Shown here: positions 1 to 32,000 of the stretch, piece after piece | Numbering within the stretch: the first letter of the stretch is position 1 | Layout: every line of letters begins with the position of its first letter | Origin: Geobacter metallireducens GS-15 | GTDB taxonomy: Bacteria > Desulfobacterota > Desulfuromonadia > Geobacterales > Geobacteraceae | Direction: 5' to 3' | Assembly: GCF_000012925.1 (NCBI RefSeq) | Contig: NC_007517.1 | Location: 300,001 to 332,000 of the forward strand | Length of the DNA stretch: 32,000 nt | Made by a program: the position numbers and the translations under genes | The notes under the pieces: model-generated | What the model was told of the DNA's origin: nothing | The model's input: only the letters and a program-made list of their open reading frames with translations | Database searches by the model: none

Positions 1-1
1 C

Positions 2-904
2 CGCCTCGAAGCCCTGGCCGCCGGGATGCTCGGCACCGAGGCGGCCCTCTTCGTGACGAGCGGCACCCAGTCCAACCTCCTTGCCATCATGACCCACTGC
101 GGGCGGGGTGACGAGTACATCGCCGGCCAGACGGCCCACTGCTACCGTTTCGAGGGGGGCGGCGCCGCGGTCCTCGGCGGGGTCCAGCCCCAGCCCGTGG
201 ACGTGGAACCCGACGGAACCCTTGACCTCGTGAAAGTGGCCGCGGCCATCAAGCCCAACGATCCCCACTTTGCCCGGACACGGCTCCTCTGTCTGGAGAA
301 CACCCAGGCGGGGAGGGTTCTCCCCCTCGATTACCTGGCTCGCGCCCGTACCCTTGCCCGGGAGCGTGGCCTCGCCCTCCACCTGGACGGGGCGCGGCTC
401 TTCAATGCCGCCGTGGCCCTCGACGTGGAAGCCCGGGAGATAACGGATCATTTCGAATCGGTGTCGGTCTGTCTCTCCAAGGGGCTCGGCGCGCCGGTGG
501 GGTCGCTTTTGTGCGGGAGTCGGGGGTTTGTGGCCGAGGCCCGACGCTGGCGCAAGGTCCTCGGCGGCGGCATGCGCCAGGCAGGTGTCCTGGCCGCCGC
601 GGGAATTGTGGCCCTCACGGAGAACGTGGCGCGCCTCGCCGAGGACCACGCCAATGCGCGGCGTCTGGCCGAGGGGCTGGCTGCCGTCGGCGGTCTCGAT
701 GGTGACTCCGTCTCGGTTCAGACGAACATGGTGTTCCTCTCGCTTCCCCCTGATCATGCCGAGGCACTGGCAACCTTTCTCTGCGACAGGGGAGTTCTCA
801 TCTCCGGTCGGGAGCGCATCCGCCTTGTCACCCATCGGGATGTGACCTCTGCCGACATCGATCGGGTAGTGGGAGCCTGCGGGGAGTTTTTCAGGCGACC
901 CTGA
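2..904 (+). CDS. ltaE: Low-specificity L-threonine aldolase, 5'-truncated by the window edge
   Basis: The frame is open from base 2, so the ATG at 26 is internal. The protein 'GTEAALFVTSGTQSNLLAIMTHC...YRFEGGGAAVLGG...LENT...HLDGARLFNA...SVCLSKGLGAPVGS' matches the PLP-dependent threonine aldolase (beta-eliminating lyase) family pattern. Stop TGA at 902-904. Confidence 0.85.
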   Translation, partial: RLEALAAGMLGTEAALFVTSGTQSNLLAIMTHCGRGDEYIAGQTAHCYRFEGGGAAVLGGVQPQPVDVEPDGTLDLVKVAAAIKPNDPHFARTRLLCLENTQAGRVLPLDYLARARTLARERGLALHLDGARLFNAAVALDVEAREITDHFESVSVCLSKGLGAPVGSLLCGSRGFVAEARRWRKVLGGGMRQAGVLAAAGIVALTENVARLAEDHANARRLAEGLAAVGGLDGDSVSVQTNMVFLSLPPDHAEALATFLCDRGVLISGRERIRLVTHRDVTSADIDRVVGACGEFFRRP

Positions 905-991
905 CGCCTCATTCCTTCCATTGCAAAAGCTGCCTCCTATGGTTTACTTGAACGTGTCGCCTCCCCGAAAAACGCCTTCTGGAGTCAGATC

Positions 992-1654
992 ATGCCCATG
1001 AAAATTTTTGTGTGGATGCTTGCCGTTGTTGCGGGGATTCTCGCCTCGTGTGCCTTCATTACCGTCAACGTCTATTTCCCCGAGAAGGAGGTCAAGAAGG
1101 CCTTCAAGACCTTGGACGAGAAATACCTGGGGAAGGAGGGGGGGGAGGCGCCCGTCCCGGAACAGCCCCCGGCCGGTGCTGAACCGGCGCCGGCAGAGAA
1201 GCCCCAGAGCCGGTTCGAGGGAGCGCGATGGCCCCTCGCGGTGACAGCCACCGCCTGGGCTGCCGAGGATGCGGCCGGCGGCCTGGTGGTTGAGCTTTCG
1301 CGGATGCCCGAGGTGGTCAAGGCCTACGAGGAGATGAGAGGACGGCTCACGACCCTCGATCAGTTGCGTGACGGCGGCATTGTGGGAGAAACCAACCAGG
1401 GACTTGTCACGGTCCGCGACCCCTCCCGGATTGCCGGCCTGAAGGGAGCGGTGGACGAGGAGAACGCCAACCGCAAGACCGTCATTACCGGCATGGCTCG
1501 GGCAATCCTGAAGCAGGCGGGGAAGCCCGACACACCGGCCAATATGGGACAGGTTCTCGGCAAGGCGGCCGCCACCTATGCCCAGACGAAACAGGAAACC
1601 GCCCGGCCAGGCTGGTGGATCCAGTTGCAAAACGGAAAGTGGGTACAGAAATGA
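992..1654 (+). CDS. DUF1318/YdbL-like periplasmic protein
   Basis: GGAG lies 7 nt upstream of the ATG at 992. The N-terminus is hydrophobic ('MKIFVWMLAVVAGILASCAF'). The C-terminal half, 'GIVGETNQGLVTVRD...VDEENANRKTVITGMARAI...GWWIQLQNGKWVQK', resembles the YdbL/DUF1318 signature as I recall it. Confidence 0.65.
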   Translation: MPMKIFVWMLAVVAGILASCAFITVNVYFPEKEVKKAFKTLDEKYLGKEGGEAPVPEQPPAGAEPAPAEKPQSRFEGARWPLAVTATAWAAEDAAGGLVVELSRMPEVVKAYEEMRGRLTTLDQLRDGGIVGETNQGLVTVRDPSRIAGLKGAVDEENANRKTVITGMARAILKQAGKPDTPANMGQVLGKAAATYAQTKQETARPGWWIQLQNGKWVQK

Positions 1655-1962
1655 GCCGATTCGTTCTAATTATCCCGTTCGGAGCCCTCTCCCTCATGCT
1701 CGCTGCGTGCTCTTCCTTTCCCTGGTTGACGAAGGAAGAACCGGCCGCCACTTCCGCCCCTACTGCCAAGAACCGCTGTCTCCTCGAATCCGAGGATTGC
1801 CCTCCGCGGAAGATGACCATCACTGAACTGATCGCTGGTCTGAAGCATGAAATTGCCAGGGGTGAGGCCGTGTACACCCCGGCCGAACTCCAGAAGCTCG
1901 AAAACAAGCTCCGGGATTACGAAGTGATGTACGACCGCCTGATGTACGGCAACGACGATTGA
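1651..1962 (+). CDS. Small lipoprotein, function unknown
   Basis: Its ATG at 1651 overlaps the upstream TGA (ATGA, 1651-1654), indicating translational coupling. The signal peptide 'MSRFVLIIPFGALSLMLAAC' carries an L-A-A-C lipobox. Confidence 0.6.
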   Translation: MSRFVLIIPFGALSLMLAACSSFPWLTKEEPAATSAPTAKNRCLLESEDCPPRKMTITELIAGLKHEIARGEAVYTPAELQKLENKLRDYEVMYDRLMYGNDD

Positions 1963-2319
1963 AACGAAATGGTTAGTGTAACGATTCCGATGCGTTGGTT
2001 GCATTGATGTGAGTTTTTGAGCATTAATTAATAATAAGTTATTGACTTTTAATGTAGCACCATTTACTCTTGCGGCGCAAAACGCAGGAGGCGACGATAC
2101 CTGATTCCGCAAGACAGGCGGACCCCCTTCGATTCCCTTTTGAATCGCCCCAGGACATATTCTCCCCCATCCTGCAACACATCACAACTAAAGCGTGGAA
2201 AACAGTGCTGACAGAGCGCGGCGTGGCGTTTACGGCGTGCCGACCCGACTCCGTGCTGTCCGGCGTCCTGGCAATCGCGTCGGGACGGATTGCTCCGTTT
2301 TTCCCATGAGGGTTATTTC

Positions 2320-3000
2320 ATGCATCTGACTGACTGTTTCACGGAACTGGTGGCCTATGTCACCCACTTCCTCCGCACGGCCGCGGTGCGCCAGCCCTCC
2401 TACCAGGAGGTCCGCCGCGAAATCGACCTCCTCCTGGCCTCGGGGGAGTCGTGCGTCAGGCGGGAGGGGTTCTCCCGCGACGACTTCGAGCTGGCCCGCT
2501 TCGCCGTCTGCGCCTGGATCGACGAGGCGGTCCTCTCGTCGGCCTGGAGCGAGAAGAGCCTCTGGCTCCGGGAGCAGCTCCAGCGCCTCCACTACAACAC
2601 CACCGAGGCGGGTGAGGAGTTCTTCACCAGGCTGAACGCCCTGGGGCTCCACCAGCGTGAGGTGCGGGAGGTCTACTACCTCTGTCTCGCCCTCGGCTTC
2701 ACCGGCAGGTTCTGCAAGCCGGGGGACGAGTATCAGCTGGAGCAGGTGAAGACCGCCCAGCTGAAGCTCCTCGTGGGGAGCTCCGTGGGGCTTCCGTCCC
2801 TGGAGCGGACCGAGCTCTTCCCGGAGGCCTATCCGGCGGGAGCGCCCGCCATGGCTCCGGCCCGGCGCCGGGTCGGTTTCTCCCCCCTTGCCGCCGTCTG
2901 CCTCGCCGGTCCGGCGGTGTTCTTTGTCATTCTCTTCTTCGTCTACCGCTTCACCCTTTCGGGGGTGGGGGAGAATTTTTTAAGGACGGTGCCGTACTGA
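2320..3000 (+). CDS. tssL: T6SS membrane-complex protein TssL (DotU/ImpK family)
   Basis: GAGGG lies 7 nt before the ATG at 2320; the ORF track begins at an upstream TTG (2290). 'FELARFAVCAWIDEAVL...REVREVYYLCLALGFTGRF' is a DotU-like core, followed by one C-terminal TM helix ('LAAVCLAGPAVFFVILFFVY'). The gene sits directly upstream of tssM. Confidence 0.85.
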   Translation: MHLTDCFTELVAYVTHFLRTAAVRQPSYQEVRREIDLLLASGESCVRREGFSRDDFELARFAVCAWIDEAVLSSAWSEKSLWLREQLQRLHYNTTEAGEEFFTRLNALGLHQREVREVYYLCLALGFTGRFCKPGDEYQLEQVKTAQLKLLVGSSVGLPSLERTELFPEAYPAGAPAMAPARRRVGFSPLAAVCLAGPAVFFVILFFVYRFTLSGVGENFLRTVPY

Positions 3001-3001
3001 G

Positions 3002-6000
3002 ATGAAAACGAAGCTCGTGACCTTTCTCAAGTGGTTTCTCGTGGCGGGAGGGGCGGCAGTGGTCGTCCTTCTCGTTTTTGGTATTGTGCTCGCCCTCGAC
3101 TGGCCCTGGTGGGTGGCCCTCTGCATCCTCCTCCTTCTGGCGGGGATCGGGGTCGGCATTGTGCTGCTGCGGGCCATGTGGCTGCGCAAGCGGGAGCAGA
3201 ATTTCGTCCAGGAGGTGATCGCCCGGGACAAGGGGCTCCTGAAGGCCCTTTCCGGCAAGGAGCGGGAGCACCTTACCCAGCTCCAGGAGCAGTGGAAGGA
3301 TGCCATCGGCACCCTGAAGAATTCCCATCTCAAGAAGCAGGGAAACCCCCTTTACGTCCTCCCCTGGTACCTGGTGATCGGCGAGAGCGGCTCCGGGAAG
3401 ACCACCTCCCTCAACAGCGCCCGCCTGTCATCCCCTTTCATCGACGTCTGCCGGGCCTCCGGCGTTTCCGGCACCCGCAACTGCGACTGGTGGTTCTTCG
3501 AGGAATCCATCGTCATCGACACGGCCGGTCGCTACGCGGTTCCCATCGACAGCGAGAAGGACCGGGACGAGTGGCAGAAGTTCCTGTCGCTCCTCGTCAA
3601 GTACCGGAAGAAAGAGCCCCTGAACGGCCTCATCGTCACCGTGGCGGCAGACCGGCTCCTGGCGGCGGGGCGCGAGGAGAACGCGGAGGAGGGGCGCACC
3701 ATGCGGAGCCGCATCGACGAGTTGATGCGGGCCCTGGGGGTGCGGTTCCCGATCTATGTCCTCGTCACCAAGTGCGATCTGGTTGAGGGGATGAACCGCT
3801 TTGCCGGGCTTCTGCCGGAAAAGGCCCTCCGGCAGCCCATGGGGATGGTGAACCAGGAACTGGCCACGGACGTGGTCACCTTCACCGACAAGGCGGTTGC
3901 CGCCGTGGTGGAACGGCTCCGGACCCTCCGGCTGCTGCTTCTCCACCAGCCCGAGGCCCGGGAAGCGGATCCGGGGCTCGTCCTCTTTCCCGAGGAGTTC
4001 GCGGTCCTGCGGGATGCCCTCGCCGCCTTCATGGAGGGGGCCTTCCGGGAAAACCCCTACCAGGAGACCCCGGTCATGCGGGGGCTCTTCTTCTCCAGCG
4101 GCCGCCAGGAGGGGAATCCCCATTCCCGCTTCTCCGAGGCCTTGGGCCTCTCGGGGGAAATGGCGGCGCTCCCCGGCACCAGCAAGGGTCTCTTTCTCCA
4201 CGACTTTTTCGCCAGGATTCTCCCCGCCGACCGGGCGCTCCTGGCGCCGACCCGCCGTGCCGTGGAGTGGCGGGCCCTCACCGGGAACCTGGGGCTCGTC
4301 TCCTGGATGCTCCTGGGCGTGGCCCTCTGTGGTCTCCTTTCCTTTTCCTTCGTGAAGAACATGACCACCATCCGCCAGGTCTCCCATCAGTTCGAGCGGA
4401 CTCCGCGGCTGGCCGGCAACCCCACCAGCGATCTCCTAGTGCTCGACGCCTTCCGCCAGGGAATCCTGAAGGTGGAGGAGCGGAACCGCTCCTGGTGGAT
4501 TCCCCGTTTTGGCCTCACGGAGAGCGTCAAGGTGGAGCGGACCCTCAAGGAGAGGTTCTGCCGCCAGTTCCGGGACGGTTTCCTGACCCCCTACGACCGG
4601 CAGCTGGCCACCGGTGTCGCGGGCCTTTCCGCTGGCACCCCCGACGAGCTCTTCGCCCAGTACGCCATCCATCTGACCCGGCGGATCAATATCCTCAACG
4701 CCGGCATGAACGGTAAAAAGCTGCCGGAACTGAGCGCCATGCCCCAGCCGGCTTCGGTCTCCTTCCTGGCCGGCGAAACCGCCGCCGGTGCTGATGCCCG
4801 CAAGCGGTTCGGCACCCTCTACCTCCACTACCTGGCCTGGCGGGCAGATTCCCCCGATCTTGCCAAGGAGACGGCCCAGCTTCAGGGGTGGCTCCGCCAG
4901 ATCATAGGCCTCAAGGGGGGAAGCCTTTCCTGGCTTGCCCCGTGGATCGACCGGCAGTCGGGGCTTCCGTCGGTGACCATGGCCGAATTCTGGGGAGGGG
5001 GCGCGCCGCTCCCGGGAGAGGCAGCGGTTCCCCCCTCCTTTACCCGCAAGGGGAAGGGGGAGATGGACAGCCTCGTGGCCGAGCTGGAGACGGCCCTCGG
5101 CGACCCGCGCCTCGTGGCGGCGGGCAAGGGCGGCCTTGGCTCCTGGTACCGGGGGAGTTGCCTGGCGGCGTGGCAACGGCTTGCCGCGGCGTTCCCCACG
5201 GGAAAGGAGCGGCTCCGCACTGTCCGCGACTGGCAGCAGACGGCCGCCAGAATGGCCACAGACCAGGGGCCCTATTTCGCCTTCATCAACCGGATGTCCG
5301 CCGAGCTCGATACCCTCGTGGGCAAGGAGGGGGTACCTCCCTTTGTGGTCCAGCTCTATGCCTTTCAGGTGGCCCGGGCGGGGGGTGCGGTTCCGGGCGC
5401 CGTGGGGAAGGCCGCCGAGAGCGGCAAGCGTCTCATCAACTCCCTCGGCGAGAGGATTCATCCCGATGCCGCCGTGGCCAAGGGGATCGAAACGCCCCTG
5501 GCGGCCCCGAAGGCCTGGCAGGAGTACCAGACGGCCCTGGCGGCCATCGCGCCGGCGGCATCGTCGCGGCAGCAGGCCTTCCAATTGGCCACTCAGACCT
5601 TCGGCGACGACCCGGCCACCGGCAAGACCCCCTTTATGGCCGCCTGGGGCGCAGCCGGCCGCCTTCGGGCCGGAGTTGCCGGCGCCGGAGCCGACGAAGC
5701 CTTCTGGCGGCTCGTGACCGGCCCCCTCGACTACCTCTGGACCTACGTCCGGCATGAGGCCGGCTGCCAGCTCCAGACCCTCTGGGAGGAGCAGGTGATC
5801 GCCGCCACCCTCGGGATGCCCCCCCAGCAGGCGGGCCCCCTGCTCCTTGGCCCCGACGGCCTTGCCTGGCGCTTCGTCAAGGGGCCCGCAGCTCCCTTCA
5901 TCCGGGGGACCGCCGCCGGCTACGCGCCCCGGCAGGCCCTCGGGGTGGCACTCCCCATCGAGGGGGCCCTCTTCGCCTTCCTCTCCAAGGGTGCCCAGAT

Positions 6001-6466
6001 TCAGGCCTCGGCTGGGGGGCGCCAGCCCAACTACACCGTGGCCGTCAAGGGGCTTCCCACCGACGCCAACGCCGATGCCCGGATCAGGCCCCACGCCACC
6101 CGGCTGGAGCTCCAGTGCGCTGGCACCCCCCAGACCCTCGTGAACCAGAACTTCCCCGTAGGGAAGACCTTCTACTGGTCCCCCGAAACCTGCGGCGACG
6201 TCATCTTTCAGATCGAGGTGGGTGACCAGGTTCTCACCAAACGTTACGGCGGTCCCCAGGCCTTCCCCGACTTCCTCCGGGAGTTTGCCGGCGGTTCGCG
6301 CACTTTCCCGGCCCGGGAGTTCCCCGGCGAGAAGGAGGCCCTTGAGCGGATGGGGATCAAGCATATCCGCGTCAACTACCAGATCATGGGGGGAGGGCAG
6401 GTGGTCAAACAGGGGAGCGCCATGGCCGGCGCCACGGCCCCCCGGGTCATCGCCCGGTGCTGGTAA
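3002..6466 (+). CDS. tssM: T6SS membrane-complex protein TssM (IcmF/ImpL family)
   Basis: 1154 aa with N-terminal TM helices and a Walker A motif 'GESGSGKTT'. A further TM segment lies near aa 430-450, followed by a large periplasmic C-terminal region. Its start is 1 nt after the tssL stop. Confidence 0.9.
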   Translation: MKTKLVTFLKWFLVAGGAAVVVLLVFGIVLALDWPWWVALCILLLLAGIGVGIVLLRAMWLRKREQNFVQEVIARDKGLLKALSGKEREHLTQLQEQWKDAIGTLKNSHLKKQGNPLYVLPWYLVIGESGSGKTTSLNSARLSSPFIDVCRASGVSGTRNCDWWFFEESIVIDTAGRYAVPIDSEKDRDEWQKFLSLLVKYRKKEPLNGLIVTVAADRLLAAGREENAEEGRTMRSRIDELMRALGVRFPIYVLVTKCDLVEGMNRFAGLLPEKALRQPMGMVNQELATDVVTFTDKAVAAVVERLRTLRLLLLHQPEAREADPGLVLFPEEFAVLRDALAAFMEGAFRENPYQETPVMRGLFFSSGRQEGNPHSRFSEALGLSGEMAALPGTSKGLFLHDFFARILPADRALLAPTRRAVEWRALTGNLGLVSWMLLGVALCGLLSFSFVKNMTTIRQVSHQFERTPRLAGNPTSDLLVLDAFRQGILKVEERNRSWWIPRFGLTESVKVERTLKERFCRQFRDGFLTPYDRQLATGVAGLSAGTPDELFAQYAIHLTRRINILNAGMNGKKLPELSAMPQPASVSFLAGETAAGADARKRFGTLYLHYLAWRADSPDLAKETAQLQGWLRQIIGLKGGSLSWLAPWIDRQSGLPSVTMAEFWGGGAPLPGEAAVPPSFTRKGKGEMDSLVAELETALGDPRLVAAGKGGLGSWYRGSCLAAWQRLAAAFPTGKERLRTVRDWQQTAARMATDQGPYFAFINRMSAELDTLVGKEGVPPFVVQLYAFQVARAGGAVPGAVGKAAESGKRLINSLGERIHPDAAVAKGIETPLAAPKAWQEYQTALAAIAPAASSRQQAFQLATQTFGDDPATGKTPFMAAWGAAGRLRAGVAGAGADEAFWRLVTGPLDYLWTYVRHEAGCQLQTLWEEQVIAATLGMPPQQAGPLLLGPDGLAWRFVKGPAAPFIRGTAAGYAPRQALGVALPIEGALFAFLSKGAQIQASAGGRQPNYTVAVKGLPTDANADARIRPHATRLELQCAGTPQTLVNQNFPVGKTFYWSPETCGDVIFQIEVGDQVLTKRYGGPQAFPDFLREFAGGSRTFPAREFPGEKEALERMGIKHIRVNYQIMGGGQVVKQGSAMAGATAPRVIARCW

Positions 6467-6507
6467 CGGCAGCCCCCCAATCTCACGGATGAGAAGGAGT
6501 GCGACTG

Positions 6508-8880
6508 ATGCTCGGCACTGACATGACAACCGGCTGGAACTGGTCAGCCTTCGGCAAGCACCCGGCGGCGGCCGATTACTTCCGCCTCGGCCATGCTTCC
6601 CCCTTCGTGGAGGGCCTCACGAAATGGGTGGAGAGCGGCTACCGGCTCCTGGCGGAGCGAAGCGACGCCCCGCCCGCGTTCTGCTCCTGGCGCTTCTGGG
6701 CCCGGGGCTATGGCCGGGACCCACTGGTCCTGGGAGTGGTGCGGGTCTCCAGCGACAGCCTCGGCCGCCCCTATCCCCTCCTTATCATGGGGAGCGGTCC
6801 CCTGGAGGGGTGGGAGGGGCAATGGGACCTCCTCCCCTTTGCCGCGGAGAAGAGTTGGTGCCAGATCGAATTCCTGGCCACCCATACCTTCGGCGACCTC
6901 AGGAAGTTGGAAGAGGGGCTCCAGGGGCTGCGTCCCCCTGCCGCCGAGTGGGACGAGCTGGCCGAACGCCGCGGGGGGCTGAATCGCCTCGGCTCCCCCC
7001 TGGACCCCTACGCCTCGTTCCTGGACATTCCCCGGCTGGAAAAGGTAGCCGCCGAACGGGCCGGGCGGGACGAGTTCTCGGTGCGGCTCGACCGTGGGCC
7101 GGTCAACGACAAGATCACCCTGGTGAGCCTCTGGCACCTGCTGGCCAAGGGGGCGGCGAAGGGAGTCCCCAATGCCCTCTTCATGGGGGGAACCCTGGAG
7201 CGCTCCTTTCTCGCCTCCTACCGGCGGGCCCTGGCTCCGGGGGATTTTCTCCACCTCTGGTCCGCCTCGGATGCCGCGGGGTGGCCCAACAGCATCGGAA
7301 CGGAGTACGCCATGGATATAGCAACCCTGGGAAAAGAGCCTGTTCGCCCCGACCAGCCGGTGGGTGACGACGTCCGCTACGATCCCCTCTTCGACACTCT
7401 CCAGGCCGAGGTGGACAAACTAACCTCCCCGGCCATCGCCGGCAACATCGACTGGGAGAAGGTGGTGCGGCTATCAGCCGACATCCTGGCCACCCGCTCC
7501 AAGGACCTCCTGGTGGCCAGCTACCTGGCCGTGGGGCTCGTCCAGACCCGCGGCGGCGACGGCCTGGCCCTGGGGCTCAAGGTCTGGCGCGATCTCCTGG
7601 AGCGGTTCTGGAACGACCTCTACCCCACCCGGATGCGGGGACGTCAGCGGAGCGTGGAGTGGTGGCTGGACCGGACCGAGATCGCCCTGCGCCAGCAGGG
7701 GGAGCAGACCCTGCCGGGGGAACAGCACGTCATCGTGCTGGAGACCCTCGGCGCCATCGACCGCTTCCTGCGCGAGCGCCTGGAGAATGCCCCGTCCCTC
7801 ACCAAATTGCGGGAGCTGGTAGTGGATATGGCGCCGGAAGTGAACGTGGAGGCGGTTGCCGAAGCCGCGGCCCCACCGCCGGTTCAGGCCGAGGCGCCGG
7901 CCGATCTCTTTACCCCCCCGAGCCAGGTCGCTGTCCGCCCCGTGGAGGTCCCCCGGCAGACAAGCATCCCAGGCTCACCCCTTCAGGCCCTCGAAGCGGG
8001 GTTGCGGCAAGTGGGGGAGGCTGCCGGAGCCCTGCTCCAGCAGGACCCCTCAAGTCCGGTACCTTACCGTCTTTCACGGCTCGCCGCCTGGGGTCAAGTT
8101 ACGGAGCTTCCGCCGGCTGTGAACGGCCGCACCCGCATCCCCCCTCCCGAGCGCCAGGTGTTGACTCTCCTCCAGGAGCTGGCCAGCCACGGCGACGGCG
8201 AAGCGCTCCTCAAGGCCGCCGAAGCGCGGCTTCCCCAGTTCATCTTCTGGCTTGACCTGAACCGATTTACCGCCGAAGCCCTTTCCCGCCTTGGCGACCG
8301 TTTCTCCTCTGCCCGCGAGGCGGTCTGCGCCGAGACGGCGGCCCTTGCGGGGCGGCTTCCGGGCCTTGAGGGGCTCTCCTTTGCCGACGGCACTCCCTTC
8401 GCCGATGGGGAGACCCGCCAGTGGCTCGCGGGGGTCATGCAGCGGGAGTCATCCGCCGCCCAATGCCCCGCCGAAGCCGATACCGAAGGCCGGGCCGAGG
8501 CCATCGCCCAAGAGGTTGATGAGGCCCAGGCCCTCATCCGGAGCGGCAAGCTCCTGGAGGCGGTGGAGCGGTTCCAGGGGCACCTGGGCAACGGTGCCTC
8601 CCGCAAGGAAAAACTCCACTGGCGCCTCGCCCTGGCCCAGCTCCTCGTGAACACCAACCGGGCGAAGTTGGCGCTCCCCCACCTGGAGCAGGTCGTGGCC
8701 GACATTGGGGCCTTCGGCCTCGAAGAGTACGACCCGGCCCTGGCCCTGCGGGGGCTGAAGCTCGCCTGGATCGGCTTCGATTCCCAGGCCGAACCCCGCT
8801 TCAAGGAGAAGGCCGCCGAGGCCCTCCACCGCATCGCCCGCCTCGACCCGGTGGAGATGGTGCGGCTGGCCAAGGGGTAA
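6508..8880 (+). CDS. Single ORF joining TagF (DUF2094/ImpM-like) to TssA (ImpA_N domain protein)
   Basis: AAGGAG (6494-6499) precedes the ATG at 6508. The N-terminal ~265 aa ('WSAFGKHPAAADYFRLG...PYPLLIMG') look TagF-like. From aa ~270, 'VGDDVRYDPLFDTLQAEVDKL...DWEKVVRLSADILATRSKDLLVASYLAVGLV' is the ImpA N-terminal signature of TssA. There is no stop codon between the two parts. An internal GGAG plus ATG at 7312 could also give a stand-alone TssA. Confidence 0.75.
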   Translation: MLGTDMTTGWNWSAFGKHPAAADYFRLGHASPFVEGLTKWVESGYRLLAERSDAPPAFCSWRFWARGYGRDPLVLGVVRVSSDSLGRPYPLLIMGSGPLEGWEGQWDLLPFAAEKSWCQIEFLATHTFGDLRKLEEGLQGLRPPAAEWDELAERRGGLNRLGSPLDPYASFLDIPRLEKVAAERAGRDEFSVRLDRGPVNDKITLVSLWHLLAKGAAKGVPNALFMGGTLERSFLASYRRALAPGDFLHLWSASDAAGWPNSIGTEYAMDIATLGKEPVRPDQPVGDDVRYDPLFDTLQAEVDKLTSPAIAGNIDWEKVVRLSADILATRSKDLLVASYLAVGLVQTRGGDGLALGLKVWRDLLERFWNDLYPTRMRGRQRSVEWWLDRTEIALRQQGEQTLPGEQHVIVLETLGAIDRFLRERLENAPSLTKLRELVVDMAPEVNVEAVAEAAAPPPVQAEAPADLFTPPSQVAVRPVEVPRQTSIPGSPLQALEAGLRQVGEAAGALLQQDPSSPVPYRLSRLAAWGQVTELPPAVNGRTRIPPPERQVLTLLQELASHGDGEALLKAAEARLPQFIFWLDLNRFTAEALSRLGDRFSSAREAVCAETAALAGRLPGLEGLSFADGTPFADGETRQWLAGVMQRESSAAQCPAEADTEGRAEAIAQEVDEAQALIRSGKLLEAVERFQGHLGNGASRKEKLHWRLALAQLLVNTNRAKLALPHLEQVVADIGAFGLEEYDPALALRGLKLAWIGFDSQAEPRFKEKAAEALHRIARLDPVEMVRLAKG

Positions 8881-8901
8881 GAACATCGTGGAGGATAACA
8901 A

Positions 8902-9546
8902 GTGAAATGTATCTGGCTGGTAGGGTTAACTATCATTCTTTTGCCATTTCTTGCCGGGCCTTGCGATGCTTTCCGTAAAGCTGAGGGGAGTATTCCGATA
9001 TGCAAAGGTCCCGGTTGTGAGACTGTTGCGGTCGAGACCCCCTGGCCGGAAGCGCCATCGTCGGATGAAAGCATTACGGTTCTGTTCGGGGGGGGCTCAT
9101 TTCGGGTGCCATCCGATGTGGCTTCTGTGGGGATAGGAGACAACCTGAGCGTCTTCAGGTTCAAGAGCGGGGAGCCTTTGCTGCTCAGCAGAGAAACATT
9201 CAGTGCCCTCAAACTTCCCAAACGCGGACTGTCGGTAATTGAGGCAGCCAACGTTCTCTTTACCAAAACGCCTAAAGATCCAGAGCCTTCCGGAAAGGAT
9301 GATCGCAAGAGCTGGCGACTAATGCTGTCGATGAAACGGGGATTCTTCTCCACAAATCCACGGCTGGCTGTGTACCGCAAGGGTCCGGTCACGATCTACC
9401 AGATAACGGAAGGTCCAGGCCCTTACCGAAATGTGGCGTTAGTTGCTAATGCGCATTCCCGAAATTTCCTTATGCGTCTGGAGAGCAATTGTGAAGACAA
9501 GAAGTTCATCGAAGTCTTGTCCACTATTTCCGCAAAGGAGAAATGA
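8902..9546 (+). CDS. Secreted hypothetical protein, visibly lower GC than its flanks
   Basis: GTG start at 8902, preceded by GGAGGA (8890-8895). N-terminal signal-like segment 'MKCIWLVGLTIILLPFLAGPC'. I recognise no family. Confidence 0.55.
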   Translation: MKCIWLVGLTIILLPFLAGPCDAFRKAEGSIPICKGPGCETVAVETPWPEAPSSDESITVLFGGGSFRVPSDVASVGIGDNLSVFRFKSGEPLLLSRETFSALKLPKRGLSVIEAANVLFTKTPKDPEPSGKDDRKSWRLMLSMKRGFFSTNPRLAVYRKGPVTIYQITEGPGPYRNVALVANAHSRNFLMRLESNCEDKKFIEVLSTISAKEK

Positions 9547-9872
9547 CGTTCATGGCATTGGCCGATACAGAAAAACATGATCTGAGGGTTATTGTGGAAG
9601 GCTTCTGGGGAAAGCATGAGACTGCCAGTTGGGAAATGAACGAAGAGCTTGTTGCCGTACTACCAAAGATGATTTCGGAAGTTAAAAGCTGTTCGCAAGC
9701 CATGGACTTCGTTCCTCGTCCGGGCGTTTACCTCAACCCCAAAGATGTTCAGCGTGAATTACGCAAGATGGCACGGAGAGTCAAAGAGAAGGGGACTTCC
9801 TACTGGGTGTGCATGCTCATGGGTGCAACCAACTGGAAGACTGAAGCTGCCAGGGTTGCTCAAGGTCTTTGA
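9543..9872 (+). CDS. Hypothetical 109-aa cytoplasmic protein
   Basis: Its ATG overlaps the upstream stop (ATGA at 9543-9546). It has no signal peptide and no recognisable motif, and shares the lower-GC composition of the upstream gene. Confidence 0.5.
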   Translation: MTFMALADTEKHDLRVIVEGFWGKHETASWEMNEELVAVLPKMISEVKSCSQAMDFVPRPGVYLNPKDVQRELRKMARRVKEKGTSYWVCMLMGATNWKTEAARVAQGL

Positions 9873-9956
9873 TGGATTTTCATAACCCTTACGCTGATTG
9901 CGTCCTCCACGGAGGGAGAAACAGTCACCGTTACGATCGTACGAAAGGAGAAGGAC

Positions 9957-10445
9957 ATGTCGAAAGAAGCATCCGTAGCACCGAAGGAACGGGTCAATAT
10001 CGTCTACCGTCCGGCCTCGGACGGCGCTGCCGAAGAGGTTGAGCTGCCGCTGAAAATGCTCGTTATGGGGGACTTTACCGGCACCCCCGACGAACGCCCC
10101 GTCGAGAAGCGGGACCCCGTCGCCATCGACAAGGAGACCTTCAACGACGTCATGAAGGCCCAGGGGATCTCCCTGAACATCGCCGTCCCCAACCGGCTCG
10201 CCGGCGAGGCCGGGGACGAGCTGCCGGTGAACCTGAAGGTTGAGTCACTCAAGGACTTCGGCCCCGAGGCGGTGGTGGAGCAGGTCCCCGAGATGAAGCG
10301 GCTCCTGGAGCTGCGGGAGGCCCTGCGGGCCCTCAAGGGGCCGCTTTCCAACGTTCCCGACTTCCGGAGGAAGATCCAGGAACTGATCACCGACGACGCG
10401 GCCCGGGCCAAGCTTCTGGCTGAAATCGGCATCGAGGAAGGGTAA
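9957..10445 (+). CDS. tssB: T6SS contractile sheath small subunit TssB (VipA/ImpB)
   Basis: AAGGAG precedes the start. 'APKERVNIVYRPASDGAAEEVELPLKMLVMGDFTG' is the canonical TssB N-terminus. 162 aa, immediately upstream of tssC. Confidence 0.93.
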   Translation: MSKEASVAPKERVNIVYRPASDGAAEEVELPLKMLVMGDFTGTPDERPVEKRDPVAIDKETFNDVMKAQGISLNIAVPNRLAGEAGDELPVNLKVESLKDFGPEAVVEQVPEMKRLLELREALRALKGPLSNVPDFRRKIQELITDDAARAKLLAEIGIEEG

Positions 10446-10457
10446 GGAGGAGCAACC

Positions 10458-11936
10458 ATGAGCGTAGAACAGCAAAACACCGCAGCAGTCGAGAGCCGGA
10501 TAGAAGGATCGCTTCTGGAGGAGATTGTCCAGGCCACGAAGCTCCAGCCCGCCGACGAGGCCTACTCCATCACCAAGAAGGGGGTCGAGGCCCTTATCAC
10601 CCAACTTCTGGAGCCGGGGACCGAGACCCCGAAGGTCTCCAAGGCGGTCCTCGACGACATGATCGCCGAGATCGACAAGAAGCTTTCCCGGCAGATGGAC
10701 GAGATCCTCCACAATACCCAGTTCCAGAAGCTGGAATCCTCCTGGCGTTCCCTCCACTTCCTGGTGGACCGGACCGACTTCCGGGAGAACAACCGGATCG
10801 AGATCATGAACGCCACCAAGGATGAGCTCCTGGACGACTTCGAGGATGCTCCCGAGGTGGCCAAGTCGGGGCTCTACAAGACCGTCTATTCCGCCGAGTA
10901 CGGCCAGTTCGGCGGCAAACCCTACGGCGCCATTATCGGCAACTACGACTTCGGCCCCGGCCCCCAGGACATCAAGCTTCTCCAGAGCCTGGCCGCCGTG
11001 TCCGGCATGGCCCACGCCCCCTTCATCGCCGCCGCTTCCCCCCAGTTCTTCGGCTGCGACGACTACACGGCGCTGCCGAACCTCAAAGACATCAAGTCGA
11101 TCCTCGAAGGCCCCCAGTACGCCAAGTGGCAGTCGTTCCGGGAGAGCGAGGACGCCCGCTACGTGGGGCTGGCCCTGCCCCGGTTCCTCCTGCGGCTCCC
11201 CTACGGCGAGGCCACCAAGCCGGTGAAGAGCTTCAACTACGAGGAGAGCGTCTCCGCCGGCCACGACCGCTACTGCTGGGGGAACGCCGCCTTCTCCTTT
11301 GCCACGCGGCTTACCGAGAGCTTCGCCAACTTCCGCTGGTGCGCCAACATCATCGGCCCCCAGGGAGGCGGCGCGGTGCATGATCTACCCCTCCACCAGT
11401 ACGAGGCCATGGGGGCCATCCAGACCAAGATTCCCACGGAAGTGCTCGTCAGCGAGCGGCGCGAATTCGAACTGGCCGAGGAAGGGTTCATCGCCCTCAC
11501 CATGAGAAAGGGGAGCGACAACGCCGCCTTCTTCTCCGCCAACTCCGTGCAGAAGCCGAAATACTTCGGCACCAGCAAGGAGGGGAAAGAGGCCGAGCTC
11601 AACTACAAGCTGGGGCTCCAGCTCCCCTACATGTTCATCGTGAGCCGCCTCGCCCACTACCTGAAAGTCATCCAGCGGGAGCACATCGGCACCTGGAAGG
11701 AGCGGGGCGACCTGGAAAACGAGCTGAACCTCTGGATCCGCCAGTATGTCTCCGAGATGGACAACCCCATGCCCGGCGTGCGGAGCAGAAGGCCCCTGCG
11801 CCAGGCCCAGGTCACCGTAGAGGAAGTCCCCGGCGAGCCCGGCTGGTACCGGGTCGGCCTTAAGGTTACCCCCCACTTCAAGTACATGGGGGCTTATTTT
11901 ACCCTCTCTTTGGTTGGAAAGCTGGATAAAGAATAA
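10458..11936 (+). CDS. tssC: T6SS contractile sheath large subunit TssC (VipB/ImpC)
   Basis: 492 aa. Segments such as 'FQKLESSWRSLHFLV', 'YGQFGGKPYGAIIGNYDF' and 'LALPRFLLRLPYG' are typical of TssC. Confidence 0.93.
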   Translation: MSVEQQNTAAVESRIEGSLLEEIVQATKLQPADEAYSITKKGVEALITQLLEPGTETPKVSKAVLDDMIAEIDKKLSRQMDEILHNTQFQKLESSWRSLHFLVDRTDFRENNRIEIMNATKDELLDDFEDAPEVAKSGLYKTVYSAEYGQFGGKPYGAIIGNYDFGPGPQDIKLLQSLAAVSGMAHAPFIAAASPQFFGCDDYTALPNLKDIKSILEGPQYAKWQSFRESEDARYVGLALPRFLLRLPYGEATKPVKSFNYEESVSAGHDRYCWGNAAFSFATRLTESFANFRWCANIIGPQGGGAVHDLPLHQYEAMGAIQTKIPTEVLVSERREFELAEEGFIALTMRKGSDNAAFFSANSVQKPKYFGTSKEGKEAELNYKLGLQLPYMFIVSRLAHYLKVIQREHIGTWKERGDLENELNLWIRQYVSEMDNPMPGVRSRRPLRQAQVTVEEVPGEPGWYRVGLKVTPHFKYMGAYFTLSLVGKLDKE

Positions 11937-12032
11937 GCTCGTACAGTCGTGAGCGATGAATTCACGGTTTATGTGTTTGCAATACGGCCCATCCCTGGCC
12001 GCGTATCCCACACCACAAGGAGGAAGTAATCA

Positions 12033-12518
12033 ATGGCAATGCCCGCACACCTCACCCTCACCGGTGAAAAACAGGGGAAGATTGACGGTTCCTGTGAACT
12101 GCAGGGACGTGAAAAAACCATCCTCGTCTACTCCATGAATCACGACATCCACATGCCGAAGGATCCCCACTCGGGGCTTCCCACCGGCAAGCGGGTTCAC
12201 GGCCCCCTGAGCATCGTAAAGGAGTTCGACGCCAGCTCCCCCAAGATGTACCAGGCCCTCTGCACTGGTGAGCACCTAAAGGACGTCACCCTCAAGTTCT
12301 ACCGCATCACCAAGCAGGGGACCGAGGAGCACTACTACACCATCAAGCTCGAAGACGCCATCGTGGTCAGCATGAAGCCCTACATGCCGGTAACACTCCT
12401 GGAGGAGAACAATCCCTACCGCCACATGGAAGAAGTGGCCTTCACCTACCGCAAGATCAAGTGGACCTGGGAGCCCAACGGCATCGAAGCCGAGGATTCC
12501 TGGAGCGTGCCCAAGTAG
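12033..12518 (+). CDS. hcp: T6SS inner tube protein Hcp (TssD)
   Basis: 161 aa. 'GEKQGKIDGSCELQGREKTILVYSMNHDIHMPKDPHSGLPTGKRVHGPLSIVKEFDASSPKMYQAL' is a classic Hcp1-family sequence. Confidence 0.93.
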   Translation: MAMPAHLTLTGEKQGKIDGSCELQGREKTILVYSMNHDIHMPKDPHSGLPTGKRVHGPLSIVKEFDASSPKMYQALCTGEHLKDVTLKFYRITKQGTEEHYYTIKLEDAIVVSMKPYMPVTLLEENNPYRHMEEVAFTYRKIKWTWEPNGIEAEDSWSVPK

Positions 12519-12532
12519 TTAGTTGTCCGATG

Positions 12533-12564
12533 TTCCTCCCTCCCCGCTGGCGGGGAGGGAGGGA
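12533..12564 (+). terminator. Strong GC-rich hairpin directly after hcp (terminator-like or attenuator; no clear U-tract)
   Basis: 'ttcctccctccccgc tg gcggggagggaggga' gives a ~13-14 bp near-perfect stem starting 15 nt after the hcp stop. The following sequence, 'ttccacagc', is not T-rich. Confidence 0.45.
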
Positions 12565-12657
12565 TTCCACAGCTCCTTAATCATATGAGTCTCTTGTTGC
12601 TCTTGTCTGAATTGAGCGAATCCTACTTTAGACTGATAATCCTTGAAAGGAAGGAAC

Positions 12658-13446
12658 ATGCCAGTCGCACAGTACGCGATCGGACCACCAACTCGGCCGA
12701 AAAACATTCGACACGATAACGGATTTCTTGATTCTTTCGCTCGGCGGAAGCCGACGGCAAAGGATTATGAGGAGTATGCCCGCTGGATTTCCCGGCTGGA
12801 GGGTGTTGAGGCGATTCAGGGTGTCCCGTTCGTGCCCCACAACAACCTTCCCGACGCCCTCGCCGCGTACCGACATTTCTTGCGAGGGAATGGAAAAGAT
12901 CATCTGTTTTCGTATGAGCGTTTCGTCTCGAGTGATCCGAGCGGTGCGGTGATCCTTTCAAGTGCTGTTCTGGATGCACGGCAGGGAGCCGAACTTCTCT
13001 ATGGCGAGTACTTTAAGGGACAAAGTCCTGTGCTTTTTCAGATGAGCGGCAGTGCAATCCCTGTCGGAAGCATCCGCTATCCGTCATTTCCTTATCCCAA
13101 GACAGAAAACTGGCAAAAAGCCATAGGAGCCCACGTCATCTGGCTAAGTGCGGATGTGGATGTGGAAATCGCAAATGGCGTGCATTCCTTCGTCATGCAG
13201 ATGACCCTCCATGCCGAAGACCGCTACAATTTCAATCCCGGCGCCGCAGACATAGCGAGCGGAATCCCGGACTCGGCGAATGGAATCTTTGAGGTCACCG
13301 GCCTGGCACACCAGTATATGAATACCTCGACGATCAACCGCAGGGTTGAGTGGGTCGGGCTCGGTTCCCCCCAAGGTATCAGTCCAAAACGTCGAAGCAC
13401 GGACTTCACGAGAGAGAAAGCCTGCGGACAATCGGCGCATTCGTAA
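12658..13446 (+). CDS. Hypothetical 262-aa protein; candidate Hcp-linked T6SS effector
   Basis: GAAAGGAAGG lies upstream of the ATG at 12658. There is no signal peptide. It sits directly downstream of hcp and is followed by a signal-peptide protein. I recognise no catalytic motif. Confidence 0.55.
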   Translation: MPVAQYAIGPPTRPKNIRHDNGFLDSFARRKPTAKDYEEYARWISRLEGVEAIQGVPFVPHNNLPDALAAYRHFLRGNGKDHLFSYERFVSSDPSGAVILSSAVLDARQGAELLYGEYFKGQSPVLFQMSGSAIPVGSIRYPSFPYPKTENWQKAIGAHVIWLSADVDVEIANGVHSFVMQMTLHAEDRYNFNPGAADIASGIPDSANGIFEVTGLAHQYMNTSTINRRVEWVGLGSPQGISPKRRSTDFTREKACGQSAHS

Positions 13447-13474
13447 CAGACTGTGACACCGTAGAGGAAACTGC

Positions 13475-13954
13475 ATGAGTGTTAGAGGATTTGTACATTG
13501 TTGTGTGGCCTTGGCGGTGTTGATCGCCGGGCTTGCCTGCGTCAGCTGCACTGAGGGCCAAGTGCCCAGGAGGAGTGCTGCCATGAGGACTGATGTTGCC
13601 GGGCTATCGAAATTGATAGCTCTTCCGTTCCCGCCGAAAGCCGCTTGGTGGAGGATTGTCGAGAGAGAAGGCTCCGGGGCGATGGGACCAGCGGACTGGG
13701 AACTCATGGCAGTCGTGCAGTTTTCATCTCAGGATGTCGAGGCGATAATCAGCAAGTCCGAGAATCAGCGTTCGGACCCTCCGGAGAATATGGCCGCCGG
13801 GTCCCCGGCGATGAGTGAAATTCTGCGCGATCATGGACCCGTCGGAGAGCGACTCTATGGCGCGGACCCCTTTGTAAAATCGCCGCTTCTGGAAGGCTTC
13901 TTTGCTCGGGTAAAGGGGGCGAACAAGTTGCTCATTTACCTGTCGACCTGCTGA
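13475..13954 (+). CDS. Exported 159-aa protein; candidate cognate immunity protein
   Basis: GAGGAAA precedes the ATG. The N-terminus 'MSVRGFVHCCVALAVLIAGLACVSC' looks like a signal or lipoprotein signal. The gene is small and lies immediately after the candidate effector. Confidence 0.5.
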   Translation: MSVRGFVHCCVALAVLIAGLACVSCTEGQVPRRSAAMRTDVAGLSKLIALPFPPKAAWWRIVEREGSGAMGPADWELMAVVQFSSQDVEAIISKSENQRSDPPENMAAGSPAMSEILRDHGPVGERLYGADPFVKSPLLEGFFARVKGANKLLIYLSTC

Positions 13955-13986
13955 TTCAATCAGGTTTGCATCCATTGCTCATGAAG

Positions 13987-15339
13987 CCTTAACAGGCCGT
14001 TGAAAAACTCCTTCATTTCCAGGGCAATCCCCTTCAAGGAGATCATTTTAGGCCGATAGTTGCATTGATCTCGCCCTATTCGTTCTTTGAAACTTTGCTT
14101 TTTACCTTGATTTGGCCTTTTCGGGCGGGCTTTGCCACCAAGAGTCGCATTATTCCCCTGATTATGCCGTTTTCGTCCCGAGATTGCGCAGCCGGACCAG
14201 ATTGTATGCCGCAATGGCCATGGTGAAGTACCAGTCGACTTTCGCTATTCCCCGATGCCGGGTCTTGCGGAGATTGCCGACAGTCTTGAGCCAGCCGAAG
14301 GCCTCTTCGATCCGCTTGCGAATCCTCAGGCTGGTTTTGTAGCCTTCGTGGCGGGTAGTCCTGCCATCGATGGCTGAGCGGCGGTTAGCGGTGTTCTGAG
14401 CAATGTGAGGGGTTACCTTGAGTGCTCGCAGATCTTTGACGCACTCTTTGGTGTCGTAGCCCTTGTCGCCGCCCATGGTGATCCGCTTGTTACCGGCGAC
14501 GTCTGCGATCATCTCGACTGCGGTATCCCGCTCAGCGGTACCGGTTGCGTGGGTGATTCTGGCATCGACGATGATCCCGTTGCGGTTCTCCATGAGAGCG
14601 TGCCCGTGGTAACTGAGCTTCGCCTCTTTGCCCGAGCTTCTCCTGGCAATCCGCGCATCCGGATCGGTGGTGGAGGCATGGGTGTCGTTTTTGAGCTTTT
14701 CGCCGTGGAAATCACGCTCCGTGTTACGACCCACTGGAGGCTTTGGTCCATCCTTGGGCCGAAAGCTCTTGATAGAAGCCCACGCCTCGATGAGGGTGCC
14801 GTCAACGCTGAAGTGCTCGTCGGACAACAGCTTTGCCCTTCGGGCCTGCTCAACTACTTTTGCCAAGAGCAGCCGTGCCACGTCGGTATCGATCAACCGC
14901 TCCAGGTTGGTGGAAAACGAGGAGTGGTCCCAGACCTTCTCGTCCAGGGCCAATCCCACAAACCAGCGGAACAGGATGCTGTAGCTGATCTGCTCCACCA
15001 GCAGACGGTTACTCCTGATGGTGTACAGCGCCTGAAGCAGAAGTGCTTTAAGCAACTGCTCAGGAGGAATCGAGGGCCGGCCGGTGTGGGAGTACATGGC
15101 CTCGAATTGCGGGCTGAGCTCTGCAAGGGCCTTATCCACCATCGCCCTGATCGACCGCAAGGGGTGGTCCTTCGGGACGTACGACTCAGGGGAGAGATAA
15201 CAGAACAGAGCTTCGGTTTTTGTCTCGGCGCCGCGCATAACTTTTCTCCTGTAAATTCAGATTGTTACGCGTAAAAATATAGCACAGTTCGCTAACTTAT
15301 TGAATCAAAAAGGTTTAGTTTTTCAACAACCTGTTAAAG
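13987..15339 (-). mobile_element. IS5-family insertion sequence, about 1.35 kb
   Basis: The terminal inverted repeats match at 20 of 23 positions. The left repeat is 'ccttaacaggccgttgaaaaact' (13987-14009). The right repeat is 'agtttttcaacaacctgttaaag' (15317-15339). They enclose a single transposase ORF. The TTAA at 13989-13992 and 15334-15337 could instead be a 4-bp target duplication; TTAA is palindromic, so the two readings cannot be separated here. Confidence 0.8.
14162..15238 (-). CDS. IS5-family DDE transposase
   Basis: 358 aa. The N-terminus 'LFCYLSPESYVPKDHPLRSIRAMVD...GRPSIPPEQLLKALLLQALYTIRSNRLLVEQISYSILFRWFVGL' matches the InsH-type N-terminal domain. The C-terminus contains 'GDKGYD' and 'IEEAFGWLKTVGNLRKTRHRGIAKV', typical of DDE_Tnp_1/IS5 transposases. 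Confidence 0.9.
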   Translation of the reverse strand: MRGAETKTEALFCYLSPESYVPKDHPLRSIRAMVDKALAELSPQFEAMYSHTGRPSIPPEQLLKALLLQALYTIRSNRLLVEQISYSILFRWFVGLALDEKVWDHSSFSTNLERLIDTDVARLLLAKVVEQARRAKLLSDEHFSVDGTLIEAWASIKSFRPKDGPKPPVGRNTERDFHGEKLKNDTHASTTDPDARIARRSSGKEAKLSYHGHALMENRNGIIVDARITHATGTAERDTAVEMIADVAGNKRITMGGDKGYDTKECVKDLRALKVTPHIAQNTANRRSAIDGRTTRHEGYKTSLRIRKRIEEAFGWLKTVGNLRKTRHRGIAKVDWYFTMAIAAYNLVRLRNLGTKTA

Positions 15340-15399
15340 GGTCAGACCTACACATTTGACAATTACATAAGACTGTCAAATGTGTAAGTCTGTGACCCC
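15339..15399. repeat. Roughly 60-bp palindromic element abutting the right end of the IS
   Basis: 'gggtcagacctacacatttgaca' (15339-15361) faces 'tgtcaaatgtgtaagtctgtgacccc' (15374-15399). A 13-bp perfect core (tacacatttgaca / tgtcaaatgtgta) is extended by a bulged GC-rich outer stem. The loop is 12 nt. Confidence 0.7.
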
Positions 15400-15610
15400 A
15401 ATATTACCTTTCGTCGAGAAAATAGAAAGAATTAGCGTTAAAAGTCGGAGTAGTTAGGGGCATTGCCAGGCATGAGACAAGAAATAAGACAAGGTCAGAA
15501 CCCTTTGGTTTAAATAAATCGATCAATTCAATGCTTGGAGACGGGTAGGGTGGTCCAAGAGTTTAACCTGTATGAGTAATAGCCGGAATACGCGATACTC
15601 TGGGGGTCAC

Positions 15611-16501
15611 ATGAGATTTATAGGCAATCTAATAACGGTTATCAGTGTTTTATTTTTGGCAACAACGTCTTTTGGCGCTGACATCAGCGAATCGGACGTG
15701 AAAATATTCCTGAACGACTGGCTGGCCGCTCAGAACAAAGGTTCATATCCTGACTATGCCGCTCTCTATTCAGAGAGTTTTGTAGGCATTAAGCGATCAG
15801 GGAAAAGTATGCGCAAGTTTGACCATGATTCCTGGCTTAAAGATAGAAAAACGATGTTCAAGAAAAAAATGTTGGTTGCAGCAAATTCCCCGGAAATCAC
15901 GATTTCCGGAACGACAGCATTGGTAAAGTTTGAGCAGACGTGGGAATCAGGCACTTATAAAGACAAAGGCTATAAAGTGCTTGATTTGTCATTGGAGGAC
16001 GAAAAGCTAAAAATAGTTCGGGAAGAGATGCTGTTTTCAATAGTAGATACTAAATTTTCAAGTGCGTTCACTAGGTTTAATAAAGATTGTAAGAATAAAT
16101 TTAGCGACATTGAAGAGGGTCAAGACATGCCAATTATATGTAATGGTCCTTATAAATACAAAATAGAGATTAACTATAGCGCCTGTTGTGAGTATGTCCA
16201 GGTTTCAGATAATAAAAATTTTGTTTTGGATTTACCGGCTCAAATTATTTCTACTGTCACAAATAGAGTGTTGGAGTGGAGATTGGCAAACGGGAAACCG
16301 TTTGCAGTTATATTGAAATTGGATAAATACAAGGGAGACCTAGCGCTTGATGCAAAAAAAGTCAAAGAAGTATTGTTGATTAAAGGGCTTAAAAAATTCG
16401 AAGACATTAATTACGAGGTTGACATAAAGGGGCAATCAAATCCCAACCTAGAAGCTAGGAGTTTAGCAGATCAGAGTTACATGCGATTGTTACAAAAATA
16501 G
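15611..16501 (+). CDS. Secreted protein with an NTF2/SnoaL-like N-terminal domain; candidate immunity protein
   Basis: AT-rich gene. The signal peptide 'MRFIGNLITVISVLFLATTSFGA' begins at the ATG at 15611; an alternative ATG lies at 15572. 'IFLNDWLAAQNKGSYPDYAALYSESF...TALVKFEQTWESG' resembles the NTF2-like/DUF4440 fold pattern, judged by eye. Confidence 0.5.
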   Translation: MRFIGNLITVISVLFLATTSFGADISESDVKIFLNDWLAAQNKGSYPDYAALYSESFVGIKRSGKSMRKFDHDSWLKDRKTMFKKKMLVAANSPEITISGTTALVKFEQTWESGTYKDKGYKVLDLSLEDEKLKIVREEMLFSIVDTKFSSAFTRFNKDCKNKFSDIEEGQDMPIICNGPYKYKIEINYSACCEYVQVSDNKNFVLDLPAQIISTVTNRVLEWRLANGKPFAVILKLDKYKGDLALDAKKVKEVLLIKGLKKFEDINYEVDIKGQSNPNLEARSLADQSYMRLLQK

Positions 16502-16523
16502 CAGAAGGCTTGGGAGAATAATC

Positions 16524-17402
16524 ATGTATAGAGAAAAATCCAAGTATTCCAAGCTTGAAGGCCCTCTTTCTAATGTCAACTTAAATCTAACCAGCGCAAG
16601 AAATCAAATTTTATTTAGTATACTCGGTAAACCAAGAATTGATGGGATGTACGGAGAGAAAGATGGGCCGCTAAACAACCCTCAATTAGAAAAATTAATG
16701 GTGAGAGGCGTTGACGTCGGGCCATTCAAGGTCAATGGACTTGGTCTTGCGGTTGAAAGCCTAAAAACTGTAATGGCTGATATTAGTAAACAACACAAAG
16801 ACATTTATGACAGATTGAGCCAAGAAGGAATGCTTGTTGTACGCTACCAAAGGCCGACGGCAAAAAAACCAATTGGTTGTCCGAATAGGCCTATAAGCAA
16901 CCACTCATGGGGCACAGCAATAGACCTTAAGATTGATGGTTTGCTTGATGGTCGAGGTGATAATAAAAGTCAGCATGCGTTGAATGTAATAGCTCCGATT
17001 TTCAATAAGTACAAATGGTACTGGGGTGGAACATTTCCGACAGAAGACTCCATGCACTTCGAAGTCAGCAAAGAAAAGCTCCTCGAATGGCACAATGCCG
17101 GCTTGTTAGGACCGATTTCAAAACGCCTGCCAGAGGCCAAAATCCCCGAGACAACAAGGCCAGCAAGCACAAGCTCTTCTTCACGCCATCGTTCGATGTT
17201 TGATTGGTTGCAGAAGGGCGACAGGGGGCCAAAAGTAGTTCAACTGCAGAAAGCCTTAAAGTCCCGTGGCTACAACCTCAAATCCGACGGAGTTTTCGGG
17301 AAGAAAACAGAAACAGCTCTTCAGGACTTTCAACGCAAACAAGGGCTCCCCGACAATGGTATTGTCGGCCCCAAAGCAGCTGCCTATCTGTTGTTTTTCT
17401 GA
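16524..17402 (+). CDS. LAS-type zinc peptidase (M15 family) fused to a C-terminal PG_binding_1 domain; candidate T6SS cell-wall effector
   Basis: GGGAGA RBS. The zinc ligand motifs are 'SNHSWGTAIDL' (His127/Asp134) and 'WYWGG...EDSMHFE' (His178). The C-terminus, 'GDRGPKVVQLQKALKSRGYNLKSDGVFGKKTETALQDFQRKQGLPDNGIVGPKAAAYL', is a typical peptidoglycan-binding repeat. There is no signal peptide, and the gene lies immediately upstream of vgrG. Confidence 0.75.
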   Translation: MYREKSKYSKLEGPLSNVNLNLTSARNQILFSILGKPRIDGMYGEKDGPLNNPQLEKLMVRGVDVGPFKVNGLGLAVESLKTVMADISKQHKDIYDRLSQEGMLVVRYQRPTAKKPIGCPNRPISNHSWGTAIDLKIDGLLDGRGDNKSQHALNVIAPIFNKYKWYWGGTFPTEDSMHFEVSKEKLLEWHNAGLLGPISKRLPEAKIPETTRPASTSSSSRHRSMFDWLQKGDRGPKVVQLQKALKSRGYNLKSDGVFGKKTETALQDFQRKQGLPDNGIVGPKAAAYLLFF

Positions 17403-17491
17403 AATCATGTCACATATTGACAAATATTCACTTCATTTAGACGTTCAGTGCTTGTTCTGGCGTTTTCATAATCAATCGGAGGCGCTCACTG

Positions 17492-19621
17492 GTGGACATA
17501 CTCAACTTATTCAACAATTCTTCAAGTGCGACATTTCTGTTCGAGGTTTCCGGTTCTGCAGCCGATATGTCAGTCGTGAGTTTTACCGCTAACGAGTGGA
17601 TGTCCTTGCCATACTCGGTAAGCGTTGCCTTTGCCACTCCATACGGAATTGAATCCTTCGACGACATAATCGGTAGCGAAGCCCTGCTGACAATTATCAA
17701 CAAAGACTTGCTTGCCGGAGGAGAGGATCGCTACTTTCACGGGATTGTCAGACGACTTGAGCGTATTGGCTCAAGTAGCAACAATTATTGCCTCTATGAA
17801 GCCGAGATCGTTCCGGCTGTTTTTCAGCTCTCCCTGCGCAAAAACTCCAGAATTTTCCAGAACACTATGACCCAGGACATCGTCAAACAGCTTCTGGAGG
17901 AAAGTGGTATCACCTCGGACAGATACCGCTTTGCCCTCCAAAACAAGGAGCGGTTGCGGAAATTTTGCGTTCAATACAGGGAGACGGATCTCGATTTTGT
18001 AACTCGACTTCTCGAAGAAGAAGGGATGTTTTACTTTTTCGAGCATTATTCCGATAAGCATGTTCTTGTTATAAGTGACAGCAGTGTTGTCCACGTTCCA
18101 ATCAACGGTAATCCTTCGATTACCTTCAACTCAAACGGCGGCATGGTTGCTGAGACAGAAAGCATCTATGGCTTTACCTCGTCCCAAAGGATGACATCAG
18201 AGGTATTCGTTCATCGGAACTTTAATTTCAAGAATCCTTCAGTTGACATGACCGCGAAAGCATCCGACTCGCAGGAGTCAAAACGGGAAATTTATGAGTA
18301 TCCCGCTCTCCATGTTACGCAAGAGAGGGGTAGCGCACTTGCCAGAGCCCACAGGGAAGGACTCAAGACAATGCAGAAGCAGGGTCATGGCCAGAGTTCG
18401 TCCTGTCGACTGACGCCAGGGTACAACTTTGCTCTCATTGGCCACGATTCAGCGAGCCTGAACATTGAATATCTCATTGTGGACGTTTCTCATTCGGGCA
18501 CTCAACCCCAGTCGCTCGAGGAGATGTCCCAAGGGCCTTTCTCGTACGGCAACAGTTTTACTGTCATTCCGGCAACAACCCCGTTCCGCCCCACTGCCAC
18601 TCGACAAAAGCCCATAGTAAAAGGGATTCAGACCGCTATCGTGGTTGGTCCCAAGGGCGAAGAGATCTACGCCGATGAGTATGGTCGGATAAAGGTTCAG
18701 TTCCATTGGGACAGGGAAGGCCGCCGTGACGAGAAGAGTTCCTGCTGGCTCCGCATAGGGCAGACTTGGAGTGGAAACGGTTGGGGCATGATTAACATCC
18801 CCCGGATTGGAGACGAGGTACTGGTCGACTTTATCGATGGAGATCCGGATCGTCCCATTATCGTCGGCAGCGTCAACAACGCCGAATCTCCCGCACTCTT
18901 TTCCCTCCCCGCCAACAAAACCCAAAGCGGCATCCGTACCCGCAGCTATCCCAACGGCGGCCGCGACAACTACCACGAACTTCGCTTCGAAGACAAAAAG
19001 GGTAGCGAGGAGATCTACCTTCAGAGTGAGAAGGACTGGAACATCCTGGTTAAGAACGACAAGACCCAGAATGTTGAACACGACGAGGCTCTACATGTGG
19101 CAAACAACCGGCTGAAGACCGTCGGAGTTGACCAGATGGTGCAGGTGGGAGCCAACCACACCGAAATCATCGGTGCCAATAAGAGTATTTCCGTCGGCTC
19201 AAACAAGACCGAGACGGTGGGGCTCAACTCTGCGGAAACGGTTGGGCTTGCCAAGGAGCTGACCATCGGCGGACTTTATCAGGTCAGCGTCGGTGGGGTC
19301 ATGAACGAGACCGTCATCGGCGCCAAGGCCGAGGAAGTGGGGGTGACCAAGGCGGTGCTGGTCGGCGCTCACATGACCGAGAAGGTGGCCGGGAACCGCT
19401 CGCTCACCGTGGGGCAGAACCTCTCGGCAACGGTCAGCCAGAACACCACCGTGAAGGCCAAGGCGATAGTTCTGGAAGCCGATGACGAGATCATCTTCAA
19501 GACGGGCAGCTCTACCATCTCCCTGAAATCCAGCGGCGAGATTGTCGTTACGGGAGCGACCATAACCGAGAAAGCCAGCGGTGAAATCGTTATAAAGGGT
19601 GCCAGGACTTCGGTGAATTGA
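17492..19621 (+). CDS. vgrG: T6SS spike protein VgrG (TssI)
   Basis: GTG start preceded by CGGAGG. 709 aa. It has a gp27-like N-terminus ('VVSFTANEWMSLPYSVSVAF...YFHGIV'). The gp5 OB region is 'GRIKVQFHWDREG...SCWLRIGQTWSGNGWGMINIPRIGDEVLVDFIDGDPDRPIIVGSV'. A C-terminal beta-helix repeat region follows. Confidence 0.93.
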   Translation: MDILNLFNNSSSATFLFEVSGSAADMSVVSFTANEWMSLPYSVSVAFATPYGIESFDDIIGSEALLTIINKDLLAGGEDRYFHGIVRRLERIGSSSNNYCLYEAEIVPAVFQLSLRKNSRIFQNTMTQDIVKQLLEESGITSDRYRFALQNKERLRKFCVQYRETDLDFVTRLLEEEGMFYFFEHYSDKHVLVISDSSVVHVPINGNPSITFNSNGGMVAETESIYGFTSSQRMTSEVFVHRNFNFKNPSVDMTAKASDSQESKREIYEYPALHVTQERGSALARAHREGLKTMQKQGHGQSSSCRLTPGYNFALIGHDSASLNIEYLIVDVSHSGTQPQSLEEMSQGPFSYGNSFTVIPATTPFRPTATRQKPIVKGIQTAIVVGPKGEEIYADEYGRIKVQFHWDREGRRDEKSSCWLRIGQTWSGNGWGMINIPRIGDEVLVDFIDGDPDRPIIVGSVNNAESPALFSLPANKTQSGIRTRSYPNGGRDNYHELRFEDKKGSEEIYLQSEKDWNILVKNDKTQNVEHDEALHVANNRLKTVGVDQMVQVGANHTEIIGANKSISVGSNKTETVGLNSAETVGLAKELTIGGLYQVSVGGVMNETVIGAKAEEVGVTKAVLVGAHMTEKVAGNRSLTVGQNLSATVSQNTTVKAKAIVLEADDEIIFKTGSSTISLKSSGEIVVTGATITEKASGEIVIKGARTSVN

Positions 19622-19622
19622 A

Positions 19623-20759
19623 ATGGCGTCCCAGTCCCGCAACCAACCAGACAAAACGGTTACGGATCGTGTCGTCATAACCGGCATTGGAACTGTAACC
19701 TCCCTTGGCTGCTCCCAATGGAGCACAGCCCTCGCATTGCGTTTCAGGAAAAGCTCCTGGTGCGAGCACGAAACGGTGCTCGTGGCCGACGATCCGTACG
19801 GTGCCGTACTTCGTGGGGCAACTATCAGTCGCATCCCGGAAGAAATCATCTCTCCTGAACTGGACGGCGCCGAGCGAGCCGAGGCTCTATTTCATCCTGC
19901 ATTGAAAGAGTGCATGGCCGGGCTTTCAATCGCCGAGCAAAAACGACTTGTCTGCCGGATTGATAATTTTATCGATTATGAGCAGCATCTTTTCCCTTCT
20001 CTCTTGCAGGAGGCATTCCCCGGCCTCTCCCTTGAGCATGGCCAGAAGCCGATCGAGCTTGGCCGCTGCTCGCTTTTTGAACGGATCATCCAGGCCGGAG
20101 GTGAGCTTTTGGCGGGAAATGCTGAGCGTATTCTGGTCGGATGTGTCGATTCCCTCTGCGCTACTTCCTGGCTCATGTCAGTTTGTGATGAGGATGTGTT
20201 GAAAGACTCATTGACTCCCGAAGGGATCATTGCCGGAGAAGCGGCGGGAGCTGTTCTACTTGAACGGGAAGCCGCCGCGCGGCGGCGCAATGCGCCGGTT
20301 CTGGCCATTCTTTCGTCATGGGGACGGGGGACGGAGCCCAATCTGTGGCACGGTCCCATTCCCTCTACCGGGCGGGGACTCACCGACGCATTCCTTGAAG
20401 CGATTTCTCCTCACGGGGATGGAGGAAAAGGTGTCGTAACGGTCATCGCCGACCTTAACGGTGACCGGCACCGTGCCCTTGACTGGGCCTACACCGAGGG
20501 GCGGATTTTTATCGATGGTGATCGGGAGCCGGAACTGCGGCATCCCGCTTTCATCGCCGGGGATTGCGGCAAGGCCACGGGAGCGCTTCTCCTTGCCGAC
20601 GCCTTGGGGCGTTTCGCCTTCCATCCAGGGTTTCGGGGGACCCTTGCCCTCAGCACCTCCGATGAATCGGGCGCCAGACGGGTCATCTGCCTGGAGCACG
20701 GTGACCACGAAGAACGGAAGGGCTTTATTGAACAGCTCCGTGCTCAACTTGCCGGTTAA
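19623..20759 (+). CDS. Beta-ketoacyl-synthase-like (thiolase-fold) protein with an apparently divergent active site
   Basis: The ATG is 1 nt after the vgrG stop. The N-terminus 'DRVVITGIGTVTSLG' is KAS I/II-like. 'GRCSLFERIIQAGGELLAGNAERILVGCVDS' aligns by eye to the Cys-nucleophile region of FabF, placing it at Cys149. 'EGIIAGEAAGAVLLEREAAARRRNAPVLA' matches the 'DGFv.GEGAG.lvLE' segment. The positions expected to hold the two catalytic His read 'ADLNGD' and 'AGDCGKATG'. Confidence 0.7.
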   Translation: MASQSRNQPDKTVTDRVVITGIGTVTSLGCSQWSTALALRFRKSSWCEHETVLVADDPYGAVLRGATISRIPEEIISPELDGAERAEALFHPALKECMAGLSIAEQKRLVCRIDNFIDYEQHLFPSLLQEAFPGLSLEHGQKPIELGRCSLFERIIQAGGELLAGNAERILVGCVDSLCATSWLMSVCDEDVLKDSLTPEGIIAGEAAGAVLLEREAAARRRNAPVLAILSSWGRGTEPNLWHGPIPSTGRGLTDAFLEAISPHGDGGKGVVTVIADLNGDRHRALDWAYTEGRIFIDGDREPELRHPAFIAGDCGKATGALLLADALGRFAFHPGFRGTLALSTSDESGARRVICLEHGDHEERKGFIEQLRAQLAG

Positions 20760-20789
20760 TATCCACGTCCGGCACAAGGAGAAAGAAGC

Positions 20790-21503
20790 ATGTCGGCAAC
20801 CGTAATCGTCAATGGTCAGACCGTCGTCCACAAAGACAGCGGGGGCGTGCTCACCACTGGCCCCGATGTCTGCCTTACCCCCATGGGGCCTTCGGTAGTG
20901 CCGATTCCCTACACCAATATCGCGGTTTCCGCCGATACCAGCCAGGGGAGTACCAGCGTTGCCATGGACAGCAACCCCATCATGCTCAAGGGGTCGGTTT
21001 TCTCCAAAAGTACCGGCGACGAACCGGGGAAGGTCGGCGGTGTTTCCTCCGGGATTACCAAAGGGAAGGCCAAGTTTGTCAACTATTCCAGTGATGTCTT
21101 TGCCGATGGGAAGCCGGTCTGCCGACGGCTTGACCCCATGGTGAGCAACCTCTCGGCTGCGGGAAACACCCCACCCGCGCCACTGCAGCAGGGAAATGCG
21201 AGGGCACGGGGCAAGCAGGCGCAAGGCCATCTCTTGTCGGTCGCCTTGGTGTTTGAACACCCCGATGTGGTCACGGGCCGGACGACCCAGCCGCTCGTCG
21301 ATCTCAAATACTCATTGAACGGCCCCAAAACGATCACTGTAGCTAAGAGCGAACCCTACACTGGAATCCAGGAATACGTCCCGCAGGGTGGGTACGCCCT
21401 TGAATTTGACCGCAATGACCTCAAAGAGAAACTCACGGAAAGGTCAGTCAGTGAAAAACAATCATCCAAAGGGGCTGCGTTCAGGAATCACAAGACGAGC
21501 TGA
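20790..21503 (+). CDS. DUF4150 (PAAR-like) spike-tip protein with a ~100-aa C-terminal extension
   Basis: AAGGAG RBS. The sequence 'VIVNGQTVVHKDSGGVLTTGPDVCLTPMGPSVVPIPYTNIAVSADTSQGSTSVAMDSNPIMLKGSVFSKSTGDEPGKVGGVSSG...SSDVFADGKPVCRRLDPMVSN' fits the DUF4150/Tox-PAAR-like pattern. Confidence 0.8.
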   Translation: MSATVIVNGQTVVHKDSGGVLTTGPDVCLTPMGPSVVPIPYTNIAVSADTSQGSTSVAMDSNPIMLKGSVFSKSTGDEPGKVGGVSSGITKGKAKFVNYSSDVFADGKPVCRRLDPMVSNLSAAGNTPPAPLQQGNARARGKQAQGHLLSVALVFEHPDVVTGRTTQPLVDLKYSLNGPKTITVAKSEPYTGIQEYVPQGGYALEFDRNDLKEKLTERSVSEKQSSKGAAFRNHKTS

Positions 21504-21536
21504 TTCGGACACAATTGTTTGAACCAAGAGGGATCC

Positions 21537-22541
21537 ATGAAAACTGTATTCAGAAGAGCACTGCTTGTCATAACTGCAACTATACTAACCGTTTCCTTTA
21601 CCGCGTGCAAAGGGAGCGCTGGAAACGGATCAGATCACAAAGAACCCGGGAAAGGAGCACAAAAGGGGATGAATACCTATAACATCGGACGGTTCTCCAT
21701 TGATGTGCCGACAGAAATGAAAGAGGCGGGGCGAACCCATGAGTTCCGGTACGCGGAAATCGAGGAGTTTCTCTGGCCGAAGAACGTAGACAGGGAAGAG
21801 GCGCGCAAGGAAGCCTGGGCAAGGAGAATTGCGGAAATAAACAGCAATAGACCCCCGCGTGGAATAAAGAAAATCATTGTTGAAACCAAGGAAAGTCTGT
21901 CGGTAGGCAAGTGGTCCAAAGGAGTCTTGTATTACGGGAATGACATGAGTAGCAAAGACGGTTTCTGGATGATAATGGCAGATTATGGCCAAGTTGGCGC
22001 AATATTTATAATCAAAGGACTAATTGAATACGAGGAACCAATGTTTGATGACTTGCTCGAAATTGCCAGAAACTACGAGCCAATGAAACAAGATAAAGTC
22101 GATTCTTTTCATACTGCTTATGGAAACATAACACTTCCCTACCTCGAACAGGAATCCAGCTATGTTCGATTTGAAGGGCATCCTTTGGATTTGATGCTAG
22201 AAATAGAAATGACTGAAACCAATAATGTCGAAGAGTCAGGCCCTGTTGAGCGACTTGCTGCTGCAATATCAACAAACTTTGCACCGACGGTGGATGTAAA
22301 AAAAATTCGTGCCCGTAAGAAAAATGTGGCTGGACTTGAAGGGGAAGAGCTTGTCGTGAGGTTGACTGACGGCGGAGAATCGGAGTTACATTTCGGATGG
22401 GAATATGCCGGAAAACAAGACTCCGGGGAATACCCTCTGATTCAAATCGAGATGGAAAGTCCCGATGGGAGGGTTGAAGAGAAGTTGAAAGTTTGGGATG
22501 CGATTCTTGGCTCCATGAAATCGCTTTACAAAGGTAAGTAA
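21537..22541 (+). CDS. Lipoprotein; candidate immunity protein (Tli-type) for the downstream lipase
   Basis: GAGGG lies before the ATG at 21537. The signal 'MKTVFRRALLVITATILTVSFTAC' carries a lipobox. The gene is AT-rich, and its stop abuts the lipase start codon (TAAATG). Confidence 0.6.
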   Translation: MKTVFRRALLVITATILTVSFTACKGSAGNGSDHKEPGKGAQKGMNTYNIGRFSIDVPTEMKEAGRTHEFRYAEIEEFLWPKNVDREEARKEAWARRIAEINSNRPPRGIKKIIVETKESLSVGKWSKGVLYYGNDMSSKDGFWMIMADYGQVGAIFIIKGLIEYEEPMFDDLLEIARNYEPMKQDKVDSFHTAYGNITLPYLEQESSYVRFEGHPLDLMLEIEMTETNNVEESGPVERLAAAISTNFAPTVDVKKIRARKKNVAGLEGEELVVRLTDGGESELHFGWEYAGKQDSGEYPLIQIEMESPDGRVEEKLKVWDAILGSMKSLYKGK

Positions 22542-24599
22542 ATGTCAACAACCCTTAAGGTCAATCATGAGGAGTTAGTGCGACCGATTTCAGAGCTGAA
22601 AACTGATGCACGGCAGCGCATTGCTTTTGATCGCAAGGTCATTCCTATTATTTTCATCCCTGGCATCATGGGGAGCAGGCTAAAAAATCGTTTCAACAAA
22701 AGGATATGGGACCCTGACAGACCTGGTTGGATGCTTTGGAAATATGGAATATTCAAGGCTGCCACGGCTCAAACAAAAAAGGCCATGCTTGTTGGAAAGG
22801 AATTCTCTCCTGAATATCTGAGAGTAATCAATGACGATGGCAGACATAACAAAAAGTATTTTGCACACCAGTACGACACCCATCGGGCCGACCGCGGTTG
22901 GGGAGGGGTGTTGTGGAGCAGTTACGGGACGATCATCAAGGAACTGCAGACGCGCCAGTGGGACCGGACCGTAAACCTTTTTGCCGAATTTCCGGTTCAT
23001 GCTTTTGGCTACAACTGGACTGCTTCCAACCGGCTGGCCGGTGAAAGGCTCGCCGGCTACATCGATGCCGTGATAACCAAATATCGCGGCATGGGGCGTC
23101 AGTGTGAAAAAGTAATCCTCGTCACCCACTCCATGGGGGGCCTTGTAGCTCGGGCCGCCTGCAAACTAAGCGGCGCCGACAATAAGGTTCTCGGTGTCAT
23201 TCACGGCGTGCAGCCGGCCAACGGTTCACCGGCCGGCTATTGGCGGATGAAGGGGGGCTTCGAGCGGCCCCACACGATTCCCGAAACCGATCCGATGCAC
23301 TGGTTGAAAACGCCCAAGCGCGCTGCAGCTCACAAATGGAACACCCTGGTTACCAAGGGAGTTGAGTTCGCCCCTGGAATCAGTTTCGGCAAGGGCAATA
23401 TAACCGCATGGGTGCTCGGCACGGATGGGCGGGAAGTGACGGCACTACTCGGCAATATGCCCGGAGGCTTGCAGTTGCTGCCCAACAAGCGTTATCGAGA
23501 TAATCACGGCTGTGCCCAGTGGCTGGTGCTCAGAGACGAATCGGGAAAGCGTCGGAATCTCCCGAAGTCGGACCCATACAAGGAAATTTACCGAGCGAAA
23601 GATGTCTATTGGCGTCTTGTCAATCCGGAGTGGCTAAATCCTGGAGAGAAAGTCAAATCAAACAAAAAATACCGCAGTAAGACTTCCTGGATTAATTATG
23701 GTGAATATCTAACAGAGGCCGAATCCTTCCACGACGCCCTTGGCGGCAAGGTCCATCCCAACACCTACCAGTTTTACTCCACCGGAATAGCCAGCCCTGA
23801 TCGGGTGGTATTCACCCGGATGCGGGATACCCTGAGAAGCAAGGGAAAACGAATCATCGACATGGTTAAGGGAGATCTGCTCGGCAAGGGCGTCGGTGCG
23901 GCGGTCGATGCGGCCAGGGGAGAACTGACCAAGCCTGTGGCCGGCGCCGCCAAAACAACGCTGGCAAAGCCGTTTGCCGGTGGATCCTTGACAGAGTACG
24001 TACTGCACCCGAGCAAACTGGTGACCGCCGCGAAGGGACTTGCCGGCGCGGCAAAACAGGTGCCGGGCGCCATGGCCGAAGCGGCGAAGGGCCTTCCCAA
24101 CGCATTGCCCCGGATAGCCTCCGGCATGCCGAAAGCCATCGGCATCAATGCCGCCAAGAAGGCTGCCACTACCGCTATCGGTTTGGTGGTTCGTGATGAT
24201 AAGCGGTTCATCGATCGCGGCGGTTACCGCGACAAAGTCGATGAATCCGATCTCCTGGTGTTCAAGGAAAACGGTTCTCCGGCGGAGGTTGCATTCCTCA
24301 TTACCCTGGAAACCCCGGATGGTGCCGGCGACGGAACCGTCCCCGAGTCATCGGCGAAAGCACTCAAACTTGGAGCCAACAGGACGTTTGCCATCGGTGA
24401 CGTGGATGGCAATGAGGGGAAATTTGTCGAAAAGAAGGCCCCCCGCACAAAGCCCCAAATCCCGCCCGACTTCGATGAAGGGTGGTTTGACCGTGGACAT
24501 GAACCAATCTACAAGACACGAAGCGCCACCCACATAACCGTTACCGCCATTGAAAACATGGTGCGAGAGTTGGGCCGGAAAGCGCTTGGCCTCCACTAA
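22542..24599 (+). CDS. Alpha/beta-hydrolase lipase/phospholipase; candidate Tle-type T6SS effector
   Basis: 685 aa with no signal peptide. An oxyanion-type start 'IIFIPGIMGSRL' is followed by the nucleophile elbow 'VILVTHSMGGLVAR' (GxSxG, Ser197). 'GAGDGTVPESS' (Asp597) and 'FDRGHEPIY' (His653) sit at positions typical of the acid and base of lipase class-2/PGAP1-like enzymes. Confidence 0.75.
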   Translation: MSTTLKVNHEELVRPISELKTDARQRIAFDRKVIPIIFIPGIMGSRLKNRFNKRIWDPDRPGWMLWKYGIFKAATAQTKKAMLVGKEFSPEYLRVINDDGRHNKKYFAHQYDTHRADRGWGGVLWSSYGTIIKELQTRQWDRTVNLFAEFPVHAFGYNWTASNRLAGERLAGYIDAVITKYRGMGRQCEKVILVTHSMGGLVARAACKLSGADNKVLGVIHGVQPANGSPAGYWRMKGGFERPHTIPETDPMHWLKTPKRAAAHKWNTLVTKGVEFAPGISFGKGNITAWVLGTDGREVTALLGNMPGGLQLLPNKRYRDNHGCAQWLVLRDESGKRRNLPKSDPYKEIYRAKDVYWRLVNPEWLNPGEKVKSNKKYRSKTSWINYGEYLTEAESFHDALGGKVHPNTYQFYSTGIASPDRVVFTRMRDTLRSKGKRIIDMVKGDLLGKGVGAAVDAARGELTKPVAGAAKTTLAKPFAGGSLTEYVLHPSKLVTAAKGLAGAAKQVPGAMAEAAKGLPNALPRIASGMPKAIGINAAKKAATTAIGLVVRDDKRFIDRGGYRDKVDESDLLVFKENGSPAEVAFLITLETPDGAGDGTVPESSAKALKLGANRTFAIGDVDGNEGKFVEKKAPRTKPQIPPDFDEGWFDRGHEPIYKTRSATHITVTAIENMVRELGRKALGLH

Positions 24600-24647
24600 T
24601 CCGCGTTCACGAGGTAGTGGAAGTAATAACCGATAATTGGTGTTCGT

Positions 24648-25661
24648 ATGGACCTTCTCAATTCCACCCCCCTCATCGCCTCCCACAACATCCTTACCGA
24701 CCGCAACGGCGCTGAAACCCTCCTCGTCGTCGTCAAGGGAACCTGGCGCATCGGGAGGAATGGGGCACTCTCGATAGCTGGCGAGCAGGTGCCCATTCAA
24801 CTTGAGCCACGCTACCTCGGCGATCCCGCGGCATCGAGCCTCATCTACGATACGGACCTGATTCTGGAAAAGCCGGGCACCGACTGCATCCTTCTCGGTT
24901 ACGCCTGGGCGCCTAAGGTCGGAGTTGGCTCTGTGGACGTCACCTTCGGGGTGGGGCCATTGCGAAAGACTGTGCGGGTCTTCGGTGAGCGGATCTGGAT
25001 GAAGTGCCTGGGAATGGTCTCGATGTCAAAACCGGCGCCGTTCGAGAAGATTCCCCTCGTCTGGGAGCGGGCCTTTGGAGGGTCGGACACAAGCTGGCCC
25101 GAGCCGAAGGAGCACGAGTTCTGCTTGGAGAATCCGGTGGGGACGGGCCTTCTGGCACGAAAGACGAAGCTGGAGATCGACGGCTTGCGGCTGCCTAATC
25201 TGGAGGACCCGGCCCATCTCATCAAAAAGCCAACGGATCGTCCCAAACCGGTGGGGTTCGGACCGATCCCGCCCCATTGGTTCCCGCGGGCTGGTTATGC
25301 CGGCACCTATGACGACCAGTGGCGAAAGTATGTAAGCCCTCTGCCGCCTGACGACCTGGACCCGCGCTTCTATTTGGCCGCTGCGCCCGGTCTGACAACG
25401 GCCCGGCATCTTGCGGGCACGGAGCAGGTGCTTGTGGAAAACGCTTCCCGGGCCGGAAGGCTTCAGTTTCAGCTGCCTGGAGGAACGCCGAGCGTCTCGG
25501 TGCAGATCAGAGCGGCGGTCCTGGAACTGGAGATGCGGCTGGGCACGGTTATCGTCGAGCCGGATGAGGAACGGCTTGTCCTCGTCTGGCGCGGCCATCA
25601 GAACGTTCACGGAAAAATCCATGACGTGTACGGTGTCCGTGTCGGTTATGGTGGCCTGTAA
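24648..25661 (+). CDS. DUF2169-family T6SS adaptor/chaperone
   Basis: The sequence 'LLVVVKGTWRIGRNGALSIAGEQVPIQLEPRYLGDPAASSLIYDTDLILEKPGTDCILLGYAWAP' matches the DUF2169 N-terminal pattern. It co-occurs with a DUF4150 gene in the same operon. Confidence 0.8.
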   Translation: MDLLNSTPLIASHNILTDRNGAETLLVVVKGTWRIGRNGALSIAGEQVPIQLEPRYLGDPAASSLIYDTDLILEKPGTDCILLGYAWAPKVGVGSVDVTFGVGPLRKTVRVFGERIWMKCLGMVSMSKPAPFEKIPLVWERAFGGSDTSWPEPKEHEFCLENPVGTGLLARKTKLEIDGLRLPNLEDPAHLIKKPTDRPKPVGFGPIPPHWFPRAGYAGTYDDQWRKYVSPLPPDDLDPRFYLAAAPGLTTARHLAGTEQVLVENASRAGRLQFQLPGGTPSVSVQIRAAVLELEMRLGTVIVEPDEERLVLVWRGHQNVHGKIHDVYGVRVGYGGL

Positions 25662-25758
25662 CCCATTAGTAACCATTGTGGATTTTTTTCTTGACGGCGC
25701 TGATATTAAATTGCTAGCTTGTGACCAATTGATTTAAGACAAATTCAATTGGATAGAC

Positions 25759-25836
25759 GATAATACTCAACCATCCGCGAGGATGGGGCGGAAAGCCTAC
25801 AGGGTCTCTTCGAGACAGCCGGGTTGCCGAAATATC
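25759..25836 (+). promoter_or_regulatory. GEMM-I cyclic-dinucleotide riboswitch aptamer (c-di-GMP-I class; possibly the cGAMP-selective subtype)
   Basis: Sequence: 'AACCAUCC-GCGA-GGAUGGGGCGGAAAGCC-UACAGGGUCUC-UUCG-GAGACAGCCGGGUUGCCGAAAU'. It reproduces the GEMM-I layout of a P1b hairpin with a GNRA loop, a 'GGNCGNAAAGCC' junction, a P2 hairpin, and 'CAGCCGGGUUNCCGA'. For comparison, Vc2 reads '...CAAACCAUUCGAAAGAGUGGGACGCAAAGCC...GCGGGGUUACCGAUGG'. Confidence 0.8.
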
Positions 25837-25863
25837 TCACAGATATGCGGCCCCGGCTTTTTT
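25818..25863 (+). terminator. Intrinsic terminator forming the riboswitch expression platform
   Basis: 'gccggg' (25818-25823) pairs with 'cccggc' (25852-25857). There is an inner 'atatct cac agatat' helix, then TTTTTT (25858-25863). The 5' arm is part of the conserved aptamer 3' strand, so aptamer folding and terminator folding are mutually exclusive. Confidence 0.8.
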
Positions 25864-26002
25864 GTGTCCAAAATCCTGGGTCGGAACCACAACCGGGATA
25901 AAAGGAGATCATGCGCCAGAAAAGAAAAATTCCCAGTACCGATCGATTGAGCGAAAGCAGAACGAGAACATTTTTTGAGATCAGGGGATGAAAGGAGTCA
26001 AA

Positions 26003-28753
26003 ATGAAGATTGTCAGTAAGACGTCAGCGCAGTTCCTTTTTGTCGCGGCTCTGGGAGCAGGCGCTCTGACAGCGTTTCAGCTGAAGGGGACGGAGGCGCT
26101 GGCCTATCCCGCGTACTTCACGACCAATTGTGCCGGCTGCCATGCGGCACCGGTGGCCGCTACCTGCAATGGATGCCACCACCACGGCCCCGTGTCGCTG
26201 AAAGGCGCCACCAACAAAACGTCCTATGCCCCCGGAGAGTCCGTATCGGTAACCATCAGCGGCGGCAGCCAGAGCGGCTGGGTCAGGGCCATCCTGTATG
26301 ACCAGAACAATCAGCAGGTGGCCATATCGAGCGGCAACGATAGCGGCATGGGGCACTCGACAACGTTCCCTGCGACCCTGAGTGCGCCGGCGCCGACTGT
26401 CCCGGGAACGTACACCTGGAAAGCTGCCTGGTTCGGCAACAGTTATGATTCTACCAATCCGACCGCGAGCGCCCATGGCGAGGTGTCGGTGAATACCAAT
26501 TCGTTCACCGTTGTGGCTCCGGTCGACACCACCGTCCCGGTCGTGAGCGCCTTTACCCTTCCGGCCACTTCTACGAGCCTCACCGTTGCGGTCAGCTCCT
26601 TCACCGCCACCGACAACGTGGGCGTCACCGGCTACCTGATCACCACGAGCGCCACCGCGCCCGCAGCAAGCGCCACCGGGTGGAGCGCCACCGCCCCCAC
26701 GAGCGTCACCGCTGTTGCCGGCAGCAACACCTTCTACGCCTGGGCTAAGGACGCAGCAGGGAACGTCTCCCTCGCCAAGAGCGCCAGCGTGACGGTCACC
26801 CTTCCTGACACCGTCGTCCCGGTCGTGAGCGCCTTCACGCTTCCGGCCACCGCCACGAGCCTTACCGTTGCGGTCAGCTCCTTCACCGCCACCGACAACG
26901 TGGGCGTCACCGGCTACCTGATCACCAAGAGCGCCACCGCGCCCGCAGCAAGCGCCACCGGGTGGACGGCCACCGCCCCCACGAGCGTGACCGCCGTGGC
27001 CGGCAGCAACACCTTTTACGCCTGGGCCAAGGACGCAGCGGGCAACGTCTCGCTCGCCAAGAGCGCCAGCGTCACGGTCACGCTCCCTGACGCCACCGTC
27101 CCGGTCGTGAGCGCCTTCACCCTGCCTGCGACCTCCACGAGCCTCACCGTTGCGGTCAGCTCCTTCACCGCCACCGACAACGTGGGCGTCACCGGCTACC
27201 TGATCACCAAGAGCGCCACCGCGCCCGCAGCAAGCGCCACCGGGTGGACGGCCACCGCCCCCACGAGCGTGACCGCCGTGGCCGGCAGCAACACCTTTTA
27301 CGCCTGGGCCAAGGACGCAGCAGGGAACGTCTCCCTCGCCAAGAGCGCCAGCGTGACGGTCACCCTTCCTGATGCTACCGCCCCGGTGGTGAGCGCCTTT
27401 ACCCTTCCGGCCACTTCTACGAGCCTCACCGTTGCGGTCAGCTCCTTCACCGCCACCGACAACGTCGGCGTCACCGGCTACCTGATCACCAAGAGCGCCA
27501 CCGCGCCCGCAGCAAGCGCCACCGGGTGGACGGCCACCGCCCCCACGAGCGTGACCGCCGTAGCCGGCAATAACACCTTCTACGCCTGGGCCAAGGACGC
27601 AGCAGGGAACGTCTCCCTCGCCAAGAGCGCCAGCGTGACGGTAACGCTCCCTGACACCACCGCCCCGGTGGTGAGCGCCTTTACCCTTCCGGCCACTTCT
27701 ACGAGCCTCACCGTTGCGGTCAGCTCCTTTACCGCCACCGACAACGTCGGCGTCACCGGTTACCTGATCACCACCAGCGCCACGGCACCGGCGGCATCCG
27801 CCACCGGCTGGAGCGCCACTGCCCCCACGAGCGTGACCGCCGTGGCCGGCAATAACACCTTCTACGCCTGGGCCAAGGATGCAGCAGGCAACGTCTCCCT
27901 CTCCAAGAGCGCCAGCGTGACGGTTACCGTCGCCCCTGCGGACCTCACCCTGACCATATCCGCCCTGGCCAACGGTTCGTACACCAACAAGGGAACCTTG
28001 AACATCAGCGGCGTCGCCATTGATGCCGCCGGCATCAAGTCCGTAACCGTCAACGGGCAGACCGTTACCGTCAATCCGGATGGTTCCTTCAGCTATGCAC
28101 TGTCACTCCAGTCCGGCGCCAACACCGTAACGGTCGTCGCCACCGACAATGCCGGCACCCAGAAGACCGATATCCGCACCATAACCTATGACCCGGCCGC
28201 GCCGGTTCTGACGGTCTCCGCGCCGGCCGACAACAGCACCACCACCCAGTCGTTCATTACCTTGAACGGCACCATCAGCGAAACCTCCACCGTCAGCGTC
28301 AGCGTCAACGGCAGCGCCCCGCAAACCGCTGCCATCAGCGGCAACTCGTATACCGCCACCGTTTATCTGGTGAAAGGTGTGAACACCATCAGCATCAGCG
28401 CCACCGACCTGGCCGGCAACATCACAACCGCCAAGAGGACGGTAACCTACAGCGGCGTGAGCAATAACCTCGCACTTGCGGTTACCTTCCCCAATCAGGA
28501 CATTACCACCAAGTATCCGTACCTGGTCCTCAAGGGGACGGTTGTCGACAACGAGAAAGTGGCCGTCAAGATTATCATGGACGGCAAGACCTACATCCCT
28601 GTAGTTGATGATGGCGTATTCATGCAGCGTCTCGTTTTCACCACTCCCAAGCTGTATGCCATTACCGTCATTGCCACGGATGCGGCAGGCAACAAGAGCA
28701 CGGTCACTCGTAACGTGATTTACCGTCCCGGGTATGACCACGATGATGATTAA
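26003..28753 (+). CDS. Secreted repeat protein with two N-terminal CxxCH motifs, five tandem Ig-like repeats and further Ig-like domains
   Basis: AGGAG lies 6 nt before the ATG at 26003; the track start at 25988 lies inside the RBS. The signal peptide is 'MKIVSKTSAQFLFVAALGAGALTAFQ'. The heme-type motifs are 'NCAGCH' and 'CNGCHH'. Five 94-aa repeats follow, then 'NISGVAIDAAGIKSVTVNGQTVTVNPDGSFSY'-type domains. Confidence 0.8.
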   Translation: MKIVSKTSAQFLFVAALGAGALTAFQLKGTEALAYPAYFTTNCAGCHAAPVAATCNGCHHHGPVSLKGATNKTSYAPGESVSVTISGGSQSGWVRAILYDQNNQQVAISSGNDSGMGHSTTFPATLSAPAPTVPGTYTWKAAWFGNSYDSTNPTASAHGEVSVNTNSFTVVAPVDTTVPVVSAFTLPATSTSLTVAVSSFTATDNVGVTGYLITTSATAPAASATGWSATAPTSVTAVAGSNTFYAWAKDAAGNVSLAKSASVTVTLPDTVVPVVSAFTLPATATSLTVAVSSFTATDNVGVTGYLITKSATAPAASATGWTATAPTSVTAVAGSNTFYAWAKDAAGNVSLAKSASVTVTLPDATVPVVSAFTLPATSTSLTVAVSSFTATDNVGVTGYLITKSATAPAASATGWTATAPTSVTAVAGSNTFYAWAKDAAGNVSLAKSASVTVTLPDATAPVVSAFTLPATSTSLTVAVSSFTATDNVGVTGYLITKSATAPAASATGWTATAPTSVTAVAGNNTFYAWAKDAAGNVSLAKSASVTVTLPDTTAPVVSAFTLPATSTSLTVAVSSFTATDNVGVTGYLITTSATAPAASATGWSATAPTSVTAVAGNNTFYAWAKDAAGNVSLSKSASVTVTVAPADLTLTISALANGSYTNKGTLNISGVAIDAAGIKSVTVNGQTVTVNPDGSFSYALSLQSGANTVTVVATDNAGTQKTDIRTITYDPAAPVLTVSAPADNSTTTQSFITLNGTISETSTVSVSVNGSAPQTAAISGNSYTATVYLVKGVNTISISATDLAGNITTAKRTVTYSGVSNNLALAVTFPNQDITTKYPYLVLKGTVVDNEKVAVKIIMDGKTYIPVVDDGVFMQRLVFTTPKLYAITVIATDAAGNKSTVTRNVIYRPGYDHDDD
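26534..27943 (+). repeat. Five in-frame tandem repeats of 282 bp (94 aa), near-identical at the DNA level
   Basis: Units start at 26534, 26816, 27098, 27380 and 27662. Each begins 'g(t/c)cccggt(c/g)gtgagcgcc' and encodes '(V/A)PVVSAFTLPAT(S/A)TSLTVAVSSFTATDNVGVTGYLIT(T/K)SATAPAASATGW(S/T)ATAPTSVTAVAG(S/N)NTFYAWAKDAAGNVSL(A/S)KSASVTVT'. Confidence 0.9.
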
Positions 28754-28777
28754 TCTGTACCAGTAGTGACGTAGATG

Positions 28778-28809
28778 AAAAAAGCCACCCCCGACGGGGT
28801 GGCTTTTTT
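28778..28809. terminator. Bidirectional intrinsic terminator between convergent genes
   Basis: 'aaaaaa gccacccc cgac ggggtggc tttttt' is an 8-bp GC-rich stem with a 4-nt loop. A T-run follows on the + strand and an A-run (T-run on the - strand) lies on the other side. It sits between the stop at 28753 (+) and the stop at 28861 (-). Confidence 0.85.
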
Positions 28810-28860
28810 CTTTCGCTGGCATGACGGATAAGCGACACGCCGGGGCGTCCTCATGCCGCG

Positions 28861-29847
28861 TCAGTGGCCCCGTTCTTCCTCTCTCATCTGGCGCTGTTCC
28901 TGCTGTTGACCTCGTTTTTGCGGTTGCTCCCGGTTTTGCATTCTTTGTTCTTGAGGCCTGGGCGTCTCGCGCTGGATATCCCTCCGCTCCTGGCGCTGCT
29001 GGGGAGGACGTTGCGAGGGACCGCCCTGCTGCTCCGGTGCCCTCATCCGACGCTCTTCCTGCCGTCGTTCTCTCTGGCCGGGAACCGGCGCACTTTGCTC
29101 TCTCTGCTGTGCCGGGGCTCTCATCCGACGCTCTTCCTGTTTTCCCCGTTGCACGGGCAAAGTTTCTCTCGGGCCTCTTTGCTGCTCCGGGGCTCTCATG
29201 CGGCGCTCTTCCCGCTGTTCCCGCTGGGAAGTCGCGGGTGCCCCCTTCTCTCCCCGAGGCTGGAAGTGCTGGCGGACCGCCTTGTCGCGCGGCTGGTAAC
29301 GATAATGCTCGCGGCGTATCGCCTGCTGCTGCTCCACCGTGGGATACCGATCTCCCGAATACTGCCGCTGGTAGACAGGCAGCGGGGCGCGGGGAGGAGC
29401 CGAGCCACGTTTCCACTTGTTCCACCCTCTTCGCTCATGCTCCCATTCGCGTCCCCAGTGCTCGCCCCAGCGGGGAGGGGCATCCGGCCGCCACCTGTGA
29501 AAGTACGGTGGGGGATGCCGGTAGTAGCGCACGGGGATACGGAGGATGTAGACCGGAACCACGTCCGGTTCCACGATCCACCAGGGGCCGTTGTACCAGT
29601 AACTGGCGTACCAGTCGTCGTCGTAGTAAATCCAATACAGGCCGTCATAGAAGAAATAGTTGGCAGCCACCCGCGGCGCGTAATAGACCGGGTAGCCCGG
29701 CACCGGGACCAGGTCCGGGTAGAGCGGCAGGTTGATCCCGATGCTTACATGGGGCAAGCCGATGCCGATGCTCACCTGGGCCGGGACCGAAGTCACCGAG
29801 CACAACAGCATCCACAGTAAAACGACTCCGCAGCAAATTTTCCGCAT
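28861..29847 (-). CDS. Secreted protein with an aromatic-rich N-terminal domain and an Arg/Gln/Glu-rich repeat tail
   Basis: GGAGGA precedes the ATG at 29847. The signal peptide is 'MRKICCGVVLLWMLLCSVTSVPAQV'. It is followed by 'YYAPRVAANYFFYDGLYWIYYDDDWYASYWYNGPWWIV' and then three 'EERRMRAP(E/A)QQ' units. Alternative frames over this span are Pro/Ala/Arg-rich with no signal peptide. Confidence 0.6.
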   Translation of the reverse strand: MRKICCGVVLLWMLLCSVTSVPAQVSIGIGLPHVSIGINLPLYPDLVPVPGYPVYYAPRVAANYFFYDGLYWIYYDDDWYASYWYNGPWWIVEPDVVPVYILRIPVRYYRHPPPYFHRWRPDAPPRWGEHWGREWEHERRGWNKWKRGSAPPRAPLPVYQRQYSGDRYPTVEQQQAIRREHYRYQPRDKAVRQHFQPRGEKGAPATSQREQREERRMRAPEQQRGPRETLPVQRGKQEERRMRAPAQQREQSAPVPGQRERRQEERRMRAPEQQGGPSQRPPQQRQERRDIQRETPRPQEQRMQNREQPQKRGQQQEQRQMREEERGH

Positions 29848-29941
29848 ATCGTCCTCCATTTCGTCTGAAGCACAACAAGTTTATCCCCTGTTGCCAAGCT
29901 GTCAAACAGGACCTTTAGGCGGAAAACATCAGGTAACACAA

Positions 29942-29968
29942 AGGCCGCCCGGAACACCCGGACGGCCT
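29942..29968 (-). terminator. Probable intrinsic terminator of nrfA
   Basis: The minus strand reads 'aggccgtccggg tgtt cccgggcggcct' followed by 'ttgtgtt'. It lies ~40 nt downstream of the nrfA stop. Confidence 0.55.
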
Positions 29969-30004
29969 GTGCTTTCTTAGCCCATGATCGGCGTCAGCAG
30001 CGGA

Positions 30005-31471
30005 TCAGAACCGGACCTGCACGCCGTAGGGGTCCTTGATCTCCACCTTCGGGTCAAACGTCAGCTTCTTCTCGCCCCGTTGATCCAGGTACTTGTTCAG
30101 CTCCAGGTTGACGGTGAGCGGCACATCGACGCCGGCCTTGGCCAGGGCCTGACGGAGCAGGGCCTCGGCCTTGGTGGCGAAGGCGGTGGCGTCCCCCAGC
30201 ACCCGCATGGCCTCGGTGGGGTTGTGGAAGCCGACGGAGTTTTCGGCGCCGATGAAGACGCAGCGGTAGAAGGCTTCCTCATAGAGATCTTTCGCCCGGT
30301 CGTAGAGGGCCTTGTCGATCTGTTTTCCCTGGGCCTGGGCGGCATGGGCCTTCTCGAAGAGTTTGGCCACGGTTGCGGTGGCGTAGCCGGAGCGGAGCAT
30401 GAGGGAGACGGTCCGGTCCTGGATGGCGATGACCTGATCCCGGAGCCATTCGGGTTTTTCGGTGTGGCATTGGATGCAGGCCTTCATGTCATTCTTCAGG
30501 GGACTCATGACCCGGTGGTCCGATACCTTGAAGGCGCCGACCCGGGTGTAGGGCATATGACAGTCGGTGCAGGCCGCCCCGGCCTTCCAGTGGACGCTGT
30601 TGTTGGAGAAGAGCTCATACTCGGGGTGGCGGATGAATCCCAGCTTGAAGCCGGTGACTGTCTGCGTCCACTCCCCCACGCTGGCATCGCTGCGGATCTG
30701 CTTGATGATGTTCTCGACGGAGATGTTGCCCATCTTGCTTCCCTGCCAGGGGAAGTAGACTCCGATCGACTTCTTGTCGGCGTCCTTGGGAATATTGTAG
30801 GTGACGTGGCACTGGGCGCAGACGAGGCTCCGCATCTCCTGGCGGGACAGCTTCGCCTGGTCGACCCCCAGCTTCTTCAGGGCCTCTCCGAGGGTGAAGC
30901 CTCGGGAAATCCTGAGACTCATGTCCTTGTTGTCGTGGCAGTCGATGCAGGCCACCCCGAGGGTCTTATGCTTTTCGGGAATCTTGGCGAGGACATCCTT
31001 GAAGGGGGTCTTGAAGTAGTCGATCCCCATCTCCTTTTCGAGTTTGGGCGCGTAGGGGGTCTTGCAGGTGAGGCAGACGCCCCCCGACTTGAGGCGGGCC
31101 GAGTCGATCTCCAACTGGTCTCGCACCATGTTGGCGTGGCCCCGGGGCTCGTTGTAGGCGATGCCGAACCCCCAGCCGTTGAAGAGGAGTGCCATGTAGG
31201 GGAACTCGGAGAGCTTGTCGTAGGTGACGTGGTCGGCGTCGAAGCCCCGCTTGTACTTGCTCTTGCCAGGAGGCTCCGGCTCCTCGGTCTTTTTCCACAT
31301 TTCGTATTCGGTCGGATAGGCCTTGCCCCAGACGGCCGGGTCGACTTCGCCATCGGGGATCTGGACCGTCTTTACCGGCTGGGCTTTCTCCGGGGCGCAT
31401 CCCCCGAGGACAAACAGGGTTGCCGCGGCAGCCAGCGCGATCAGGGGTGCAACAGGATTCAGTCGTCTCAT
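30005..31471 (-). CDS. nrfA: Pentaheme cytochrome c nitrite reductase (ammonia-forming) NrfA
   Basis: GGAGGC RBS before the ATG at 31471; the track ORF extends further upstream through non-coding-like sequence. The signal/lipobox is 'MRRLNPVAPLIALAAAATLFVLGGC'. Heme motifs are 'CLTCK' (the NrfA-specific CxxCK), CIDCH, CAQCH, CTDCH and CIQCH. Confidence 0.92.
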   Translation of the reverse strand: MRRLNPVAPLIALAAAATLFVLGGCAPEKAQPVKTVQIPDGEVDPAVWGKAYPTEYEMWKKTEEPEPPGKSKYKRGFDADHVTYDKLSEFPYMALLFNGWGFGIAYNEPRGHANMVRDQLEIDSARLKSGGVCLTCKTPYAPKLEKEMGIDYFKTPFKDVLAKIPEKHKTLGVACIDCHDNKDMSLRISRGFTLGEALKKLGVDQAKLSRQEMRSLVCAQCHVTYNIPKDADKKSIGVYFPWQGSKMGNISVENIIKQIRSDASVGEWTQTVTGFKLGFIRHPEYELFSNNSVHWKAGAACTDCHMPYTRVGAFKVSDHRVMSPLKNDMKACIQCHTEKPEWLRDQVIAIQDRTVSLMLRSGYATATVAKLFEKAHAAQAQGKQIDKALYDRAKDLYEEAFYRCVFIGAENSVGFHNPTEAMRVLGDATAFATKAEALLRQALAKAGVDVPLTVNLELNKYLDQRGEKKLTFDPKVEIKDPYGVQVRF

Positions 31472-31482
31472 TGTTGAGCCTC

Positions 31483-31944
31483 CTATAAGGTTTCCATGGC
31501 CCCGCTCCGCGTGTGGGAGACGCGGCGGTGGCATTTCCAGCATTGGCGTTCGGTATCGATGTGGGTCACGGTGGTGTCGTGGCAGCGGACGCAGTTCTTC
31601 TGGAGAACCTCTTCTCCGTGCTTCGAGAGCCTGATGATCTCCGGCACGTGTCCCGAATAGAAGAAGATGGCGTCCTTCGCGCCGTCGATGGATTTCCAGA
31701 TATAGTGGACCGCGAGGTTCTCGTTGGGGAGGTGGCAGTCGACGCACTTGACCCGCCGGTGGGCACCGGTGTGGATCCATGCCTCGTATTCATTTTCCAT
31801 GGGGTGGCACCCGACGCAGAAGTCGGGGGTGTCCGATTTGGCCAGCAGCTTCGGCGGCCCGAAAAGCACGAAGAGCGCCACCGCTGCTACGATTACGCCG
31901 ATCGCCAGGTAGATGGCCTGGTTTCCGGTCCCGGGCAATCCCAT
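31483..31944 (-). CDS. nrfH: Tetraheme membrane quinol dehydrogenase NrfH (NapC/NirT family)
   Basis: GGAGG lies 8 nt before the ATG at 31944. There is an N-terminal TM helix 'AIYLAIGVIVAAVALFVLF' and four CxxCH motifs (CVGCH, CVDCH, CVRCH, CWKCH). The gene ends 11 nt upstream of nrfA. Confidence 0.9.
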   Translation of the reverse strand: MGLPGTGNQAIYLAIGVIVAAVALFVLFGPPKLLAKSDTPDFCVGCHPMENEYEAWIHTGAHRRVKCVDCHLPNENLAVHYIWKSIDGAKDAIFFYSGHVPEIIRLSKHGEEVLQKNCVRCHDTTVTHIDTERQCWKCHRRVSHTRSGAMETL

Positions 31945-32000
31945 ATCGTTCACCTCCTCTTGGTGATGTGCCGATTGTAATGATATGTGACTAACAGTAT

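Follow-up and report, generated by a model that had tools for sequence, protein, structure and literature searches.

A conserved TagF–TssA fusion in the type VI secretion cluster of Geobacter metallireducens, with a probable second product from the former tssA start

We found that a single gene in the T6SS (type VI secretion system) cluster of Geobacter metallireducens GS-15, Gmet_0275, encodes a genuine and conserved fusion in which TagF forms the N-terminal part and a complete TssA of the long class makes up the rest, and that the start codon of the formerly separate tssA gene persists within it as a probable internal initiation site. The gene occupies positions 6508..8880 of the window, the 32,000-nucleotide stretch of contig NC_007517.1 analysed here, and, like every feature given below, lies on the + strand. 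An ORF scan of the window recovered one stop-free frame running from 6499/6508 to 8880, with 790 codons, a stop and a predicted product of 86.7 kDa. The likely gene start is ATG 6508, which lies 8 nt downstream of an AAGGAG Shine-Dalgarno (SD) sequence (6494..6499) that would serve the long isoform and whose anti-SD duplex energy (−8.3 kcal/mol) compares with −3.3 and −1.7 kcal/mol at neighbouring candidate starts; GTG 6499 was rejected, as it falls inside the SD and both the alignment and the gene callers favour ATG 6508. The original prediction that a TagF-like module and a complete TssA share one frame was thus borne out by an uninterrupted gene, both halves of which are recognised by HMM, profile and predicted fold. 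As that prediction had also supposed, our literature search found no published description of a TagF–TssA fusion, and the architecture appears undescribed, its parts being already known. Gmet_0275 is named merely 'tssA' in published work on the G. metallireducens T6SS, and for it and GSU3167 we found only transcript data in the literature; the fusion therefore corrects the annotation of both genes and their relatives, which are listed solely as 'TssA'.

The N-terminal part of the protein adopts a predicted TagF fold (residues 8–252; 6529..7263). The Gmet_0275 protein scored 46.5 bits against the NCBIfam TagF model TIGR03373 (cut-off 41.2) and, over residues 14–130 (6547–6897), 39.6 bits against Pfam TagF_N (PF09867; cut-off 27). 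Because a phmmer search of the PDB with the TagF half as a single sequence gave no match, we used a profile built from 25 TagF modules, which recovered the TagF proteins of Acinetobacter baylyi (9T0N, E = 8e-6) and Pseudomonas aeruginosa (2QNU, E = 0.005). The AlphaFold monomer model of Gmet_0275 has a mean pLDDT of 85 overall and of about 90 across residues 8–250, and in Foldseek searches the modelled module matched the two-lobed TagF fold of crystal structures, with 9T0N at E = 2.5e-7 and both 6IZ8 and 2QNU at a target-normalised TM of ~0.6 and a probability of 1.0. The surface-loop residues on which repression by TagF depends in P. aeruginosa and Agrobacterium tumefaciens (GK, W and S-D-R-P; PMC5995506) are present as G16 and K17, W40, and S81, D83, R87 and P90. 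Across the 111 protein clusters that share the architecture, G16, K17, D83, R87 and P90 are invariant (111/111) and S81 is retained in 107, while W40 was assigned by reading the Gmet_0275 sequence alone. The module closes with the motif DFxxLWS (W251–S252), just beyond which stand-alone TagFs terminate. Mean pairwise identity is 0.63 over the TagF part and 0.59–0.62 over the TssA domains, and by this measure the fusion, TagF part included, is under purifying selection.

Residues 269–790 constitute a full-length, long-class TssA, with a TIGR03362 score of 457 bits (cut-off 230) and a match that spans residues 272–754, or model positions 2–476 of 476. This match begins right at Met269, encoded by ATG 7312, and stand-alone TssAs start at the equivalent position. 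Within this half, the ImpA_N (Nt1) domain (residues 277–386; 7336..7665; PF06812, 100.5 bits; fold match 6HS5) is followed by a disordered TssA-internal linker (residues 446–488; 7843..7971; pLDDT < 50, mean pairwise identity 0.18) and by the T6SS_VasJ region, which comprises Nt2 and the C-terminal oligomerisation domain (residues 496–750; 7993..8757; PF16989, 242 bits) and for which Foldseek returned 6G7C (E = 3e-9), 6G7B (TM 0.90) and 4YO3 (TM 0.83). The two models named in the original prediction, TIGR03373 and PF06812, each identified its half.

The fusion gene lies directly 3′ of tssM (IcmF-related; 3002..6466), with tssL (DotU; 2290..3000) upstream and tssB (9957–10445), tssC (10458–11936) and hcp (12033–12518) downstream. 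The order tssM–tagF–tssA was constant in all fused and split loci whose neighbours were checked, and the stop of tssM often overlaps the start of tagF. Of the window ORFs that were scanned, none had an FHA domain; the T6SS locus encodes no fha, ppkA or pppA, and fha is missing from the list of T6SS genes published for G. metallireducens. The TagF loops of P. aeruginosa and A. tumefaciens bind Fha, which was not found at the fusion locus. According to published work, G. metallireducens strongly induces its whole T6SS, Gmet_0275 included, the system is active, and cells deleted for hcp adapt faster to direct interspecies electron transfer.

The three-domain architecture recurs in the 111 protein clusters, and the fusion occurs as a single ORF in 36 other GTDB species genomes assigned to Geobacter, Pelotalea, Desulfuromonadales and Smithella/Syntrophaceae, being retained in orthologues down to 44% identity. 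Comparison with related genomes, which the original prediction had proposed as a way to tell fused genes from split ones, yielded both: all relatives of at least 45% identity are fused, and split genes, divided by a stop codon, are confined to more distant relatives. These split loci reveal the origin of the fusion and leave the fusion itself standing. In a TssA tree the fused genes form one clade whose sister clade carries split tagF and tssA, and at two of the split loci (L033 and L035) the two genes share a frame and are separated by just a TAA. Among the 150 best representatives, taken one per cluster at 50% identity, fusions were found in two, both in the fused clade. Because the fused genes form one clade with split sisters, some divided by one in-frame stop, the comparison shows, at the level of sequence, that the fusion had a single origin, in the ancestor shared by the Geobacteraceae/Desulfuromonadales and Smithella-type Syntrophales T6SS clusters, and that its source was an adjacent in-frame tagF–tssA pair whose tagF stop codon was lost. 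Two codons 5′ of Met269 the residue is Tyr, Phe or His, and since TAY is one step from TAA or TAG, conversion of the tagF stop to a Tyr codon may have been the actual step. Two clade members (L048 and L061) secondarily lost TagF and retained tssA. An apparent third architecture of TagF and ImpA_N only (P0117/P0118) was rejected, as one case is a deletion variant in which both tssB and the TssA C-terminus are missing (L089), and the other a locus broken into fragments and full of errors (L090).

The 16-residue junction between the halves (residues 253–268; 7264..7311), composed of the former TagF tail and former intergenic bases, is unusually conserved, with an identity of 0.57 versus 0.18 in the disordered TssA linker. 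It includes a conserved block, GGAACGGAG (7297..7305), which encodes G264-T265-E266 and contains an SD-like GGAG at 7302–7305, six nucleotides before the in-frame ATG 7312. This codon (7312..7314; Met269) is the former tssA start and, on comparative grounds, the probable initiation codon of a 57.1-kDa TssA. The original prediction had placed GGAG and ATG exactly at the domain junction, and the coincidence of Met269 with the beginning of the TIGR03362 match agrees with this. The codon was ATG in 37 of 37 fused loci in a first scan at the DNA level, and the residue is Met in 104 of the 111 clusters. In the block, G264 is encoded by GGA in 21 of 25 dereplicated orthologues (versus 23% gene-wide) and T265 by ACG in 22 of 23 (versus 28% of Thr codons gene-wide); for excess codon identity among 200 conserved columns T265 ranks second and G264 third, and the five-codon window around them ranks second of 789 for codon constraint. 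These statistics were dereplicated at 85% identity and subjected to one independence check, phylogenetic non-independence being otherwise ignored.

At position 269 the G. anodireducens lineage carries TTG, a rare Leu codon there (4 of about 102), with GGAACGGAG intact, and has kept it over 21% protein divergence; one Smithella-type lineage carries GTG. Four independent lineages carry GTC, GTT, CTG or AAA, and in all four the GGAG/ACGGA motif is gone as well (Fisher p = 2.8e-4 for the co-loss). L048, which falls inside the fused clade, has a stand-alone tssA whose sole ribosome-binding site is ACGGAG-N5-ATG. In the window, ATG 7312 falls within the least-structured 4.5% of the mRNA and the eight codons after it have a GC3 of 0.38 versus 0.85 gene-wide, the open-structure signal being weak across the family (median 23rd percentile). 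RNAalifold predicted no pairs in 15 diverse junctions, and RNA secondary structure was therefore rejected as the cause of the nucleotide conservation. ATG 7312 thus presents the sequence features by which internal initiation may be recognised, namely an SD within 5–9 nt, synonymous constraint and co-variation of SD and start codon. Comparison across orthologues shows the old tssA initiation region (GGAG, six bases, ATG 7312) to be still under apparent selection at the nucleotide level. Because the former start was kept, the GGA and ACG codons are constrained and GGAG was lost alongside the start codon, two isoforms of 86.7 and 57.1 kDa are likely to be made from one gene. Internal initiation at 7312, which the original prediction had offered as an alternative to the fusion, is favoured by these comparisons as an addition to it. 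A short isoform is not indispensable, since four lineages are without the internal start.

We propose that the long product, an 86.7-kDa TagF–TssA from ATG 6508, and the short product, a 57.1-kDa TssA from ATG 7312, would co-assemble, because the C-terminal TssA oligomerisation domain is common to both. As a result of this co-assembly, the ring that primes and caps tube and sheath polymerisation would bear tethered TagF domains in sub-stoichiometric number. In A. baylyi, whose T6SS lacks Fha, TagF binds Hcp and holds back tube growth pending loading of the VgrG spike, and it needs recruitment to the assembly site by TagZ (10.64898/2025.12.08.692957). By analogy, the fusion may serve to tether a negative regulator, with the covalent tether replacing TagZ-type recruitment and placing a brake, or a spike-loading checkpoint, at the site of Hcp and sheath-subunit addition; for the checkpoint role we infer from one preprint on a distant TagF. 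Taken jointly, a single-origin fusion, a selected tssA start, two products and a ring-tethered TagF brake form an account that we hold to be slightly more probable than its negation.

Each layer of this account has a competitor. At the level of the gene, the presence of two genes in more distant relatives could suggest that two genes are the true state, the unbroken frame having come from a faulty assembly or sequence or from a mutation that recently made a pseudogene. We give this reading practically no weight: TagF and TssA parts are equally conserved, the same single ORF recurs in the clusters and in the other species genomes, and the identical Gmet_0275 protein is recorded on 39 contigs, one of 3,997,420 bp, which together with single-ORF orthologues down to 44% identity excludes an assembly error or frameshift. 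At the level of expression, the 86.7-kDa protein could be the sole product, and the IGTEYxM/GGA ACG GAG signal could stem from constraint on the protein or on codon usage, or be a fading remnant of the ancestral start. The IGTEYxMD motif is conserved at the protein level too, with I263, G264, E266 and D270 conserved to the same degree as Met269, so that constraint on the protein could account for part of the junction signal. Of all windows in the gene, the one under the strongest codon constraint is residues 60–64, which have no start codon, and such signals can therefore arise without a start site; four lineages have dispensed with the start codon altogether. The SD is likewise unexceptional within the gene. 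Its four bases, GGAG, form a duplex of −6.1 kcal/mol; this equals the real tssA starts of split loci (median −5.0 kcal/mol), but the energy lies at only about the 9th–29th percentile of in-frame positions in the G-rich fused genes (26th in the window), for which reason we dropped SD strength as a stand-alone argument. A relic, however, would lose its synonymous positions across lineages of just 45% protein identity, whereas here start codon and motif disappear together, the TTG and GTG replacements are themselves start codons, the rare-Leu TTG is held despite divergence, the window mRNA is open near ATG 7312 and AT-rich after it, and the same motif is a real ribosome-binding site in L048. A single-product gene thus strikes us as a doubtful but serious competitor.

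At the level of function, the TagF module could be a docking adaptor that connects TssA with the NTPase region of TssM in the cytoplasm, or with some other part of the membrane complex or baseplate, and helps bring TssA to the membrane complex, a positive or structural role with no brake. The position of tagF directly 3′ of tssM in all loci checked, with frequent stop/start overlap, is in keeping with this, as is the reported action of Serratia marcescens TagF on assembly of the membrane complex. TagF has also been assigned to the longin/DENN-like modules that go with the IcmF/TssM NTPase, and a strongly induced, active T6SS is a poor fit to a purely inhibitory subunit in every TssA. Against an adaptor, the invariant loops are those on which repression or arrest depends in three TagFs studied by experiment, and the loss of TagF from L048 and L061, where tssA persists, is more in line with an accessory regulator than with a structural adaptor. 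We consider an adaptor unlikely, and retain a ring-tethered TagF brake as the preferred reading.

The fusion may have a wider meaning. Read as a 'Rosetta stone', it would imply that TagF generally acts where TssA controls the start of the Hcp tube and sheath, and that mixed rings of the two isoforms, made from one mRNA, provide a checkpoint independent of Fha and TagZ; we put this forward tentatively, as a possibility with rather less than an even chance. Were it true, the brake in this clade would be built into the cap, the TagF dose of a ring would be fixed by the ratio at which the two starts are used, and the system would possess a self-contained spike-loading checkpoint without Fha, phosphorylation or a TagZ-type recruiter. 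The Acinetobacter preprint holds the only mechanistic proposal for TagF outside the Fha/phosphorylation pathway, namely that TagF has to be concentrated at the assembly site if tube growth is to be stopped before spike loading, and a conserved tether of TagF to TssA, which is located at that site, lends independent evolutionary support to this idea. The fusion also supplies a probable instance of one ORF yielding two isoforms, here in a structural gene of a secretion system. G. metallireducens offers a simple test system, being genetically tractable, with an active T6SS and a published T6SS phenotype.

Among known systems, the closest architectural parallel is the TagF–PppA fusion of A. tumefaciens, cited as a precedent in the original prediction: in Atu4331, a short linker connects an N-terminal TagF bearing the conserved GK and SDR loops with a second T6SS protein, a PP2C phosphatase, and the gene lies within the T6SS cluster. 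The partner in Atu4331 is a regulator of the Fha/threonine-phosphorylation pathway, whereas that in Gmet_0275 is the structural assembly protein TssA; no PP2C domain was matched in the Gmet_0275 protein in Pfam or NCBIfam and, unlike in A. tumefaciens, no PP2C, kinase or Fha was found at the fusion locus. In the PDB, the TagF module is matched best, both by profile and by fold, by A. baylyi ACIAD2683 TagF (9T0N), from a T6SS without Fha and the phosphorylation pathway, neither of which was found at the fusion locus either. That TagF is a free protein of 327 residues, recruited non-covalently by the membrane protein TagZ, whereas the Gmet_0275 module has 252 residues and is covalently joined to TssA, its Hcp binding being presumed by analogy. 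The TssA half resembles the long-class TssAs of Vibrio cholerae (VasJ), Aeromonas hydrophila and EAEC (6RIU, 6G7B/6G7C and 4YO3) in its ImpA_N, Nt2 and C-terminal domains, but known TssAs start at ImpA_N and Gmet_0275 carries a 268-residue N-terminal TagF extension. The split pairs of Syntrophaceae, Desulfobacterales and Thermodesulfobacteriota MAGs (L033, L035 and L039–L047 among them), sister group of the fused clade, share the tssM–tagF–tssA order and have TagFs 31–47% identical to the fused one; there tagF is ended by a stop codon, and in L033 and L035 it abuts the in-frame tssA ATG. Finally, in-frame internal initiation yields shortened, co-assembling isoforms in ClpB (95/80), IF2 (alpha/beta), CheA (L/S) and the T3SS protein SctQ (SctQ/SctQ-C). 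Both proteins have been demonstrated in those cases, whereas the Gmet_0275 isoforms are predicted from sequence alone; the likeness lies in an in-frame start with its own SD inside a longer ORF, and in an oligomerisation part that both products would contain.

The reading frame of Gmet_0275 (6499/6508-8880, + strand) runs without any stop through both a TagF module and a TssA, as the original prediction had held. Its likely start is ATG 6508, preceded at a distance of 8 bases by an AAGGAG Shine-Dalgarno sequence (6494-6499, + strand; duplex energy -8.3 kcal/mol), and the candidate GTG at 6499 was rejected because it lies inside that sequence. HMM searches matched both halves: Pfam placed TagF_N at residues 14-130 (39.6 bits, cut-off 27), ImpA_N at 277-386 and T6SS_VasJ at 496-750, and in NCBIfam the protein exceeded the cut-off for TIGR03373 (TagF) and reached 457 bits for the full-length TssA equivalog TIGR03362. 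The TssA is complete, and TagF is covalently joined to it at its N-terminal (Nt1) end. The TIGR03362 alignment begins at model position 2 with residue 272, three residues past Met269, whose codon, ATG 7312, follows a GGAG (7302-7305, + strand) with a spacing of 6 bases; this is the junction pair that had been proposed as an alternative, internal start.

A profile of 25 TagF modules matched the crystal structure 9T0N of A. baylyi TagF (E = 8e-6) as well as the P. aeruginosa TagF structures 2QNU and 6IZ8. The AlphaFold model of the fusion (mean pLDDT 85) contains a confident alpha/beta domain at residues 8-258, and Foldseek matched its TagF part to the same three structures and, with TM up to 0.90, its C-terminal part to TssA fragments from A. 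hydrophila and EAEC. In P. aeruginosa and A. tumefaciens, mutation of TagF G8K9, W32 or S79/D81/R85 (plus P88) abolishes Fha binding and repression (PMC5995506). Their counterparts here are G16K17, W40 and S81/D83/R87/P90, with G16, K17, D83, R87 and P90 invariant in 111/111 clusters of related proteins and S81 present in 107/111; judged by fold matches and conserved residues, the TagF module of the fusion looks functional.

The fused ORF is conserved and not an artefact. Searching 5.8 billion proteins, clustered at 90% identity, returned the three-Pfam-domain architecture in 111 clusters (782-809 residues, 100% to 44% identity). Scanning the GTDB species, each represented by one genome, recovered 80 loci, which were classified by mapping HMMs of each half onto stop-to-stop ORFs: a single ORF spans both halves in the window and in a further 36 genomes (Geobacter, Pelotalea, Desulfuromonadales, Geobacteraceae and Smithella/Smithellaceae/Syntrophaceae), 23 loci carry adjacent, separate tagF and tssA ORFs (Syntrophaceae, Desulfobacterales and other Thermodesulfobacteriota), and 21 carry tssA with no detectable upstream tagF. 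In conservation the TagF fold of the fused proteins equals their TssA domains, with mean pairwise identities of 0.63 against 0.62 and 0.59; the disordered TssA linker stands at 0.18. Among the 150 best representatives of the TagF half (one per cluster at 50% identity), two are fusions and the rest span ~150-340 residues, mostly 230-270, so that the fusion forms one narrow clade inside a larger family of stand-alone TagFs. One related locus (L089, 4001-7119) encodes a truncated, 540-aa TagF-ImpA_N protein followed directly by tssC; with the TssA C-terminal half and tssB deleted, it is probably a dead T6SS locus, and L090 is the same locus, heavily fragmented.

A neighbour-joining tree built on the TssA parts included 36 fused genes, that of the window and those of 35 of the other genomes, and grouped them in one 38-leaf clade, whose sister consists of split tagF/tssA loci. 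The two non-fused members of the clade have lost TagF secondarily: in Geomonas limicola (L061, 607-5563) tssA directly follows tssM, and in an uncultured Geobacter (L048, 3237-5632) it is preceded by an unrelated 248-aa ORF. Stand-alone TagFs stop shortly past the motif DFxxLWS (equivalent to W251-S252 of the window protein), so residues 253-268 of the fusion derive from the old TagF tail and the old intergenic bases. In two related loci (L033 and L035) tagF and tssA share a frame, with a lone TAA between them that abuts the tssA ATG. Across the 111 clusters the residue two before Met269 is Tyr in 63, Phe in 36 and His in 8, and TAY lies one substitution from TAA or TAG. Most simply, the fusion would have arisen when one stop codon turned to sense between two closely spaced genes that shared a frame.

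Comparative evidence indicates that the junction keeps a start site under selection. In the DNA of the fused loci from the first genome scan, an ATG occupies the Met269 position in 37/37, preceded by a near-invariant ATY GGA ACG GAG TAY KCC. In 25 genes dereplicated to <85% identity (GC 48-71%), 22 of 23 Thr265 codons are ACG, against a share of 28% among all their Thr codons, and Gly264 is GGA in 21 of 25 versus 23% overall. These two columns rank second and third, respectively, for excess codon identity among 200 conserved four- or six-fold degenerate columns, and the five-codon window from residue 264 ranks second of 789 (obs/exp 1.91, median 1.16). Where Ala replaces Thr265 (L009 and L014), the codons GGA GCA recreate GGAG. 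Residue 269 is Met in 104 of the 111 clusters; the 7 exceptions (3 Leu, 3 Val and 1 Lys) were all examined as DNA. TTG, with GGAACGGAG intact, stands there in the G. anodireducens lineage and in a relative at 79% identity (TTG accounts for 4 of ~102 Leu codons in that lineage), and GTG in one Smithella-type gene. The remaining four carry GTC, GTT, CTG and AAA, and in 4/4 the GGAG/ACGGA motif is gone, its place taken by ACA GAA, AGT GAA, ACT GAG and GCG CAG (association of start codon and motif, Fisher p = 2.8e-4). For each start-less gene, a relative that bears Met lies closer than any other exception, so the four losses are independent events. The stand-alone tssA of L048, nested in the fused clade, retains an ACGGAG-N5-ATG start region though TagF is lost, and its sole ribosome-binding site is cctACGGAGcattcATG. 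Folding of the 42 nt that surround ATG 7312 in the window gives -4.5 kcal/mol versus a gene median of -12.5 (weakest 4.5% of positions), and the eight codons that follow have a GC3 of 0.38 versus 0.85 (lowest 1.2% of windows). Close Geobacter relatives show the same open, low-GC3 behaviour; family-wide the open-structure effect is weaker (14/25 below the 25th percentile), and RNAalifold found no conserved RNA structure at the junction.

Other observations speak against the GGAG-ATG as a working start. The internal Shine-Dalgarno sequence has four bases only, with an energy unexceptional within these G-rich genes, but that energy equals those of real tssA starts in split loci. The junction motif is conserved as protein too, the start codon has been dispensed with in four lineages, and codon constraint at aa 60-64 is even stronger. 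This SWRFW block (window 6685-6699), within the TagF module, has the highest codon-identity excess of the gene (obs/exp 2.07; Ser60 is TCC in 21/25), so codon constraint is possible away from start sites. Weighing both sides, we think it somewhat probable that, besides the 86.7-kDa fusion, G. metallireducens also produces TssA on its own, as a 57.1-kDa protein.

The fusion sits within a T6SS cluster, with tssL (2290-3000) and tssM (3002-6466) upstream and, beyond two small ORFs, tssB (9957), tssC (10458) and hcp (12033) downstream. Gene order and products agree with the published G. metallireducens T6SS table, which lists Gmet_0273 as tssL, Gmet_0274 as tssM, Gmet_0275 as 'tssA' and Gmet_0278-0280 as tssB/tssC/hcp; tssJ, K, E, F, G and H are listed at a second locus, outside the window. 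That study reports Gmet_0275 transcripts 91-fold up in direct interspecies electron transfer and nowhere mentions TagF. No FHA-domain, kinase or PP2C genes were found among the scanned window ORFs or in neighbouring genes of relatives, and the published gene list holds none. The sole Pfam match of TssM at E <= 1e-3 is the IcmF-related N-terminal domain; the usual IcmF-related and IcmF_C domains were not detected at this threshold, so its periplasmic part appears divergent.

Between tssA and tssB (8902-9872) lie two ORFs of 214 and 109 aa without Pfam match, at ~51% GC versus ~67% in flanking genes, the longer with a signal-peptide-like N-terminus (MKCIWLVGLTIILLPFLAGP). In several relatives (L083 and L085-L088) tssB directly follows tssA, and G. 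anodireducens (L082) carries a PAAR-like/Tli4/lipase cassette in this gap, which thus looks like a hot spot at which cargo genes insert. Downstream of hcp, an IS-type transposase (DUF772 + DDE_Tnp_1; 14162-15238, - strand) separates it from the effector/immunity genes; in the 3 kb beyond, GC drops to 38-48% across an NTF2-like protein and an M15 peptidase with a peptidoglycan-binding domain, a pair published as tsi1/tse1. There follow vgrG (17492) and genes for PAAR-like, Tli4-like, PGAP1-type lipase and DUF2169 proteins. Just downstream of the DUF2169 gene, 25988-28753 encodes a 921-aa protein that contains three Glucodextran_B/bacterial Ig-like repeats and weakly matches T4 gp19 tail tube, and a cytochrome c552 gene (NrfA-type nitrite reductase; 30005-31780, - strand; Pfam E = 4e-162) marks the end of the T6SS island.

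TssA oligomerises via its C-terminal domain and acts at the site of tube and sheath subunit addition. Since long and short isoforms would both carry this domain, they would be expected to co-assemble into mixed rings in which TssA subunits outnumber TagF modules. Mechanistic work on Fha-less systems is limited to one 2025 preprint, in which A. baylyi TagF binds Hcp, disrupts Hcp hexamers and prevents sheath-tube elongation before VgrG is loaded; it needs its conserved N-terminal loops and, being so scarce, can act only if the membrane protein TagZ brings it to the assembly site (10.64898/2025.12.08.692957). A covalent TssA tether would solve the same local-concentration problem as TagZ recruitment, which leads us to favour a built-in brake or spike-loading checkpoint as the role of the TagF module. 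A rival reading, in which the module docks TssA to TssM, draws on the place of tagF next after tssM at each inspected locus, fused or split; docking fits less well than a brake with the conserved repression loops and with the secondary loss of TagF from two clade members. The fusion lends evolutionary support to TagF acting at the TssA-controlled priming step, and offers a tractable system in which to test it.

By every sequence and fold test applied, the two parts are an ordinary TagF and an ordinary long-class TssA, and databases already record the three Pfam domains for these proteins, under the names 'TssA' or 'VasJ' only. As originally suspected, no description of a TagF-TssA fusion was found in open-access papers or bioRxiv: TagF mechanism papers, a TagF preprint on 655 sequences and a 2026 accessory-factor review treat only TagF-PppA or stand-alone TagF. 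The known TagF fusion, A. tumefaciens TagF-PppA, differs in that its partner is another regulator, and two isoforms from one ORF would probably be a new case in a secretion machine.

Follow-up and report, generated by a model that had tools for sequence, protein, structure and literature searches.

The two genes at positions 15,611 to 17,402 of the window, that is, of the whole 32,000-nucleotide stretch of Geobacter metallireducens GS-15 DNA analysed here, probably form a vgrG-linked effector–immunity module of a type VI secretion system (T6SS), a reading that draws its support from comparative genomics. The block consists of a tsi1-like gene (15,611–16,501, plus strand) for a secreted two-domain protein of 296 residues, the putative periplasmic immunity protein, and a tse1-like gene (16,524–17,402, plus strand) for a signal-less M15/LAS zinc peptidase of 292 residues that ends in a peptidoglycan-binding domain and is the putative T6SS effector. 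The peptidase gene starts 22 nucleotides past the stop codon of the secreted-protein gene, and orthologs of the latter lie directly 5' of M15 peptidase genes. The block very probably corresponds to Gmet_0284 and Gmet_0285, which have been tabulated as putative tsi1 and tse1, with vgrG and in the same gene order (Table 1, PMC10580878, 2023); tsi1, tse1, and vgrG of G. metallireducens have been shown by RNA-seq to be up-regulated 14- to 16-fold along with the T6SS (PMC10580878). As the pair already carries these putative names, the effector–immunity idea is not new. That publication gives names and RNA-seq fold changes only for Gmet_0284/0285, and what is added here is a second domain in the immunity protein, a proposed cassette exchange, and the distribution of the family.

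Genomic setting and recurrence of the gene order

On its left, the module is bounded by an insertion sequence (13,982–15,344, minus strand), which contains a DDE_Tnp_1/DUF772 transposase reading frame (14,162–15,238, minus strand; Pfam DUF772 E = 7e-24, DDE_Tnp_1 E = 8e-16) and ends in 28-nucleotide inverted repeats (13,982–14,009 and 15,317–15,344) that are 82% complementary. On its right lies vgrG (17,492–19,621, plus strand; Phage_GPD E = 9e-80, with Gp5_trimer_C and Phage_base_V), which encodes the spike protein and presumed effector carrier and starts 89 nucleotides 3' of the tse1-like gene. An initial annotation, made from the sequence alone, had placed the block between these two elements and described it as the most AT-rich in the window, and both statements hold: the three lowest 500-nucleotide GC values fall here (0.426 at 15,501–16,000, 0.342 at 16,001–16,500, and 0.410 at 16,501–17,000), and the lowest GC content of the whole window, 33–44% against a mean of 58.8%, is found at 15.2–17.0 kb. 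The low-GC region begins at about 15,200 (in 200-nucleotide steps), barely inside the right end of the insertion sequence, and recovery is gradual across the 5' half of vgrG, which has a GC content of 47.6%. Recent horizontal acquisition had been read from this composition, but the same module in related loci has 35–47% GC in its immunity genes and 43–53% in its effectors, against 60–62% in the core T6SS genes where these were measured. Because low GC is common to the module in every related locus, it is no evidence of recent acquisition in G. metallireducens, and that part of the initial annotation is not retained. A promoter scan of the block returns promoter-like sites at the chance level (four found, 4.0 expected), and its five terminator-like sites (1.6 expected, standard deviation 1.4), four of them on the minus strand, mark no gene end.

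The window also carries tssL, tssM, a tagF–tssA fusion, tssB, tssC, and hcp, and genes for a PAAR-like protein, a Tli4-like protein, a PGAP1-like lipase, and a DUF2169 protein lie 3' of vgrG. The order of secreted NTF2-fusion protein, M15 peptidase, and VgrG is found again in about ten independent T6SS loci of the Geobacter type (L001 from Geomonas; L081–L083 from G. benzoatilyticus and metagenomes; L084, L085, L087, L088–L091, L097, and L098/L099), and two tandem secreted-protein/M15 pairs are found in L098/L099. The position of the module varies among loci, after hcp in some and after tssF/G in others. Every Geobacter-type locus examined has a vgrG gene directly 3' of its M15 gene, a constancy observed in a biased sample, since these loci were reached through homologs of the pair. 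In G. sulfurreducens, GSU3176, which is numbered just ahead of the vgrG gene GSU3177, is listed as a LysM-domain protein (PMC10580878); if the two genes are adjacent, this suggests a variable effector slot. On the effector of the window, a Pfam scan detects only the M15_4 and PG-binding domains and, as far as loading determinants (MIX, FIX, WHIX, PAAR) are covered by Pfam models, none of these. No adaptor gene of the DUF4123, DUF1795, or DUF2169 type adjoins the effector gene, the DUF2169 gene lying 7 kb downstream with the PAAR-like/lipase module, and a comparison of identity at the C-termini of VgrG and effector gives no clear sign of a loading interface.

Domain architecture of the peptidase and its secreted partner

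The tse1-like gene is preceded by the ribosome-binding site GGGAG, and 1689 homologs of its product were found. The AF2 model of the whole protein has a pLDDT of 87.3, with values above 90 over most of residues 1–195, which make up the catalytic domain (16,524–17,108, plus strand) as recognised from invariant columns and a match of its profile to Ply500. Pfam Peptidase_M15_4 (PF13539) covers residues 122–181 (E = 1.5e-12, 48.3 bits against a cut-off of 25). The LAS zinc ligands recognised in the initial annotation are confirmed: the motifs SNHSWGTAID and EDSMHFE are both present and contain the ligands H127 (codon 16,902–16,904), D134 (16,923–16,925), and H178 (17,055–17,057), whose plus-strand codons were checked, as well as the putative general base D175 (17,046–17,048, plus strand); together with E180, all of these residues are invariant in 26 homologs. 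The best PDB sequence matches of the catalytic-domain profile are Ply500 (2VO9, E = 1.3e-3) and LysB4, and both motifs align with those of Ply500. Judging from this weak profile match and from motif analogy, the bond cut is most likely L-Ala-D-Glu, as in Ply500 and TagX. Foldseek searches with the enzyme model give weak matches to VanXYc, Ply500, VanY, and LdcB (E from 2e-3 to 0.1, target-normalised TM about 0.4); the fold search with the whole effector is dominated by the PG-binding domain.

The catalytic domain is followed by a Ser/Thr/Pro-rich linker (17,109–17,204, plus strand) that is predicted to be disordered (pLDDT below 50 at residues 205–223), and by a PG_binding_1 domain (residues ~228–292; 17,205–17,402 with the stop codon, plus strand; Pfam E = 4.7e-16), which matches the N-domain of SleB (PDB 6TCI, E = 1.3e-8; Foldseek TM 0.84, target-normalised). 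This domain is single and not the repeat that had been annotated. The enzyme has no signal peptide, as had been noted: there is no hydrophobic N-terminal segment in the protein (maximum 12-residue Kyte–Doolittle value of 0.77), no signal-like N-terminus among 120 peptidase homologs, and no transmembrane anchor (whole-protein maximum 19-residue hydropathy of 0.87).

The reading frame of the partner spans 15,572–16,501, and its best start is the ATG at 15,611, with the ribosome-binding site GGGGG; the N-terminus of the resulting 296-residue protein reads MRFIGNLITVISVLFLATTSFGA, followed by D, and the protein matches the database cluster P0121 at 100%. Residues 1–22 (MRFIGNLITVISVLFLATTSFG; 15,611–15,676, plus strand) form a putative signal peptide with a hydropathy of 2.6 over 12 residues and no lipobox cysteine, and a signal-like N-terminus is present in 50 of 52 partner homologs. 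Residues 23–146 (15,677–16,048, plus strand) form a probable NTF2-like N-domain with matches to Cds6_C and to PDB 7O21. Cds6_C matches the tsi1-like protein at 25.8 bits (E = 1.4e-5), slightly below the 27-bit cut-off, which is exceeded in the orthologs L001 (28.7 bits) and P0157 (30.3 bits), and phmmer finds the NTF2 domain of Bd1075 (PDB 7O21) at E = 0.005. Only Cds6_C and DUF4440 appear in the Pfam scan at E <= 0.01, with no match to Imm-NTF2 or Imm-NTF2-2. In the protein that the initial annotation described as exported and NTF2-like, the NTF2-like part covers only residues ~23–146; residues ~147–296 constitute a separate domain that was missed.

This second domain, ImmC (type A, residues 147–296; 16,049–16,501 with the stop codon, plus strand), is proposed as the peptidase inhibitor. 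It is a beta-rich domain that ends in a helix; it contains the invariant motif LEWRLANGKPFAVI and is modelled with a pLDDT of 94.5 and a pTM of 0.89; a fold search of the PDB with this model returns nothing meaningful (best E = 0.4), and neither Pfam nor NCBIfam has a family for it. In a representative library, at least 778 clusters at 50% identity belong to the ImmC family. In the Geobacter partners, the C-domain is homologous (1e-31 to 1e-48) to stand-alone secreted proteins of ~185 residues in 11 distant genome loci and L001, where they are encoded directly 3' of ~253-residue homologs with M15 and PG-binding domains. Type-A ImmC is related to the type-B neighbours of distant M15 genes by hhalign with 98% probability (E = 1.4e-13), a link that needed profile–profile comparison because direct hmmsearch of ImmC against the type-B profile is marginal (E = 0.03, and 3e-3 after iteration). 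A stand-alone type-A ImmC also lies 5' of an M15 homolog in L102, outside any T6SS cluster. Three stand-alone ImmC homologs that were looked at lack an M15 neighbour; ImmC could have another primary function. The downstream partners of the cluster 2 M15 variants (L044, L056, L061, and others) were considered as ImmC relatives and rejected (hhalign probability below 1%), which points to more than one immunity family in use by M15 effectors. The cluster 2 variants themselves begin with a putative PG-binding-like segment.

Linkage, signals, and co-variation favour the earlier reading of the upstream protein as an immunity protein, in which the likely determinant is the C-terminal ImmC and not the NTF2-like part. 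In the proposed mechanism, the tse1-like enzyme would be synthesised in the cytoplasm with no export signal, would be loaded on or near VgrG, and would be injected into the periplasm of adjacent Gram-negative cells. In that compartment, the PG_binding_1 domain would hold the effector on the target cell wall while the LAS/M15C domain (H127, D134, and H178, with the base D175) would cut peptidoglycan stem peptides, weakening the wall or opening it locally. The tsi1-like protein would be exported by Sec to the periplasm of the producer, where ImmC would block enzyme arriving from sister cells. The NTF2-like N-domain would be a conserved accessory that may bind peptidoglycan or act in localisation, by analogy with the NTF2 domains of Bd1075 and Pgp2.

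Co-variation of the pair and alternative explanations

Across eight loci, the identity of ImmC correlates with that of the catalytic domain (r = 0.86, Mantel p about 2e-4), whereas the NTF2 domain and ImmC, the two halves of one protein, give r = 0.30. Catalytic domains of close loci are 45–92% identical. Between L092 and L081, the NTF2 domains are 98% identical, ImmC 20%, the catalytic domains 45%, and the linker and PG-binding domain 71%, and the homologs P0133 and P0138 have identical NTF2 domains and different ImmC types. Such a pattern would be expected if ImmC and the catalytic domain were exchanged as a single unit between conserved flanks, formed by the NTF2 domain upstream and by the linker, PG-binding domain, and vgrG downstream; recombination tract structure alone can also yield co-variation of adjacent segments, and eight loci were compared. 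A broader reading, offered tentatively and as somewhat doubtful, is that ImmC represents a large and undescribed family whose members inhibit M15C wall peptidases in the periplasm and that the Geobacter loci are a mirror image of the polymorphic-toxin cassette, in which the C-domain of the immunity protein and the N-terminal catalytic domain of the toxin are swapped together. ImmC would then occur fused to an NTF2 domain in Geobacter T6SS clusters, by itself next to orphan M15 effectors, and, in lineages that lack the enzyme, as orphan protective genes, and the swap would take place through recombination in the NTF2 domain and on the linker/PG-binding/vgrG side.

Beyond the Geobacter-type loci, a tblastn search with the T6SS proteins of the window, run on the loci of 80 distant genome homologs, placed T6SS genes within 10 kb of only about eight (L001, L044, L057, L060, L061, L067, and L074, and L066 with a ClpV-like neighbour). 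These counts do not show a general T6SS link for the ~253-residue family and so do not establish, for the family at large, delivery by the T6SS. A Pfam scan of 147 immediate neighbours of genome homologs gives 141 families, none of them dominant, with no phage enrichment and no T6SS enrichment beyond four ClpV-like proteins. The contexts of homologs on P. aeruginosa megaplasmids are uninformative.

The initial annotation had set the effector model against a prophage-type endolysin or a VanY-like enzyme, and, as far as gene context goes, surroundings of both types are absent. An endolysin or housekeeping wall enzyme merely located in the cluster might be suspected from the PG_binding_1 domain, which matches many phage endolysin families, from the frequency of M15 enzymes among endolysins, and from an AT-rich block adjoining an insertion sequence. 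This explanation is nevertheless very improbable: phage genes are absent from the window and from homolog neighbourhoods, holin and spanin are lacking, and linkage to vgrG and to the secreted partner is conserved. The catalytic domain (residues 1–195) matches no PHROG family and has essentially no counterpart in phage records, only 3 of 50,697 matching beyond roughly the C-terminal half of the enzyme, namely MW202482 (a catalytic-domain match with 37% identity) and two Geobacillus virus E3 records (28% identity over residues 52–285). A D-Ala-D-Ala peptidase of the VanY/VanX kind, acting on cell-wall precursors for resistance or recycling, would fit the Pfam family description ("D-alanyl-D-alanine carboxypeptidase") and the weak Foldseek matches to VanXYc, VanY, and LdcB, but is extremely improbable, as van genes and regulators are absent nearby in the window, the sequence profile matches the L-Ala-D-Glu endopeptidases Ply500 and LysB4 best, and a PG-binding domain would be useless to a cytoplasmic enzyme.

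Two readings that keep the enzyme tied to the T6SS carry more weight, although both are unlikely. It could be a spike-associated enzyme, comparable to the lysozyme domain of T4 gp5, whose local cut in the target wall aids passage of spike and effectors without being lethal alone, the partner preventing collateral damage. In each of the loci examined the gene adjoins vgrG, the PG-binding domain would prevent the enzyme from spreading, the cluster holds other clearly toxic modules (PAAR-like protein, lipase), and in a podovirus a catalytic-domain homolog lies between portal and MuF-like genes, where proteins carried in the virion are typically encoded. If the protein were harmless on its own, however, a cognate inhibitor should not diversify in response to it, nor should orphan inhibitor genes spread, and most distant homologs are not near vgrG. 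Improbable as well is the main rival, an accessory role like that of Acinetobacter TagX, in which the enzyme would remodel the peptidoglycan of the producer for the T6SS membrane complex or tube and the secreted partner would be a regulator. TagX belongs to the same Pfam family (pfam13539), lies in T6SS clusters, and is required for Hcp export (PMC5061870; PMC13584744), and the M15 gene 5' of vgrG in every Geobacter-type locus examined shows a constancy that would suit an accessory or structural part. TagX, however, has two N-terminal transmembrane helices that place its domain in the periplasm (PMC5061870), whereas the lack of a hydrophobic N-terminal segment in the enzyme of the window and in 120 homologs makes the Sec route to the producer's periplasm impossible. 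Hypervariability of the catalytic domain, together with its co-variation with a secreted partner, is what toxins and not housekeeping accessories typically show; the pair also occurs duplicated in tandem (L098), and in G. benzoatilyticus a separate small M15_3 gene adjoining tssM could fill the TagX slot.

Comparison with known systems

Characterised wall-degrading T6SS effectors are amidases, muramidases, L,D-transpeptidase-like enzymes, and M23 peptidases. In the literature searched, no biochemically characterised M15 T6SS effector was found beside bioinformatic listings and TagX, and an M15C (LAS) cargo effector has been predicted but never assayed. If the effector–immunity reading is true, the T6SS toolbox would gain a cleavage chemistry and a new inhibitor fold, in an M15 family that is large (more than 1,600 homologs) and has its own uncharacterised immunity domain family; as this kind of system is well known and the pair is already labelled putative tse1/tsi1, the gain is incremental. 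The T6SS of G. metallireducens delays the start of direct interspecies electron transfer (PMC10580878), and for work with syntrophic cultures it is of practical interest to know by which effector the partner is harmed.

The statement in the initial annotation that M15 peptidases are not among the classic Tae/Tge families stands as regards the catalytic fold, yet M15 domains are listed among predicted T6SS effectors. These include WHIX subclass II proteins annotated "PG_binding1 + Peptidase M15" (PMC12135965), A. baumannii Tpe14 with LysM, M15_3, and M23 domains (PMC6833914), and a Neisseria LysM and M15 protein adjoining vgrG (PMC10210955). Like the pair described here, they combine M15-type and wall-binding domains, are vgrG-linked or T6SS-marked, and have neighbours with signal peptides; their WHIX, LysM, or M23 modules are lacking in the enzyme of the window. 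TagX, an L-Ala-D-Glu endopeptidase (PMC5061870; PMC13584744), shares with this enzyme PF13539, the LAS motifs, the similarity to Ply500, and a location in T6SS clusters. Unlike TagX, which is membrane-anchored by its two helices, acts in the periplasm of the producer, and has no cognate secreted partner, the enzyme of the window is soluble and signal-less, and has a PG_binding_1 domain and a co-varying secreted partner. The M15C L-alanoyl-D-glutamate endopeptidases Ply500, LysB4, and CwlK can be aligned with it over SxHxxGxAxD and DxxH(F/x)E, although at only about 20% identity; the context here is neither phage nor sporulation, and the catalytic domain contains an additional N-terminal part of ~90 residues that is conserved in its own family and absent from those three enzymes.

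The closest functional parallels are pairs such as Tse1/Tsi1 and the other Tae amidases, the Tge muramidases, VgrG3/TsiV3, and Tlde1/Tldi1, in which the same logic of a signal-less wall hydrolase and an adjacent Sec-exported immunity protein is found, and which are often vgrG- or hcp-linked, like the pair of the window. The classical folds are NlpC/P60-type amidase, lysozyme-like, and YkuD, whereas the window encodes a LAS/M15 zinc peptidase; moreover, its immunity gene precedes the effector gene and encodes a bipartite protein, one part of which, ImmC, lacks any structural relative that has been solved. In polymorphic toxin loci (Rhs, CDI, and C-terminal toxins of PAAR proteins), a variable toxin and immunity cassette likewise lies between conserved flanks that permit recombination. 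Compared with these, the Geobacter layout is mirrored, as the immunity protein is conserved at its N-terminus and the toxin at its C-terminus, and the variable parts are the C-domain of the former and the N-terminal catalytic domain of the latter.

Layout and composition of the T6SS cluster

A T6SS gene cluster fills the window on the plus strand. It comprises tssL (2290-3000), tssM (3002-6466), a gene for a 793-aa TagF-TssA fusion (6499-8880) that combines TagF_N, ImpA_N and VasJ domains in one protein, tssB (9957-10445), tssC (10458-11936), hcp (12033-12518) and vgrG (17492-19621). The fusion gene is followed by one for a 214-aa protein of no known family (8902-9546), whose G. benzoatilyticus counterpart (L081, 4431-5072) shows 85% conservation. 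At the cluster end, a gene (25988-28753) encodes a product of 921 aa that contains Glucodextranase_B and bacterial Ig-like repeats. The ORFs match, in order and number, exactly the list published for this organism, in which Gmet_0273-0280 are tssL, tssM, tssA, tssB, tssC and hcp, Gmet_0284 and Gmet_0285 the putative tsi1 and tse1, Gmet_0286 is vgrG, Gmet_0287 a "fatty acid metabolism protein", Gmet_0288 PAAR-like, Gmet_0290 a PGAP1 phospholipase and Gmet_0291 DUF2169 (PMC10580878).

The hcp-vgrG interval holds two unassigned ORFs, an insertion sequence, and then the tsi1-like gene (15611-16501) and the tse1-like gene (16524-17402), which encode the upstream protein and the peptidase, respectively. 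The two ORFs directly 3' of hcp (12643-13446 and 13475-13954) encode proteins of 267 and 159 aa, the latter with an N-terminus resembling that of a lipoprotein (…LIAGLACVSC). Neither falls into a Pfam or NCBIfam family or has a homolog in the related loci of Geobacter type, and together they could form another effector-immunity pair, specific to this locus. In G. benzoatilyticus, this place 3' of hcp is taken by a Peptidase_M48 gene (L081, 8116-8853). The apparently complete insertion sequence (13982-15344) carries a minus-strand DDE_Tnp_1/DUF772 transposase gene (14162-15238) and has 28-nt inverted repeats (13982-14009 and 15317-15344). It lies between the genes close to hcp and the tsi1-tse1-vgrG unit, and transcription of the two sides may be uncoupled by it.

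Directly 3' of vgrG, the KAS-like gene (19623-20759) matches NCBIfam PRK06147 "3-oxoacyl-ACP synthase" (E=6.5e-116); the literature labels it putative "tse2, fatty acid metabolism protein", and a gene whose product is 48% identical occupies the equivalent position in the related locus L088. It is unusual for an effector or adaptor slot to hold a protein of KAS type. A second module (20790-25661) then encodes a Tox-PAAR-like protein (20790-21503), a Tli4_C-like protein (21519-22541), a PGAP1-like lipase (22542-24599) and DUF2169 (24648-25661), with an immunity-like gene 5' of the effector, the same order as in tsi1/tse1.

The AT-rich block reported in the initial annotation is evident: GC content falls to 33-44% across ~15,200-17,000, the lowest anywhere in the window, versus 58.8% for the window as a whole. 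A recent acquisition does not follow from it, because all related loci share the AT-richness of the module (immunity genes 35-47% GC, effectors 43-53%; core T6SS genes, where measured, 60-62%). Low GC is therefore a lasting property of a module circulating among these genomes, and dates no acquisition in this one; the neighboring insertion sequence, a distinct element, has ordinary GC content (58%).

The peptidase and its bipartite partner

The 292-aa peptidase matches Pfam Peptidase_M15_4 (E=1.5e-12) and PG_binding_1 (E=4.7e-16), and has 1689 relatives in a search of a large protein collection. An alignment of 26 homologs shows no variation at S125, H127, D134, E174, D175, H178, or E180, and conservation spans the whole first ~195 residues, beyond the 60 residues of the Pfam match. 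In the confident AlphaFold2 model (mean pLDDT 87.3), residues 1-195 fold into a compact N-terminal domain, and a disordered linker rich in Ser, Thr, and Pro (205-223) leads to a PG-binding domain of three helices. In Foldseek comparisons with the PDB, matches to the PG-binding domain dominate for the whole protein, and the catalytic domain gives weak matches to VanXYc, Ply500, VanY, LdcB, and LysB4. A sequence profile of the catalytic domain retrieves the L-alanyl-D-glutamate peptidase Ply500 (2VO9) at E=1.3e-3, with LysB4 second, and both zinc motifs align. Together, these features point to a divergent LAS/M15C peptidase, and L-Ala-D-Glu is the best guess, and only a guess, at the bond that it would cut.

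The 296-aa upstream protein begins with a Sec-type signal lacking a lipobox (residues 1-22). The initial annotation described it simply as an exported NTF2-like protein; the export signal stands, but the NTF2-like part covers only residues ~23-146, and residues ~147-296 form a separate domain, termed ImmC here as the proposed inhibitor of the peptidase. The NTF2-like region scores slightly below the Cds6_C cut-off (25.8 bits), orthologs scoring above it, and among solved sequences it comes closest to the NTF2 domain of Bdellovibrio Bd1075 (7O21, E=0.005), which is periplasmic, directs that enzyme to one face of the cell, and is presumed to bind peptidoglycan (PMC8938487). ImmC has no Pfam or NCBIfam model; its predicted structure (pLDDT 94.5, pTM 0.89) is beta-rich with a C-terminal helix and resembles no solved structure to a meaningful degree (best E=0.4), and its hallmark is the invariant segment LEWRLANGKPFAVI. 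An exhaustive profile search retrieved 778 ImmC clusters at E<=1e-3, most of which are stand-alone secreted proteins of 170-200 aa.

By hydropathy, a signal-like N-terminus is found in 50 of 52 partner homologs versus none of 120 peptidase homologs. The gene coordinates, the LAS motifs, and the presence of a signal peptide on the upstream protein alone were all correctly described at the outset, as judged from ORFs, Pfam, alignment, and hydropathy.

Conservation of the module and apparent exchange of its middle

The order secreted NTF2-fusion, M15 peptidase, VgrG recurs in Geomonas (L001), in G. benzoatilyticus and two metagenome contigs (L081-L083), and in L084, L085, L087, L088-L091, and L097. 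The module lies 3' of hcp in some loci and 3' of tssF/tssG in others, and therefore moves as a unit. In a Geobacter MAG (L098/L099), two tandem immunity-M15 pairs precede vgrG; both enzymes (L098, 8006-11797; also L099) end in a shared Trp-rich tail (…SWPNWFGR.TKSWAR.AGTWFR) in place of the PG-binding domain, which may be a loading or recombination handle.

ImmC recurs as the conserved partner of M15 enzymes. At least three types of partner C-domain exist in related Geobacter loci. In 11 distant genomes, among them those of Competibacteraceae, Zoogloea, Methylobacter, and Nitrotoga, genes for M15+PG-binding homologs of ~253 aa are followed immediately 3' by genes for small secreted proteins, which type B (represented by G. 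benzoatilyticus, Geomonas, L084, and L085) matches at 1e-31 to 1e-48, and the small group L016, L027, and L048 joins these partners at profile level. The window copy, type A, is homologous to type B in profile-profile comparison (probability 98%, E=1.4e-13, 144 columns), and at one locus outside any T6SS cluster (L102), a stand-alone type-A protein without the NTF2 domain is encoded directly 5' of an M15 homolog 47% identical to the window enzyme. Type C (~290 aa) likewise lies 5' of an M15+PG-binding gene and vgrG (L097). M15 variants that start with a putative PG-binding-like segment, beside clpV and tssC, have a secreted partner unrelated to ImmC. Stand-alone ImmC homologs with no M15 neighbor (L094, 9367-11448; L103, 17-1433; L095, 6284-6805) could be protective orphans or serve another purpose; those of L094 and L103 share an equivalent run of small genes and adjoin a DUF5991 gene.

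Eight paired loci were each cut into four segments: NTF2, ImmC, catalytic domain, and linker+PG-binding domain. Across these eight loci, ImmC correlates with the catalytic domain, which is encoded by a different gene (r=0.86, Mantel p ~2e-4), and the two outer segments correlate with each other (r=0.76), versus r=0.30 for NTF2 and ImmC and r=0.50 for the catalytic and linker+PG-binding domains, the halves of single proteins. The clearest case is L092 against G. benzoatilyticus, with identities of 98% for NTF2, 20% for ImmC, 45% for the catalytic domain, and 71% for linker+PG-binding; the NTF2 domains of protein clusters P0133 (type A) and P0138 (type B) are identical. The middle of the two-gene unit thus appears to be exchanged between conserved flanks, as would be expected if each ImmC has to fit its catalytic domain. 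With adjacent segments and a comparison of only eight loci, however, the structure of recombination tracts could by itself account for the pattern.

Alternative roles and known systems

The observation is real, and the effector-immunity interpretation is probably correct, being well supported by comparative evidence. The tse1/tsi1 pair is an ordinary kind of system with a published putative annotation already in place: its transcripts are 14- and 16-fold higher during direct interspecies electron transfer, and deletion of hcp shortens the lag of such co-cultures (PMC10580878). M15-type domains are present in bioinformatic T6SS effector lists (PMC12135965, PMC6833914, PMC10210955), and no biochemical study of an M15 cargo effector was found in the openly accessible literature searched. 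Added here are the bipartite nature of the putative immunity protein, ImmC as a large uncharacterised partner family without a solved relative, its apparent exchange together with the catalytic domain, and an improved guess as to which class the enzyme belongs to (M15C, L-Ala-D-Glu).

An endolysin or prophage origin is unlikely: the catalytic domain matches no PHROG family, no phage family is enriched among the neighbors of the genome homologs, and among 50,697 phage records, matches extend beyond approximately the C-terminal half only in the podovirus contig MW202482 and Geobacillus virus E3. The MW202482 homolog (L101, 4968-5516; a 182-aa catalytic-domain protein, 37% identity) sits between portal and MuF-like genes, a location that would fit a wall hydrolase carried in the virion better than an endolysin. 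A VanY-like resistance role finds no support from context. A 188-aa M15 homolog, 43% identical over the catalytic domain, occurs on P. aeruginosa plasmids (L100, 5956-6522; ~100 records; 113-500 kb among those listed), surrounded by hypothetical genes, with no partner recognised.

The peptidase could also be a spike-borne wall-drilling enzyme, like the lysozyme domain of T4 gp5, a possibility that overlaps the effector model. The remaining alternative is a T6SS accessory hydrolase like Acinetobacter TagX, an L-Ala-D-Glu-cutting enzyme that shares its Pfam family with the peptidase (PMC5061870); a candidate for such an enzyme is the small Peptidase_M15_3 gene directly 3' of tssM in G. benzoatilyticus (L081, 1059-1403). 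However, two helices anchor TagX in the membrane, and it lacks a secreted partner (PMC5061870), whereas the window enzyme has no hydrophobic segment whatsoever by hydropathy, and a secreted partner is encoded directly upstream.

Follow-up and report, generated by a model that had tools for sequence, protein, structure and literature searches.

A putative spike-loading operon in Geobacter metallireducens GS-15, with two spike chaperones and a phospholipase toxin-immunity pair

Introduction

What matches T6SS cargo effectors to one particular VgrG/PAAR tip is understood only in part. Six genes of the Geobacter metallireducens GS-15 chromosome (Gmet_0286 to Gmet_0291) pose the question in a compact form, as the toxin gene is separate from that of the PAAR-like cone and loading must therefore be non-covalent: how does the lipase find its spike? 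The G. metallireducens T6SS is strongly switched on during syntrophic electron transfer and impairs the partnership (PMC10580878), which makes the identity of the fired toxin ecologically relevant. The 2023 Geobacter paper already has the genes of this locus in a table, as T6SS effectors and chaperones (PMC10580878).

Comparison of sequences and structures assigns each of the six proteins to a family, in nearly every case one that has been described before. We regard the genes as a putative spike-loading operon encoding a phospholipase toxin, an immunity protein and two spike chaperones. In the reading that we favor, with a probability of roughly 65%, the stand-alone PIPY (DUF4150) cone (Gmet_0288) would cap the VgrG trimer. 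Before firing, DUF2169 (TvpA) and the catalytically dead PRK06147 (TvpD) would keep the hydrophobic cone secretion-competent, and the cone would probably be put together directly on VgrG, with no TvpC intermediate. The Tle4-family phospholipase would be a non-covalent cargo, with the PIPY protein's conserved C-terminal beta module (PIPYc) as its most likely dock; once injected into the periplasm of neighbours it would attack membrane phospholipids there, and the Tli4-family lipoprotein would shield the producer and its kin.

The operon and its setting

The window, by which we mean the whole 32-kb stretch of DNA that was analysed and whose numbering is used throughout, contains six ORFs on the + strand whose products are identical to G. 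metallireducens GS-15 ABB30531-ABB30536 (6/6). The preliminary description of this DNA had reported a tightly packed, same-strand set of VgrG, KAS-like, DUF4150, lipoprotein, lipase and DUF2169 genes; the gaps of 1, 30, 33, 0 and 48 nt agree exactly with the ORF coordinates, and all six identities are backed by family or profile matches. Ribosome-binding sites (GGAGG, AAGGAG and GAGGG) are located upstream of VgrG, PIPY and the ATG of the lipoprotein, respectively. A promoter and terminator scan of 12.4-26.2 kb gave nothing above shuffled expectation, and clear operon borders were not found. The block order VgrG-KAS-PIPY-Tli4-Tle4-DUF2169 is kept in Geobacter and Smithella-like genomes.

Further upstream, the T6SS core genes tssL, tssM, tagF-tssA, tssB, tssC and hcp occupy 2290..12518 (+; Pfam DotU, IcmF-related_N, TagF_N/ImpA_N/VasJ, VipA, VipB and T6SS_HCP). 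Part of the core set is missing from the window, with tssE/F/G/K/J and clpV located elsewhere in the genome, and an IS5 element (~13982-15344) lies between hcp and the effector genes. Both features would suit a decaying remnant. We consider this the least probable of the readings discussed here, however, given that the six ORFs are all intact and conserved, that operon genes and distal core genes are strongly induced together, and that an hcp mutant shows a phenotype (PMC10580878). In co-culture the induction is 45-fold for vgrG, 5-fold for Gmet_0287, 127-fold for Gmet_0288 and 8-fold for Gmet_0290, alongside the T6SS core genes; Gmet_0291 (DUF2169) shows no differential expression in the published RNA-seq data set (PMC10580878).

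Directly upstream of vgrG, at 15572..17402 (+), lie Gmet_0284, by Pfam a secreted NTF2-like protein, and Gmet_0285, an M15 peptidase that also has a peptidoglycan-binding domain; the two are probably a second effector/immunity pair. This region has a GC content of 38-45%, and the two genes are listed as tsi1/tse1 (PMC10580878).

The lipase and its immunity lipoprotein

We turn to the toxin. Gmet_0290 (685 aa, 22542..24599, +) is a PGAP1-like alpha/beta hydrolase (PGAP1 4.6e-08) of the Tle4 family, akin to PA1510, and aligns in three segments with the structure of P. aeruginosa Tle4 (PDB accession code: 4R1D_A, 4.5e-34). Its candidate triad consists of Ser197 in a TxSxG motif (THSMG), Asp597 (GDGTVP) and His653 (DRGHEP), all conserved in homologues, which bears out both the Ser-Asp-His lipase of the preliminary description and its choice of Ser197 as the nucleophile residue. 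A variable Ala/Gly/Lys-rich insert covers about residues 440-545, on which Pfam gave zero matches.

The adjacent lipoprotein, Gmet_0289 (334 aa, 21537..22541 from the ATG, with an alternative TTG at 21519; +), ends with a 0-nt gap to tle4. It had been called immunity-like and belongs to the Tli4 family (Tli4_C, PF18426, 4.9e-13), with matches to 4R1D_B and 5H7Y at about 0.008-0.009; it carries a signal peptide with the lipobox ...SFTAC (Cys24), and its NCBI name is "T6SS immunity protein Tli4 family". The remark that the immunity gene precedes the effector gene is right for this locus but does not extend to relatives, in which the order is not fixed.

The same lipase and immunity families, the THSMG motif and a vgrG island are found in P. 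aeruginosa Tle4/Tli4 (TplE/TplEi, PA1510/PA1509, 4R1D). The P. aeruginosa island, however, has a canonical PAAR (PA1508) and neither DUF2169 nor PRK06147, and the Geobacter lipase differs by its extra Ala/Gly/Lys-rich insert and by low identity outside the core.

The cone and its two chaperones

The PIPY domain takes up residues 1-137 of Gmet_0288 (237 aa, 20790..21503, +) and matches the N-terminus of PDB 8QJC (5e-14). Its PIPY motif at residues 38-41, of the form P(I/V)P(Y/F), replaces the PAAR motifs: the canonical PAAR model reaches 19 bits where its cut-off is 124, and an alignment of 26 family sequences shows no variation at P38, P40 and Y41 and almost none at I39. The preliminary description had left its DUF4150 and DUF2169 assignments to an HMM check, which upholds them (PF13665 1.5e-37 and PF09937 2.6e-103).

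The DUF2169 protein is Gmet_0291 (337 aa, 24648..25661, +), whose residues 15-305 match the DUF2169 crystal structure (PDB accession code: 8VTH, 9e-25). The linkage of DUF2169 to vgrG and a DUF4150-type gene that characterizes a Tvp locus of any class is present, with PF09937, PF13665 and TIGR03361 in one operon. In both P. aeruginosa and V. parahaemolyticus, PIPY-VgrG spikes do not function without DUF2169, for which a solved structure is available (PMC11883445). The family (TvpA) is an established PIPY chaperone, and from this published work on homologues we infer the same role for Gmet_0291.

The KAS-like protein, Gmet_0287 (378 aa, 19623..20759, +), gave zero Pfam matches, and its family is found only through NCBIfam (NF004798/PRK06147, 387 bits with a cut-off of 342). 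Its AF2 model (pLDDT 86.6) matches FabF and KS-CLF at TM 0.70-0.75. The original "KAS-like" call holds for the fold and can be refined to PRK06147/TvpD, a known T6SS family; with its NF004798 match and FabF-like fold, the protein supplies the TvpD of Tvp class II (Sachar type A). Does it also act as an enzyme? The annotation as 3-oxoacyl-ACP synthase, the thiolase/KAS fold and a published listing as "tse2, fatty acid metabolism protein" (PMC10580878) would suggest a working enzyme of fatty-acid or lipid metabolism, or else an effector that is secreted. FabF and FabB have the same thiolase fold, but they work with a Cys-His-His triad and a conserved Lys in fatty-acid synthesis, whereas Gmet_0287 conserves neither and stands in a T6SS context. 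In the profile alignment to FabF chains, His303 of FabF corresponds to A276/D277, His340 to D314 and Lys335 to A309, and Cys149 is swapped for G/S/A/T/H in 7/27 relatives. A cognate immunity gene is absent, and the family is bound to PAAR-like genes in hundreds of genomes (PMC7714669). With its catalytic residues missing, Gmet_0287 as an active enzyme or effector is very improbable and we reject it; the published "fatty acid metabolism" effector label is corrected here for Gmet_0287 and its relatives. The likeness to the non-catalytic chain-length factor KS-CLF is in fold only, at 12-18% identity.

From these comparisons Gmet_0287 is a predicted pseudoenzyme that has lost the KAS catalytic residues. 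PRK06147 was proposed as a T6SS adaptor in 2020 from gene context (PMC7714669), and in 2026 it was named TvpD, with models that place it next to DUF2169 around the PAAR-like domain (PMC13373197), its chaperone role in P. aeruginosa being based on AlphaFold models and gene context. By analogy with these homologues, Gmet_0287 is predicted to be a co-chaperone of the PIPY cone.

No VgrG mimic in the window

The VgrG spike protein, Gmet_0286 (709 aa, 17492..19621, +; TIGR03361 646 bits, Phage_GPD 9e-80, Gp5_trimer_C), terminates in the beta-prism, with neither an effector nor an adaptor domain at its C-terminus. The hallmark of class II (Sachar type A), a DUF6484 protein beside vgrG that serves as a short TvpC and VgrG mimic, is absent: Pfam found no DUF6484 ORF within the 32-kb window, and an HMM built from three relatives, with which the window was searched in all six frames, had VgrG as its sole match. 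In that match the last ~67 residues of Gmet_0286 correspond to the tip of the relatives' DUF6484/TvpC proteins (28.5 bits). Taken together, the Pfam and custom HMM searches revealed no hidden TvpC in the window, and without this VgrG mimic assembly of the cone probably takes place on VgrG itself. The window also contains no HEAT/ARM (armadillo-like) protein by Pfam.

How the lipase may be loaded

The next question is which part of the spike receives the lipase. In class II (Sachar type A) the PIPY protein is fused to a toxin. Gmet_0288 carries no toxin domain, and the earlier statement that the PAAR-like DUF4150 protein and the toxin are separate genes stands (Gmet_0288 and Gmet_0290). Pfam, applied to the C-terminal ~100 residues, found neither a toxin nor any other match. 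At 21204..21431 (+), however, lies an all-beta module of ~75 residues, PIPYc, which is conserved in 26 family members and which AF2 models at pLDDT 74-85 within an otherwise poor model of full Gmet_0288 (pLDDT 49.7, with the PIPY domain itself <50). No relatives of the module were found by Pfam, using the isolated module, or in the PDB. Foldseek of the PIPY model against the PDB gave a best match no better than E = 0.8, which leaves the guess of a transthyretin-like fold for PIPYc unsupported.

Tle4/Tli4 genes adjoin a module-bearing PIPY in 27/27 evaluable related loci, a figure that overstates the number of independent events since the loci are phylogenetically non-independent and all belong to one PIPY subfamily; they adjoin a PIPY without the module in 0/4. 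In the reverse count, the module is present in 16/23 evaluable loci with a close Tle4 and in 2/15 with a distant one. Among the 14 loci with >=6 kb on both sides, the other genes around PIPYc vary: KAS (12/14), VgrG (12/14), DUF2169 (9/14) and DUF6484 (4/14). From this co-occurrence we propose that PIPYc is most likely the dock of the Tle4 lipase on the spike. If true, a PAAR-like protein would carry its own "adaptor in cis" in the form of PIPYc. This would explain the matching of lipase to spike, and it would yield a simple rule for how Tle4 is loaded as well as a marker by which such effectors could be found.

The remaining 7/23 evaluable loci with a close Tle4 have no nearby PIPY module; in one of these (L082) vgrG is directly upstream and the contig stops just past tle4. 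Several distant Tle4 genes, too, come straight after vgrG, which together indicates that Tle4 can use other routes, possibly direct VgrG binding. Could the Geobacter lipase then load directly on the VgrG beta-prism, in the way that EAEC Tle1 loads onto its own VgrG, with the PIPY protein merely sharpening the tip? Distant Tle4 genes that follow vgrG with no PIPY protein (L083-L086, L088, L090) resemble P. aeruginosa vgrG2a-tle4-tli4 (PMC7376260). PIPYc would then do something else: it might touch TvpD or DUF2169, for example, or take up space in the baseplate cavity, where small PAAR proteins need extra mass according to a suggestion by Monlezun et al. Yet the VgrG of this locus has no adaptor domain past its prism, trios of PIPY with the module, Tle4 and Tli4 are kept without an adjacent vgrG (L005, L022, L031), and PIPY proteins away from Tle4 have no such module. 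We consider direct loading an unlikely, but not negligible, alternative to docking at PIPYc.

The preliminary description had placed the loading with DUF4150, DUF2169 and/or the KAS-like protein. The comparative data favor the DUF4150 protein, through PIPYc, and do not sustain the other two as the lipase-specific element. Both genes are in the operon, and PRK06147 and DUF2169 have been classed as "adaptors" from gene context (PMC7714669), so that they might be imagined to join Tle4 to the spike; but elsewhere both families go with nuclease-fused PIPY, mostly Tox-GHH2 and AHH (PMC7714669), which ties them to the cone instead of the toxin. Tle4 modules also occur without DUF2169 within 10 kb (L005, L008, L022) or without KAS (L008, L031), and published structures and models put DUF2169 on the PIPY cone. 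Tle4-specific adaptors of this kind are quite improbable, and docking at PIPYc is retained.

Relation to the known Tvp classes

Among the closest published relatives is the class II Tvp of P. aeruginosa vgrG1b (PA0095-PA0099), described by Monlezun et al. 2026 and called "synteny type A" in Sachar et al. 2025. Common to both are VgrG, DUF2169 (TvpA), PRK06147 (TvpD) and DUF4150/PIPY, with the KAS-like gene directly before PIPY. The Geobacter locus, in contrast, lacks DUF6484 (TvpC) and the armadillo-like gene; its DUF2169 comes last instead of before the KAS-like gene; and its PIPY is toxin-free, with separate Tle4 and Tli4 genes inserted between PIPY and DUF2169.

In class I, A. tumefaciens VgrG2-Tap2(Atu3641)-Tde2, a precedent that had been cited correctly for DUF2169 loading the DUF4150-bearing Tde2 on VgrG2, DUF2169 likewise chaperones a DUF4150 cone on VgrG with no TvpC pre-complex; there, however, TvpD is absent and the cone and the Tde2 DNase form a single fusion protein. 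Class III, Serratia marcescens VgrG1-Paar1, already offers an example of a DUF4150 protein that stands alone beside a separate cargo effector, which is VgrG-dependent and membrane-targeting. That system differs in its TvpAB/TvpB pentapeptide-repeat proteins, a long DUF3540 TvpC, the lack of PRK06147 and another effector family, and a C-terminal module of the Geobacter type is not reported for Paar1.

The locus is thus outside the published Tvp classes, having TvpA and TvpD without TvpC and a toxin-free PIPY with a conserved ~75-residue C-terminal beta module. Both known PIPY chaperones are brought together here, while the VgrG mimic, their partner in the current classification, is missing from the window. 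Tentatively, Geobacter, Smithella and related lineages may hold a fourth kind of Tvp, with TvpA and TvpD but no TvpC, in which the beta domain of PIPY, not described before, would be a dedicated Tle4 dock; we consider this broader claim less likely than not.

Finally, small ORFs lie between tssA and tssB and between hcp and the IS element. We rejected them as relics of a KAS-PIPY-Tli4-Tle4 module, the custom HMMs being negative and no homologue occurring in any fetched locus. G. sulfurreducens carries such a module where GS-15 has those small ORFs.

Components of the vgrG operon

We begin by considering the six genes as they lie on the chromosome. An exact-sequence look-up matches their products to ABB30531-ABB30536 (Gmet_0286-Gmet_0291) on the 3,997,420-bp chromosome of G. 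metallireducens GS-15. ORF calls place vgrG (Gmet_0286) at 17492-19621, the KAS-like gene (ketoacyl-synthase; Gmet_0287) at 19623-20759, the DUF4150 gene (Gmet_0288) at 20790-21503, a Tli4-family lipoprotein gene (Gmet_0289) at 21537-22541, a Tle4-family lipase gene (Gmet_0290) at 22542-24599 and the DUF2169 gene (Gmet_0291) at 24648-25661. All are on the same strand, and the coordinates agree exactly with the gaps of 1, 30, 33, 0 and 48 nt, and with the position of the lipoprotein gene ahead of the lipase gene, in the preliminary description, whose interpretation of the operon is essentially right. The lipoprotein gene has an in-frame TTG at 21519 besides the ATG at 21537; the ATG is preceded by a GAGGG ribosome-binding site and agrees with the start of the database protein. 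The T6SS genes tssL, tssM, tagF-tssA, tssB, tssC and hcp are found upstream within the window.

The family identities are established by domain searches. VgrG is a complete spike protein (Phage_GPD, Phage_base_V and Gp5_trimer_C; TIGR03361, 646 bits) that ends in a beta-prism with no further domain. The DUF4150 and DUF2169 assignments both hold in HMM searches (PF13665, 1.5e-37, residues 21-121; and a full-length match, 2.6e-103, respectively), and the DUF2169 protein also matches the DUF2169 crystal structure 8VTH (9e-25). The lipoprotein has a lipobox (SFTAC), a Tli4_C domain (4.9e-13) that bears out its proposed immunity-like nature, and a weak match to the Tli4 chain of PDB 4R1D. The lipase matches the Tle4 chain of the same entry (4.5e-34) and a PGAP1-like Pfam family. 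Its proposed nucleophile, Ser197, sits in a Tle4-type THSMG motif, and homologues also keep GDGTVP (Asp597) and DRGHEP (His653), as expected for the Ser-Asp-His lipase that had been claimed. Residues ~440-545 of Tle4 (23860-24180) form an Ala/Gly/Lys-rich low-complexity insert with no family match; this region varies greatly in length among homologues, whose total length is 538-744 aa.

The DUF4150 protein carries its PIPY motif at residues 38-41, and domain searches find no toxin domain in it. Residues ~145-215 form a conserved C-terminal module common to hundreds of PIPY proteins of 214-237 residues (653 matches) from Geobacteraceae, Smithellaceae and related lineages. The module is predicted as a small all-beta domain (pLDDT 74-85) within an otherwise poor model, and searches of Pfam, PDB sequences and Foldseek return no relatives of it.

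The KAS-like label is upheld by a score above the curated cut-off of NCBIfam NF004798/PRK06147 (387 vs 342 bits); Pfam gives no match. A confident AlphaFold2 model (pLDDT 86.6, pTM 0.89), for which 27 homologues were used, is closest in the PDB to FabF enzymes and ketosynthase/chain-length-factor pairs (TM 0.70-0.75, 12-18% identity). In a profile-to-FabF alignment A276/D277 occupy the place of the first catalytic His, D314 that of the second and A309 that of the catalytic Lys. At C149, the position that heads the equivalent helix, 7 of the 27 relatives have G, S, A, T or H instead. The catalytic residues are lost, and the invariant residues of the family (D176, S177, D277, N279, G280) lie elsewhere. 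Judged by its sequence, the protein is a pseudoenzyme, for which a structural chaperone role fits; the missing or unconserved catalytic residues argue against a "fatty acid metabolism effector" label for Gmet_0287.

Comparison with described systems

DUF2169 genes co-occur strictly with vgrG and DUF4150 genes; DUF4150 has been renamed the PIPY domain, the structure of DUF2169 has been solved, and genetic and biochemical proof exists that a functional PIPY-VgrG spike needs it (Sachar et al. 2025, PMC11883445). PRK06147 was proposed from gene context as a new T6SS adaptor: of 407 cases, 52% have a PAAR gene first downstream, and most of the linked toxins are Tox-GHH2 and AHH nucleases (Liu et al. 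2020, PMC7714669). Three classes of Tvp accessory complexes have been described around DUF2169 (TvpA). In class II (e.g., P. aeruginosa PA0095-PA0099), the DUF6484 protein TvpC mimics the VgrG tip in a pre-complex, and TvpA and the PRK06147 protein PA0098 (TvpD) are modelled side by side around the PAAR-like cone. The cones of classes I and II have toxins fused to them; in class III, Serratia Paar1 is stand-alone, and its cargo effector is a separate protein that depends on VgrG1 (Monlezun et al. 2026, PMC13373197).

The T6SS table of Smith et al. 2023 (PMC10580878) contains exactly these Geobacter genes. Two are entered as effectors, Gmet_0287 under "tse2, fatty acid metabolism protein" and Gmet_0290 under "tse3, PGAP1 phospholipase"; Gmet_0288 is given as PAAR-like DUF4150 and Gmet_0291 as a DUF2169 chaperone. 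In DIET co-culture vgrG is induced 45-fold, Gmet_0287 5-fold, Gmet_0288 127-fold and Gmet_0290 8-fold, with Gmet_0291 unchanged (PMC10580878). The gene content and general reading are therefore already in the literature, and the operon belongs to a described system tabulated before for G. metallireducens.

The operon nevertheless differs from the published classes. "Synteny type A" comprises VgrG, DUF6484, DUF2169, thiolase-like, DUF4150 and armadillo-like genes (Sachar et al. 2025, PMC11883445), whereas the window has no armadillo-like gene and, in a Pfam search, no DUF6484 ORF, the latter also being a component of class II. An HMM built from three DUF6484 proteins of relatives and run on all six reading frames of the window matches only VgrG, at the OB fold and the last ~67 residues (28.5 bits), the pattern that mimicry of the VgrG tip by TvpC would produce. 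The gene order is also unlike those published, with the KAS-like gene directly after vgrG and DUF2169 last, and, in contrast to the toxin-fused cones of classes I and II, the PIPY protein is toxin-less and carries the C-terminal module instead. What is new is the combination of TvpA and TvpD without TvpC, as far as the 32-kb window shows, and a toxin-less PIPY cone with an uncharacterised module tightly linked to Tle4 cargo.

Conservation among relatives and a model for cargo loading

We surveyed eight metagenome contigs obtained via homologues and 28 genome loci obtained via a PIPY alignment, annotated with HMMs built from the window and its relatives (L numbers are handles for fetched loci). 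The arrangement VgrG-KAS-PIPY-Tli4-Tle4(-Tli4)-DUF2169 without DUF6484 recurs in L001-L004, L009-L011, L013, L014 and L018. Others are VgrG-DUF6484-PIPY-Tle4-Tli4 (L024, L030; L008, with eight Tli4 segments; L025, with KAS and DUF2169 further downstream), DUF2169-PIPY(-Tle4) (L026, L027, L029), tssA-KAS-PIPY-Tli4-Tle4-tssB without DUF2169 (G. sulfurreducens L005, L022), an orphan PIPY-Tle4-Tli4 (L031) and VgrG-Tli4-Tle4-KAS-PIPY-DUF2169 (L045). Tle4 and/or Tli4 adjoins the PIPY gene with the module in 27/27 loci having at least 300 nt downstream of it (related loci, not independent events), and adjoins PIPY genes lacking the module in 0/4, all gammaproteobacterial. Of 14 loci flanked on each side by 6 kb or more, 12 contain KAS, 9 DUF2169, 4 DUF6484 and 12 VgrG. 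These counts make PIPY-with-module, Tle4 and Tli4 the constant unit; the chaperones go with the cone and not with the toxin.

The best-supported reading of the whole is as follows. The PIPY cone would cap VgrG, with DUF2169 (TvpA) and the dead KAS-fold protein (TvpD) shielding its hydrophobic surface until assembly, chaperone roles that are carried over from work on homologues. With no TvpC in the window, assembly of the cone probably takes place directly on VgrG, by analogy with class I. Tle4 would be attached non-covalently, with the C-terminal module of PIPY as the most likely site, a docking that the co-occurrence suggests, and the Tli4 lipoprotein would protect the producer and its kin by neutralising Tle4 in their periplasm.

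A reverse scan of metagenomes with a Tle4 alignment bears on the docking step. The module is present in 16 of 23 evaluable loci with close Tle4 (related, not independent), against just 2 of the 15 where Tle4 is distant; several of these distant tle4 genes lie directly after vgrG, as in P. aeruginosa. Direct binding of Tle4 to VgrG, the main rival to docking on the module, is plausible in view of these distant loci and of the EAEC Tle1 precedent.

Two relatives have unusual layouts. In one (L008, 12415-19736, and L111), eight consecutive Tli4-family gene segments follow a single tle4; the series resembles an immunity-gene array, whose members may be orphan immunities to Tle4 toxins made by neighbours. 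In L004 (14779-19038) the DUF2169 gene lies between tssF and tssE/tssG, embedded among baseplate genes and not at the end of the effector operon.

Other features of the region

An IS5-family element (13982-15344), with 28-nt imperfect inverted repeats at 13982-14009 and 15317-15344 and a minus-strand transposase at 14162-15238 (NF033581, 293 bits), divides the hcp-proximal genes from the effector genes. The genes downstream are still induced in published RNA-seq, so the element may supply or separate promoters. Gmet_0284 (secreted NTF2-like) and Gmet_0285 (M15 peptidase with PG_binding_1), at 15572-17402 and 89 nt upstream of vgrG, have a GC content of 38-45% vs ~62% for core genes; they are probably an immunity gene followed by the gene for the cognate peptidoglycan-hydrolase effector, and none of the 116 loci fetched, the closest relative L009 among them, has a homologue of either.

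The small ORFs Gmet_0276/0277 (8902-9872, between tagF-tssA and tssB) and Gmet_0281/0282 (12643-13954, after hcp) have no Pfam or NCBIfam match and no homologue in the fetched loci. In G. sulfurreducens the KAS-PIPY-Tli4-Tle4 module fills the tssA-tssB gap instead, and with such differing contents both positions look like hot spots for variable cargo. The 793-aa TagF-TssA fusion (6499-8880) has TagF_N, ImpA_N and VasJ in one protein and is also found in G. sulfurreducens and a Smithellaceae relative (L005, L006).

Just downstream of the operon, a secreted 921-aa protein (25988-28753) carries CxxCH motifs close to the N-terminus, and a tandem array of five almost identical 282-nt (94-aa) repeats (93% matches, 26525-27928) precedes its Ig-like and Glucodextran_B domains; the protein seems to have no connection with the T6SS operon. 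Long ORFs overlap on both strands of a GC-rich stretch at 28821-29859, where a minus-strand ORF of 332 aa, with a signal-like N-terminus, repeated EERRMRAPEQQ units and no family match, is overlapped by plus-strand ORFs at 28821-29735 and 28864-29820.

Follow-up and report, generated by a model that had tools for sequence, protein, structure and literature searches.

[quoted passage not shown] 2020 (PMC7714669). Among the 407 homologues in that study, 52% were followed by a PAAR gene and merely 8 occurred in genomes without a T6SS or spike genes; the toxins encoded nearby were GHH2 and AHH nucleases, and PRK06147 was classed with the effector adaptors because toxins lay within two genes downstream. 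A thiolase-like protein of this kind is described as a constant part of the vgrG1b-type clusters of Pseudomonas aeruginosa, a statement attributed to Pissaridou 2018. More recently, Monlezun et al. 2026 gave PA0098 of P. aeruginosa the name TvpD and predicted that it acts together with TvpA, a DUF2169 protein, as a co-chaperone of DUF4150 PAAR domains. [quoted passage not shown] A 2025 review lists this thiolase-like/PRK06147 family among chaperone domains, and the literature treats its members as non-secreted accessory proteins. The role assigned to TvpD/PRK06147 in these works rests on synteny and AlphaFold models, and two key papers among them contain no analysis of the catalytic residues.

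The adaptor and chaperone classes DUF2169 (TvpA/Tap2), DUF1795 (Eag), DUF4123 (Tap-1/TEC) and DUF2875 load specific cargo on the spike, and DUF2169 proteins are described, with citation of Bondage 2016 and Sachar 2025, as chaperones of DUF4150 PAAR domains. Like these classes, PRK06147 proteins are small cytoplasmic accessories encoded beside vgrG, PAAR and effector genes; however, the folds are unrelated, and PRK06147 is nearly always found with DUF2169 and DUF4150 rather than alone. Separately, a T6SS pseudo-ketosynthase, TsmK (AsaB, A1S_1301), has been published from Acinetobacter baumannii (PMC10564176).

A pseudo-ketoacyl-synthase gene is joined to vgrG in Geobacter metallireducens

We analysed a window of 32,000 nucleotides from G. 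metallireducens GS-15 (contig NC_007517.1, positions 300,001 to 332,000 of the forward strand). An ORF with an ATG start at positions 19623–20759 of the + strand encodes a pseudo-ketoacyl synthase of 378 aa that belongs to the PRK06147/TvpD family, referred to below as the TvpD-like protein. Directly upstream on the + strand lies vgrG (TssI; 17492–19621), which encodes the 709-aa protein of the spike trimer and has Pfam matches to Phage_GPD, Phage_base_V and Gp5_trimer_C and an NCBIfam match to TIGR03361 (E = 3.7e-194). Direct reading of the + strand gives a TGA-A-ATG junction (19619–19625), in which a 1-nt spacer at 19622 separates the vgrG stop codon (TGA, 19619–19621) from the ATG of the tvpD-like gene, exactly as the initial annotation had described it. 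The stop-N-ATG junction is kept in all 12 related type-A loci (same gene order, intact junction), the proteins of which are merely 40–81% identical, and it suggests that vgrG and the tvpD-like gene are translationally coupled.

The tvpD-like ORF is the head of an operon, also on the + strand, and Pfam matches confirmed the cargo genes that had previously been read from the sequence. The first of these (20790–21503) encodes a DUF4150 (PIPY-type) PAAR-like tip protein of 237 aa (PF13665, E = 1.5e-37; Tox-PAAR-like), which has the PIPY motif in its translation and a PAAR-like domain at residues 21–121, followed by a C-terminal extension of ∼116 aa. The C-terminal 116 aa have no Pfam or NCBIfam match and no recognised toxin domain; among the homologous loci surveyed, the extension is conserved in the lipase-linked loci only. 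Next comes a Tli4-like immunity lipoprotein (21519–22541; PF18426 Tli4_C, E = 4.9e-13) with a signal peptide and the lipobox VSFTAC; its likely start is the ATG at 21537, and its length in public gene calls is 334 aa. It is followed by a Tle4-like (PGAP1-like alpha/beta-hydrolase) phospholipase cargo effector of 685 aa (22542–24599; PF07819 PGAP1, Abhydrolase_6 and DUF676), in which the serine motif reads THSMGG. The last gene (24648–25661) encodes a 337-aa DUF2169 protein, a TvpA/Tap-type chaperone of DUF4150 PAAR domains (PF09937, E = 2.6e-103; domain at residues 21–315). On the + strand from 2290 to 25661, all identifiable genes are T6SS core, spike, effector or accessory genes, apart from an IS transposase encoded on the − strand and a number of ORFs that match no family.

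The TvpD-like protein is an ordinary family member in a slightly unusual gene arrangement

The TvpD-like protein matches NCBIfam NF004798 (PRK06147) with E = 6.5e-116 and 387.4 bits, compared with a curated cut-off of 342, and the match is full length (protein residues 13–365 on profile positions 2–349 of 349). A Pfam scan identified no family at E ≤ 0.01, the ketoacyl-synt models proposed in the initial annotation scoring below threshold, and the family identification came from NCBIfam alone. The FabF model TIGR03150 gives the protein 24.9 bits against a cut-off of 493.75. Its identity to most family representatives is ∼25–30%. The protein is an ordinary new member of PRK06147/TvpD. The view that the gene encodes a component outside the known T6SS repertoire did not survive this result, since the match is full length and above the cut-off of a family that was published between 2020 and 2026.

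As shown by the comparison with the vgrG1b cluster, the TvpD-like protein and TvpD/PA0098 belong to the same NCBIfam family (NF004798, above the curated cut-off) and are the same kind of thiolase-like protein, so described for vgrG1b clusters. In both cases the gene for a DUF4150 PAAR-like protein follows immediately, the operon also includes vgrG and DUF2169, and the protein carries the annotation '3-oxoacyl-ACP synthase'. The gene order differs, being vgrG-tvpD-paar-tli-tle-tvpA here, with DUF2169 at the end of the operon, and vgrG-tvpC-tvpA-tvpD-paar(toxin)-immunity-HEAT in P. aeruginosa. Compared with the Class II Tvp systems of Monlezun 2026, TvpD and TvpA (DUF2169 only, no pentapeptide repeats) are both present, but there is no separate TvpC, and the toxin is a separate lipase instead of a PAAR-effector fusion. 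No ORF in the window encodes the DUF6484 protein TvpC (a short VgrG mimic), the one weak match lying inside VgrG itself; similarly, four TvpC-like queries from other loci matched just the OB-fold and C-terminal regions of VgrG in the window, and queries from other loci found no TIGR02270 HEAT gene there.

We surveyed 37 homologous loci from Geobacteraceae, Smithella, Planctomycetota, Bacteroidota, Myxococcota, Acidobacteriota and others. DUF4150 is encoded nearby in 35 of the 37, usually as the next gene directly downstream, and DUF2169 and vgrG are also present in most of them. Consistent with the findings of Liu 2020 (PMC7714669), the homologues are thus tightly linked to vgrG, DUF4150 and DUF2169, which favours the T6SS role that had been suggested for the protein. 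The two loci without DUF4150 (L028 and L029) are both myxobacterial; we rejected the reading of these genes as ordinary FabF genes, and they represent divergent PRK06147 members. L028 adjoins a gene of the HEAT-repeat family TIGR02270. Fusions of PRK06147 to TIGR02270 exist and are compatible with a scaffold role.

Across the surveyed loci, the neighbouring PAAR-like domain is constant and the part after it varies, which points to the PAAR-like domain, and not the toxin, as the partner of the TvpD-like protein. This pattern bears on the reading of Liu 2020 (PMC7714669), according to which the protein would be an effector-specific adaptor instead of a PAAR chaperone and would link the Tle4-like lipase, or in general the toxin moiety, with either VgrG or the PAAR-like protein. 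PRK06147 was put among the effector adaptors in that work with toxins at most two genes downstream, and the lipase lies three genes downstream of the tvpD-like gene here; however, the type of effector differs by locus, from GHH2/AHH nucleases in Liu 2020 to a lipase in G. metallireducens. The apparent coupling of the tvpD-like gene to vgrG would also suit an adaptor, whereas in type-B loci the C-terminal parts are unrelated, the DUF4150 domain and DUF2169 are constant across loci, and the published models place PA0098 on the PAAR domain with the toxin directed away. Overall, we consider an effector-specific adaptor unlikely.

The ketosynthase fold is retained and the former active site is replaced by a different conserved motif

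The AF2 model of the TvpD-like protein (pLDDT 88, pTM 0.89) retrieved FabF/KAS II and type II PKS ketosynthases in Foldseek (E 1e-19 to 1e-17, TM ∼0.7), the top matches being FabF (E 8.5e-20, TM 0.64–0.74), at sequence identities of 12–18%. In addition, the KAS-type N terminus RVVITGIGTVTSLG aligns to FabF RIVVTGMGMINSLG. These results uphold the ketosynthase fold and N terminus that had been recognised in the initial annotation, and the protein is accordingly modelled as a KAS II/FabF-like thiolase. A single-sequence search of the PDB found a weak FabF match only (E ∼6e-5, residues 155–260), and alignment of the whole protein to FabF needed a profile of 129 family representatives (at 50% identity), which also provided the family composition counts given below. 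Compared with FabF/FabB and the type II PKS ketosynthase/chain-length factor, the overall thiolase fold is shared, and the N-terminal 'xVVITGxG' strand, the 'GxxxGEAAG' loop and the 'VDS/GxES' strand are common to FabF and the TvpD-like protein. In contrast, the TvpD-like protein is ∼35 residues shorter than FabF and has no Pfam ketoacyl-synt match, the catalytic His, His and Lys are replaced, the nucleophile Cys is not conserved, and the genomic context is T6SS instead of the synthesis of fatty acids or polyketides. Most PRK06147 members resemble the chain-length factor in having the ketosynthase fold without the catalytic Cys, but PRK06147 proteins also lack both His residues.

The catalytic residues of Escherichia coli FabF are C163, H303, H340 and K335. 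In two independent alignments, FabF His303 corresponds to Asn279, His340 to Asp314 and Lys335 to Ala309, with HMMER and hhalign in agreement on both His positions, at which the segments 'ADLNGD' and 'AGDCGKATG' of the TvpD-like protein lie over the FabF motifs 'NAHGT' and 'GHxLGAAG'. Ala309 is also found aligned to FabF Lys336, a residue that is Ala in the mutant structure 8z5e, and Asp314 to the second His. Asn occupies position 279 in 120 of the 129 representatives, Asp or Glu position 314 in 125 and Ala position 309 in 121; His is found at 279 or 314 in none of the 129, and the His, His and Lys of ketosynthase chemistry are missing in all of them. The loss of both His residues noted in the initial annotation is therefore corroborated, and the Cys-His-His triad is not intact, which favours a T6SS role.

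Two motifs stand in place of the former active site. The first, D277-L-N279-G280-[ED]-x-x-R284-x-x-[ED]-W288 (20451–20486, + strand), replaces the FabF 'NAHGT' (His303) loop, aligned to FabF VNAHGTST, and is strongly conserved (D277 in 124, N279 in 120, G280 in 129, R284 in 122 and W288 in 122 of 129). The second, H307-P308-A309-x-x-x-G313-D314-x-G316-x-A318 (20541–20576, + strand), replaces the FabF 'K...GHxLGAAG' segment (Lys335, His340); here the counts are P308 122, A309 121, G313 129, D314 114 (with a further 11 Glu) and G316 127 (n = 129). The TvpD-like protein has all 12 signature residues (D277, N279, G280, R284, W288, H307, P308, A309, G313, D314, G316 and A318), of which H307 is present in 70% of the 129 representatives and each of the others in at least 90%. 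No part of the PRK06147 family is more conserved than these loops of the former active site. Taken together, the alignments indicate that the condensing-enzyme active site has been lost and the ketosynthase fold kept.

The initial annotation had also regarded Cys149, in 'GRCSLF', as a retained nucleophile, and this part of its active-site reading fared less well. Arg148-Cys149 (20064–20069, + strand) forms the start of the helix that matches the ketosynthase nucleophile elbow, the helix beginning at residue 147 in the model. Across the 129 representatives, Cys is found at position 149 in 14 (Ala in 57, Thr in 23 and Ser in 10), position 148 being His in 59, Arg in 29 and Asn in 14; moreover, residue 149 varies (Ser, Gly, Ala or His) even among close relatives with the same operon. 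The alignment register is ambiguous: in HMMER the FabF Cys is an insertion that falls between residues 148 and 149, hhalign (family profile against Helicobacter pylori FabF) places it at Ile144 via a 4-residue gap, and counting back without gaps from the conserved VDS motif leads to Arg148. Cys149 therefore lies at or within ∼1 residue of the nucleophile position, and its equivalence to the FabF Cys is putative. The profile of the close clade (A1) aligned to the PDB over the C-terminal half only and was uninformative on the Cys register.

A Cys near the old nucleophile site is frequent in the clade of the TvpD-like protein, in which respect this clade differs from PA0098; this is an observation that counts against a non-catalytic co-chaperone.

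These data also allow us to weigh the proposal that the TvpD-like protein is still an enzyme, which by acyl transfer via Cys149, or by a new activity at D277/N279/D314, would modify the PAAR-like protein, the VgrG tip or the lipase, for example by lipidation. Such an enzyme would fit the retention of the overall fold, GEAAG loop included, but the complete family-wide absence of both His and the Lys speaks against ketosynthase chemistry. A Cys is found at or next to the nucleophile elbow in 9 of 13 sequences that share at least 35% identity with the TvpD-like protein (itself included), whereas close same-operon relatives have Ser, Gly, Ala or His at position 149 and most of the family has Ala or Thr. 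The conservation of the former active-site loops may be cited in favour of an enzyme, yet these polar residues may just as well have a structural role or make up a protein interface, and ACP, CoA-ligase and fatty-acid genes are absent from the window. We therefore give the enzymatic reading little credence. In a related form, the conserved polar motif (D277, N279, E/D281, R284, E/D287, W288, H307 and D314) could mean a ligand-binding or catalytic site instead of a passive surface. That this polar constellation, joined by the Cys in the Geobacter-type clade, is a working site that loads a small molecule or acyl group, covalently or not, onto the PAAR-like tip, VgrG or the lipase is in our judgement a long shot.

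The TvpD-like protein as a probable co-chaperone of the PAAR-like tip

The best explanation as a whole, and in our view probably the correct one, is that the TvpD-like protein is a non-catalytic co-chaperone of the PAAR-like tip. This is the first of three hypotheses put forward in the initial annotation, a repurposed non-catalytic chaperone, which emerges as the best supported of them. According to this model, the TvpD-like protein would be made in the cytoplasm together with VgrG through the stop-N-ATG junction. The TvpD-like protein and the DUF2169 protein (TvpA) from the end of the operon would then bind the DUF4150 PAAR-like protein and shield it until it is seated on the VgrG tip; the contacts envisaged are modelled ones, seen only in the AlphaFold predictions published for the P. 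aeruginosa homologue. The separate Tle4-like lipase may then be carried by the C-terminal extension of the PAAR-like protein, which would recruit it, or by VgrG itself, and the producer would be protected by the Tli4-like lipoprotein. Both chaperones, the TvpD-like protein and the DUF2169 protein, are expected to remain inside the cell and hence would not be secreted. Because the locus is without the DUF6484 TvpC that defines the Class II pre-complex, the assembly route may differ.

TsmK provides a precedent for a catalytically dead ketosynthase-fold protein that is essential for T6SS assembly (PMC10564176), and by analogy the TvpD-like protein could have a structural role in stabilising the membrane complex of the T6SS. 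Going by the description of TsmK (PMC10564176), both are T6SS accessory proteins with a predicted ketosynthase-like fold without the catalytic residues, that is, a co-opted metabolic fold, but TsmK keeps one His and lacks the Cys, whereas the TvpD-like protein keeps neither His. Further, TsmK is membrane-associated, stabilises TssM/TssL, is encoded in the core cluster with the membrane-complex genes, is linked to the absence of TssJ and is reported to be Acinetobacter-specific (PMC10564176), whereas the present family is tied to vgrG/DUF4150/DUF2169 modules, often in satellite islands. We rejected this highly improbable role because the tvpD-like gene lies in a spike/effector module and not in a core cluster. 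That the TvpD-like protein is secreted by the T6SS as an effector or toxin in its own right is barely credible and was likewise rejected: although the position directly 3' of vgrG is a common site of cargo effectors, no immunity gene dedicated to it lies alongside (the Tli4-like protein belongs with the lipase), the family has 25–80% identity and its synteny is fixed across phyla, in contrast to polymorphic toxins, the protein has neither a toxin domain nor a delivery marker, and the literature view of the family is the opposite. A housekeeping FabF/FabB was also rejected, given the broken triad, the lack of fab or PKS neighbours and the below-threshold models.

The discovery value of the locus is small because the family and its link to the T6SS were already published (as the PRK06147 adaptor in 2020 and as TvpD in 2026). 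What is different here is the arrangement, namely a conserved junction with vgrG, no TvpC gene, DUF2169 as the last gene and a separate lipase in place of a PAAR fusion. The locus is of some value as a data point on TvpD, which here has no TvpC to serve as pre-complex template, goes with a cargo lipase in place of a nuclease fused to PAAR and is joined to vgrG via a conserved stop-N-ATG junction. Across the family, another conserved polar motif stands where ketosynthases have the catalytic His, His and Lys, and these facts about arrangement and motif supply concrete mutants and constructs for testing how TvpD acts. Should the polar motif prove to be a working site, TvpD-family proteins would not be inert chaperones.

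The KS protein belongs to a known T6SS-associated family

HMM searches with the KS protein (378 aa, 19623-20759, + strand) had a divided outcome: the Pfam scan gave no match, whereas NCBIfam NF004798 (PRK06147, '3-oxoacyl-ACP synthase') matched it end to end with 387 bits against a curated cut-off of 342. Genuine FabF/FabB models scored below 31 bits, and the KS protein is a true member of the PRK06147/TvpD family. The AlphaFold2 model, built from 27 homologues, was confident (pLDDT 88, pTM 0.89), and Foldseek matched it to FabF/KAS II, FabB and type II PKS ketosynthases (E 1e-19 to 1e-17, TM ~0.7, sequence identity 12-18%). As far as the predicted structure goes, the ketosynthase fold recognized in the initial annotation is real.

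The initial annotation had also placed the protein outside the T6SS repertoire known to the field, which proved wrong. In an account attributed to Pissaridou et al. [quoted passage not shown] PRK06147 was put forward as a fourth T6SS adaptor class on the basis of 407 homologues; a PAAR gene comes next in 52% of them, and just 8 lie in genomes without T6SS/spike genes (Liu et al. 2020, PMC7714669). It is also included in the chaperone-domain list of a 2025 review. Further, the P. aeruginosa member, PA0098, was named TvpD by Monlezun, Earl and Coulthurst (bioRxiv and EMBO J 2026), who proposed, from AlphaFold models only, that TvpD and the DUF2169 protein TvpA together make a groove in which the DUF4150 PAAR domain is shielded. 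Catalytic residues, lipase cargo and a HEAT partner are discussed in neither Monlezun et al. (2026) nor Liu et al. (2020). The KS protein thus belongs to an already known family, in a variant gene arrangement.

The operon lies within a T6SS cluster

The + strand of the window holds a type VI secretion cluster with tssL (2290-3000), tssM (3002-6466), tssB (9957-10445), tssC (10458-11936) and hcp (12033-12518). TagF, a post-translational T6SS inhibitor (residues ~17-133), and the full cap protein TssA (residues ~275-757) are joined in a single 793-aa ORF (6499-8880, + strand), which looks unusual. An IS-type DDE transposase gene (DUF772 and DDE_Tnp_1; 14162-15238, - strand) separates the hcp module from the vgrG module, and because these are ~5 kb apart in the window but ~2.4 kb apart in the closest genome locus (L001), a recent insertion is suggested. 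Just 5' of vgrG (17492-19621, + strand), a 292-aa M15 peptidase (Peptidase_M15_4 and PG_binding_1; 16524-17402, + strand), whose gene keeps this position on other contigs, may be either a TagX-like accessory enzyme of peptidoglycan remodelling or an effector aimed at the cell wall.

All the features described in the initial annotation are present. The KS gene is followed by genes for a 237-aa DUF4150/Tox-PAAR-like protein that carries a PIPY motif, a lipoprotein that has a lipobox and a Tli4_C domain, a PGAP1-like alpha/beta hydrolase of 685 aa whose serine motif reads THSMGG, and a DUF2169 protein. The identical KS protein occurs with the same neighbours on at least 24 public contigs, and its close homologues come from Geobacter and Geobacteraceae. 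Directly 3' of the effector module, a 921-aa Ig-like repeat protein (Glucodextran_B, Big_13 and OmpL47-type; 25988-28753, + strand) is probably a surface protein with no relation to the KS finding. Seven + strand ORFs of 109-497 aa in or beside the cluster (8902-9872, 12643-13954, 15572-16501 and 28821-31477) matched no Pfam or NCBIfam family, the sole exception being a sub-threshold Cds6_C match for 15572-16501.

DUF4150 and DUF2169 are the constant neighbours

The association with T6SS genes held up in a survey of one genome per species, which gave 37 loci with relatives, compared with the window proteins by tblastn: DUF4150 was nearby in 35 of the 37, usually as the very next gene after the KS gene, and DUF2169 and vgrG were also present in most. 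The other two are divergent myxobacterial members, one adjoining a TIGR02270 HEAT-repeat gene. Type A loci (window, Geobacter, Smithella) have the order vgrG-KS-DUF4150-Tli4-lipase-DUF2169. Type B loci, from Planctomycetota, Bacteroidota, Myxococcota, Acidobacteriota, Eisenbacteria and others, typically read vgrG-(HEAT)-(TvpC-like)-DUF2169-KS-DUF4150, as does P. aeruginosa vgrG1b. Type C, vgrG-TvpC-DUF4150-lipase-Tli4-KS-HEAT-DUF2169, is complete in L019 and partial in L005, L012 and L020. Two lipase/Tli4-like pairs stand in tandem within one module in L003 (9143-15541) and L020 (2411-7992), an effector-immunity duplication. In distant phyla, small ORFs between vgrG and DUF2169 (L024 6430-6966, L032 6469-6954, L022 6213-6698, L025 4577-5197) have C-termini resembling the VgrG C-terminal beta-prism, consistent with TvpC/DUF6484 VgrG mimics.

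In the window, the vgrG TGA ends at 19621 and is followed by one base and the ATG of the KS ORF. Exactly this one-base gap (TGA/TAA/TAG-N-ATG) was found in 12/12 type A loci with an intact junction, although their proteins have diverged to 40-50% identity; its constancy points to translational coupling without proving it.

From locus to locus the effector part varies, but the PAAR-like domain and DUF2169 do not, which makes these two likelier ligands of the KS protein than the effector. An effector-specific adaptor, the reading of Liu et al. (2020), is possible but disfavoured by the same variability.

PRK06147 was also found fused to TIGR02270 HEAT repeats in ~9 representatives (P0058, P0065 and P0142 by domain scan; P0062, P0066, P0068, P0069, P0154 and P0188 inferred from length), and the two are fused or adjacent at L028 6196-7446, L032 5206-6465 and L019 9168-10166. 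This suggests physical cooperation between TvpD and the HEAT protein found in vgrG1b-type clusters, a link of which a term search of Monlezun et al. (2026) found no mention.

The ketosynthase active site has been lost

An exhaustive profile search gave 8570 matches at E<=1e-3, and clustering at 50% identity left 129 full-length representatives. When the family profile was aligned to solved FabF structures, HMMER and hhalign agreed that FabF 'NAHGT' lies over 'DLNG[ED]', placing the first catalytic His at Asn279, that 'GHxLGAAG' lies over 'GDxGAA', placing the second at Asp314, and that the active-site Lys lies over Ala309. Across the family these positions are N (120/129), D/E (125/129) and A (121/129), and none of the 129 representatives has His at either catalytic His position. 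The nucleophile is less clear: the FabF Cys falls between residues 148 and 149 as an insertion in the HMMER alignment, and at Ile144, via a gap, in that of hhalign, whereas counting without gaps from the conserved VDS strand leads to Arg148. Cys149 thus lies at, or within ~1 residue of, the nucleophile elbow; the helix in the AlphaFold2 model begins at residue 147. Whichever register is taken, Cys is not conserved there: residue 149 is A57/T23/C14/S10 among the 129 representatives, and Ser, Gly, Ala or His replaces it within the closest clade with the same operon. Of the earlier reading that only the Cys of the triad is kept, the loss of the two His holds and the retained Cys is weak. Judged from these alignments, loss of His/His/Lys family-wide and of a conserved Cys excludes KS-type chemistry for PRK06147 and makes it very unlikely in the window's protein itself.

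The best-conserved parts of the family are two new motifs in the old active-site loops, D277-L-N279-G280-E-x-Y-R284-x-x-E-W288 and H307-P308-A309-...-G313-D314-x-G316-A-A318, which could serve as an interface, make up a structural network or form a pocket. These polar motifs and the clade-specific Cys leave some room for a residual or new enzymatic activity, against which stand the missing KS catalytic residues and the dispensability of Cys149 in close relatives. Genomic context makes unlikely both a secreted toxin and a membrane-complex factor like TsmK, a separate pseudo-ketosynthase that stabilises the Acinetobacter T6SS membrane complex.

A proposed co-chaperone role in a variant arrangement

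The published co-chaperone mechanism is the most economical reading, and the non-catalytic chaperone considered in the initial annotation was a reasonable proposal: without catalysing a reaction, the KS protein would work alongside DUF2169 as co-chaperone for the PAAR-like DUF4150 tip. The window locus does not fit Class II Tvp as defined, whose hallmark is TvpD together with the DUF6484 protein TvpC (Monlezun et al. 2026). Unlike in Class II, no TvpC or HEAT gene was found in the window, tvpD directly follows vgrG, tvpA stands at the operon's far end, a Tle4-like lipase, encoded by its own gene and accompanied by a Tli4-like immunity lipoprotein, is the toxin, and the PAAR-like protein bears only a 116-aa extension after the PAAR-like domain (21153-21503, + strand), with no Pfam or NCBIfam match. 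Because this extension is kept only in loci with a Tle4-like lipase and not with other cargo, we infer that it may recruit the lipase, as a candidate lipase-recruitment domain. P. aeruginosa Tle4 is linked to a canonical PAAR protein, whereas the window's Tle4-like lipase sits with a DUF4150 PAAR-like protein.
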